Part shown: piece by piece, positions 1 to 64,000 of the stretch
Position numbering within the stretch: position 1 is the first letter of the stretch
Layout of the letters: every line of letters begins with the position of its first letter
Origin: Pecten maximus
Taxonomy: Eukaryota
Length of the DNA: 64,000 nt
Direction of reading: 5' to 3'
NCBI RefSeq assembly: GCF_902652985.1
Contig: NC_047028.1
Span: 14,074,001-14,138,000 of the forward strand
Program-made: the position numbers and the translations under genes
The notes under the pieces: generated by a model
What the model was told of the DNA's origin: nothing
Database searches by the model: none
The model's input: the letters and a program-made list of their open reading frames with translations, nothing else

Positions 1-389
1 ATACCTCGAGGTATATCACTCCCATAAGGTGAATTCTGTTTTTCTCTCACCTTGTTTTCCTTGTAAATTATTAAATTCCCGATTCCCAGACATCATAATC
101 CACATATATAATTATCAAGGTAGTGACATTTGTTTAGGGTATTAAGACACAGACGTTAAGAGGAAAATACACCAGTCGATAGAAATATCAGTTACCTGCC
201 AACAAGAATTATACGAAACGTGATCGCATTATCTCTTACTTTTGAGAGACTGCGACCTATGCTTATGTTTGTCTGCTTGTGATATGACGATGAATGTGTT
301 TAGTCAGACTTTGCTACATTTGTATAAGTGATGCATATCATAGAAAAAGAGACATATTTACATAATTGTGTGCTGCTTTTGTGTTACAG

Positions 390-3300
390 GAGATTCAACT
401 ACCACAGGTGAGTCAATATATAGATGGTATTCTTTGGTTCTGTATCATCATTGAGTGTCTTTGTGTCAAACGGTAGTGACGTAAAATGTAGTCGTCCTCC
501 AATAGGTATCAACGTATTGTAAATTAAGAATACATCAACTGCTAATACTACAAGTGTATTGTGTGCCTGTTCAACTGTGAAGACAATTTACAAATTAATG
601 TTAAAACGAGATCCGATTTGTTTTGTCTATTGATGACATCTCTGGAAAAGGAACGGGTCGTTGGGTCTTGTACATAGTGTTAAATACGGTCTCTGTCACT
701 CAGCTGACAGAACATGCATCTTAGGTTCATGAGGTAGACCCGTTGATTATCACGCAAGATACCAGGATTCAATTCACATATGTCACTTCGTGACATAACT
801 CCTGGTCCCATAACTACCCGTATGTTCCTTCGTGTATCTACTCCTGAGCCCAAAACAGTCCTATGCTCCTTCGAGTAACTACTCCTAAGCGATCAGCGAC
901 CCCGTATGCTCTTTTTATGTAACAACCTCGTAGCCAAGAACAGCACACATGTTCCTTCACCTCAGCAAACAATAACCCATTTTTGCCTTCTCTTCAACCA
1001 ATGACAACCTGCTTGTTCTCGATGTATCTTCTCCTCAGCCATCATATAGCCTCTGCTCAGCTAACAACAACCGGTTTGTTCCTCTGGGTAATTACTCCTC
1101 ATCTAACAACAACTCGTTTGTTCCTCTGGGTAATTACTCCTCAGCTAACAACAACCCGTTTGTTACTCCGGATAATTACTCCTCAGCTAACAACAACCCG
1201 TTTGTTACTCCGGGTAATTACTCCTCAGCTAACAACAACCCGTGTGTTACTCCGGATAATTACTCCTCAGCTAACAACAACCCGTTTGTTACTCCGGGTA
1301 ATTACTCCTCAGCTAACAACAACCCGTGTGTTACTCCGGGTAATTACTCCTCAGCTAACAGCACACATGTTTGTTCCTCCGGGTAATTAATCCTCAGCTA
1401 ACAACAACCCGTTTGTTCTTCCGGGTAATTACTTCTCAGCTAACAACAACTCGTTTGTTACTCTGGGTAATTAATCCTCAGCTAACAACAACCCGTGTGT
1501 TACTCCGGGTAATTACTCCTCAGCTAACAGCACACATGTTTGTTCCTCCGGGTAATTAATCCTCAGCTAACAACAACCCGTTTGTTCTTCCGGGTAATTA
1601 CTTCTCAGCTAACAACAACTCGTTTGTTACTCAGGGTAATTAATCCTCAGCTAACAACAACCCGTGTGTTACTCCGGGTAATTACTCCTCAGCTAACAAC
1701 AACCCGTGTGTTACTCCGGGTAATTAATCCTCAGCTAACAACAACCCATTTGTTACTCCGGGTAATTACTCCTCAGCTAACAACAACTCGTTTGTTACTC
1801 TGGGTAATTACTCCTCAGCTAACAACAACTCGTTTGTTCCTCTGGGTAATTAATCCTCAGCTAACAACAACCCGTTTGTTACTCCGGGTAATTACTCCTC
1901 AGCTAACAACAACTCGTTTGTTACTCTGGGTAATTAATCCTCAGCTAACAGCAACCGGTTTGTTCCTCCGGGTAATTACTCCTCAGCTAACGGCAACCGG
2001 TTTGTTCCTCCGGGTAATTACTCCTCAGCTAACAGCAACCTGTTTGTTCTTCCGTGTTATTACTCATCGGCTAACAACAACCCATTTGTACCTCCGGGTA
2101 ATTACTCCTCAGCTAACAACAACCCGTGTGTTACTCCGGGTAATTAATCCTCAGCTAACAACAACCCATTTGTTCTTCCGGGTAATTACTCCTCAGCTAA
2201 CAACAACTCGGTTGTTACTCCGGGTAATTACTCCTCAGCTAACAACAACTCGTTTGTTACTCCGGGTAATTACTCCTCAGCTAACAACAACCCATTTGTA
2301 CCTCCGGGTAATTACTCCTCAGCTAACAACAACTCGGTTGTTACTCCGGGTAATTACTCCCCAGCTAACAACAACTCGTTTGTTACTCCGGGTAATTACT
2401 CCTCAGCTAACAACTCGTTTGTTACTCTGGGTAATTAATCCTCAGCTAACAGCAACCGGTTTGTTCCTCCGGGTAATTACTCCTCAGCTAACAGCAACCG
2501 GTTTGTTCCTCCGGGTAATTACTCCTCAGCTAACGGCGACCGGTTTGTTCCTCCGGGTAATTACTCCTCAGCTAACAACAACCCATTTGTACCTCCGGGT
2601 AATTACTCCTCAGCTAACAACAACTCGGTTGTTACTCCAGGTAATTACTCCCCAGCTAACAACAACTCGTTTGTTACTCCGGGTAATTACTCCTCAGCTA
2701 ACAACAACCCGTTTGTACCTCCGGATAATTACTCCTCAGCTAACAACAACCGGTTTGTTACTCTGGGTAATTACTCCTCAGCTAACAACAACCCGTTTGT
2801 TTATCCGGATAATTACTCCTCAGCTAACAACAACTCGTTTGTTTATCCCGATAATTACTCCTCAGCTTACAACAACTCGTTTGCTACTCTGGGTAATTAT
2901 TCCACAGCTAACAGCAACCGGTTTGTTCCACTGGGTAATTATTCCACAGCTAACAGCAACTCGTCTGTTACTCCGGTACTCCGAGTAATTACTCCTCAGC
3001 TAACAGCAACCCGTTTGTTCTTCCGTGTTATTACTCATCAGCCTAGAACAAATCGTTTTCCTCTAAATAGCCAATCAATGCTGATCTATCAAACTCGTTG
3101 AGTTTTAGATATAACGGTTTAATTGTAAATATGGGGCTTATGTATTGCTTAGCTATACATCGGTACACATGAGCCGATATTTTGCATTTTTTTTTTGGGG
3201 GGGGGGGGGGGGGAGGGGGGTTTCAAACGTAAAAAATAAAGGAATGTAAAATAGATATCGATAAAATAGTAATAAGTTAGGAAACAAAAGGAGATTTAAA

Positions 3301-6300
3301 TGAAAGTAAACTAGGAGAATAAGGTGAGCGTCCTAATTCAATGACGACATACGTCCTGTACGTCTTAGTCAACTATTACAACGTAAGCTAGAAGTTTTCT
3401 TAGTGAACTACGTACCCTGTGATGTTACAATCAAATAACATTGTTATTTTGACGTGTTAATGCAATGATCATTTTCATTTCATATTTCAGTAAGCAAATA
3501 TTAGTACGCAGGAAAACAATAAACATAACATTACGGCTTCTATAACATTCTTTTTAATCTGAAAGTATTAACCCTAGGGATCAATGTACACTATCATTAC
3601 TCCAGAGATGAAGATGGACGATTCAATCTCAACTCCAGGAGAGGTGATCTACATTAGCTGTAACGTCCGGTACGCTCCGTCTGGCTGGGACGAATTCAGT
3701 ATTGTGTCAGAAGATAATACTGACATACATGGTAGAGCCTATCCTAACGGAGCTATTGTCCAGGGTAAAAGTTCATATATAGTTGAATTACAACGGAACA
3801 GCGAGAACATGACGCTCAGAATTATGTTTCCTAACGCCACTACACACTGTGCCGCGAGAGGACGCTACGTGTGTAGATTAAAATCTATGGGGAATGACGT
3901 CATCAAGGATACATCAACGGTTATCATTACAGGTATGCTCAAGACGTTTGACACAGATTAAAAGAATCGAAGCATTAATAAAAACGTTCATCAACTACAC
4001 CAGTAAAAGTTACATTAGTTGGGAAATGTTCGCGTGTTTAAGGGTTTTAGTTTGATTTCGATATTATCGCTGAAAAGAAGAACAGATCACCTATAAAGCG
4101 TTCCCATCACTACGATACAAGGTGCATTCTTCACAGTTAATCGATTTGATCTAAGTTGGCTTGCATGCAGCTTCTTTATGTAAGAAGTTTTTGTTTAAAA
4201 ACGGCTTCTTTTCACATTTTTTAAATAATGTTGCTTTCATTTGTATCAGCATTTGCGAAAATAGGTAGTAAGCACATCTGTGTTAAGAAATGACAAAATT
4301 GGCGTCAAACCCGGATATTATCATACCTTCTATTGCATATATAGCGATGACCTATATATAGATCATTGCGGTCGGTCGGACATGTGATGCCCAATCGATA
4401 TCAAGGATTTCAAAGCGATAACAAATATTAGCACCATTCAAATCAAATTCAATGTTAGATACAGGAGAGCCAAAATAAACAAAACTGTACCATACTGCTG
4501 GCTCGTCCTTCTAAGAAACGTCAGAGTGATTTGTCACATTTATTAGTGTTACCGAATAGTTTCAAATTACTTTGTGTAAACTTTTGTAAATTAGAAATAT
4601 CTTACACGTTTCCAGCCTTTTAATATACCATACCCACTTTTCATATTCTGTAGGTGGCGCTAGTAGCATAAACATAACTGGCCAAACAATCATCAAAGAA
4701 GGGGACAGGTACGAGATGAATTGTTCATGTAGACTGGCTTCAGACGGCGGAGAAATGCAGCTCTACATTCGACGTTACAATACTAGTGATTTCGTCATGG
4801 CAACAGAAACCCCAATAGTTACCGTTGATGAACCTGACGATACCTGCTACCAATCAGTAACCAAGACCTACAACTTCTTCGCCGAGAAGAACCAGAACGG
4901 TACTGAACTCCGCTGCATGGCGTCTAACGATATACTCTCTACATATCAAACTAGCAGTACATTTGGCATTACCATTGACTTTGCAGGTAATCATCTTGAC
5001 AAAAGCATACATATTAGTTAGGTAATGTGTGTCTCTACAATTCATAAATATATATACGCATACTACAATTCAACATTTGAATTATACAAAAGAAAAAGAG
5101 TATTCAGGTGATCAGTAATAACAAAACAGAAAATAAATTTCAATTAAAATAAATATTCAATAATAAGTAACGGATTATATCATATTATGCTATATACGAC
5201 TAGTATAGGCTTTAATCATTCTGTCGGATCGATTTTGATATATTTTATATCATTGAAATTGGTAAACAAGCAATTTGAAAACAATCCTGAATCCTGAAAT
5301 TTCTGCCGCTGATTTACTTACAGGATCTATATTACTCTTACTATTATGTGTTTTCAGATTTCATGACTACGTTTCATTTGCAAAGGCTAGCATGGGTACC
5401 TGAATACGAAGACAAAAACAGCAAAGAATACATATACCTCGCTTCAGAATTAGAAAACGATGTGAGGAACATATTTTTAGATTAATTTTATACTTCAACT
5501 GAATCAGAGAAAGACTGTAAAAAGTGTAACATAAATATATTGAGCAGCAAGAAAACTGTTTTAAAATACCATAACGTCTATTGTTGAAATGATTAATTAT
5601 AAAACTGTTGTAGTTTTTCCGCTGACACCCAGAATTTTGATAGAACCATTGTACCATTCTAATCTGACGACGTAGTAGAAACATTTTTTACAATATCTTA
5701 CTACAATGTTTATCTAGGTAACGAGACATAATTTATCCAAGTACGTTTATTGAGTATTTAGCTGTGTTAATGACGTTGTGGAACCCCCGAGTACCGTAAT
5801 TACTCTTATTGATAATGAGAATATTATGAGAACATCCGAGTATTCTATTGATCTGTGTAAGACACTGTCCTTCTGCTGAATTAACCTGTGTTAATAAGGA
5901 GAATGTTACGCGAACATCCTAGTACCAATGTTATCTTTACAGATTGATCATGTTTACAAAAAGAGTGAATTGAAAGAGAACTACAAGAGAAGCAGAGTTG
6001 TCGGACTTGAGTAAGATCACCATTTAATTTACACTCATTTAAAACATAATCTATATTCATTATTTGCTAATTGCAAAACCAAAACACAAAATTAAGATAA
6101 ACTGTCTGTTAATGAAGTACTTAACATATATGCTGCTCAAAGTTTGTTAAGGGTCACCTATATATTTTGAGGAATTTAAGATGTTAGATAGAGTATCTTC
6201 TTTCCCTCCCGTCCTTGTTTGGCGAATATGTTAGACTTCGGAATCCTCATTTTACTCAAACATAAAATTTAAATTGGAAGCTATAAAGCCAGTATAATAA

Positions 6301-9300
6301 AATTCAAAAACAAGTCAAATTGCTATGTACCTAATCCTAAGGATAATCCTTTCCTTATGAATCATTTTTTACTGTTATTACAATTTCTTGTTCATTTTCT
6401 TCATTTGTATTTATTTATCATGTTCTGATAAATAAAAATCACAAACACAAAAAAAAACACAAAAATCGCAGTACAAACATATAGATATTGGTGTTCACAT
6501 TTACCAAAAACTAACAGTGATCCTTAGCAAAATGCGAATAGTACATATGATGAAGATCGTACATTCTTAAGTGTAATACACCGTGTGATAGTCAAACATC
6601 TTAAGGTGTCAATATTGTGATAGTGTCGGTTTCGCTGGAAATATGAAGATAAATGATGTCGTTTAGGATTCGCCATATCGATAACAAAATTAATCTATAT
6701 GTATAAGTAATTCCTGCCAGCGTCTAATGTCCACTGGCGAACTAAAAACTGGTAATAACTTTATTGTTGTGTAATTATCATCTAGACAAGGAAGTGTTAA
6801 AGCTCAGATCGCGATTGAGATAGACTTACTGTATGTCATCACCGATCCTAACGGCCGTGTTATCACCACTAAGATCAACGAGGTTGATATTGTGTCAGCA
6901 TTAGTGGACACCCTCCCATCGGTGGCGGACGAGCTACAGGATAGTGAACTTTACCATATGGATACACAGAATATCGCTGGCATCATTATTGCAAGTATGT
7001 TGTGTACTAAATACAGCTGTATTTGTCAATGGTGCTGATTAAATGGAAACTCTGTATTAACAGGAATACGATTAAAATCAAAGGAAAACATAGAGGACAT
7101 CTAACTGTGTCTTCAGTTTGTCTAATATTGCGCACTCTTGCACGAGTGAAAAATTTTAAAATATTAGCCTCACGGATGAAATATATTTGGTATTACTGAA
7201 TATACTGTTAGATATTCTGTTTATTACATTCTATATCAAAGCATACCGAGTCAGCTTTTATTTTCCCCAATGCCGTTTGCAAGCAGTGTTTTGATTGGTC
7301 GAATAAGAAGAAAATTGGTGATTTTTTTCCCTAGTGAAAATATCACGTTTATAGAACATTTTTCGATATTTCACTGGTAAAAATGTAATGAAACATTGTA
7401 ATATATGTGTATGCTGCTTTTGAAAATGTGATGTGGTGCTGTGTTCGTATGATAATTTCTAATATCATATATCAAACGTTCGATTTTTGTTATAAGCAAT
7501 TAATTCATGAGAAAATGCCGTTTTCTTTCATGAGTGCAGTATATATCGCCATGGATATATAATTATATTTCGGTTTTATTTCTGTTTCATCAGACTCCCT
7601 GCTGCCTGCAGATGGTAAGTACTGTGTCATGTGAAAAATTTTGCTCTTAATGAATTGTATTAATAATTATGCAAATTTAAAGTGCAAAGTTGGATTTATT
7701 CCGTATTAGGCAACTTATTGCTACTGCATTCATCTTGCAAACGTCGATTTTCAAGTGAGCATCTATCCAGTAATGAGATATAACGATATGGGTTAAGTCA
7801 AGTTGTTGAATAATTTTATTATTTCGTTATTGTAATTATGGTTTGTTTTTTCTTAGAATGTACGTCACTCACTGATATGGTGTTTCTCCTGGATAGTTCT
7901 GGAAGTATTGGGTCCCCAAACTTTGAAATCATGAAGTATTTCATCAAAAATTTTACCGCGTCTGTCGCAATAGGAAAGAATGCACTTCAGTTTGGAGTTG
8001 TGTCGTTTTCAACCAATGTAAGGAATGAATTTTGGCTTAAAGCCTTCCAGAGCCCAAGGGATATTGTGAACGCAGTAGAAGGAATTACATACATCGGATC
8101 AGGTACTTATATGGAACGAGGGTTAATATTTATACGTTCGAATGCATTCACAGCATCACAAGGAGCCCGCAAAAACGCTGAGAAGGTTATAATTCTAATG
8201 ACTGACGGACAATCGTCAGATGATCCTAATGTAGTCGCTTCTACTCTGAAATCCGAAGGTGTCGCGATAATCTGTGTGGGGATAGGAAGCAATATAGATC
8301 AGGCACAGCTTAACGCCATTGCCTACAACACTAGCTTTGTGTTCGAGGTCACAGATTTCGACGTTCTGATCAATATAAAGAAAATCGTGCAGCAATCTTC
8401 GTGTGATACAGGTACGAACTATAATCAGTGACGATCAGACATGGATATCAATATTCACCGTGAAGTTATCTAAACTTTTTTTTTCTTAGTTACATTGTGA
8501 ATGCGAATTATTTTGCCGAAGTTCGGTGCAAATATACCTGTGTTAGTGTTATTAACATACATTAAACACTCACTCTCGTTGGCCTGGTCATTGGTAAAGA
8601 AGGAAAGCCAGCATACAAGGAGAAAGTAACGACTGCCCACATCCGTTCGGAGATTTCGAATTCGGATCGTTTTTGTGAGAGTTCCATCTCTCCCAGTTAA
8701 CTTAGATTATCTGTGATAGATTACTGTATGTTATATCATCAATGCTACCATTGTGAAATAGAAGTGAATGGCTCCAAAATACCACACAGAAATAAAGGTA
8801 TCAGCTTGTGTATCACAGGGATATTCTGGCAGACGACTGTTAAGTTTTGGTAAAACTCACCCCTAAATGATCTTTGACACGCTAGCAAGGTATATGGAGT
8901 ATTATATCTACCCGTTGCGACAATTGTTCTCAAATTTGTATTTGATTACAATCATTTCATTTCCCAATACATGTTTTTGTTTTAACTTTGATTTCCTAAT
9001 CTAATAAAAAAAATAATGCTTTGTTTGAATTATATTATGAAAACGTAATGATCGCTTTGTGATGTTTTTCGTGACAATGGTTATATGATATAAATATCTA
9101 GAAACAGAAATTATCTTTTTAGAAATAACTTATTGATCCAAGCGATCAAGGGAACGGTTATCAAGTATATTAAGGATGCTATCACAACAGTTAGACGATT
9201 GAATAGTTTACTTCAATTCAGTTCTTGTTTTCTTGGTTTTAAGAGCTCCTCACTTTGCAACTGTATCCGTTGCGTGAGAAGCTTAGAAACATACAATGTT

Positions 9301-9480
9301 GCTAAGGTTGTCCTTGGCATGCATTCACATAAGCTTTTCGGTGATCATGTCTTTTGTGTTTTATTAGATTAATCATTATATAACTAATATTCAAAACGAG
9401 AATGTCTGTCATTGTCATCAGTGACTTCAACAGCAAAGTTCAAAGTGATTAAAAACCAAGACTACAAAGCGATGATCGAG
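390..9480 (+). CDS. 5'-incomplete multi-exon gene for an extracellular mosaic protein: Ig-like, Ig-like, SEA, VWA
   Basis: Exons traced by hand: 390-407 (18-nt microexon, DSTTT), 3578-3932 (Ig-like; ISCNV...W...GRYVCRL), 4654-4986 (Ig-like; MNCSC...NGTELRCMASN), 5358-5461 + 5943-6010 + 6786-6994 (SEA; W.PEYEDKNSKEY..LASELEND...VVGLEQGSVKA), 7594-7614 (21-nt microexon), 7857-8411 (VWA; DMVFLLDSSGSIG, GT, ILMTDG), and probably 9422-9480. All junctions are GT-AG and phases join from 3578 to 9480. The phase from 407 to 3578 does not join, and the final exon was not identified with confidence. Confidence 0.85.
795..3045. repeat. 42-bp intronic minisatellite, about 47 well-formed units from ~1055 preceded by degenerate units
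   Basis: Unit CCTCAGCTAACAACAACCCGTTTGTTACTCCGGGTAATTACT. It produces the repetitive PQLTTTRLLLRVIT ORFs of the track. Confidence 0.97.
7130..7395. repeat. Degenerate dispersed repeat; related sequence at ~55165-55380
   Basis: Both loci share AGTGAAAATAT / ATATTTTCACT and CACTC(A/T)TG motifs. Confidence 0.4.
7857..8411 (+). CDS. VWA (von Willebrand factor A) domain exon with intact MIDAS motif
   Basis: ECTSLTDMVFLLDSSGSIG (DxSxS), YIGSGTYM (MIDAS T) and VIILMTDGQS (MIDAS D). Flanked by ttcttag acceptor and G|gtacga donor, phase 1-1. Confidence 0.93.
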
Positions 9481-9764
9481 GTATGATCAATTATAATTAT
9501 GGTTTAAAAGGCTGATGCGATATTTGATTATTGATTCTGTCTGCGTATTGAACTAGATTAGTGTTGTTCATGACTAATAAACATACTTATACTATATTCG
9601 ACTTATTATTTATAATACCGGAACTTTTTGTTCCTAGTCGTATCAAAATCATCATCTATGTTACTATAAAGGTGTACAAACATCATTAATGTTCATCGTA
9701 GTTACACAATTATTGTACTGTAGCGGTTATTAGCGAAATTCCCTTGTGTTGTTGATACTGGCAT

Positions 9765-10020
9765 CAAAATGATCATTGACGTCACTGCTAGTATCAAATT
9801 GGTCATTGTCATTGCTGCTAGTATCAAAATAGTCATTGACGTTGCTCCTAGCATCACAATGCCTTTGATGTTGCTACTACTATCAAAATTGTCAATGATT
9901 TCCCTGCTTATATCAAATCAGTCATTAATGTCGCTGCTAGCATCATAATCACCATTGCTGTTCATTCTATACGTTCCACTTAGTAGCAAGTCATCATTGA
10001 TATCCCTGCTAGTATCAAAC
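9765..10020. repeat. Degenerate ~30-bp tandem repeat
   Basis: Recurring GCTAGTATCAAAATAGTCATTGA(C/T)GT-like units. Confidence 0.6.
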
Positions 10021-10706
10021 ACATAACGTTTGCAATGTTTCTGTACCCGAGATCGTAAATATGTTAAGTGTTATCTAAAAAGCAAATTCAGTGATATCAG
10101 TGATATTTTACAAGGCTATTAATCACTATTCAGGTCAATTAAACAGAAGTAGCTTAATCAGTTGTTAATTTGCATCATGACTAAGTATGGGACTTGCTTG
10201 TTTCAGTGGGACATAATTAGCTCATTTGTATCATATATATTGCGCAAATAACCATGCCGTAATGCCTCCATATGCCCATAGCACACAATAGGATATTTAG
10301 TTTGACCATGATATATGTATAAAAGCTGATTATATTTTGAACTTGAAATGCAAATGGCGGTTGTGGATAATATCTCACAAAATTGGCATATGGGAAGGTA
10401 TTTCAAACATCAAAAACTTTTAAAAGACACCATAAGACTGTAAGTCGTAGATGATGTTGTGATTTTACCCAATCCTTTTCTTTGCCTTCGCGACAGTAAC
10501 CGGTACGTCCGATGATTGGCTTTGATCGCCAGTTCACTGTTCATCAAATCAAACAATGCGTGCATGGCATATTTTCCGCGGCACATATAGAGAGTGGATC
10601 ATCGCATTAGAGATTCCTCGTAATCAGTGAGTCGTTTCCAAGTTTTAATTGCAATAATGAAGTATACTACGTATTGATTCTTACGTTAATTTATCATAAG
10701 GGTATA

Positions 10707-11612
10707 CTGTTATGTGATCGCACAACGTTCCACGATGTGCGATGTGCGCACGATGTCTGCACGATGTGCGCACGAATTCTGCACGATGTGCGATATGTGC
10801 GATACGAATCGTGCAGGAAAATGTGCGCACGATGGGCGATTGGAACGGTGCATGTGCGATAGGTGTCGTGGTAGATATAAAATGTGGAATGTATCATCTA
10901 ATTATTTAAACGTGTGGAACGATTGTAACAGATATATAACGATTAACATTTTACGAGGCAGCTATTTACCATATTTTTGTTGAAATATATGCAATAATTA
11001 TTAGGAAGGAAATTAAATACGATGTATAATTAAATAAGTTATCTAAATTATTTTTAAAGAACCTTATATAATTTTCTCGGACGTCGTCGAGAATTTGTAT
11101 TCGGCGTGATTATTATACAGGCTATTAATACATGTAGAACTAAACAACAGATAAAACGACTTATTTTGAAAAGAGACATTTCTTTTCTGTTTAAAAATAC
11201 ATATTATATGTAATTCATGTATTAAGTAAGATAAATAATCGTAGTGGAGTCCGTCTACCATTCTGGTACATGTAGATGTATCACCAGGCCGTCGAAAACA
11301 TCACGAATACTTGCGAGACAAAATGACGGCACTTAAATGGCAAAAATGAACAGGTTAAACATTTTCCATGAATGAAAACAATTGGTTTGCAGTACGTATA
11401 TATAATAGCGACCATCTTATATCATAATTAAAAAAAAAATTCTATATGTTTTCGTATAACTAGTTATTACGTAATATTTATAAACCTATCGTTAGCTGTG
11501 CGGTTTACATCGCACAGTTGTGCGGTTTGTATCGCACATCGCACATTTGTGCGCACGATGTCTGCACGATGTGCGCACGATGATTTTGGAACGTTGTGCG
11601 ATCACACAACTG
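10707..11612. mobile_element. Non-autonomous Tc1/mariner-type MITE (906 bp)
   Basis: 26-bp TIRs C(T/A)GTT(A/G)TGTGATCGCACAACGTTCCA (24/26 match), TA on both flanks, and subterminal GTGCGCACGAT repeats at both ends. Confidence 0.9.
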
Positions 11613-13192
11613 TACATTCTTTCAACATATTTTGTAATTTTGTCAATTTACATGTTACAAAAATGTAGAGAGGCTTTAATTGAATACAGTATAAGTTTAA
11701 ATACATGAATTGTATTGTATTTAATAAGCATCTTTTTGTGTAACATGGAATAAAATTTGTAAAATCCATTATCCATCTATGGAAAAGGTTCCAAAACCTC
11801 ACTAAAGAGGTAATATAAAGAAATGAAAGATATCCAGCATTTATTTAGTATTTATTTGGTATATGCCCTCCAACTAGCCATTTGGTCGGTATGAACGTGC
11901 CCAAAAAGGGTAAATGATGTATTGCCGTGGTTTTCAACAAAAAAAATATATGATCTCACAATAAAAATGGTCTTGACAACCATGACACTGATAGCTAATA
12001 TGAACGTTATTTGACTTAAATAGACTTAACGGCACAGTAGTAAGTAATCGAATTTGATAAAAAAAAAAAACAGTTTAGAACATATTCTTGGAATGATTTA
12101 TTGATTTTATATGTAATATGAAAAGTAAATATATACCCAACTACAAACATCCATACCTATCTAACAAGGGTTTTTTTTCTTTCCGAGTATAGGTGCACTT
12201 TCCTTGTATCACATCCTAGTTGCGAAAGCTACACGTGTTCTTTGCAAGAGATACTGCAAAGCCATTATTCGCATAGTATGAATATGAAAATTGTCATTGA
12301 GAAAGTCAGTAAAACAATAGTTTGTGTAATGTTGACGTCCCAATACGTGGAACGTCTAAGAAAGACACGTTTCATTGCTCTCAAACCATCATCTTGTTAT
12401 TATTTACAAATGCAGTTCTTGTACTGTATCTTGAACGTGGACAGGATAAACAACATCGAGGAAAAATCATGGAGTATAAATGATCTCAACCTTCGGACGC
12501 TTATGACTAACAAATCAATCGGCAAGCCGCGTTTGACAGCTTTATGATCCCCTAATATCAATAATTGCGCCAAATACATTATTCCTGTAACATGAAAAGG
12601 GAGACAACTATGGTATTATCATTCTTTTGGTCTATATGGTACATAAACTGGCGGACTAAATGTTTTAAAATCAGATTCTGATTGAATTTCTTACCCTTTG
12701 CCTTGCACGCTATGACAGCATGGACAATAATTTATCTAACTATTGTCTATAAATTCATACATGGAAGGTATATGTATATGGTATTTAAAAGATAAGAATA
12801 TAATTTATACAGTATTCATTAAAGTAATCTCTTCTACTAGAGCATATACAATAAATTGGTATCCAAACCTCCTTATTGACTGAAATAGAACCACTTGATT
12901 TCCAATAAAACAAAATGTTTTAAATCGGGTTGACTGAATCTGAACTAATTCCTCTTGGTATTTTCGAATAATGTTCTTATTCATTTTTGCTACATTGTAC
13001 ATAGGCAATTGATACCTCTTAAGCATTAGTATTTATAAATTAAGATATTAAATTATGTTTCTTGGTTATATTATTCAATACATATGTACTTACAAGTCGT
13101 TGAAAGTGTAATGACTTATTATTAATATCGAATATTTGAAGGAAGCATTTTAACGGTAGTTCTTCTTTCCTCACAACAGACAATCGGTCATA

Positions 13193-14030
13193 ATTCAAGT
13201 TCAAGTTCAAGTTCATTTATTACTTTAAGTCTTACGACTCATCAGTGTAAACATATGTATACAGGATATTTACATATATACAAAATGTTAAATTGGCCAC
13301 AGGAGAATGAACAAAGCTATAATATAATATAATAGTAACATCAATCAATATTATTATTACAATATATATATACATGTATATATATCTCATGCTTGTGATC
13401 GGCACTTATTTGCCGCTAACAGATATTTCCCAAGATTACACAAGTCTTTAACATTATTTGTATTAAGTAATTGAGTAAGCTTATATACACTTGGATTATT
13501 TCTATAATAATATTTTAAATACTTCTGTCTTAAATCAGAATACCTAGTACAAACTAAAACAAAATGGAATTCGTCTTCTGTATCATTAAGATTACATAGA
13601 GTACAAACTCTGTTACTTCTATCAATGCCAACATATCGCCCAGATTCAATATTCAACGTATTTTGTTAGATACGATTGTAATAGAATTTTATCATTTAAT
13701 TCCCTGTAAAGCAAACCTTTCGACATATCTATAATAGCGCTATATCCATTTTGATTAAAAATGTCAAATAATCTTTCCTTAATTATTGCAAAAGTAAAAT
13801 CGTTTCCATTCTGGGCGTCCCAAATATAACCTAAGCCTAAGCGATTCAAATCATCTTTGATTTCACAGACCCATTGGTCCTTAAATAGGAGCATATTTTC
13901 ATAACACGATTTCAATATACAATTTTCAGTATTGAGCAATTTAAACCAATATTTAAAAATTCTAAGTTTCCTTGTTATGTACAATGGATAACGGCCTAAT
14001 TCGAAATATACCATCAATTCGGACAGAATT
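13193..14030 (-). mobile_element. 5'-truncated LINE 3' end (RTE-X/L2-like)
   Basis: Frameshifted ORF2 C-terminus (ELGRYPL...KYWFKLL; ESGRY...CTLCNLNDTEDEFHFVLVC zinc knuckle). 3' stem-loop AGTC-GTAA-GACT, then AATAAA and a (TGAACT)n tail. Confidence 0.85.
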
Positions 14031-14441
14031 CCTTGGGTAGAAGTTGAACTGATAGAAGAATGCGACATTTATTACAAGTGTCATATTATATGATGTTGCA
14101 AACACTCCTCTTGAAACACGTCTAGTCATTTAGTCTGAGTTAGTCTTCATATGTTACCGTTTGGCGTCTCAAATCCTTGCGTTAAATGATAGTTTTTGCT
14201 ACTGGGAATTGTTGTTATGTTGGTGTCCTCACTACAATGGAAGTGTGCATCATCAGGGCGGTATTCATGTCGTTGTATTCCTAACACAGTAACATAACTC
14301 GTACACGAAAATGTGTAAATATGTAAAAAAAAAAAAAAAAAAAAATAGTTCAAACTACTAGAAACTCAAAACGGCCTTGTTTTGTATGCATCAAGGTCAT
14401 ATGCAGAGCTAGATTCCACTTTACAGGATGTCTGCGACGTT

Positions 14442-17400
14442 TTAGAAGAATGAGTTGCGAGTTGGTTCGTTGATCGGGAGAGGAGTAACAGTTCGTTTGT
14501 AGGATTTTGTTTTCGGACTCGGGGTATTCGAGGAATTGCCGCTAAGTGCCATTTTCTGCATCAGGCAGCAATGGCTTACCAATGCAGCGATAGCCACGCC
14601 CAGACCAAGGGTAGCAATTACAGCGGTTCCGTACTTCAACGCTTTGTCCCATGCTGTGAAAAATAATAGTCTTATTGAAAGTAAGATATATATCAACACG
14701 AATGTATTACTGAAGGCAAATAACTAATAACACGGGATACATATGTAAATTCAGTTCTGCAAACTATCCTACACATAGGAAATAATGTTTATCCGCATAC
14801 ATAAAACACAATATTGTTCTAAGACAAGAAAGAAATCAAACATCTTATAGTCGATGTATGATACTCATGACAAAAGTGTATGATACCTTATCTATTTGTT
14901 TATTGTGGTGTATGATACATGAGTTATCTTTCGATTTATGGCGGACCTTACTTGCACTGAAAAAGGTCTAGATATTCATTTCGATTAATTCGTAATATAA
15001 GGACCAGCTCAACAGCAGTTCTTTTCGAAAAGTGGTCATGATAAATATGTTTTCATACGGCTTTAGACCAATCTACCTGATGTGTAGGAGTTAATCGTAT
15101 ATCCGTGAATATATATGTATATCACGTATGTTTACGTAGCGGATCAATTTGAAAAGATTTATCAAAACCAGTCTAAAAGGATTTTGTTGGAAATGTTCCA
15201 TATTCAACATTATACTATGTAGGCCATTAACTACCCAATGAGGAATAACGAAGAGTGAAACTATAGCATTGAAAGCTTTTTATTTCTTGAGTGTTTACTG
15301 GAAAGATTTTTCTCATGCTTCATACTAGGTCGATTTTCCGTGGTCCCTAGTAGTGTCCATTTAATTTTGCAGTGCCAATGTAGTTTTGATCAAGAAAACA
15401 AAAGTGCCAAAAGGGGGGTCATCTTGGATTTTGACAATTGAAGCTGTTACTCGAGAAGTACTATACCGATATTCGTCAAACTTGATGCAAGTTTGAGTCG
15501 GATATGACCATCATAATGTCCGATAGGTAGTCATTGTCGATTTTAACAAATTGATTTTGTTTTTGATATTTCTCATAAAGTTCCGGTAAGATTTTTTTTT
15601 AGACTTTACATATAGGCTTCCCTGTTATCAACGGAATATAAGGAACAGAAAAAATAAAGGACAAGCATAGTAGGCTAGAGAAAATGTTTTTCATAGAATA
15701 AATAAAGATAATTATATTGTTTGCGCCAAGAGCCCCATGGGATTTCTGAAATGGAGTCGTTGAAGTAATGGTTATGATATAAACACGATATTTCATTCAA
15801 TTCGACGTTTTGATTTTGTTTCACAAAGCTTTGAGCAAGAAACATGAAAAATGCGTTGTATTTGTTAAAAGAAGAAATTTTCACTTACTGGATTCGTCCG
15901 TCGATGCAGATGTCTGAAATAAATAAAAAAAAACATTCATTGTACATAAATGCCGCTTACTGATAAAATGAGTCGCCGTTTTTATGATATTTACAGGTGC
16001 CAGACGACTGGTTATATGAGTCGTCCTAATTACAGATGACAGACGACTAGTAATAAAAATATGAGTCGTCCTAATTACAGCTGTCAGATGACTGATAATA
16101 TGAGTCGCCGTATTTATCATAATAGCAGGTTTCACGTGACTGATATGAGTCACCGTATTAATGATAATCACAGGTGTCACGTGACTGATAATATGAGTCG
16201 CCGTATTTATCATAATAGCAGGTGCCACGTGACTGATGATATGAGTCACTATATTTATGATAATTACAGGTGACTGATAATATGGGTCGCCGTATTTATG
16301 ATAATTACAGGTGTGAGACTGTAACATGCTTGGAATGACGCCCAGATAGCATGTTTGCTATAAAAATATGAAAATAAACGTTATATATAGTTGTTACAGA
16401 CTACAATATAATTGTGTGACTTAATAAGTTTACAGCGAGTTCTATTTGCTTGTTACTCTTGCGAAATATAAATATATTCTCACCGTTGTCTCACATCCCA
16501 GGTCGAACGTGACCTTGTTAAGGAGCTTGCCGTTATATGCCGCAGGAGTCGTGCACGTGATGTCACCATCCAACGTCACACCTGGAAAACGTCATCAGTT
16601 AGGTAGACATGTTACTTGTATTTCTCAAATTAAGATACTGTACACCCGACCCGCACCCAAGCCCCAATTATTTTTTGACGATTTTTAAATTATGTTTAAT
16701 GCTGAAAACGTGCATATTCTGACAAACTGAATTTCATCGAGTTATAAAATTGGTGGACCACAATACATGTAATAAGCAAGAGGCCCATCGGCCTTAATGG
16801 TCACCTGAGTTATGTTATATTTCAGTCAATTTTACACATATTTGCCCCGCCCGTCATCCTAGGGTCAGTTAGGGCATGTATGTGCATACCATCAAGCTGC
16901 CATTCCATACAGATATTTTCAAGCGACAATTCAACAAAATTTAATGATGCTCAAAAATGTGATTTTCTACATAAACTATAGTAAATTTTACCCCTTCCAA
17001 AGGGGAAAACATACGTGAGACCCCAAGGTCATAAAATTATTCGTATATCTCTGAAGAGTTATTAGTTCTAGCTTATTTGGGTCTTATGGAATTTCAGTCA
17101 GTTTGATCCCATTTTGCCCCAGCTCTTAAGTCCCTTGGGGTTGGGGATCATGCAATACACAGTTTTGGTTGATCTTCAACCATGAGAAAGTTTCTGCAAA
17201 ATTCCATTGAAACTGGTTCGAGGTTTTCTGAGAAGTCGAAAATGTAAATTGCTTACGGCTGCACGGTGCATGACGACTGACAAAAGGCGATTAGAATAGG
17301 TCATTTGAGACTTAAGTTCTGAAATAAGATCACCGCGAAAATATGAACGTTTACAGTACTCAGGATCTCGTTTTGATGACAAAACGTTAGAAATGGCTTG

Positions 17401-18615
17401 ACTTGTAATAAAGACATTGATACGTTTGTTTTTGTTTCGATAAGGAAAATGTCCCTTAATACTTTCCGATAAAGGAATTGAAAGCCCCTGCATTATTTAA
17501 AATTGAAACCGAAGCCAAACATATTTAATTATCAATGTAATAAAACGAAGCCTATTACAAAATGTCCAAAAGGAAAATACTATTATTAAAATATATATAT
17601 GCATTCAGTATATATATACTGCAGGCACACGATTATGTACACTTATTGTTATAAGTCTTTCCAGTTCTGTTTTTATTTTAATATCAGATTACCCAAGACA
17701 CTAAATATATATTTTCCACTTCCAGAGAAGAAAACCATTGCCATATCCATTTGATAACGAACTGGTAAAAATGTCGACACTGTCTTTGTTGAAAATTTCT
17801 AAGAATTTATGAATACCGACTTTGTTTAATTAATGCTTACCAGTATATCTAACCCATTGCACAAGGAATGAAATATCGCACGTGCACTCCCACTGGTTGC
17901 CAGTGATTGACAGGGTACCGAGAGATATCAGGGAGTCCAGGGCGTTGGTGGCGAGAGTCGTCAGTTGATTATTGGCGATATTCAAAGCGGTGACTGCTGT
18001 CTTCCCATCGAAAGCGCCACTTGGAATAGACGTTAACCCCAAATTATCAAGTGTGATTTTCGTCATAGCGGATCCAGCATTCTCGAGGAATCCACTCGGA
18101 ATTGTTTGGGCTGTAATACTTGTACCAGACATGGCGATGGAATTCATTGATAAACCACTGAACGTTGTGGATGCAAAAGAGGCTATTGACCCACCGGAAG
18201 TTAGAAAGTCGACAAGTCCCGATAAACCGGATAAGTCTGAGGACGATAGTCCGGCGGAAATGATACAGTCCGTGATGCTGAGCTCGGCAATCCATGTCAT
18301 TGTACCGGCAAATGCGTTCGTTGCAATCACCAAAGACTTACTTCCGGTACATGTCATAGCGATACTTCTCTGACCGGAAGGATCAGCGCAGTCGGAGAGT
18401 CCAGAGAACGCGTTTGCCGGAAGTGTTCCATCAACATTGTTGAGTGTAATGTAACATGGTGAGGTGCTGAAATCCCCGGATAGGAGAGGCGGCGCCCAGG
18501 CGGAGAAATCACATGTTGCATACGACGCGGTTTCTGTACACCCGGTTGGTGTCGCACTAACAATCGGAAACACCAGCAGCAGTAGGCAAATCCCTCTTAA
18601 ATCCAGTCTGAACAT
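14442..18615 (-). CDS. Type I transmembrane leucine-rich repeat protein (signal peptide, LRRNT, LRRs, LRRCT, TM, short tail), 369 aa
   Basis: Exons 18615-17841, 16581-16484, 15913-15889 and 14653-14442 join in phase (1110 nt). Signal peptide ICLLLLVFPIVSA; LRRs LDNLGLTSIPSGAFDG and LNIANNQLTTLATNALDSL; LRRCT NQWECTCDISFLVQW...ITCTTPAAYNGK...GC; TM AVIATLGLGVAIAALVSHCCLM. Confidence 0.92.
15955..16320. repeat. Irregular minisatellite (~35-50 bp units) in LRR gene intron 2
   Basis: Recurring GACTGATAATATGAGTCGCCGTATTTAT...CAGGT units. Confidence 0.85.
16776..17322 (+). mobile_element. Decayed single-unit copy of the HINE family found at 25031-26330, in LRR gene intron 1
   Basis: Same 5' end (CAAGAGGCCCAT.GGCCTTAA.GGTCACCTGA), core (TAAACTATAGTAAA.TTTACCC) and 3' end (GACAAAAGGCGAT.AGAATAGGTCA.TTGAGAC). 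Confidence 0.85.
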
Positions 18616-20939
18616 TGCTGGATCTCGCGTTGTTTTCTGGTTAAAAACTTTGTGTTCGGTAGACTATCAGTATTAATTATGATTTTCCTTTCGTAAGCAG
18701 GTCACGATTGAATCTTTTTCAAATCTATCACATTCTGTTGATATAGTAATATAAATTATCCTGTTCCGTAACCGACGTCCGATATATATCAACATGCGAG
18801 CGGATATACTCATACTAAACACTCCAAGGAATGGTCAGAAAATATGTACATACAGTACAATGAACAGGTTATTGAGTGTCAGATGTACATGTCGATATTT
18901 AAATGGAACAGAACTGTTAATGACAATACAAATATATACCAATGTATTATGACTTTTTAAAAGTCGCACTTACCAACGAGTATAGACACACGCGTGGTGT
19001 TGTGTTTTCGGATCAGAGACCATTGTGATTTTCACTTTCACATGTCAACGTCACTGCTTTACAATTGACAGACGTGGAAATTGACCAGTGTCTCAAACAC
19101 TCCAGCGATCATGTTTATTTAGAAACCTAATGTATGATTGATCACATGAAATGGTGAAATATTTCGAAACAGTGTAAATTTGAGCAACATAATTATCTAC
19201 GTCAGATGTAAAATATTTAAAGCCACTTAAACCTCTGTTAACAAGGTTTTTTGGTCTGGATAAACAGAAAATGAAGTGAGATTGAACTAAATGACCTACT
19301 CGATATAAGATAATGAAATCGGAAACTAATGGCCTAGATCTGGGATATAACATCACTATTTGATAATATACAACGTCCTATAACCATCTGTCCTCCTCAG
19401 TATCCCTAAGAACTTACAACACAGGACAATCAGATTTACATCAAACAATACTAACACGAACAAATGTACCGTGAATCTTTCTTACCCTCCTCTTTTCGAC
19501 TCTGGAATGAATTACCTTTAAATAAGAGAACATTCCTCTAGCATGGTACTCAAAACATCATGATGATGATCACTCATCTAAATATAACGAAAATGATTTT
19601 TTTTTTTCTGTGCAGAATTTCATCTGTAACAGTGCAAGATTTTAATGAATGTTTAATATCTTAATTAGTTTTCTTGACACCACTGGGGTTACATCATGTT
19701 TTTGTGCTCAATTATTTATCTTATTCCGTCAATGTTTTATTCTCAAGTTTACAAATTGTAGATAATTGAAAACGTCAATGTCCTATACATTAACTTCTAT
19801 TCATCTATAGCATTTCGTTAATCAGGTAAAAAATACATTCTGTCTACTAGTTTCCCATTATTGATTGGGTGTAAATGTCCATGAAATAATGCCGTATTCG
19901 TATTTTAGGAAAGGAATTTATATATGTATGTTTATAGCTTGCATGTTTACATATCCTTCTTTAGATACAATTGTATCGTGATGTAGTATGTAGTCTTTTT
20001 TAATAAAATATAGTTTAAATTTAACCATAACTAGAGCTCAGTACTTGTGTTAACATCTACATCAACATAATGTACCATGTATGTATGTATTCTTCCCCTG
20101 ATAAGTGTCTTGTTCGTCCTATACGATACTGTTATACAAAATATACCCATATACATGTTATATAAATAAACTATTTTAGGCCAACAATTTCTTTACCACC
20201 ATATCACATGAATTTGACCTATTCCTTAAAAACTTGGAATATGACCGATATATTCTTATTGCAATATCGGCCACCAGTGTTGCGTGTCAATTTATTTCAA
20301 CGTCACCAGTGTTGCGTGTCAATTTATTGCAACGTCCTAATTTGTTACAACCTGTTATAATTATTTTCGCGACAAATTGCGACGTATTTGCCGGGATGTA
20401 GAATGCCAGTTTGTTACAAATATAGTTGTAAATCAGCGTAGACCATTACAATGTAAACTGTTTACTTCTCTGAGTTGAGTGATCCCTGTACTTGAACACG
20501 TTGGCCCATGCCGCCCAGTAAACAATTGGTCAAGCAGTTTGATGAATTATATGTTTCATTTTACCATTGTGAAATTTGTAAAAGCTTTAACAATTGCTGT
20601 CTCAGATAGCGACAAATCCCAACCGATCGGCACGTTTGATTGATATTTGTTGTCGAGTGAACGACCTCCTGAGGAGTAATTAACGATCACCTTATATGTA
20701 CATTTATTTTGTATATTCTTATTAATGTAGGGTCCTGTATGGAGTAAGGCTCGATAGTAATCCTTTCCACGATCGTAGGTCTTGTTTGAAATCCTTTCTT
20801 CATTTTATACTACAAGCTCAATCCTGTTTATTAGTTGTTTAAAAATGTTGTTGTAGAACAGGAGTGAATAGGTATGTGTAAGTCTATTTCTTGTTTTTTC
20901 CTGTGTTTCTGCCTACATATAAAATTAAAGATACAATCA

Positions 20940-21655
20940 AAACCTATCCCAGAAATGACACAGTTCAATTTACACAAGAGGAAAACACTAGAATTTGAGA
21001 AAGATCCATAAAGAACCCTTTTGAAAAATTGCGAAAACAAAAATCAACGGTCAAAATTTTAAACGGCTGCCTGTCGGCCACCTTTTTTCTGATTTGTTTC
21101 AAAGTTGACCATGTACAAAAAGGTACAAAAATAATTGTACATACAAAATTTGAGAAAGTTCCAATTTTTTTTTAAAAGAAACATGTATAACTGGAGACTA
21201 AGATTGATCAACATATGATATCGGAGAAAGATCCATGAAGAACGTTCTGAAAAATAGTGATAACGTTCTTCAACTGTATAAATTCAAAATGGAAGACTGT
21301 CGGCCATCTTGTTTTCCAATCATTCTCAAAATAAAACACGCAAAACTAGAGATCAATGGAAACCTATATATAGAATTTGAAAAAGATCCATGGATCACTT
21401 TCTGAGAAGAAGCAATAATAAACTTCAAATTTCAAAATTAAAAATGGCTGTCCGTCTGCAATCAAGTTTTCTGATAAGTCTCAAAACTCATCATGTACAT
21501 TGTATAACTACATATTGATGGATACCTACCCATGAAATTTGAGATAGACTCATGGAGAACTTTCTAGCGATGACAAGGATTGTTCAGGGACGCACCTCGG
21601 ACTATGGAGGATTTTAAGGGCTATTTGAACAGCGCAACGTCAGATGGTGGGAAAC
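20940..21655 (+). mobile_element. Old, diverged copy of the 155-bp-core HINE family
   Basis: About 4 decayed units (AATTTGAGAAAGATCC, ATGGCTG.CTGTCGGCCA), ending in a degraded GATGGTGGG terminus. Confidence 0.75.
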
Positions 21656-22171
21656 AAACAAAAATAAAACAAAGTAAAGTATGGGACATGCAATGATTGG
21701 TCTGTTATACATGTTTATAAATTGCACCTATTGATATTCCAAAGCATTGTCGAGCAACGAAATGAATGCATTGACATTAGAGATTTAATACCGTGCGTTA
21801 AAGGGACACGGGCGTGGTAAGCCATACATTTTCATATCTGCTTTCGTCATGTTGATTGGCAGCTTAGATAATTATTTGACTTGGACATGTATAGTGTACT
21901 ATATTGGTGTATTGTGTGACTGTCTACGTAACATACGCAAACATGGCAGCCAGGTGAGAGTATGTAGCCTGTTATTTGTGTAAATATCCTATGGTGGGTA
22001 TACACAATGTCAATAGGTAGTAGTTCGGTCTCGACAACTACGTCTTTGTAAACTTTGTAGTTCTCTAGAAATGAAGTTCATTTTACTTATGGTGGCTGAT
22101 TTCGCATTGGCGCCCCGCCATGTGAAGAGCAACAGTGTGCCGTGCAACAAGCTTAGACAACAATGCGACAT

Positions 22172-24760
22172 AAAAAAGAAGCGATCCCAGAGGGATCTTG
22201 GCGCCCACCATTGAATGATCTTTATAGGTTCCATGTCATATTGATCTTTTCTCTACTTTTCCCTTCCTCTAAGTCATACTAATCTTTGTAAATTCAGAAA
22301 CAGCCCTCTAGTACATTTCAAACAAGAGGAACCTATATATAAAATTTAAGATTTAGCGATAATGGCTGTCTGTTCTTTTCGGATTGGTCCCAAAATGCAA
22401 CACCAGGGACCAAGGGGAACCTACATATGAAATTTGAGAAAGATCCCTTCAGTACCTTCTGTAAAATAGCGATAACAAACTTCAATTGTCAAAATACAAG
22501 ATGGCTGCCTGTCGGGCAGGTTGTTTTCTGACTGGTCTCAAAATCCAATATGCATAACTAGGCACAGAGGGCAACCTACAAATGAAATTTCAGAAAGATC
22601 CCTTTAGCAATTTCTGATAAATAGCGATAACAAACTTCAATTGTCAAAATCCAAGATGGCTGCCTGTCGGCCATGTTGTTTTCATATTGGTCCCAAGAAT
22701 TAGATGCAATATGCAGAACTACAGACCAAGGGGAACTTGCAAAAATGTTTGAGAAAGATCCCTTCAGTACTTTCTGAAAAATAGCGATAACAAGTTTCAA
22801 TTGTCAAAATCTAAGATGGCTGCCTGTCAGCCATGTTGTTTTCCGATAGGTCTCAAAATGCAATATGCATAACTAGGCACCAAGGGGAACCTATATATGA
22901 AATTTGAGAAAGATCCCTTCAGTACTTTCTCAGAAATAGCGATAACAAACTTCAATGATCAAAATCCAAGATGGCTGCCTGTCGGCCATGTTGTTTTCCG
23001 ATTGGTCTCAAAATGCAATATGCATAACTAGGCACCAAGGGAACCTACATATGAAATTTGAGAAAGATCCCTTCAGTACTTTCTCAGAAATAGCGATAAC
23101 AAACTTCAATGATCAAAATCCAAGATGACTGCCTGTCGGCCATGTTGTTTTCCGATTGGTCTCAAAATGCAATATGCATAACTAGGCACCAAGGGGAACC
23201 TTCACATAAAATTTGAGAAAGATCCCTTCAGTACTTTCTCAGAAATAGCGATAACAAACTTCAATTGTCAAAATCCAAGATGGCTGCCTGTCAGCCATGT
23301 TGTTTTCCGATAGGTCTCAAAATGCAATATGCATAACTAGGCACCAAGGGGAACCTATATATGAAATTTGAGAAAGATCCCTTCAGTACTTTCCCAGAAA
23401 TAGCGATAACAAACTTCAATGATCAAAATCCAAGATGGCTGCCTGTCGGCCATGTTGTTTTCCGATTGGTCTCAAAATGCAATATGCATAACTAGGCACC
23501 AAGGGGAACCTATATATGAAATTTGAGAAAGATCCCTTCAGTACTTTCTCAGAAATAGCGATAACAAACTTCAATGATCAAAATCTAAGTTGGCTGCCTG
23601 TCGGCCATGTTGTTTTCCGATTGGTCTCAAAATGCAATATGCATAACTAGGCACCAAGGGGAACCTATCATATGAAATTTGAGAAAGATCCCTTCAGTAC
23701 TTTCTCAGAAATAGCGATAACAACTTCAATGATCAAAATCCAAGATGACTGCCTGTCGGCCATGTTGTTTTCCGATTGGTCTCAAAATGCAATATGCATA
23801 ACTAGGCACCAAGGGGAACCTACATATGAAATTTGAGAAAGATCCCTTCAGTACTTTCTCAGAAATAGCGATAACAAACTTCAATGATCAAAATCCAAGA
23901 TGGCTGCCTGTCGGCCATGTTGTTTTCCGATTGGTCTCAAAATGAAATATGCATAACTAGGCACCAAGGGGAACCTACATATGAAATTTGAGAAAGATCC
24001 CTTTAGTACTTTCTCAGAAATAGCGATAACAAACTTCAATGATCAAAATCTAAGTTGGCTGCCTGTCGGCCATGTTGTTTTCCGATTGGTCTCAAAATGC
24101 AATATGCATAACTAGGCACCAAGGGGAACCTTCACATGAAATTTGAGAAAGATCCCTTCAGTACTTTCTCAGAAATAGCGATAACAAACTTCAATTGTCA
24201 AAATCCAAGATGGCTGCCTGTCAGCCATGTTGTTTTCCGATAGGTCTCAAAATGCAATATGCATAACTAGGCACCAAGGGGAACCTATATATGAAATTTG
24301 AGAAAGATCCCTTCAGTACTTTCCCAGAAATAGCGATAACAAACTTCAATGATCAAAATCCAAGATGGCTGCCTGTCGGCCATGTTGTTTTCCGATTGGT
24401 CTCAAAATGCAATATGCATAACTAGGCACCAAGGGGAACCTACATATGAAATTTGAGAAAGATCCCTTCAGTACTTTCTCAGAAATAGCGATAACAAACT
24501 TCAATTGTCAAAATCCAAGATGGCTGCCTGTCGGCCATGTTGTTTTCCGATTGGTCTCAAAATGCAATATGCATAACTAGGCACCAAGTGGAACCCATAT
24601 ATGAAATTTGAAAAAGATCCCTTTAGTACTTTCTGAGGATTAGCGATAACAAGAATTGTTTACGGGCAGACGGAGGGACGGACGGAGGGACGGTTGGACC
24701 AGGGACCAACGACGCAGGGCGATTTGAATAGCCCACCATCTGATGATGGTGGGCTAAAAA
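22172..24760 (+). mobile_element. Helentron-associated non-autonomous element (HINE/pearl/DINE-1-like) carrying a 155-bp satellite array of ~15 units
   Basis: 5' GCCCACCAT subterminal motif; 155-bp period (GATCCC at 23066, 23221, 23376); GACGG microsatellite near 24670; 3' hairpin TAGCCCACCATC-TGAT-GATGGTGGGCTA; A-rich flanks with no TSD. Confidence 0.88.
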
Positions 24761-25030
24761 TGCATACCTGTCGTATTTGCAAGGTATTTTTGTCACGTTG
24801 GTGGGGTACTTTTGTCGTATGGCGCAGTCGTTCTTCGCGTGCGAAGACATTGCCTAATGCGAAGAGCGACAGTGCATCATAAAAAGAGCGACATGAAGCG
24901 AAGAGCAACTGTGCCAAGGGTTAGACAAACCAGAATATCACCCCGTGGGTTGGAGATTTCTTTCACATCCTCAGGGCTGGGGATAACTATTTCAAAGGCT
25001 GTGGACATTATTTTTGAACAAAAAAAATTA

Positions 25031-26330
25031 AAACAAGAGGCCCATGGCCCTTAACGGTCACCTGATTTTTGAAATATTTCAGTAAATTTGATCGACACTT
25101 TTTGGCCTGACCCATCAGTCTAAGGGATCAGTCAGGGCCAACATTTGCATACCATTAAACAGTCATCCCATGCTGATAATGTTAACAAAGTTAGAATGAA
25201 TTCCAATAAAAATTAAACAAATAATAGCTATAGTCAAAAATTTACCTTTATAAACTATAGTAAAGTTTACCCACTCCCCAGGGTCAAACGTGAGACCCCA
25301 GGGGCATGAAATTCACAAATTTTGTAAAAAGCACATTAAGAACCTTCCATCTATAAAGAGTATTTGATTCTACCATATCTGAGAGTAGAAAAAAAGATTT
25401 TTGAAATTTCAGTCAATTTGACCCTTTTTGGCCCCGCCCACCAGCCCTGGGGGTCAACCAGGGCCAACATGTACATACCATCAAACTGTCATCCCAAGCT
25501 GATAATTTGAAACAAGTTAGAATGAATTCCAATTGAAATCCAACAAATGATAGACAAAAATGTGATTTCCCTATATAAACTATAGTAAAGTTTACCTCCT
25601 CCCCAGGGGCAAACGTGACACCCCAGGGTCATGAAATTCACAATTTTGGTGAATCACCTCAAGACCCTTCCATCTATGAAGAGTATTTGATTCTACCATA
25701 TCTGAGAGTAGAGAAGAAGATTTTTGAAATTTCAGACAATTTGACCCTTTTTGGCCCCGCCCACCAGCCCCTGGGGGTCAACCAGGGCCAACATGTACAT
25801 ACCATCAAACTGTCATCCCAAGCTGATAATTTGAACCAAGTTAGAATGAATTCCAATTGAAATCCAACAAATAATAGTCAAAAATGTGATTTCCCTATAT
25901 AAACTATAGTAAAGTTTACCCACTCCCCAGGGGCAAAGATGAGACCCCAGGGTCATGAAATTCACAATTTTGGTAAAGCACCTTAAGACCCTTTCATCTA
26001 TGAAGAGTGTCTGATTCTACCTTACCTGAGAGTAGAGAAGAAGATTTTTGAAGTTTAAGTCAATTTTACCCTTTTTGGCCCCGCCCCTCAGGCCCCTGAG
26101 GGATGGGGACCATATAATTCACAATTTTGCTTGACCTTTAGCCATAGAAGCTCCCTGCCAAATTTCATTGAATTTGGTTCAGTGGTTTTGGAGAAGAAGT
26201 TGAAAACGTAAATTGTTTACGGACGGACGACGGACGACGGACGACTCACACCGCACGACGGACGACGGACGACGACGGACAAAAGGCGATAAGAATAGGT
26301 CACTTGAGACTTTGTCTTAGGCGACCTAAA
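25031..26330 (+). mobile_element. Second HINE family element with ~324-bp tandem core (~3.3 units)
   Basis: 5' AAACAAGAGGCCCATGG...GGTCACCTGA; TAAACTATAG at 25251, 25576 and 25900; (GACG/GACGA)n microsatellite at 26220-26280; imperfect 3' hairpin TAGGTCACTTGAGAC-TTT-GTCTTAGGCGACCTA; inserted in an A-run. Confidence 0.88.
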
Positions 26331-29244
26331 AAGTTATCCCCAGCCCTGATGACGCGACAGTTTGTGATTTGTGTTTGTGTTGATTGTTTGGGTTTTTTAT
26401 GAGAAAAAAAAGATTAGAAAAGAACAAAGATTATCAGTGGCCGTCTAAGTAAGAATGAAGACAAAATGCAGGGCTTGATGAACGTTTTAATGACAGAAAG
26501 GTACATGTATATACTGTACATGTTTTACATAGTGTATATGTATGAAGACAAAATATAAAAGACTGACATGTATACAATAATATTTTCATCTATAAACATG
26601 AACCTACTCTACAAAAACTGTTTTTCATTGGTACCTATATTTAGACAATGGGAAAGATGTATATATGTATAACATGTACTTAATATCAGGACTGCAACTT
26701 TAAAAACAGTAAATATCAAATACATAGGGGAAAGAAAGTTCTTAGAACAGCATTAATTGTAGTACAGAATGCTGCCAGTGACTTTCAAAAAAAAATGTTC
26801 TTCATTTATTAAAAAAAGACCCATCACAGCAGAAAACACAAATACATTGTAACAGAAACTTTATACAGCAGGAGTTATTATTGTAACTGATTCATTAACA
26901 AGGAATTCTCAATTATAATTTTTAACATAATAAATATAAATTTAAAAGATTTGTGCTATTAAAATTTTCTGATAAAAGAAAAATATTACCAAGTTATCTC
27001 ACACTGTAATTTAAAATTCTTGTAATTCTGATTCATCTCCTAGTAAGAAAATACAAAATTCTCAACATTACAATGTAGAATTAATCATACAACTGCTCTT
27101 TACCAAACAAACCAATGCATAAGAATGTACATTATCAATTCAAATACAAAAGTTATAAAGTTTAAATAATAAATATGCAATATAATTCATAATGTAAATT
27201 ATACAAATTACAACCATTAGTTATACATAAATTTTAGCAGAAGTTATTAAAACTTGACCCAGAAGAGAAGGATGTAAGGACTCCCACACCAAGGAACTAC
27301 AGATAACTACAGAAGCAGAGATAAGAGAATGTTTACACACAGATGTGTACAGGTGCTATTGTCACTGGACACAAGTAGACTTCCTTTGACATAGACTGAA
27401 CATTTCAAGAAGTCTGTGAAGGAAATTTTTAATTTGTATCTTTTCTGCAATTTATTCTTTTAAAGTCACATCATCAATTAAAAGCTTAAGTCTATATCTT
27501 TTGTAGAAATTTTAAAATTTACGTTATATTGTAAATCATTACAAAGTGATTTATGATACAAATTAAAATTCATAGAAAGAAATTTGTCACACAATGCATT
27601 GTTCCAGGGTGGTGGGGTGGGTGACTAGTGGTACATTGTAATACACTTGCCTTCCATCTTGGCTGACATGAATGATTCAACGATGGTGATATAACTTTTT
27701 TCATATTTGTTCTAAAATAGATGAAATTTATACAATTTGATACCATAAATTCGGCTAAAAGCATAGAAAAGCTGTCGAATATCTTAAGTATATTTTGCCA
27801 ATAAATAGTCAAATTTCCAACGTTCAGATCATTTTGATGAGTTCATAGCTGATATATATAACATGTAAGACAGATGATGAAATAATTTTGTATAATATCT
27901 GAAAATAAAGGCTGGCAATGCAAAGTTTACAAAACATAGTTATAAGGCACAAATATCTCTGAATACTATTTATGTTTTCAATAAGGAAAGAAATTGAACA
28001 ATTCCTGACATAAATAAGGAAAATGTTTACTAACTATTAGAGTTACTTCCCTTCTAACATGATGATTTCCATACCATTGCAAGGACCAAATAGTGCAGCT
28101 TCATTTTTTTTAAAGATTTCAGTACAAAATTTTCAAGCTGATATAATTTGGTAATATGGATAGTATTTGAGAAGTTGTGTCCTCTAAAGACGGTAGTAAT
28201 TTATAAAACTCTGTGGTGGAGGTAGAAAAACTGAGGCAACTTTTCACTTACAACAATGACTCTGTCTACTTACTAGATATTAAGCAGCTTTCTCATTACA
28301 ACATTGGATTGGCAGCCAAAACAGCCTACATATATATGAAGGAATTCTGATGATTACAATAAATCAATAACTTCCCTACACCCTTGGACTTATGAAAGAA
28401 ATCATATATCACTTCTTACCAAAACATTTAAGAAAAAATATAAATATTGAAGCATCTACATGAAGAATACAAATGCTCAATGGTGGTGAAACTGATACAT
28501 AAATTGTAGTCTTCAAATTAAAGATTATAATGCTTCACTTTATAAAATATCAGTGCTACAACTTCATATCTACCTTCTCTACACTACAAACTTTCTATAT
28601 CTAATACCCTGTGTTAATTTTACAGTGATCTCCCTTTATTTTAACCGTACATGTATAGTGAAGATCTTTCCTCCAAAAATGTTGGTCAGCTACTCTTACA
28701 CTTACAGTACAAATATGTATACATGTATAGCAGTACTTTGTAAGAATAAGTCACAAAACAATGCTACTACAGTATATCTAATGATTGCTTCAATTGTCCT
28801 ATTGACTTAATACTGGCTCAGTACTTAAACAAAAAACAACACTTTTAATCATTAGTTTACAAAGATCAATAAAAATACATTCAGAAACACAGAAAGTAAC
28901 TAAGACTTGTCAGATGAATGTTTAAACTCACACATCAGTAAGTTTAGTAAAATGAAATAAGTATATGATTCAACGGATGAGGTGGGTTTTTTTAATATCA
29001 CAATTAAAAACCTCAGAGGAATCATTAACAAAAACAAAATCTATATAAAAATTTTAAGTAAAAATGAAAGTAGAACTATATTTAAAAATTCTAAAAAGCA
29101 TGCTGCTTTAAAGAATGCTTGTTTTATCAGCTTCAAAGAAGCATGGCGTTTCTTGTTTGTTGGGTTAATGCCCTGTGAACAGCCACTGTCATTTTGAGTC
29201 AGGGTCTCCTTGTAGTAGTTCAATGAACATACAGGAGTCCTTTC

Positions 29245-29320
29245 ATATGCCATCCAGACCAATAAGGGTTATGTGTCTTGCCAAAGGCCACAACCACGGC
29301 GCCATCCCGAGAACCATAAA
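29245..29320 (-). mobile_element. SINE central-domain remnant
   Basis: The reverse complement contains GTGGCCTTTGGCAAGACACATAACCC, resembling the conserved GTGTCCTTGGGCAAGACACTTAACC SINE core motif. Confidence 0.45.
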
Positions 29321-30309
29321 TTATTATTCCAATAGCAAAAAGTAACTGTATATCTCCACCACAGGTACATTGTACAATCTTAAGTTACTTTTCATTAAAT
29401 TGAATACTTATTATTATTTCTACACACATTTCATGAAATTAAGTAATTTTTTAGTAATTTTTCTGAAAATTTCCAACAAGGAAAGACATTTTACAAGATC
29501 AAATTAATATCAAATAAACTTTTTGGTAAAATTTAATATAAAAAGTAAATGTTGAATACACATACCAACAGAACATAAAATGTAGAAGACACATATAAGT
29601 TGTAAAAGGATCAACTAAAATATTCATTTGGGATAAAAATATATAAAATGGTTCAACAACAAAAACCTTATAACAATGAACCATCTCATACCTCTATAAC
29701 CAGCAGAGTTTTGTAGCAGAGAAGTAATTGGTCTAAACATAGTTTAAGTAAACAAAAGCAGCAAGCAATGATGAAAGATGTATATATATACTATGTAGGA
29801 CAGCCTACTGATATCACATGATATATACTAATGTACTAGCTTTTACTCTGGGGGAGTTTTAACTAGAGATATACATTATATAGATGTAGACAAGATACAA
29901 TACATACCAAGGTACTATCCCATACAATAGAACTAATTGATACGCTGGTGAATCGTTACACATCTGTGTATAATGTAACATAATCAATGTAGTTGTTATG
30001 TAAAGAAGTAAATAAATTATAAAACCACCTGTCTGTGTATATACTATTCATTGTCCATGTACACTGTCTTTTGTCACTGAGTGTGGACAGATTCATCTCA
30101 TAAAGTCACTTTGGAACAACCTCGTGATATAATGATCAGGAAATCATTTCAAGAACAGCGGAAATGAAATAAAGAAATAAATCAGTAAGAAATTTTAAAT
30201 CACCAGTGTGAGGTGCTACAATTTGTTTCTATCTTCACTAGATCATGTGATGCAGTAAGGTGACCTTTGACCTCGAATGATGTGAGCAATGACATTGACT
30301 TTTATAGGA

Positions 30310-33300
30310 TTAGGCACTTCCAGATAATGTCTTCTTTCCCTTCTGAAAAAAATAATCAAAATCATTGAGGTTGTTATCAGAAACAGACAAAAGATTGTAG
30401 AGTGTATGTATATGGCCCTATCGACAGAGTAATGCTTTGTCACACCCTTAATTATATGCTTATAATTCAGCTCCATTGGCAAATAATCATCACAACTCAA
30501 CCTTAACTATAATGAGTCATTGTCATAACAAAACTATGATATTACACTATTGTGTAAACTCTAGTTAAAAGTTAATGTCTCAATTCTTGTCATAAGTTTT
30601 GGTCTCAACTCAAAGCACAATTTATGGGCTTAATTCTAAGCGATTTTGATTGTAATTAATGTTATCGCCTCAAATCTAATAACAAATTCAGTTGTTGTCA
30701 CAACTCAACAACAAGTTACCATCTAACCTCAACTCTAAACACATCTCATCGTATCAAACCTAATCAAAAGCTATTGTCTGAATACCTTTTATAAATCACT
30801 AATCAGAATTTGATTACTATGTACTTACATCATCTTTCTTTGTGTTATTTTCAAAGAACATGAAATCCTGAAAAGAGAGAGAATAAACATTTCAGAATAT
30901 ACAATCTTGTTAAAGATCAAACAGATTTTTGACACATAGGAGAATACACAGCCATGTGTCGTTCCTAAACGTGAATTTAACATTGATACAGAATAATTAC
31001 TTATATCATCCAAATACTAAAACACATACAATTTATGATACATTTATGAAACTGAGCTTAATAAATTGAAGGGTTTTGTTGAGCAAGGTATCTTGTACGC
31101 AAATTATTCCACATGTGGTCAAGTGTGACCTTTGGTTCTTTAATGTTGAATGATTGGCAACCAAATTTAATAAAAGAAGCCTTTAACCTACAACAGTTGT
31201 AATCCCTTGAACATGTGGACAAAAACTTTTAAGATATACATATGCTACAAAATCACCAATAAAAAGTGATTTTCCCTCAGTGTAATAGAGACTTACGATA
31301 AGAAACACTGCTCCCATAAGGACAGCTTTTACATTAACGTCCAGGTCGAGTGGGAAAGAGATTCCAAAGTTGTCGGCATCTGTAAACACTTCCTTTGCGA
31401 GTCCTGACCACTGTTTTGTCACACGACCAACAAAGGTCTCCTCATCTGCTGCGTAAACCTGTTACACAAAAAAATGTAGGATTTTTTAGGAACTGTTTGA
31501 TTTCATACTTTGTTAATTAACAATTTTATTTATATATCATAGGCAGTTAAAGATTTATAGATCATACAGTTTGTCTCTTACTAGTACTTGCCATTTGAAA
31601 TCTTTCTTGAAAGAAACAATGACTTAATCGCCTCGAAGTCCCTCACCCATAGCAAGAGTACCATGCATGAAAAACATTAATTTCTCTGCACGCTTACTAC
31701 ACTATGGTAAATTCTTCACATTCCAACTCTTTACTTTTTCACACATTTTACACAACAGTAAATGCCATTTTATTAACTTCAAATACAGTCCACCTGACTA
31801 GTTTATCTAGAACTTGGTTCTGGTTTTTACCAGTAAGCAAATGTAGTTTTAGAGATTTGTTAAGAAGAATGACAATAAAACAAATATTATGTATGCTTTA
31901 TTAAATAATGACATACAACATTTAATATAATATTTGATTGATGAATATCTCTGCAACTACATACATTAAACCCTACTTAAAGAAGAAACTAACAACATTT
32001 TAGTCAGTTTGTTTTTAACGGGAACGACTGGATATTTCAATCTGCTTGCGGTGACAATTCTATGAGGTAAGCCTTTATCTAGATCTGTGATACTGCTTGC
32101 CTTTTTTTAATTTTACTTTGGTTCAACTGGTTTGACCCGGTAGATCAGAGCTAGTGGAACAGAACTTACATCAAACTCAATATCTCCACACATGTTCCAT
32201 GTACAACATGGACCCACAATCCTCAACACTGTTTCTTCTGCAGCATTCTCGATGCGAAATCGTGGCTTGCAGCAGCTCCATGACTGGGCCACATACCCAA
32301 TCACTTTTCCCGGTGGGGCTTCAACAGTAACTTTCTGTAACACAACATCACAATGTATTTTTCTGTTACCTGTCATGAGACTCCTAAAATCTAATAATTC
32401 AAAACAAATTAACAGTTAAAGGCATATAAGTACCACAGGCATGGCCTAGTGTATGACAATAAAGATTACATTTGGACTTTTTATATCACAAAAGAATTTC
32501 ATGAAATAAACATTGGACTTTTTATATCACAAAAGAATTTCATGAAATAAACAGACTCATGAGCTAGCTTTCCAAATCAGAGAATGGACTTTCTGGACAC
32601 AGTAATATATATCTTCTGGACGCTGGGACATTTCTGTCGACATTACTGAATTGCCGAAAATATTTTCCTGAAGGAAAAAGTTGATTTTTTACCTGCAGAC
32701 AGCAGGGAAACCAACAGGAAGAACACCGGAGTCCTCGGGACAGGTGCATGACTTCTTTGTGAGTATTGTCTGTGATCTTTATGTCAAATGGTCGTTTCGC
32801 CCCACAACAGTTGCGAGTACAGCAGCAAGTATCTATGGAAAAGATATACACGACATCGTACATACATGTACCTAAACTTTAAGTAAAACTTAAACATTTG
32901 CCATTTTCATAACCCATCAGATGAAGATTAATTTCACTGACCCATACTTTCAGTTATACAAAATTTTGTGAAAATCATACATATATGATCATAATTCAGA
33001 CATTTCTGATTGATGGATATAGAGGACAAAAATGAATATAATTAATTGAACATTCAATTTCAGAAGTAGTGTGTAAAATCTTAACATTGAAAAAAAATTT
33101 GATGTATATTTCATAAAGATTATGTACTAGAGCGTACCTTTCTATTAAGCCCTCAAAACAAGCCTGTTTAGGAGAATCTATCCTTATCATAAAACAAAAA
33201 GTATTATCTTTGTGAGCCCTAAATAAACCTGTCCATGGGATTACCTTTGTAAGCCTATAATAAACAACCTATCTTAGGTTTTAACATTATCATACAACGA

Positions 33301-36300
33301 CAGTATTACCTTTGTAAGCCTATAATAAACAACCTATCTTAGGTTTTCACATTATCATACAACGACAGTATTACCTTTGTAAGCCTAATTAACAACTTAT
33401 CTTAGGTTTTCACATTATCATACAACGACAGTATTACCTTTGTAAGCCTAATTAACAACTTATCTTAGGTTTTCACATTATCATACAACTACAGTATTAC
33501 CGTTGTAAGCCACATAAGACCTGTCCTTGAGAATTCAATATTATTATACTGTACAACTAGACTAATACCTTCGTGAACTCTATAAACGACCTGTCAAAGA
33601 GAATTTATCATTACATGTACAGGTAACATACAACTAGTATATATTACCTTAGTGAGCCTATCTGTCCATAGTGTTGGGAATCGGTTGAATTTTTGTGATC
33701 GATCATCACTTGTGTGTAACCAATCGATGATCGATTAAAATCGATTAATTTCCAAATATATTTTTTGTATTCATGTCTCAATATTTTGTGAAATGCTTTC
33801 GACAACAATTTCAGTAACTAATAAACTGTTATACCTACATGTATACTATCTTTATACCTACATGTATACTATCTTCCTGTGTGTTTATTTGTTTATTACA
33901 CAGATAAAAATGAACCAAAATAGTTTTTTTTAATAATTTTATTCAACACATAAAAACAACAACAAAAGGATTGTTTATTGGAGTATTTAGCTAATTTAAT
34001 CCATCCGTTATTGAAAGTCTAATATACTTTGAAAACGAAAGTAGAACTGTGACTTACCATTGAAGGAATACGACTTTCTGCACATTTTACAAATAGTTTT
34101 CGTCATATTTAAAGTATCAGTACTTAACAGACCTTCTGCTTCTTGTTTTCATTAAAAACCAAAGTGTTTCCATAAAACAGACCCTGTGCGTTTACCGGGA
34201 AGAAAGATCGTATACGTTAATGTTGCTTCCATAGCTAGTCGCTTATGTTCTCACAAACGAAATCTTAGTCATCGGTACATTTGCATTCCCCCTAGTATTA
34301 CTACACTGTACCAGTTAATGTGACGCTTGATTTTGTATGATACAAGCATAACCATTTCCCGCAAGCGACTGTGTTGTAGACATTGTCAAGCTGAATTTGC
34401 GTATGTTTATCTGAAATCCGGCTAATATATTTTCATAAAACCTGATGTAGGGCACTTCCGACGAAACTCGATTACAGTTTTCTTACTCGATTAATTGATC
34501 AAACGTCTCAAACAAGTGATACTCGACGAACTCGATTAATCGGAACACCACTACCTGTCCATGATAATTCAATATTATCATACAACTAGTACATTACCTT
34601 TATGAGCCCCATAAAGACCTGTCCATGATAATTTAATATTATCATACAACTAGTACATTACCTTTATGAGCCCCATAAAGACCTGTCCATGATAATTTAA
34701 TATTATCATACAACTAGTACATTACCTTTATGAGCCCCATAAAGACATGTCCATGATAATTTAATATTATCATACAAATACATCTAGAGTATTACCTTCA
34801 TGAGCCCTATAAACAATCTGTCCAAGTGAGTTCAACACCTCATACTTGTTGTTGGTCTCAATTCCCGTCACAGCTGTCAAGTAAAATTAAATAAATTCAC
34901 AAGTTATCTGTCAGCTACATTATGAATTAAAACTAAAGCAAGTTACACAATTGTTACCAATTATAATTGTTATGATTTACAGTGCACAGTCCAAAATACT
35001 TAGAATTTTCTATTTTGTTTATTCAAACAAACATTTGACCAGAACTTCAGTACTAATACTTATTTATATCATCTCCCCCCGGTTTGAGACCAAAAGTAAG
35101 AAGTAAGCTAGCTTCCAAAATCATAAGTCTAATCTAATTTTGATAAATATATAATTTCAATATTCTGACATGTTAGTCTATCAAACTCAAAATCTATTTG
35201 CATGTATTTAAATAATTTTTTTTTTTTTTTTAATTTTTGTTGGCCTATTTTATAAAGCGATTTTGTACTGATTAATTAGATGTAGATTTAGCTTACCTTC
35301 GAAACCCTCCACCTTTTGTTTGACGAGCAGTTGATCTACTTGCGACAAATACTGCAGTCCAGGGGGGCAGTTGGCTGGTGGCTGCTGGGGGCCAGCTGCC
35401 CATCCCCCGGGGCCTACAGGAGCTGCCCCTGGGGCCATAGGTGTTGGGGCTGGAGCTATAAATTGGAATACAACAATGAATTTAAGAATATGCATATGAA
35501 ATACATAATCATACAATATTAGGTCAATGATAAATATTTTGTTAGATTCATTTCTTCTGACATAAAAAAGTTATCTTATTGAAGTGTCCAAGCAATCATG
35601 ATTATAATTAACTTAATGTGTTTACTGTAATGGTAATATGACATCCTCCTCCAATGTTTAATTTTATTCAATTTTAAATGAACACAAGTGAATGATTCTA
35701 TTTATCACATTCATTGAGGAAACAGCAAAACTTTTCAAATTATTTTCCATATAGACATTTCAAATTAAAAAAAGTACATGTACGTATATAATGTGCACAC
35801 ATGAACAAGACAATCATAGCATATATATCATGGCATCCCGTTGACCCATTATTTTTAGCAATATGAGAAACTCAAAATCTGATAGGTCAAAGCTTTAGCA
35901 TGTCAAATAGACATTTCCATCAATCCCAACAGTTAAATATCAATTTGAAGAGTCAGAAAAATACTTTCCAGTGTCTACGTGTACAGAGGAGCCCACTTAT
36001 TTGCATATCGGTTATTTGAATATCCCGCTTATTTGCATAAAATTCTCAGGTCCCGATTTTTTTCTTCTTTATCTTTGTATTTCAATCCCGTGTATTTGCA
36101 TCGACTAAAACACTGACTCCCGCTTATATGCATATAAAAATTCCAAAAAATCGAAAATTTTTAATTGATTTTAGGGTATTTTTGTGATTTTCCCGTAATA
36201 AAAGTTTTATGAAATGTGTTTTAACTTACATTATTCTTATCATTGGTTCACACTTCGTCATTACAGGTTACGTACAATGCATCGATATTGACATTGTTAT

Positions 36301-36897
36301 TATTTAGACCATATCAGTAGCAATGTGCAGAAGAATTACTGAATAAAATATCTATATGCCTCATCTTTTGATGAGATTTGTTTATTTATTATAGCATCGA
36401 TCCAAACCTGTGTTCTGTGTACTTAAACACTCGCTGAGGCAAGTTGCGATCGCCATGATTGTTTTCTAGGCGCGTTGCATTGTGGGGGCATATGTGTAAT
36501 GAACGACAACCATTTTCCCCTCAGACTTCTGTTAAATTCACTGAAATATTGTATTTTCCCTCATTTTTATGGCAATAATATTCCCAAATACTCCAGATTT
36601 GCCTTCCTAATTTACCATTTGCTGTTTCTACTTGAAAATTGTGTTTTTAATGCAAACAAACTGAAACTTTCGTCCAAAAAGGGTAGTTTCCCATAAATTC
36701 TAGATAAATCCCTGCAGTTATTTAACATATATACAGCACATATATTGTTGGACAAACAACTTGTCATTGACAACCAACTCTGATTCGGGGTATAAAAACT
36801 CTTTTTGCTGACAACAGATTTACATACCCCCTGGAATAGGCTGTTTCTCTATAGGTGGGGCATCACCGCCAGGAGATGAAGTTGGATAGGCAGACAT
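30310..36897 (-). CDS. PLSCR: Phospholipid scramblase (PLSCR1/2-like), ~281 aa
   Basis: Exons 36897-36828 (MSAYPTSSPGG...), 35455-35297 (CPPGLQYLSQVDQLLVKQKVE), 34873-34796 (GIETNNKYEVLNSLGQ), 32832-32693 (DTCCCTRNCCGAKRPF...CSSCWFPCCLQ), 32334-32170, 31458-31297 (KQWSGLAKEVFTDADNFGISFPLDLDVNVKAVLMGAVFLI), 30867-30829 (DFMFFE) and 30342-30310. All are GT-AG and in phase. Confidence 0.96.
33130..34835 (-). repeat. ~63-65-bp tandem array copied from the scramblase exon 3 end and splice donor, interrupted by a hAT-like insertion
   Basis: Minus-strand unit GACAGGTCTTTATGGGGCTCATAAAG|GTAATGTAC... matches the exon end GACAGATTGTTTATAGGGCTCATGAAG|GTAATAC. Confidence 0.9.
33669..34553. mobile_element. 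Non-autonomous hAT-like element (885 bp)
   Basis: Termini TAGTGTTG... and ...CACCACTA (7/8 inverted match); 8-bp flanks TCTGTCCA / CCTGTCCA (7/8); subterminal ATCGATTAA / CTCGATTAA repeats. Confidence 0.7.
35984..36140 (+). mobile_element. Left end of a pogo/Tigger-like MITE
   Basis: TA|CAGAGGAGCCCACTTATTTGCATA followed by repeated CTTATTTG(C/A)ATA. No matching right end was found. Confidence 0.4.
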
Positions 36898-37688
36898 AGT
36901 TGCTCCTTTACAAGTCTAGATCTGCAATATACATTTAAATTAAAATTGAGACATATATAATAGCACTCCTCAATAAATCTCTAGTTTTCTCCTCACACAT
37001 GTTTTAATGTTTTAATTACTCCTAATTATATTATAACCTACCAGCTAGATGGACATTCATCATACAGGTATTTGTAAAAAAAAAATTAATGTGTGTTTCC
37101 AGAAAAAATCTTACTGTGGAATGTTGTAATTAGTAAAGTTCCCACATCAATGTATAATCTATACAAATGACACTTCTTAAATTATCTATCATCTTAACCT
37201 AGCTACTCAAGCTCTTATAAATTGTAAAAACAACTTTAATCTTATAATTATAGATCACAATTTACTCATTTACATTTTACATGTACTGCAATACTGAAAA
37301 TGCATGTCTACATAGCCAAATTATTTCACAATATTACATGTCCATATAATTATATATATAGCTAAATTAAATTAAATCTAACATAAGTTAAAAGCATATC
37401 AAATTAAAGGATAAATTAAAATACTGTGTGCATGTACCAGTGTGTACCAGCTTCATTTTTACTTTCATAAAATGTAAATATTGATTTTTAAGCTTTAATA
37501 TCCCTGGTTGTCCCACACACTGACTTAAAGAATTATATATGTCCATACACTGCAATCTAGACATCTTTAATCCAACAGCTGAGTCAAGAATTTCTTTTTC
37601 CATTGTGTAATATTGTCGTTTTGACAATTAAACTTGTTTGGTGAAAAATGCAAATTGTTATAATAAATAAACCACAGGTATATTCTAT

Positions 37689-37760
37689 TGTTTAGTTTAG
37701 TTTAGTTTATTCAACTTGAAGCCTTACGGCTCATAAGTATAACATAGAAGCATCAACATA
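37689..37760 (-). mobile_element. LINE/SINE 3' terminus with (CTAAA)n tail
   Basis: Minus strand reads ATGAGCC-GTAA-GGCTTCAAGTTG-AATAAA-CTAAACTAAACTAAA, homologous to the LINE tail at 13193-13245. Confidence 0.65.
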
Positions 37761-40700
37761 CACATATATACAATACGTAACTAATTGTTATAGAGGATGA
37801 ACAAAACAGTAGGCGTAACTGGTGAAAAGCATCCGAAAACATTGATTTTAACAACAAAAACACAATCAGAGTATTCAGGGGGGTGGACAAAACAATCAAC
37901 ATAACTGGAGACAAGTACCTTAAGTCATTAATAAAAAGTAAATAATACAGTTTGTAAGAGTAGATAGATAGTAGTTACCAAACAATAGGTATAACTAATA
38001 TAAGTATATAGGATTTTTCAAATGCAAATATATACTTCGTGAGAATAATTACATGATGAACAAACAATATATATAAAATAGATATAAATAGAGATAGTAA
38101 ATTATTGAACCCAAGTGTGGCCTGTTTAAAAATAGATACTGTACTTGTAGGTCACAGTCCAGTAACAGTCAGTTTATTGATACTTTTTTCCAACAATAGA
38201 CATTGTGCATCGATCTACAATACAAGGAGTATACTATCAAAAACAGTCTTTAGCTACAGTATACTGTTTACGTACTTGATCAATTTTTTTATATTATAAA
38301 CTTCTAATTTACAGTGTAGTTTGTACATGGGTGTACTTGATTAATTATATAATGACAAGCCATCTGGTTTTTTTTAGATATATCTCTAAATTTAAATACC
38401 AAATAGATATATTCTGTCAATCAAAAGAGATCTCTACTTCAAATAGATATCTGAATAATATAGGTAAAAATCCAAAAGCTTGCCATACGCGACTGTATAT
38501 GGAGACATTGTAGTACACATTTGTCAATGCCGGTGATTTTTTATGTGAAATTTCCTCAATTGAATTAAGTAGTTTCCGATAAAACATTTTAACACCCAGT
38601 TAGGTTTCACTCAAGAGGATGCTTACACTTATAAGTTATAACTAGCAAGACAATATCACAACTTCCCGACACTGGTAATATTTATACACACAACCCACCA
38701 TCACCTACATTATGTGCAACACATCACATATTGTACCGTTCCTAAGAGTGAGGAATTGTTTTCTAGTTACTAGCAGTGATATCAATATAAGCGTATTTAT
38801 ATATAATCTAACTGTCCGCTCAGACAAACACATCAAGTAGACAAACAAAAATCTATACTGTACCTTAAGCTTACAGTGTATATGTGTAAATAGGTTTCAT
38901 CTACAGTATATATAGCATATATAATGGTCTGCTTATAAATTTAGGTACATGTGTACAAGCTTTAGAAGGTCTTTACTTTTAAAATCCTACAACAAGTATA
39001 TAACAAGCCTTATTGGGTTAAATATAGGATTATAGTCATTATACAGTATATATACCACAGCAATATGTGTACCAGTATCATATACTGAGCCAGAGCATTT
39101 TTTGTCCTATATGTAAACTAGAACTAGTACTGATTACCAATAATTTAAAAATAAGTTAATACATTTTCATACTTTACCTATACATTAATTAGGGAGGGAC
39201 TGGTTAAAAATGGCATTCTTTATAATGAAGCAGTATATATTCTATAGATCTTATCAATGTGATCATTTCCTGCTTTTACAAATTAAATACTTGTAGGTGC
39301 ATCCATATGCATGACCATGACAATTCAATGCTTCACTGGTCATGGTTATAATCATTACATATATATACTCGCTATTAACCAGATCTAGATATCAATGTTT
39401 AACCAAGACATATTCCCCTACTAAACATTGGTGTACATAAAAACACAAAATGTATGCCCAAGGCCAGTATTTCATGTTAATTTTTTATAGTGAATTTGTA
39501 ACAGGTATGGTATATAATGTAAAACAAAAAAAAAAGAGAAAAAGCATTGTGAAATCCATTTTCTTTATCATATACAGTGTAAAATATACATTTTGCATGC
39601 AAGTTTATTAATATACTGGAATAAATCACTAACCACACCCATGTCACTAGCAACAGAAAATAATGTAGGGGACCCAAATTAGTCACGTCACATAACTACA
39701 TCAATACACCGCTGGTAACTGTGACACCACTCAATCCACCCACTAAACATGATGATTCATGATAACACATAAATTTATCAATAGACTGCAGAGAAAATGA
39801 CAATCCACATGAAAAGGTCTCATTTTTGTTAAAAAGGTTTGGTTAATGTATATATGTGTTATAATTAGTTATACATGTTGACAAGCACTTTGTACCTGTA
39901 TGATGTACATACAGTGTACAATGTGTAAGGAGTCTTCATGCTATATATACAGTACTGTATCATTATATCGAATACATTAGTCTCAAAACATGTAGCTTTC
40001 TAGTATAAGTACATGTAATACTGATGAAAAAAATAGAAGAATTCCAACAACTCCTGAAGCCAGGTTTCAAAATAGACATTCTACTTTTCTTCTACTGATG
40101 GTTGCTGATATGTTTCAGGTTTAGGCCCAAGAGGGCTCTGTAATTACCACCACAGGTATAAATATACACCTGTGCATATACATGAACCATAACGTTCTAG
40201 ATCTTGAACTAGCAACTTCATCAAATCAAATAAATTACAAAATAAGAAATACCTAAGTTTCAAGTAAAGCAAAACATCTGGTGTCTCTAGCTGCCAAATT
40301 CCCATATTGTACATCGATCTAATTTATTATTTCCTTTGGGCACAAAATGCTTTTACTTCAACCCTAAGACACTTGTACATGTGTGTATAACAGACATTGG
40401 GAGACATCTATGAAGAGAATTTGTAAACACACAAAGTGATCGAGAGATCAATTATGAGCCTCGGATCACAAGGTTCTACCTACTTAGCTTTTATTTGCAT
40501 ATAGAATTAAATGTCTAAATTCAATGGTACATGGCATGTACAACAGAGGAAAAGATTAATCAGCCTTAGAATTTCTAGCATGTTAATCACGCTTTAATAA
40601 CTCCCTTCCACTACGTATACATACACGACGTCGTGATGTCACAGACAAAAGCTACAGGCTGCCTGGCACTTCTGGTATGGTCAATGAGCACAACAAAACA

Positions 40701-41530
40701 TGTACATATTTAGAGATTCTTCAGAGTCAGATTCTCACAGATTTGTTATATTTTTGAGTCCTGGACTCATGCAGGTTTTCTTTCAAGTTGATTGGGTCAA
40801 CTAAAATTTATTTTGAGAGAACACATGCACTATATGAAATGTGGTAAGTAAACTATTACCGTAGGCCTAATGCGCCCAGCTCATGAAAATTTGAAAACGA
40901 TGCTCATGATTAAACCGAAAAATCCTACGAAAAATAATTTCATGAAAAGTATGTACTACCTCAATAATATTTTGGGGGGTTATGTATGTACGCCTGTGTG
41001 TTATATGTTGTGCATGTTTTGTTCACAAAATTGTTGACTGTTGATTTCATTGATCCATGTCTGAATAAATTTAATGATAAAATACCTTTAATACCTAGCT
41101 AGTATAAAAAAAAAAAAGGCCTTTAATTAAAGACATCTATAAAGACATATTTTAGGTAAAAGTACACGTGTATTTCATTATAATTAATCAATTGAAAAAG
41201 TTTATAAATGTCTGTGATATAGGATGCAACATTTTACCTACCACTACCATATACTTACCAAGCTAGGCTACTTCAAGTTCACAAAAAATGAACCTTTTTC
41301 AATTAAATTTGTGTATTGATATATGCGGGCTATAGATAGTATCACCAGGTTAACACATATACATTATATAATTACTGGACTAAAAATTAAATGTCTGTAT
41401 AATTGACTTTCATTGTTATATTTCTATAGGCCCTATGTGTTCCCCAGTAATTGATATAAAGTTCAGGTAATATCTGTGAAAATAAATTCAGTAGGCGTAT
41501 TGTAATACAATTTTAACACTGACATTTAAC

Positions 41531-42390
41531 CACAGGCGTCTGAAGTTCTGACAGTAAACCTAGATATAATACCATATAAAAAATTAGAGTAGGCCTATCT
41601 ACTATAAAAAAAAGAACAGGTATGCAACGCCTCCGATGTAAACAATCACTTAAATCTCTGCAAACGGGGGAAATATAAGATTTACAATATAATTATTGGT
41701 ATACACAGATGCCGCTAACATTATTTAACACTCGACAAGCATAAACCATTACTCACTGCGTTTAATAAGTTCTATTTCAGCTAAAAACTTGCTGAGATGG
41801 TCTGTCACGTCAACCATGTCGTGAAAATGGCGGACATTGTTATGCAGGTCCGCAGTGAATATCGAGGTAAAACTTTTTAATTCATGATATTGACAATAAA
41901 AAAAGAACTCTAGAAGCACATGGATTCTTTCAATTTATATTTATATTCTGTGTCGTTGAAACATTTTTAATACTTCTGGTGTAACATGTTTCTCTGTTTT
42001 TAAAACGATTGAAAATAAAGGGCAGATAACTCTTATTTTTTCATGAATTAAAAAGTATTACATCGATATTCACTGCGGACCTGCATAACAATGTCCGCCA
42101 TTTTCACGACATGGTTGACGTGACAGACCATCTCAGCAAGTTTTTAGCTGAAATAGAACTTATTAAACGCAGTGAGTAATGGTTTATGCTTGTCGAGTGT
42201 TAAATAATGTTAGCGGCATCTGTGTATACCAATAATTATATTGTAAATCGTATATTTTTCCCGTTTGCAGAGATTTAAGTGATTGTTTACATCGGAGGCG
42301 TTGCATACCTGTTCTTTTTTTATAGTAGATACTCTAATTTTTTATATGGTATTATATCTAGGTTTACTGTCAGAACTTCAGACGCCTGTG
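41531..42390. mobile_element. Foldback (long-TIR) non-autonomous DNA transposon, P-superfamily-like
   Basis: Near-perfect inverted arms 41531-41887 and 42041-42390 around a 153-bp spacer. Termini CACAGG...CCTGTG fit CANRG. ATTTAAC is directly repeated on both flanks (7-bp TSD). Confidence 0.85.
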
Positions 42391-42967
42391 ATTTAACCCA
42401 CTCCTCCCCAATCATATGCTTCTGTCAGACATAACCCATGTACACCAATGCTTTACCAATTAGATTACAGTCATACAAAAAGAACATTCCTAGTTTGCTA
42501 TTTTAAAAAAACAGCATTTAAGATTATTTTGACAGGTGATGAAATATATTGATTATTGGACTACAGTAGCCTACAGGAGCTGAATATTGTTTGTTATTTT
42601 CCGTACAATACTTGACACTGACAGTTCAGCATGATTTTGCACAGACCTACCACCTACCAGCTAGCGATCGTCCCACCATGAATGATAGTTCACGATACCT
42701 AAACACACCTGACCAATGACCGAAGATGTCAGAAATGACCGATGATTTTTTTTCCGAAATGTGGGTCATGGCACATGTACAGTACCGTGATCGATAGCCT
42801 GGCACTGCACACTCGAGGAATGTGCACGATTTCACTGACCAGTCCGCGCCTTGATGTGTGATTTTAAACTAATCACAGTGGCATGTTTTAAAGTTCACTA
42901 CTACATACAGTACACACTATAACTAATTCCATTACTAACCTTTACAACTTGAACAGTGTAGTCTTAC

Positions 42968-43085
42968 GAGTGGCAACGCCCGAAACCGTTCCAACCAGTT
43001 GCTGATGTTTTGTAGTGGTAAACGTTAACAGTTTAGGGTGCCTCAAACGGAGGAGAGTTGTTATCCAAGACGATAACGTTGACAT
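42968..43085 (-). CDS. Candidate alternative first coding exon of the scramblase (mitochondrial-targeting-like peptide)
   Basis: ATG-initiated MSTLSSWITTLLRLRHPKLLTFTTTKHQQLVGTVSGVAT ending at a C|gtaaga phase-1 donor, compatible with the phase-1 acceptor at 35455. Confidence 0.5.
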
Positions 43086-44091
43086 TGCTCAGGTTAGAAT
43101 GGCTGTTCCATGAACCTCCCTCACACTCTCGATCGGGCGTATAAGCACTGCTCATGGTTAGGCTAGTTATCTACCATAGAAAAATATTAGCCCCTACTTC
43201 AGGCCTATAGTATATTTTTTTATTATTATTTTTCTATAAATACTTACCAGATGCTGACGTTTGTGGTACTAGAGATTACTGAGAGATGAATATTGACTTT
43301 GAACATTTTTTAACTAAATTATCAATTTATCTGCTTTTGACATGTATTAATAGTACTTTTAATTTAACCCACAACACCTGAAGCATATAGCCTATATCTC
43401 AATAAATCGTGACATTCGGATTTTACTTCATGCACAGTCAACTTTATCATAATTCAGGCCTTAACAACTATTTTTTTAATTAGCTATGTTATGAAACGGA
43501 TAATTTAAGCTTCTTAAAAAAATAGGGTTTAACTGCCCCCAGATAATATGCACAATATAAGTATACTATCTTAACAAATATAATATATATAATACAAGAC
43601 AGTGCCCTTGTGTAGCCGAAAGGTACGACATTTCTATGATGTATATAGATAAATAATTATTTATCAAATGGCCTATTTTGCAATCATATATTGCAAATTT
43701 ATTATTATCGTTATTACAAATGAGTAATGTATATGCCAACGTAAATGCGACCATGCATGCAGAATTATTTACTTACTGTAGAATGTACATGCTGTCTGTA
43801 ATCTATGTCACGTTTAAATCAATTTTCTAATTTGTCATCTATGTACAGGTTGTCTTATTTATCTAGAATCACAGAAGGTTATGTTTCTGACCACAGTTAC
43901 CCCTCGGTCAGTTATATATACATCCTATAGCATGATGCACCATGCAGATACATGTATACTTTTGTATATTTGGTGTTTGTATCTTCATATTTTGTTCCTT
44001 TTCTTCCGCTGGATTCATGTACACTTAGTTAATGCAATATCTTCCGTAGGTCACCCTGATACATGTATACCCATACCAAATCATTTGATCT

Positions 44092-47000
44092 TTGATAATG
44101 GGTAATGATTTTATGGGTCACAGGGTGGCAATCGGAAATTTTTATGCCAAAGCATACAGATATATGATTTTTCGATTACGTTCTGTTTTCTTCCATTTTA
44201 AAATATTTGTCTTTTTTGTAAATTTGTTGAATAATTACCGTGAAACATATATGAGCAATAACTATTTTTTGCTTATTTTGATATTACTATTATTACAGCA
44301 TATGGATATTGAGTCAAATCCAGGGCCTGTAGAAGGTGAACTTTCTGGTTTTCATTTAAAGATTAGAAGTGTGAGAAACAAACTTGAATATATTGAAAAT
44401 AAAGCAGGTGAATATGACGTAATATGTCTTACTGAAACTCATCTTGATGTTGAAGTCCCAAGCAGCGAGTTATTACTGGATGGCTTCCACCACCCTTTTA
44501 GACTTGATAGAAATTTTGCGGGAGGGGGGATTTTAGTATATGTAAACGAGGTTTTGAAAGTTAGCAGGATAGTTGATCTAGAACGTCCCGACACTGAAAT
44601 ATTATGGCTCCAAATTTATCTTCCCGAAAAAAGCATACTCATTGGGACTGTGTACCGTTCTTCCTTTCATACAAATCAATTCTGGGAAAATCTTCAGGCT
44701 TCAATAAGTGATGCGGTGGAAATATCCAGTAATGTCATACTGCTTGGAGACCTCAATGTTGACATGCTTACTATGTCACAGAATCATGTTTTATCTGATA
44801 TAATAAATTCGTTTAATTTTATAAATGTCATAAATGAACCTACTCGTATAAGTCCCACGAGGTCAAGTTTACTCGATCCAATTTTGGTATCAGAATCAAT
44901 TTCATACACTTATTCCTCTGTAGTATCTACTGAAAACGTAGTTACTGACCACCAAGGTTGTGTTGTATATATTTCTGTTCCGTCATTTCAGAAACTAACA
45001 TATAAACGTAAAATTTGGTTATATAAAAGAGGCCACTATGTACTTTGTAATCGTCTTGTTGAAGAATATGATTGGGATACGCTTTTCGCTACATGCAACT
45101 CTGTCAATTCGGCCAGTGAACGTTTTACTGAAATTTTTCTTGATTTTGCTCGTAGATCGATACCACATAAGGAAATTACTGTAAGACCAAACGATAAGCC
45201 CTGGATGTCTTCAGACCTTAGAAAAAATATGAGAGCTCGTGATAGATTTCGGAAAATAGCCAAACGTACCAATCATCCACGGGACATAGCTAAATTCAAA
45301 AATCAGCGAAATAAAGTGAATACTATGAAAAAGTATGCACGACAGTCTTTTTATGAAAATGTTGGAAATCTTATTGAGTTTTATCATTCGTCTGATCCTA
45401 AAAACTATTGGCGACTTGTCAAAAAATTGATGGGGAATTCTGAGACATCACGTCCTATCCCTACTTTAGTTGATCCTATTTTGGAACGTTTATTAGTCGA
45501 TGATAAGGCCAAATGTAATGCATTGAACGACTATTTTTGCAGTATCACTAGCATAGATGACAACAATAACGATGTTCCTTTGTTAGAACCTAAAACAGAG
45601 AGTTCTTTTGAGTTACCTGTAATAAGTCAAAATGACATATCTGATGTTTTGATGAATTTAAAACTTGGTAAAGCTTCTGGCTCTGATGAAATTAGCCACC
45701 ATATGTTGAAGTATACTGCTAAAACTGTATGTAGACCACTTGAATTGCTTTTTAATTTGTCGTTATCAACTGGTATTTATCCCGATACTTGGAAATTTGC
45801 TAAAGTGTTACCTCTTTTTAAGAAGGGTGATAGGCATTCTCCTTCTAATTATAGACCTATATGATTTTTGTCCTCTGTTGGTAAAACATTTGAAAGAGTT
45901 ATCTTCAAGTATTTACATAATTATTTTCTTGAAAATTCACTTTTCTATCAGTATCAATCAGGATTTATGCCGGGTCACTCGACCGTATATCAATTAATTG
46001 ATTTATATCATAACATTTGCCTTGATCAAGAAGAAAAAAAACCATTCTTGTTTAGTTTTCTGTGATATTTCTAAAGCGTTTGACAGGGTTTGGCATAAAG
46101 GTTTATTAGTAAAACTAAAGTCATACGGGATATGCGGAAATTTTCTATCATGGACTGAAAACTACTTAACCAACAGACGACAAAAAGTTTTTATTAATAA
46201 TTGTTATTCGGATTTTGGTTTGATACATGCTGGCGTCCCTCAAGGTTCCATTCTTGGGCCTCTATTTTTCTTAATATTTATCAATGATATCTCAGAAATT
46301 CTTCAATCTACTGCACGTCTTTTAGCTGACGACACCTCTTTGAAAGTCTCTTCATCTTCATGTCTAGAAATACAAACAGTTTTAAATAGAGACCTGGATG
46401 CTTTAAACAGATGGGCAAGTACTTGGCTAGTTACTTTTAATCCAAATAAGACGGAAGTTATTTTTATTTCTAATTCGGATAACGTGGATGAAGATCTGGA
46501 ACTGATTTTTGATGGCCATTTTTTAAATTTTAGTAGTAAGCATAGACATCTTGGAGTTACATTAAATTCAGATGCTAAATGGGTAGATCATATAAATGAA
46601 ATTTATAAGTCGGCTATGGGAAAAGTAAATATATTGCGAAAACTTAAATATACATTAAAGCGTGATGCTCTTTTACGAATTTATAAAACTTATATTTTAC
46701 CAGTTTTAGAATATGCGTGTGAAGTTTGGGATGGGTGCACTTCAAGTGATTCAGAAAAGTTAGAGAAGGTTCAGCGGGAGGCAGCTAGGATAATAACAGG
46801 GTTACCATTATTTGCTAGAAACGAGTCATTGTATTCAGAAACAGGTCTAGAATTACTTTCAGTTAGAAGGAAAAGATGGAAATTACAATTAGTTTACAAA
46901 ATGGATAGACATCAAACTCCAAACAAATTTACTTCCCTCTACAGTCGGTGAAAACAGACAGGGTCTAAGAAATAATGAAAAATATAGAATCCCAAATTTC

Positions 47001-47710
47001 AGACTGTCTATTACAAACCAATCTTTTCTACCTTCCTCTTTGACGATGTGGAACTCTATACATTCTGATATTAGATCCATGCCTTTTTCTGCTTTCAAGT
47101 CAGCTTTAGCCCCTAACTTACCATGCTCAGTACCCCCTTATTACTTAATTGGTGATAGAAAACTTAATATTATTCACACTAAATTAAGACATGAATGCAG
47201 TTCCCTTAATCATGATCTTTTACCGTTCAAATCTGGTCCAAAACTCAAATTGTGTAAATTGTGGCTATTATTGTGAGAATGCCTATCACTTCTTCTTTGA
47301 ATGTCAATCTTACACAAATGCTCGAGTTGTGCTTTTAAATCATTTAAATGATTTAGATATAAATATATCTTTAAGATTATTACTTTTTGGAAATGAAAAT
47401 ATGTCTTTGGATTTAAATTGTGTTGTATTTAACAAAGTACAAAATTTTATAATATCCAGCGGAAGATTTTAACAAGATTTTAACAATATTTAACATGTTT
47501 GAAAATGTTATTGACTTTGTTATATTATTTTGTGTGAGTGCCTAATGTTATGTAGGCCTATATCTCTTTCGTACTGCAGTTGATCAGTCTGTAATATCAT
47601 CTGTTGTCTATGTAATTATTGTAAGGAAATGGCTTCATAAGTTGTAATAACTTGTGCCAAATCCTATTTGCAAATATGTGTAAATAAAATATGTTTAAAG
47701 TAAGTAAGTA
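44092..47710 (+). mobile_element. Near-full-length CR1-clade LINE (single ORF: 2A-like leader, APE endonuclease, RT, CCHC), inactivated
   Basis: APE motifs (CLTETHL, LLGDLNVD, SLLDPIL, TDHQG); RT motifs (KASGSDEI, NYRPI, DISKAFDRVWH, GVPQGSILGPLFFLIFIND, LADDT); C-terminal CVNCGYYCENAYHFFFEC. Premature TGA at 45862-45864 and frameshifts near 46035, 46930 and 47215. 3' AATAAAATATGTTTAAAG(TAAG)n tail. Confidence 0.95.
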
Positions 47711-48329
47711 CGACGCGTCAAATGATTAAAGAGCCAGTCTATATTTCGGAGATGTCGGTTCGCGAGAGTCCCTGTCCGGTCAGTACATTCTCTGCTTCTG
47801 TTGCAGCTGTATTGTATTGTTTATTCACTTTAAGCCTTGCGGCCCATCGGTATTACAGCAAAAACAGAATAATGCCATGTGCATGTACAATAAGGATATC
47901 AAAAACATATACAAAATGTTAAGTATAATATGAAAAAATAACCTACATTGTACAAGACAAGAATGAATTTGATAGAATGGCGGACAGCTGTGATAATTGT
48001 ATGAGATAATTGTATGAAGTCATATTCATAATTTGATAGATTGGAAGACGACAGGCATAACATATGAAGTAAAAAAAAATGTGCCAGATAATGTCATTTG
48101 CAGGAGGTAACCGGAAGAAAATACATGGTAATTAAGCAATACATATTACAAATTAAGCTTGAAACGTTGAACGTAATAATAAACTTGATCGTAAATATTT
48201 ACCTAAATGACAAAGTTCCTTACTATTGCGTACTGCTAGTAACTGTACAAGTTTATACGACGACGGACGGTTCCAATAGTATTTTTTGATAATTTTTTAC
48301 GTAAGATTACATACAGAGGACAAATGAGA

Positions 48330-48620
48330 ATAAAATGAAATTCATCTTCTACCTAATTTTAGTTACAATAAATACAAATTCTATGTGCCCTTGGGATATT
48401 ACGATATCTGCCTTCTTCTATTCTTAACTGATGAGATGATAAACGAAACTTTGATATAAGCCGAGAATAGATATCTGGAATTGATTTTGTTAAATAATAC
48501 TGTAGAGTAAAAGAGTCTAACAAGAATTTATACAGATAACATTTTGATGAATTTTCAGTAAATTCATTCCCTAATTGAATAAAATTGTCGGTTAGGCGTT
48601 GTTTGAAAAGATGCAAATAA
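48330..48620 (-). mobile_element. RTE-X/L2-like LINE ORF2 C-terminal fragment
   Basis: ISKFRLSSHQLRIEEGRYRNIPRAHRICIYCN followed by a degraded EDEFHFIL, homologous to the 13387-14030 fragment. Confidence 0.8.
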
Positions 48621-48651
48621 AATATAGCCTACAATATTTATCCACAAAACA

Positions 48652-48808
48652 CATTCTCAATCGCTATTATATACTAAATAGTGTTTTCTCAATCACTATT
48701 ATACTAAATAGGGTTTTTTTCAACCACTATTATACTATATAGTGTTTTCTCAATCACTATTATACTAAAGTGTTTTCTCTATATCACTATTATACTAAAT
48801 TGTGTTTA
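48652..48808. repeat. ~31-32-bp minisatellite, ~5 copies
   Basis: TTCTCAATCACTATTATACTAAATAGTGTTT units. Confidence 0.9.
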
Positions 48809-49869
48809 AGTTGGCATAACTTTAATATAAACAAGAACGATAAGAAATGTAGATAACTTGATATCTTATTTAAAATACATGTATGATCAAACTCAATATA
48901 TCATTCAGACTGTGGTCATAATTGACCCGTTAGCATTTATATTTTACGGAAGCCCATTGGTGCCAATACGATTTAATATACAGTGTATTTAACAATTAAA
49001 CGCTTGTTAAATTGTACATGATTGTATATCTATAGGCAGGGCGTTATCCTATTTATCTATCGTCCAGGGCGCAGCGTTTGATTGCTATATTTACATATGC
49101 TAAACTATATGTCTTTCAAAAACAAACACGCCATAGTTTACTCATTTTAAAGAATATCACCTTTTAAAATCAAATTCCTTTCTATGATAAATTCGCACCC
49201 AATTTGACACACAGTACAAAGCCTTGCCCTGATGATGGCCAACAGGGTATTCCCTGTATAAAAGCTTCTCTGTCCTCTCACAGTTCGCAGCTAAGCATGG
49301 ATAGGAGGGATAAGGAGTAGGCTTTCCATGCAAACCTACCAAGAAGTTTCCGTGATTAGGTTAACAGGGTTGCAAACAACATAGCAATAAGGTGAAAGTT
49401 TATGAGATTGCATCTCAAAAGAGGTATGGCGCATATTGGCCTGTTTCGACCTAATGGTGACCGTTTTCAAAATAAAACAAAATTATTGTTAAAAACTTAG
49501 TTTTTGAATACAAAATTTAAATCTATAACATATAAAATTTCTTATTTGCGAAAAAAATGTTTGTTCATTGCAATGGATATTTCATTAAATGACCGTAAAG
49601 TTACATCATCGGGCTATTTGCAACTTTCGAGGGGGGTTTCCCCGCATTCATATAATTTTTTGACATAGCCTGCATCGGAAGACCAACTTTTACAATGTCT
49701 TATTTTATTCTTTGTACCAAAAGACAACTAAAATCCTATTCTTAAAAAATGGTCCTCAGATGCGCTGGTATCGAAAAAATAAAAAAAAAAACGTAGTTGA
49801 TAAAATATTTTAATTTTCGCATTTACCAGACTGACTATAATTCATAACATGATCATCACATTTCTTTAA

Positions 49870-49940
49870 GTCAGCATAGCTCATATGGTAGAGCCATCGC
49901 TTAGCAACCCAAAGGTTCTGAGTTCGAATCACCAAGATGT
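49870..49940 (+). pseudogene. tRNA-derived (Ala-AGC-like) SINE head or tRNA pseudogene
   Basis: A box TAGCTCATATGG (49877-49888), D-arm GCTC/GAGC, TTAGCAA loop and B box GTTCGAATC (49922-49930). The acceptor and anticodon stems do not pair. Confidence 0.6.
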
Positions 49941-50519
49941 ATCTTATTCATATTTTGTTATGTTTAAGAATAATACCATTTAATTTTCTTGGTCATATTT
50001 CAAAGATTTTTTTAAACATTCAATGCATATTTGATATAAAACATCTAGTTTTAAGTTGGTTAATTTTCACTTGGATAAAAAAAAAAGAGTGAAATCATAA
50101 CCGATTTACTCCTTACCATTAAAAGTAAAAATAAAATAAAGTAAATGACTGCAGCGTCGACCACAGGCATACATGAATCAGTTGTTTAAAATTCCTGTTT
50201 AATTTAACATGTCAATTTAACATGATTTCCTGTGGTATTGATTGACTATATACATGTAATCCGTTCACAACACAGCACGCCAATGGACCATTACAATCTA
50301 TTTTGATACTGTGGGAATCTCTGGGGGCACATGATATTTTACCTGTATTTTTAGCCCAGACTATCGCTATCCGTGGCCTAGGTCAGGATAAGAAGAAAAC
50401 GACCATACCTCTTTAGTAGTTTACATACATGTAGGTAACTCACCCATCGCTAAGCAGGGTCATCCTCACTCTCATGACCGCAGTCTCTCGGATCCGGTAA
50501 TCAGCCATATTACTATCAA

Positions 50520-52310
50520 CGATCCAAACAACACATCGGTATCTACTGATACCCTCACCGTAAATAAGGACCTTACACATGGTCTTTCAAAATGGCACTC
50601 CTGACATAGACCAATTGCAAGACTCACAATTTAACATCAGAGCTATGCTTTCCGCAAATTACTTCATATAACTACAAGAATTGCAACAACACAATAGGCA
50701 TCGCTATCCGTTGAACAAGGAGATCGATCATCTTTTACAGTAGTTGAAGAGGGAAATCATCGCATTGCTTGTATAAGTTAAAGGAAGGAGGGCCCTTACT
50801 GATGACTAGTGCATACATGCCCGCTAGAAATCTTAACTCAACTGAGGATAAATATGCAGATTGTCTTGTTATCCTAGGGGAAATAACTAGGAAGTACTTT
50901 ACCACTCACGACATGGTTGTTGCAGATGACAAGAACTGTGACCTCACCAGTCCCTCAAGTCGAAAGGAACTTCATAAATATATGGACGATTGTGGATCCT
51001 CTACTCACTGAACCAATACTTGAACATCAAACATGGGCGAGACAACTCCATTATTGACTATATTCTTATCCATCAAACATTATCATCGAACATGGCCTGC
51101 CTACCATGAACAGAATCAGTAACATTATGCACAACACTTCATATCACCACCTTATCAACGTGGGACTAGAATACATTTCCACCTTCATGTACAAGGGCAG
51201 CATTCTGGACCATCTCAAAACTCAAAGTGAAATGGGACAAAATTGACAAGTGGCGATATCAACAAAGAATGACTCAAAACAGATATAGAACACATCAAGC
51301 CAAAGACCAGGTCATGGATACTGGTAAATGTTTTACTCCAGAACCCAACGGATGTAGGCGAGGTAAACATTATGATTTGAACGCGGATATTGCAGTTGTA
51401 ACCAAAGCGAACAAATTCGCGCTGGGCCTGTGGAAATACATCATAGCAAACCTGTTGATGGTCAAGTTGCAACATTACGCAGCAACACGAAGAGAGTCCT
51501 CGGCCGAGTAAGAAGAGTAGAGATAGCACTCCGGAGATTTACATATGGAGCAAATTATGAAAGCCTAGCCAAGCAGGATAACTCTCGTCCGATTAGAAAA
51601 ACAAAAAAATCGCACACAAAATCTTTGACAACATTAGGGGTAGAATACGACATACAGAATGTATTTCTAAATCCCAGTGACATCCTGCGGGGGCGGAAGG
51701 AGCACTAAAAGGAGCACTTCAAGCACCTAGATATTCAGCAATCTCTTTCTCATAATGGGACGAAGACTAGACCCCGAACATATACAGTTTATAGGATGTT
51801 GTAAAATCTTTGTGTCGACATGTGATTGAGGATATCTTCAACTTAAACAACAACCAGGCACCAGATGTATTTCATATGAACGCGGAAAATCACATACTAA
51901 GTATACGGTGGCCCTAGGATACCAGAGGTCATAGCAACACATCATAATCAATTTCTATATGGCGGGAAAGTTCCAGACAATCTAAAATTATGTCATCTTA
52001 TCCCAACATACAAGAAGAAAAACCAGAAGAAAGACGCTTAAAACTACAGGAGCTTATAACAGTAATCCCAATGCTTCTTAATACCCTGGAGCTAATAATG
52101 AGAGCGGTGTTAGACCAACAATTTAACCTCATTAAGAGAGGCTTTACCAAAGGATTTTCACCTCGACGCCGTTGATCGCTATCAACAATATATCTTTTTT
52201 ACGCACCTATTGCCCTGTTGGATGCATAGGCTGCCTTTGACACTGTGAATCCTGACTTGATCCGTGAATCCAGGCTTATTGGATCGCAAACTGCTCCTGA
52301 ATGAATTGGC
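50520..52310 (+). mobile_element. Heavily decayed LINE (APE + RT remnants, RTE-X-like)
   Basis: Fragments SAYMPARN...DMVVADDKNCDL, SIIDYILI, ITVIPMLLNTLELIM...RGFTKG and LLDA*AAFDTV, split by stops and frameshifts. Confidence 0.7.
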
Positions 52311-52849
52311 AGGAACTCCCCGTTAGGGAATGGTCTTTTCAAGATGGTGGGCAAAAAATGATCACAGGAGATAGTAGTGCATTTAAGCTACACATCCCCT
52401 ATAGTCTGAGACGAGAACAAAAATATAACTCAAAACTAGTTAAAATTTATGTTACAACATTTACCCTCTGTTATTTTCTAAAACAAAGAAAAAACAATTT
52501 GCTTTACGTCACGGTTTTGTCTCCCACATTTTTATTTAAGTTCAGCCGAAATTGATATGGATTGGTTCCAATATGAGATGCAGTTTGCTAATGTATTGGT
52601 TTCAAATAATGATTGCAACCGACATAGGAAATAACTTCTCCTTTCAGAATTTAGTAGACGATTAAATCCGCTTCGTACTTAATCTTTGTACAGCTCGGTT
52701 GATGGATTTTCAGACCCCAAGGTCAGTTGGTATGCTGTATTCCACGTTTAGATGGTAAAACCATGATAAATGCTTCCCTTTTCTTTCTTTTGAACGGTAT
52801 TCCGTGATTTGTCTGGCGTAAACTTCATCCCTGCCCACTGTGCCATACT

Positions 52850-52905
52850 CCCGAGGTTTAAATGACCTTGGCTGTTGATAGGACGTTAAACAACACAAAA
52901 GCAAC
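52850..52905 (+). mobile_element. SINE 3' tail remnant
   Basis: GACCTTGGCTGTTGATAGGACGTTAAAC followed by an A/C-rich tail, a typical molluscan SINE end. Confidence 0.5.
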
Positions 52906-54308
52906 CTTGTTACCAAAACAACCGTCTTCAACTGTTAGAGTCATATCATGCATGAAGCCCCGCGTTTGTGACTATGCCTTATGCCTGATGTCATGTATAC
53001 TCATCGACACATCTTCTCTATTTCAAAAGCAATAGGCCTAACAGTCACCATTGAGACAGACTTATTTATTTCGGCCGCTTCCATGTGGCCAAGGTACGAC
53101 GCGTAGTTGGTTTAATCGGAATTATTCTTGTTTTTGTGACTACCTAGCGGCCACATCATGGTTATCGCAAATTATATATAGCAGCCATCAGCTATAGCAA
53201 CTGCGTTGAATTAAACCAGATAATACTTAGTAAACATTTGCAAGACATTTAATTAATATTGTGATATATTTTTTCATTGGTTTGAACACAGAAATATTAT
53301 AAAACAAGATAATCTGGTAGCTACTATTTTTGGGGGGTCGTTAAAACTTATTCTTGATATCTTACATCGACATCGAAGAATTGCACAAAAGTCACACAAC
53401 ATATTAGCTCGTTTCTAAACACATTGTTAATTAGATACAGATGTGTGGAAATGAATTAAACCACACCACACAAATGTACCCTAGTGAACTACTCAATAAT
53501 AACATCGACATACATAATTAAAGTGTAATGCATTCATTAGTTATTAATGAATAAATATGTACATCCAGCAAAGTATATGAATTTAAGGAATTGAACATAC
53601 AAATACATCTGTACATGTGAATTTGTCAAACTTTAAGCAAGTGTTGAAGAGACTTACAGACACCAAATAAATATTCAACAATACAGAATAGATTCAGTAC
53701 TTTGAAAATAAGTATAAAATGTGTCAAACTTTAGGAAAGTGCCGAGAGGGCTCATACAACTTCCGTAAGCTTCTATACCACCTCTCTGAAATACCAATAG
53801 GTCGTTAAATACCATGTGTGACAAGAATACTGCATGAAAACAGGTTTGTAAAAAAAAAATTGCCAGCGCTATGTTTAATGCTTTATAGGTTTTTGATTGT
53901 AACTTACGTTACATTTTTGGTTTAAGATTAATATTTTGTGGTGTGTGGACACTTCTTGCCGCTAGAAATGAAAAAGAGTACAATTCAACCCTTAACGAAA
54001 TCTATCAGGCCATGACGTAAAGTAGACCTTCCGCTGAGGCGTACAACTCAATGGTGGCTTTCATAAAAATGCTTTCATGGTAGTATAAACGTCAGGAATG
54101 CTCCATTGGTCGAATTGATGTATAAAAGGCTAACGAATAACTACAACTGATAATGCTCGTTAATTATAAATCATTGGATCTGTATTCATATATAAAATGA
54201 TAATGTTATAACTTATTAGTGACTTGAATGTATGATTATATAGCATGTATACGGGGGAAAGGTACGTGTAAATGTTACGTTGTATCACTAAATAAAAGCA
54301 GTCGAACA

Positions 54309-57300
54309 TCACAACTCGGACTCCAGTTTCCCAGACCCGGTCCTAAACGTTACTCTTTCGGTCTGGAGACCGCCAATCTTACTGTCGTCGGTAAGGCCTG
54401 TCTGGTCCTGGTCTGTTGCGACCATCTCTAGCTCCGATTCTGTCTGGTCAGTTTTAATTATGATAGGTGGTTTTGTCTCCATTTCTCCAGGTTTGGCTAT
54501 TTGAGGATCCCCTGCCGTTACTGGCCGGGAATCTGGTCCGAGAGTTAGATTGTCTAATTGAGAGTCCGCTCCAAAATTATTGGACACAAAATGACCTTGA
54601 CCTTTTAGTTTATCGTCATCCGTCCGCGTTGACCGACCGTCAACGTCTATAATCACTCCAACCGCAACTGTCTGTTTAAGGTCCCGGATGATAATACGTC
54701 CGAGGGACGGATAATCGAAGAAACTCTCCACACACAGTGGCTTCATTGGCACCATTTCGACCACACCAACTTCACCCGGAAGTAAACTGGCGGGCGATTG
54801 TTCCGCCATCTCTCCCGTGCGGCGGTCACATCGCTCCTTAATATCGACGAATTTACATGCTACATTAGCCGTGTGAACGTTGAGAAGGGGCGTGTATCCT
54901 TTCTTAATCTGACCGGGATGGTTCAGAACAAGGATCTGTAATGTAATAGTAAGTAGATGTTATTATGTACTTCTAAGTACATAGTTCACCCCTACAAACT
55001 ACATATGTAAAGCTGCCCGAAACACGGCGAATTAATTTGTGTACTTTATTATACTATTATAGTAGATATAGTTCCGCATACGTGCAGACTAGCGTCATTC
55101 CATACTACAGCCGCGCCAACATTTTGAATGCTGCTATACTATTTTATAACGCAAGTTTATATATATTTATTCATTGCATTTTAGTCAGTGAAATAAAGAA
55201 ATTTATCAAACTAATAAACTCATATTTTCACTGTAGCGATGAGCAGTAAAAATATAAGATTTTGCAGTGAAAATATTTCGATATTGTTCACTTGTGCTTC
55301 ACACTCATGAAAATTCCAACTTTCCCAATGCTTGAAAATTCAGAACAGTTAATTGAGTATTACGGATAAACATCTTTGTTCTGATTATATCCGAGCCTAT
55401 GACACATTATCTTGACTAATCGCAGAACTACCGATTGACTGACTGACAACGTGACCTACAATCAGCGGATTGACGTTTAAATCAATTGACGAACCTGGGC
55501 TGTAAACTTTCCGGCTTTCCTTGGTGGGTTCTCCTCCGGGTCTCCACAGACGTCCCCTTTTTTAATATCCTTTAGTCCTAGGTTCTCGATCTGAATACCC
55601 ACGTTGTCTCCGGCGTGAACTTCCGTCATCACCTCACGGAACACTTGTACGGCCCTCACCTGATGTAAACAAGATCATTTTACAATGTAGGCGCAGTAAT
55701 ACGGCCCATATGTATAATAAAAAGTCGCTTACTAGTTTCCAAATTTCGCGAACTCTTGCGTTAGAAACTATATACATCAGCTGCATATATTGTACATAAA
55801 CGTAGCAGCAATGAAATTACATGCTAATGTAATTAGTGCTAATTAATGCTACTCGTAACTCACCTTAGCTTTGACGTCATTTGGGGCAAAGGTCACTGCC
55901 ATGTTTGGTTTCAAGCATCCAGAATGTATTCTTCCTGCTGTCACAATACCAATATCTGTAAAGACCCGTTGAATATGGTAACTATTTATAGATGTACATT
56001 TTTATCTAATCATTCTTCTGCCCTGCTATGATAATCATATATTTGAAATGACAGGGCGTGCAGACATATTGCTTGCTAGCTCTCGACTTCTCGGAAGACG
56101 TGATATTGTACTGGGGACCAATCGTTGAATACGAATAAGTTGTAACATGTGAACACTATAGGCAGGGGAGCAAAAAATGTAGGAAATGGAAATACAAACC
56201 ATTTCTAGCCAAAGGGAGCACTGGCCATTCCGGTGTCAATGGACCAAGAGAGATAGCAGTATAACTGCGAGGTGATTATTAAATTGACAGGATCACAAAT
56301 AAACTAATCTAAAAAAATACCTTGCATTGTTTTGTTTTCACTGCAATTATCGTAATCAAGGAAACACTGACGTTTGTTTTCCGCCAACTCATAAGTATTG
56401 TACCAATAATCATTACTTGTCGATTTTGAATATTCTGAAATCATATCAATTAAATTGGGCTAATTTGGACCAGATTCCAAGAGACATCGTCCCAAAATGA
56501 ACTTTTGTGTTTTGGCAGGACGTTCAAAATTACAACCTATTCAATCTGAATTCGGGAATTCATACATACCCCCTAGTTTGTACACGGAATGTATTGGAAC
56601 TCTGAGAGGTCGGTGCTGCATCCGGACCGGAGTGTCTACCTGATCTATGGCCTCAATTAGTGAGTGGCCCCCGGCCCCACCGGAACCTCTCTTCACTCGC
56701 CACATGTGGAACCATGACATGTTTTCAGATTTCTTAATCAAATTATCACCGTCGAAAGCTGATATGGGTATGAAAGCGACGGAGTTTGGGTCAAAGCCGA
56801 TCCTCTTTATCATGGGTGTCAACACTTTGATTACGTTGTTATATCTCGTCTATTGGACACAGATTAAACATGTTTCAAAATATGTTTTCATTCTTTCAGT
56901 TATGACGATACAAATCTTTGACATCTTAGGAGAAACGGGAATGGACTGATATTGTCGTCATTTTCGAGTTCACATCAAATAGAATGTTGTTTTCACGAAT
57001 GTTTGCAAAGAAGCTCGGTAAAACAAAATAAATTTCCTATGCTTCTTTATAATATTATATAAACTTGCGTCAAGCCAATACAGTTAGCTTAGTCGACTTT
57101 TCAAGCGATTTTAACCTATTTTCGGCAACAATCATTTTCCCATAAATTCCATATAACCATACAGTAAAAGGCTAATTATGACTCTTGACAATTACCTCCC
57201 TTGGTTTTTAATATTACCTCGCTGTAAGGTGGTGTAGTGGTTTCCATCTTGTTAACGACAACGATGAGTTGCTTGACCCCGAGGGAATAGGCGACTTGAA

Positions 57301-60300
57301 GGTGTTCCCTGGTCTGGCCCCGTCTCTTAACGCCCTGCTCAAACTCGCCCTTCTCTGCCGACACCACAAGTATGGCTACATCCGCCTACATCACAACCGG
57401 GAATACAATTGTGAAAAGTGTTATGATTTTTTTCTAAGTTTCAGTTTTGACTAAAAGAAGAAAGTTATTAAACTGTAAAATAGTTCAAGCAAACTGATGA
57501 TATTGAATAAGGAAAAGTACACCTATCACCAAGTGCAATGAAAAGTGATATAGCAACGGGCATCCCCCGTACATGTATTATACCCTGGAAATATATGGGT
57601 TGCATATGTGTGTTTTAAGGTGGATGCGATATGTTCGTCTTCTGTGACAGCGTGAAACTGAAGATGACTTAAGAGTGATTCCTTACTGAAGTATACTGCC
57701 GAAGAATAATACCGGGAACCAGTTGTTATAATTTCCAAATGCTGAACGTTAAGTAGAGAATATGAACAACCATTCTTACATTGTCAGAAACACGAGACTC
57801 CTTCCTCAGGAGACGAGCTCTCAAACAAAAGGTCAAAAGTGAGGCAGTGTCAATGGAGACATTAGGAAGAAAACAGCAGGTACAGTTCCTACGCTCTACA
57901 GGTTCTCAGTCAAACATGGTGTTATGTCACAAACCTGTGATGCTCCTGTGATCATGTTATGTACGTAATCACGGTGTCCTGGTGAGTCAATGATGACGAC
58001 ATACTTATTCGAAGTCTCGAACCGCCTCAATTTGCTGTCGATTGAAATCCCTCTCTGTCTTTCTCCTTTAAGCTTGTCCATAACCCACGCATATTTGAAT
58101 GACGCTTTACCTGCCTGTTGAACAGTCAAAACTTGATTAAACAGCACAATAAACATAAGTTTTTCATGTTATTTATTGCTCACATAAAACTTTGCAGCGT
58201 ATTAGGGTGATTAAACAAAATTCTCCAACCTCCATTGCAAACTCAAATAGTGCAGTATTTTGGTATATGGTAGATAACAAAGAGGCGCATGACTGAATCA
58301 TGCACTTAAACTTTAATTTTACATGCTCCATTTTCATTATCAAACTAGCAGATGCCATTATTGTTGAAAATCGTTTTTAAAATCTAAAATAAAACTCAAA
58401 AATCTTCCATAAAACATACCAAGTCAGCCTCGCGTGCTAATCTGTTCATTGTCTCTTTGTCGATGCCATTACACAGGTAAACAAGATGCCCAATCAGAGT
58501 AGATTTCCCGGAATCCGCATGACCAACCACAACAAAATTTACAAATGACTTATCTATTCTGCTCCTGACTGTCGGTCTAACCGGAAGCATTGGAGTTTCT
58601 TCCGTCAGGAGTGCGCGCGCCTTGTTTTCTGCTTCTCGTTTTGGTATCATGGTGTCTATGGTAGGCGTTGCTGGTTGGACATTGATAGACGTGGCTAGAA
58701 ATCAAACAAACAATACGTCGGACATTTAACTATCATGCAACTATTTACAAACAAAGCATGAGTTAAAGCGGGTTTAAAAGAAAACTATCACATCCGTTTT
58801 GTCAATCATCCGATAAATCAATGTTGCACTGTAGGTCTATGTTATAACATTTTTTCTTTTCTTTTGGTTGCTCAAACGCAAAACGAATTGATGACAATGC
58901 GCAAAACTAAAGTAAACACATGCCAAATCTAAGACTAAAACTGATATCTCTTACAACGGTTTGACGTCTTTTAGTTTGTCGTTTGGTTTACTGGACTTAA
59001 GGTGACTGCTACACGCTTGTTTTAATTCCCCTTACATGTGTTATACGGTTTCATCTATAGATCCGGATGAAGAATATACACTTCACTCATGATCGATACC
59101 TAGCTATGTTTAACATATATAAAATACTACCTGTACCATTTACAAGCCTAATATTTACATTCTGTGTGACAGTCTCCCATTACTCCTGTGTTAAACCAGA
59201 TGGTATTGATCACCGTATAAATGCAGCCCAGATCACATGACGTCACTTCCGTCAGCGTCAAAAAATGTTTGGCAATGCGTTGCGGGTGCATCAAACCTAG
59301 CAAAGATTTCGACTTAGAGCAATCGCGTAATTATGACGTCATGTTGGTGCTTTGTTGGTCATAGTCACGCCGAGGCTTTGTATTACACATCAATTTGAAT
59401 GCAAACCAAGCACTACAATGAAATCGATTTCACATGTGCCGTTCTTTCAATTGAACAAACAGAGGAATAGCTTAACTTTAACCCCAGATTAAGAAAAAGA
59501 TAAAGTGAAGTTTAACGTATCTTAATGTAAATATAACAATTAAACGCTTGTTAGATTGTATTTATTGTCAATATCAATGCAATCTGGGTGGCAGATAAAG
59601 ATGAAGATGAAGATGTCTTTGATCCAAAAGCTGAATTAGACATTTTGTTTGAAGTGTTGTTTTGATGACTGTATCCGTATAGGGAACAACCAACCAATTG
59701 AAAAAATAAATTTTTGAAACAGCCCCTATACACAGGGAGCAACCAACCAATTTAAAAAATAAATGTGAGCCAAGGATAAAATGTCTGGCAGCCACTGATT
59801 GGCCAGTATGTTATGAAGTGAGAAAATAGATATGTAGCCTGATAGGTAACTACTAATAAGAAATATTGATTTAAATTTCGTAAGTCTGATTGATTTTTTT
59901 CCCAGACGTTCAGGTAATAATAATCAACAGGTAAACATTTTAGATTTTTGAGAATTTTTTTACAGGGAAATTCACCCATTTTCAAAATGACTACCCTGGA
60001 GAAAATTTGAGCTGAAGGACCCAACTTTTTTTTATTATGTGTTATATCAGACCCTAAACTTTTGTTATAAACCATAATTGTCATATTGAATTCAAGAATT
60101 TCAATGAAATACTCCAAATCGTTAACACTAAAGTCTATGGGAAAACAATTGGTTGGTTGGTCCCTATAAGCTGTAGCATATTAGTTGAAGACGGAAGTCA
60201 AATTCAACATCACAGAACGTTTATTCAGTCATCAAACATACCGAAAAACAAACTTCGTCATTCCACAAAGTCATGTCAGATTCCAGCATTACTCAAAGCA

Positions 60301-60536
60301 AAATCAGAAGACAACTCACCTGGAATTCCACCATCCATTGGAACGCTGGACTTCCGGAGTATACCGGAAGGAATCCTCGTAGGATCGTAATCGTCCTGTT
60401 CCGGAATAGGTGCTGTAAGATCCGGCGTGGCAAGTAGTTGAACGCCTCCAAAAGTTACACTAGGTGTTCGCTGAGTCTTTCCACTAGTTGCTCTGTCGTC
60501 GATTGTATTTCGGTCAGTCTCGTGGTCATTTTCCAT
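54309..60536 (-). CDS. EEF1A-like: Divergent elongation factor 1-alpha paralog (eEF1A-like translational GTPase) with N- and C-terminal extensions, 667 aa
   Basis: Exons 60536-60320, 58694-58420, 58114-57935, 57385-57218, 56849-56570, 55955-55864, 55659-55495 and 54935-54309 join in phase (2004 nt), with an in-frame stop upstream of the ATG. Motifs [70 protein letters not shown]...[12 protein letters not shown]. Confidence 0.93.
59238..59341. promoter_or_regulatory. Two CRE palindromes (TGACGTCA), the first with an adjacent ETS-like CTTCCG, in the first coding intron of the eEF1A-like gene
   Basis: TGACGTCA at 59238-59245 and 59334-59341 in a CpG-rich patch; a third copy at 60856-60863 upstream of the ATG. 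Confidence 0.3.
59682..60164. mobile_element. MITE, Sola2-like (483 bp)
   Basis: 19-bp TIRs GGGA(A/C)CAACCAACCAATTG (18/19 match), TATA on both flanks, GRG termini, and an internal duplicate of the left TIR near 59735. Confidence 0.75.
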
Positions 60537-61464
60537 CGTAAATCCCACTGGTCAGTCTACAAATGTTATCACCACACAATAACAACAAAGAATAACGACA
60601 GTGATTAAACCATAATTCCAACGGAAACTCGATAAAAGTATTGCATACTATGATAAATATAGATATGCGTGAGAATCCCTGAAAAGCGCAAGGATAATAA
60701 AACCATGTGTTCCAAAGCAGTAAGCGTCTTCTGCTTCATCGAGAACACTCGTCATACAAACCAAGGTCAAATCCGCGTTCAGTCACATTTTTAAAATGAG
60801 TACTAGGATGATGACAACGAAACCTCTACGCATGTCAGCACACATCGAACATGTCTGACGTCATATCGGATAAGGAAATACAATATTTCTAAATGTGATC
60901 ATGATATTGACATTGAAACTTCTCCATTGTCTTCATCAACCTGCATTCTCGAACCCTTGAACATCACGCTTATCATACAGCTTAGTTGTACGCTGTCCAT
61001 GCGTTATGGGTTTCATTGTGTCACGTAATTGTCTCTTTACTTCCGTGTATAGTGCTTTCCCGACCTGACATACCGAGTACTATCTGCGAGTAGGCGTAAA
61101 TTGATTCGGGTAGAGAAATAAAATCTAGAAACAGTCTTTTCATTTTATTACTTGCATTGCGAGATACTTTGCAAATTTTTAATTAGCGCAAAGCTCATAA
61201 CTTAGGCAATCCAGGAAATCATTAAATATTACAACAGGAACAAAACTTGAGCGTTCCTATAATTTTGAATCCGTGTGAGTGGTTCATGCCCAGATATACA
61301 TACTCCATAAAGATTATATGTAGAGGTGGTTAAGGTCCTGTTGTACCAGAAGAGATGTTGAACGTACTTGTAAAAAGATAAAAACAAAAGTTCCTTTACC
61401 ACACCAAGGTCCAAATTTATACATGTAGGAAGTTCCTTAACGTGATATTTCTTATTGAAAATAC

Positions 61465-63668
61465 TTAGCAGTAGACGTAGATACTTCCTTTTCTTTCCTG
61501 GGAAAACCTTAATGCTTTTGAGAAACTCAGGGCATGGGGTGGGGGATAGACAGATAATCTTATATATACATTTAGACATGCACAAGCATCACATGCACAA
61601 GCATTGATATAGCATGGTTCACGCAAGTTAAGTAAAATCTGACATGGACATCTTTTTCGGATAACGTGTAACGATTACATACTATATAAATAACTACATA
61701 GTAACAAACCATGAAACATTCCTTACTGAAAATTCGCCTTGATTCGCCGTTATGTGTGACTGGGGCTTTACATCGTGACATCCGAATGTTGAGCTTAATA
61801 TCTAACAGTTTGTTGATAGATAATAGATAAAACATGCGCGCCATTGTCCACAAGAGAAATCAAACTTCGTTTTGACTAGGTACTACATTACATCCGACTT
61901 ACAAAAATAGCGATTTACAGAAACACAATGTACAATTTTAATCCTATAAAGACGTTTAAGGGATTAAAATTGGTATTAATAACACCCTTACCCTCCACTA
62001 CAGAAAGGTACCTACCTACCAATATATATATCCCAAATGATGGTTACGTACAGGTTTGTGAAACTGCCTCCCGTTCGGTTACTAAGCTAAATGTCCTTAC
62101 CTTGTAATGATCCTCATACCAGTGTAATGCATTCTGATAGTAGGTAATTCAAAACAAACAACTAAATAGGGAACCGTTGATTGACCTGTTCTCTACGTCA
62201 GAGGTGGTTAGTTTCAAAGGCAGGTACAGTAGTTTTATGAAAGTATACCTGTATACCAAAAGTCTGCGAGAGCTATGAATAAGGAATTATGTCAGATTAA
62301 TGAATGGATTATTATGAACATGAATACAGTAAGTGTGTGCTACACTTGTGTCAACGTATTAGTCTAAACGGATTAATGCGTTAGGTCGGTAAGAAATATG
62401 TTATAAGTCATAGACAATACATGGGCTCTCTTAAAATGATATAATATTAAAGAAACACAAAGATACGTTTAACAAACTTCAAATATCTCTAGACAATTTC
62501 CTCGTTTATGATTTCTCTTTGATACCAGGAGGTGTTCAAGGTTGACTTCAGCTAAAAATGAAATCAACGTTTAATCAACCCCAGACTGATATAAAAGAAT
62601 CAAGAAGATGTCGGAATGAATCGGACTAAGAATATACCAGGCTGATAATTCCCATAGTAATGTCTAATGGGTTTGTATACCTTTTCACCAAGCTGACAGC
62701 TGTGCGTGGTACATTAGATGAATGGAGCAAATGACAAAAATACAATGAAATTTTGTTAAAACAGTATAAGAATAATGGCGAAAAAATGTTGTGAAATTAC
62801 CAAACGTATAAAGAACCACTAATGATCCATTAAAGATCTCATATGAATAAAAATAGTACGGACACCTTGATCACCCTGGGATCTCGTATGTATTAATATA
62901 ACACGGGTACCTCGATCACCCTGGGATCTCATATGTATTAATATAACACGGGTACCTCGATCACCCTGGGATCTCGTATGTATTAATGTAACACGGGTAC
63001 CTCGATCACCCTGGGATCTCATATGTATTAATATAACACGGGCACCTCGATCACCCTGGGATCTCATATGTATTAATATAACACGGACACCTCGATCACC
63101 CTCAGATCTCATACGTATTAATATAACACGGGTACCTCGATCACCCTCAGATCTCATACGTATTAATATAACACGGGTACCTCGATCACCCTCAGATCTC
63201 ATACGTATTAATATAACACGGGTACCTCGATCACCCTCAGATCTCATACGTATTAATATAACACGGGTACCTCGATCACCCTCAGATCTCATACGTATTA
63301 ATATAACACGGGTACCTCGATCACCCTCAGATCTCATATGTATTAATATAACACGGGTACCTCGATCACCCTCAGATCTCATATGTATTAATATAACACG
63401 GGTACCTCGATCACACTGGGATCTCGTATGTATTAATATAACACGGGTACCTCGATCACCCTGGGATCTCGTATGTATTAATATAACACGGGCACCTCGA
63501 TCACCCTGGGATCTCGTATGTATTAATATAACACGGGTACCTCGATCACCCTGGGATCTCGTATGTATTAATATAACACGGGCACCTCGATCACCCTGGG
63601 ATCTCGTATGTATTGATAGAACACGGGTACCTCGATCACCATGGGTTTCATATTTACAGTATGAATTA
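61465..63668 (-). CDS. 3' end of an unidentified microexon-rich gene that continues beyond the window
   Basis: Exons 63668-63631, 62692-62638, 62551-62526, 62133-62101 and 61497-61465 have GT-AG junctions and phases that join to IHTVNMKPMVIE-LGEKVYKPIRHYYGNYQP-AEVNLEHLL-NALHWYEDHYK-ERKGSIYVYC*. Confidence 0.65.
62821..63645 (-). repeat. 45-bp minisatellite (17 duplicates) copied from an exon end and splice donor
   Basis: CTCGATCACC recurs every 45 bp from 62866 to 63631. The last unit coincides with the exon end ...CCCATGGTGATCGAG|GTACCC. Confidence 0.95.
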
Positions 63669-64000
63669 CTTTAGCACGGAGAAAAATATATACCGAAATT
63701 TTAGAATGTCACATTAGGTAAAGAGAATGCTTTCATCATGCAGAAATTGGCTGACAACTACAGACTCATATTTTTTAGAAACTAAAATTCTGCTTACAAA
63801 TACTGTAATTAGTTATTTTTTTCGAAAATAACAATTTACCAACATCAGTTAGATGTAAACATGTAAATTAGTTTATTTTAAACATATTATTATAAAATAT
63901 TGGGCAATGTATGCTAATCGGTTTATTTTTAACAAATTATCAAGATAAACAATAACACCACTTCCCGCGAAGTTTCGATCTAAATTTAAAGGGGCATGGA

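Follow-up and report, generated by a model that had tools for sequence, protein, structure and literature searches.

The analyzed window, a stretch of 64,000 nucleotides of the Pecten maximus genome, carries on its minus strand, between positions 54309 and 60536, a gene built of eight coding exons, whose seven introns all show GT-AG boundaries. The spliced coding sequence of this eEF1A paralogue has 2004 nt (667 codons and a stop), and its product is identical, letter for letter, to the public protein P0363, named in its source "elongation factor 1-alpha-like [Pecten maximus]" (RefSeq "EF1-alpha-like"). This name hides the paralogue and can mislead orthology calls as well as the choice of reference genes. 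Within the protein, the GTP_EFTU, D2, D3, and GTP-eEF1A_C Pfam domains were matched.

The first coding exon (60320..60536; aa 1-72) encodes a predicted-disordered N-terminal extension with the conserved VTFGGV (aa 27-32) and a SILK-like GILR (aa 58-61). The remainder of this extension is encoded by exon 2 (58420..58694; aa 73-164), together with the P-loop GHADSGKS (aa 130-137) and the alpha2 helix, where R37 of canonical eEF1A is replaced by E153. Exon 3 (57935..58114; aa 165-224) covers switch I (S188, S191, K192, and R194), DSPGH with the catalytic His211 retained, and H216 in place of K100, while exon 4 (57218..57385; aa 225-280) holds the G4 motif NKME (aa 269-272), whose Glu was found in scallops only. 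The G5 motif SAF, a 12-aa animal/fungal insertion, and the beginning of domain II (H367, S368, and L372) lie in exon 5 (56570..56849; aa 281-374), and domain II continues through exon 6 (55864..55955; aa 374-404; A380 and H384) and exon 7 (55495..55659; aa 405-459; Q409, FRE, Q427, E429, and K438). The last exon (54309..54935; aa 460-667) encodes an eEF1A-type domain III and a predicted-disordered acidic tail with RPVTA (596), RVTF (653), FRTGSGK (656), and the C-terminal ESEL.

The start codon is the first in-frame ATG. The 5' untranslated portion of its exon (60537..60556) lies downstream of an acceptor AG placed 20 nt before the ATG and contains an in-frame stop (TGA), so a non-coding 5' exon is probably present further upstream. 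In 2/4 runs, the part of the contig beyond the exon 1 junction measures 239 nt, which brings its end to about the 5' boundary of this portion. On the other side, a probable 3' UTR is covered by transcript contigs over 53069..54308 and carries AATAAA/ATTAAA signals near 53879, 53253, 53116, and 53070. All seven exon junctions were joined in transcript contigs in 4/4 runs of one study, and among four runs from four other studies, two junctions were each found in 2/4. Exon cover was absent in 2/4 runs of other studies, which has no bearing on tissue restriction, as the contigs show presence only. A run-level word search recovered 0.44-0.47 of the paralogue words in four of the 24 listed runs, all from one study and not recorded as RNA. 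A metagenome scan for orthologous coding DNA gave three loci at 54-57% identity, the level of canonical eEF1A. The eEF1A offshoot is a genuine spliced, transcribed gene, and the intact 667-aa spliced frame of the original prediction was confirmed.

The P. maximus genome contains, besides this gene, four canonical-type eEF1A loci, two of which yielded open frames upon in silico splicing, as well as a separate HBS1-like gene on C4 and a separate eRF3-like gene on C1. Four of the six core intron positions are common to the paralogue and the genome's own canonical eEF1A, which rules out a retrocopy origin. The HBS1 and eRF3 groupings were both rejected (p-AU 0.024 and 0.016, respectively, the latter using the genome's own partial eRF3), and the HBS1_N domain was absent in 4/4 orthologues scanned; the earlier statement that the protein is neither HBS1 nor eRF3 was therefore borne out. 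The insertion region ([20 protein letters not shown], aa 325) spans 21 residues in the paralogue; eEF1A of scallop, bird, and fungi shows the same length, whereas the plant, HBS1, and eRF3 rows have 9-10 residues there. Its 12-aa insertion in domain I, diagnostic of animal/fungal eEF1A, is thus retained, in agreement with the original prediction. The paralogue did not group with P0275, a row taken as EFL although its source name is EF-1 alpha. EFL is almost always mutually exclusive with eEF1A (PMC4342817), and canonical eEF1A is present in the scallop genome. Membership in GTPBP1/2 is unlikely because of the approx. 50% identity to eEF1A.

Orthologues were identified in 16 bivalve species of six orders (scallops, mussels, ark shell, oysters, and clams). 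These 16 rows do not include three further models of species that were already represented (P0364, P0367, and P0129), the partial P0469, and 13 unnamed fragments. Several other long matches (P0004, P0121, P0396, P0397, P0405, and several plant and fungal rows) turned out to be tandem, fused, or extended models of canonical eEF1A. No non-bivalve orthologue was found among the best 120 of 898, the best 120 of 7268, and all 106 word-search matches listed, or in the best 150 of a profile search. As two of the word searches scored only about 8000 candidates and the profile library was merged at 50% identity, the negative result carries little weight for gastropods, cephalopods, and annelids. Targeted searching found no literature description of the paralogue.

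The bivalve orthologues formed a single clade (support 100/100). In the tree with distant outgroups, this clade was placed outside all 22 canonical eEF1A rows (99/91), and in the tree without them, it fell in an unresolved animal/fungal fork. Grouping with mollusc eEF1A gave a p-AU of 0.65 (lnL 3.6 higher) and with bivalve eEF1A 0.63, the plant control (0.52) being likewise unrejected. In general, eEF1A evolves more slowly than most proteins. The stem branch of the clade amounts to 1.2 changes per site, approx. tenfold the usual length of an end branch in eEF1A. Such a stem, together with scattered changes in the G motifs, could be expected of a decaying duplicate lacking a selected function, but this explanation is very improbable in view of the spliced transcript, the annotated protein in 16 species, and the core identity of 91-93% among scallop orthologues. 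Moreover, few coding variants were shown, and eight of the ten were synonymous, although 77% of the sites are non-synonymous (p 0.0003). Both non-synonymous variants fall in the tail; the pattern looks purifying.

The motifs on which the original prediction was built, i.e., GHAD (130), RGISID (185), DSPG (207), NKME (269), and FRE (411), are all present in the stated forms. They do not, however, constitute a signature of the family, as the corresponding changes were found in only some of the 16 orthologue rows: V16A in three, D156E in four (scallops only), A92S in four, and T72S in 11. Nor does FRE prove the loss of tRNA binding, since the FR at positions 295-296 equals F261-R262 of Escherichia coli EF-Tu, and the four clam rows retain HH. 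None of the 19 G-motif sites was lost in all rows. H95, G19, K20, S21, D91, and K154 were retained in 16/16, with lineage-specific changes at V16, D17, T72, N153, D156, and G195, and oyster rows being without H15, G70, and I71. Each lineage may therefore have relaxed a different G-motif residue, and as GKS, DxPGH, and K154 stayed, nucleotide binding was likely kept and the ribosome-timed cycle probably loosened. Among the ribosome contacts, those with the SRL were largely retained (S53 in 12/16, R69 in 14/16, and H95 in 16/16), whereas R37, which stacks on h14 of 18S rRNA, was retained in 0/16, and E48, which contacts uL14 (PMC5119991), in 2/16. The idea of a specialised eEF1A derivative thus stands insofar as the gene is intact, transcribed, and conserved, but not on the argument of the listed motifs. 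These are mostly lineage-specific or harmless; the stronger signal is the predicted tRNA-end cleft, whose changes are fixed across the clade.

In order to define the invariant sites, 165 canonical eEF1A rows were used, which gave 288 positions at least 95% invariant. None of the 16 orthologues retained 44 of these, and at 12 positions all of them carry one and the same new residue. The 12 tRNA-end contact positions of EF-Tu listed in PMC4329189 were transferred by alignment, not by model distances, and at six of them (K100H, Q251H, I256L, V264A, E293Q, and N311Q) the clade is fixed for a new residue, compared with six of the 276 other invariant sites (Fisher p ~1e-6). The enrichment also holds within domain II alone (5/10 vs. 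3/52, p 0.002) and is unchanged with one row per order. Together with D252, lost in 16/16, seven of the 12 tRNA-end positions were lost clade-wide; additionally, R322 was lost in 14/16. On the other hand, V262 and Y254 were retained in 16/16, N307 in 15/16, and R423, R427, D428, and T432 of domain III in most rows. The structure prediction gave the closed, ribosome-bound conformation of eEF1A (TM 0.94 to 5LZS), with the reservation that the model alignment contained four canonical rows.

This exchange of tRNA-end positions for a new shared set suggests that ordinary protein synthesis was likely lost, and we consider the protein, with a probability of about one half, to be a GTP-binding regulator, which would no longer carry aminoacyl-tRNA for bulk translation and would bind another ligand, probably RNA or an acidic one. 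Less probably, in our view, the paralogue is a specialised elongation factor, whose rebuilt pocket would accept only some aminoacyl-tRNAs or would alter rate and fidelity, and whose tails would localise the protein to one cell type. Such a factor would be consistent with the retention of the fold, the catalytic His, and, for the most part, R69, S53, K51, K55, and the tRNA-side residues of domain III. Many of the fixed changes are also conservative exchanges (E to Q, I to L, N to Q, and R to K), a more basic cleft still fits RNA, and the archaeal MM1309, with Gln at the Glu271 position, yet binds and protects Cys-tRNA (PMC4329189). Furthermore, yeast N153T and D156N lower fidelity and are not described as null (PMC2712093, second-hand). 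Against it speak the replacement of K100, Q251, D252, and E293, invariant in the 165 canonical rows, the loss of R37 in all rows, and a G-motif drift which differs by lineage, up to the oyster losses mentioned above.

The net charge of 19 pocket positions, seven of which were chosen post hoc, is +3/+4 in 16/16 orthologues, whereas both eEF1A and E. coli EF-Tu have 0 and three HBS1 rows have -2/-3. This bears on the proposal that the paralogue is a new delivery GTPase which, in the manner of eRF3/HBS1, would supply ribosomes of some particular state with a factor, protein or RNA, specific to bivalves. HBS1 differs at the same pocket positions too, eRF3 and Hbs1l do not conserve these pockets (PMC5119991), and long N-extensions are typical of specialised eEF1A paralogues (PMC4342817). 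Nevertheless, the clefts of eRF3/Hbs1l are more electronegative (PMC5119991) and that of the paralogue is more positive, and the loss of R37 and, in 14/16 rows, of E48 also argues against delivery to the ribosome, which makes this proposal rather unlikely.

The long terminal extensions described in the original prediction, P/T/D/S-rich and acidic, respectively, were confirmed. In P. maximus, the N-extension has about 119 aa, of which the first 115 include 16 T, 14 P, and 10 D, and the C-extension has about 105-111 aa and a net charge of -9. Across the clade, they range from 90 to 260 aa and from 40 to 120 aa, respectively, the Lys-rich tail being replaced, and both tails are predicted to be disordered. 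With patterns set post hoc, VTFGGV was found in 14/16 rows, RPxT[AT] in 13/16, and [FY]RTxSG[KR] with the C-terminal E[ST]x[LF] in 12/16; two oyster rows were without every tail motif, and the ark row was without the C-terminal one. Shuffled tails yielded the end motif in 0.02-0.4% of cases and RVxF in 7-18%. Docking of the tail (aa 632-667) on its own core (aa 118-560) scored 0.02, which speaks neither for nor against such docking, and the three PP1-type matches in the genome have open frames of only 61-69 aa. In the Atlas, the whole protein matched only generic EF1 clusters, and no match was found for the tail.

A PDZ-type protein end would suit the cell cortex, which would favor an actin-bundling or other cytoskeletal eEF1A derivative, one of the roles suggested originally. 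Actin bundling is a moonlighting function of eEF1A, and binding of actin and of aminoacyl-tRNA is mutually exclusive (PMC2712093). However, F310 is I or L in 16/16 rows, N331 is changed in 16/16 (to Asp in eight), and an acidic tail stands in place of the basic one, while in yeast N329D/S weaken actin bundling, in which F308 is implicated as well (PMC2712093, second-hand); a cytoskeletal role is therefore quite improbable.

Returning to the GTP-binding regulator, its history may have begun with a DNA-level duplication of eEF1A, to which the shared introns, the single clade, and its distribution point, and which would predate the split of pteriomorphs and imparidentian clams. An early burst of change, visible in the sequences, would have been followed by fixation of cleft residues, whose structural position is the one transferred from EF-Tu. 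The three-domain fold is predicted to persist, and the more basic cleft would hold a different ligand. The class I PDZ-type C-terminus and the PP1-type SILK/RVxF-like words, conserved as described above, likely localise the paralogue through putative partners, so that the protein would serve as a GTP-dependent regulator which sequesters RNA or protein at its location. More tentatively, the orthologues may represent a bivalve eEF1A-derived GTPase subfamily on par with eRF3/HBS1, whose basic cleft would bind a ligand new to the family, e.g., an acidic protein end, uncharged or N-blocked tRNA, or other RNA. The PDZ/PP1-type tails of such a subfamily would attach it to a signalling scaffold in one tissue or life stage. 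A duplicate kept across six bivalve orders, with a cleft rebuilt and then fixed, amounts to a natural experiment that may show which residues an aminoacyl-tRNA carrier depends on. In shellfish of commercial importance, it is a candidate for a layer of translation or RNA control that has not been described.

Canonical eEF1A (mammalian eEF1A1, 5LZS) gave the top sequence match in the PDB, with E 7e-173 when the Mizuhopecten orthologue was used. With it, the paralogue shares the three-domain fold, the catalytic His95, the insertion, and, in the genome's own canonical copy, four of the six core intron positions at approx. 50% identity, but it has lost R37, the Lys-rich tail, and the 44 invariant sites, its cleft is rebuilt, and extensions are added. 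The surveyed paralogues eRF3, HBS1/Ski7, EFL, and CysN include some with distinct jobs. HBS1L/eRF3 (with Ski7) are also eEF1A-derived and N-extended, with a non-canonical tRNA-end pocket; however, HBS1 shows 36% identity to the paralogue (vs. 50% for eEF1A), the insertion is absent in HBS1 and eRF3, the cleft charge is opposite, and the paralogue is bivalve-only among the retrieved matches. MM1309/SelB-like proteins and the nematode-type mitochondrial EF-Tu2 are EF1-family duplicates whose altered pocket binds a tRNA subset (PMC4329189; PMC4342817), but they differ in origin and compartment from the paralogue. Finally, vertebrate eEF1A2 and other tissue- or stage-specific copies are likewise additional eEF1A genes beside canonical ones, yet eEF1A1 and eEF1A2 share 92% identity and have their tRNA, eEF1B, and GTP sites conserved (PMC2712093), whereas in the bivalve paralogue, at approx. 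50% identity, such sites are changed.

The eEF1A-like gene comprises eight coding exons on the minus strand of the window (60536-54309), which after GT-AG splicing give an unbroken 667-aa frame containing all the motifs listed in the original prediction and identical to the public Pecten maximus protein P0363, whose automatic label is 'elongation factor 1-alpha-like'. Since exons are joined in contigs, a spliced transcript is present in three studies: all seven introns were bridged in each of four runs of one study, and in two of four runs from other studies two junctions each were bridged (the runs with bridging contigs mostly lack an RNA record). In each of the eight runs examined, contigs piled up deeply on repeat elements in introns 1 and 7 (59150-60170 and about 55020-55280), and these elements are the probable reason for the small word shares seen in runs without the gene. 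In the AlphaFold model, the core is mostly confident and residues 1-118 and 562-667 have pLDDT <50. The best fold match of the core was ribosome-bound eEF1A (TM 0.94), with eRF3 and Hbs1l near (0.92); unlike these scores, sequence matching with the Mizuhopecten orthologue separated them widely (E-values of 7e-173 for eEF1A1, 2e-84 for Hbs1l, and 1e-76 for eRF3).

The paralogue has a head-to-head neighbour just past the end of the window, some 4.3 kb upstream of its ATG: a RING-finger gene (positions 2806-3132, plus strand, of stretch L032; Pfam zf-C3HC4) that looks like RNF168. A common promoter region is possible. The window also holds a LINE-type element (44089-47270, plus strand) whose endonuclease and reverse transcriptase occupy different frames, phospholipid scramblase exons (31186-35570, minus), a von Willebrand A domain exon (7814-8428, plus), a leucine-rich-repeat exon (17833-18663, minus), and three tandem arrays, with units of 42 bp (47 copies, 1056-3042), 155 bp (15 copies, 22391-24652), and 45 bp (18 copies, 62835-63653), the first and last with long spurious ORFs.

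Sixteen bivalve species were found to carry an orthologue: four scallops, five mussels, one ark shell, two oysters, and four clams. None from outside bivalves appeared among the matches listed in three word-based searches (120 of 898, 120 of 7268, and 106 of 106) or among the best 150 of a profile search, whose library merges at 50%; as two word searches scored about 8000 candidates, absence from gastropods, cephalopods, and annelids is weak. One protein labelled Escherichia coli (P0130) is an animal-type eEF1A, probably a contamination.

In a 45-row tree, 13 orthologue rows formed one clade (support 100/100), which divided clams from pteriomorphs, in agreement with the species tree, and which was excluded by HBS1 plus eRF3. 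Topologies forcing the clade with HBS1 (p-AU 0.024) or eRF3 (p-AU 0.016) were rejected, in line with the earlier claim that the protein is neither. With distant outgroups, the clade fell outside all canonical rows; forced grouping with mollusc eEF1A gave a slightly better likelihood, and a plant control was likewise unrejected. The animal/fungal eEF1A insertion, noted previously, is kept at its exact length. Because of this insertion, the common introns, and the narrow range, we infer an animal, probably early bivalve, origin, the basal placement then reflecting long-branch attraction.

The paralogue is single-copy in the genome, which holds four canonical-type eEF1A loci, one on contig C18 and three on C15 (L017, L009/L020/L019, and L021), as well as separate HBS1-like, eRF3-like, and mitochondrial EF-Tu-like loci, three labels that we assigned by sequence similarity. 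Two canonical loci gave open frames on in silico splicing, and ordinary elongation is therefore likely covered. Of the C15 loci, one is ~57 kb long (provided its exons belong together), a second is missing two exons within the stretch retrieved, and the third carries a frameshift; they could be artefacts of assembly or copies in decay. Four of six core introns match the C18 copy in codon and phase (48/0, 164/0, 258/1, and 343/0), the other two differing; this structure indicates a DNA-level duplicate, and the common introns rule out a retrocopy. Scallop orthologues share 91-93% identity in cores and 70-88% in tails. Among the ten coding variants displayed, from a table with 54 further rows, eight were synonymous and two altered tail residues (p 0.0003 versus neutrality).

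These proteins form a genuine eEF1A subfamily of bivalves that appears to be undescribed; it would surprise a specialist in translation and lends itself to direct testing. No earlier description was found in targeted literature searches, and a mention in supplements or subscription papers is possible. The accessible part of a translational GTPase survey lists no such subfamily (PMC4342817), and that of PMC8807479 adds nothing further. EF1-alpha is mentioned in scallop inactive gonad, without paralogue identification in the text available (PMC3774672), and a clam 'Elongation factor 1-alpha-like', which may be this gene or another, occupies one table row with negative values in PMC9781830.

The alignment comprised 165 rows of canonical eEF1A, 16 orthologues, five HBS1 rows, and E. 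coli EF-Tu, numbered after a stored mammalian sequence whose residues agree with those cited in papers. V16A, T72S, A92S, and D156E occur in 0/165 canonical rows, and the predicted G-motif changes are therefore real; as a family trait they do not hold, V16A being found in 3/16, A92S and D156E in 4/16 each, and T72S in 11/16 orthologues. Each lineage changed different residues: scallops D156E together with G195A, W196F, and N197D, mussels N153S, clams D17A/G, and oysters H15P and G70N, a pattern suggesting that the constraint on how the nucleotide is handled has been relaxed. G19, K20, S21, D91, P93, G94, H95, and K154 are unchanged in all 16, and GTP binding would be kept. FR at 295-296, previously taken as a sign of altered tRNA binding, loses that meaning, as E. 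coli EF-Tu has it and clam orthologues retain HH.

The extensions otherwise align poorly, yet keep short motifs: V[TS]FGGV (14/16 rows), RPxT[AT] (13/16), [GS]IL[KR] (9/16, scallops and mussels), a SILK-like word, and an RVxF-type word (7/16). By chance alone, the short RVxF consensus turns up in roughly one protein in four (PMC4794898). [FY]RTxSG[KR] followed by terminal E[ST]x[LF], an end that fits a class I PDZ-binding motif, is present in 12/16 rows and 13/13 unnamed fragments. The oyster orthologues P0395 and P0468, the fastest-evolving members, have H15, G70, and I71 changed and the fixed cleft residues retained; none of the listed tail motifs was found in them, and they terminate in EEDV and MEEV.

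Among 288 near-invariant eEF1A sites, 12 carry one single new residue across all 16 orthologues. Six of these (K100H, Q251H, I256L, V264A, E293Q, and N311Q) belong to the 12 EF-Tu positions that PMC4329189 assigns to the 3' end and 5' phosphate of the tRNA and to the aminoacyl pocket, against 6/276 background sites (p 1e-6). The Thermus position numbers were converted to those of E. coli, and the residue identities were confirmed on E. coli tufA. Moreover, D252 is S or T in 16/16, and A76K and W78R bring charge to the neighbouring strand. A decaying surface would scatter; the change in this cleft happened once and has persisted. R37, a residue stacking on 18S h14 (PMC5119991), is lost in 16/16 and E48 in 14/16; S53, R69, and H95 (the latter two also named in PMC10156603) are mostly retained.

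At about even odds (roughly 0.5), we propose a GTP-binding regulator that left bulk elongation: aa-tRNA delivery would be lost, the rebuilt basic cleft would hold a different ligand, probably RNA, and the tails would tether the protein to partners. A specialised elongation factor is the main alternative, though less probable; the cleft changes are mostly conservative, and MM1309 still binds Cys-tRNA despite Gln at the Glu271 site (PMC4329189). Actin bundling, in keeping with the cytoskeletal role once suggested, is disfavoured, F310, N331, and the tail being altered. The cleft of the proposed regulator may also be set against those of related GTPases: net charge of the pocket set goes from 0 to +3/+4, HBS1 shifts the opposite way, and eRF3 and Hbs1l clefts are described as more electronegative (PMC5119991).
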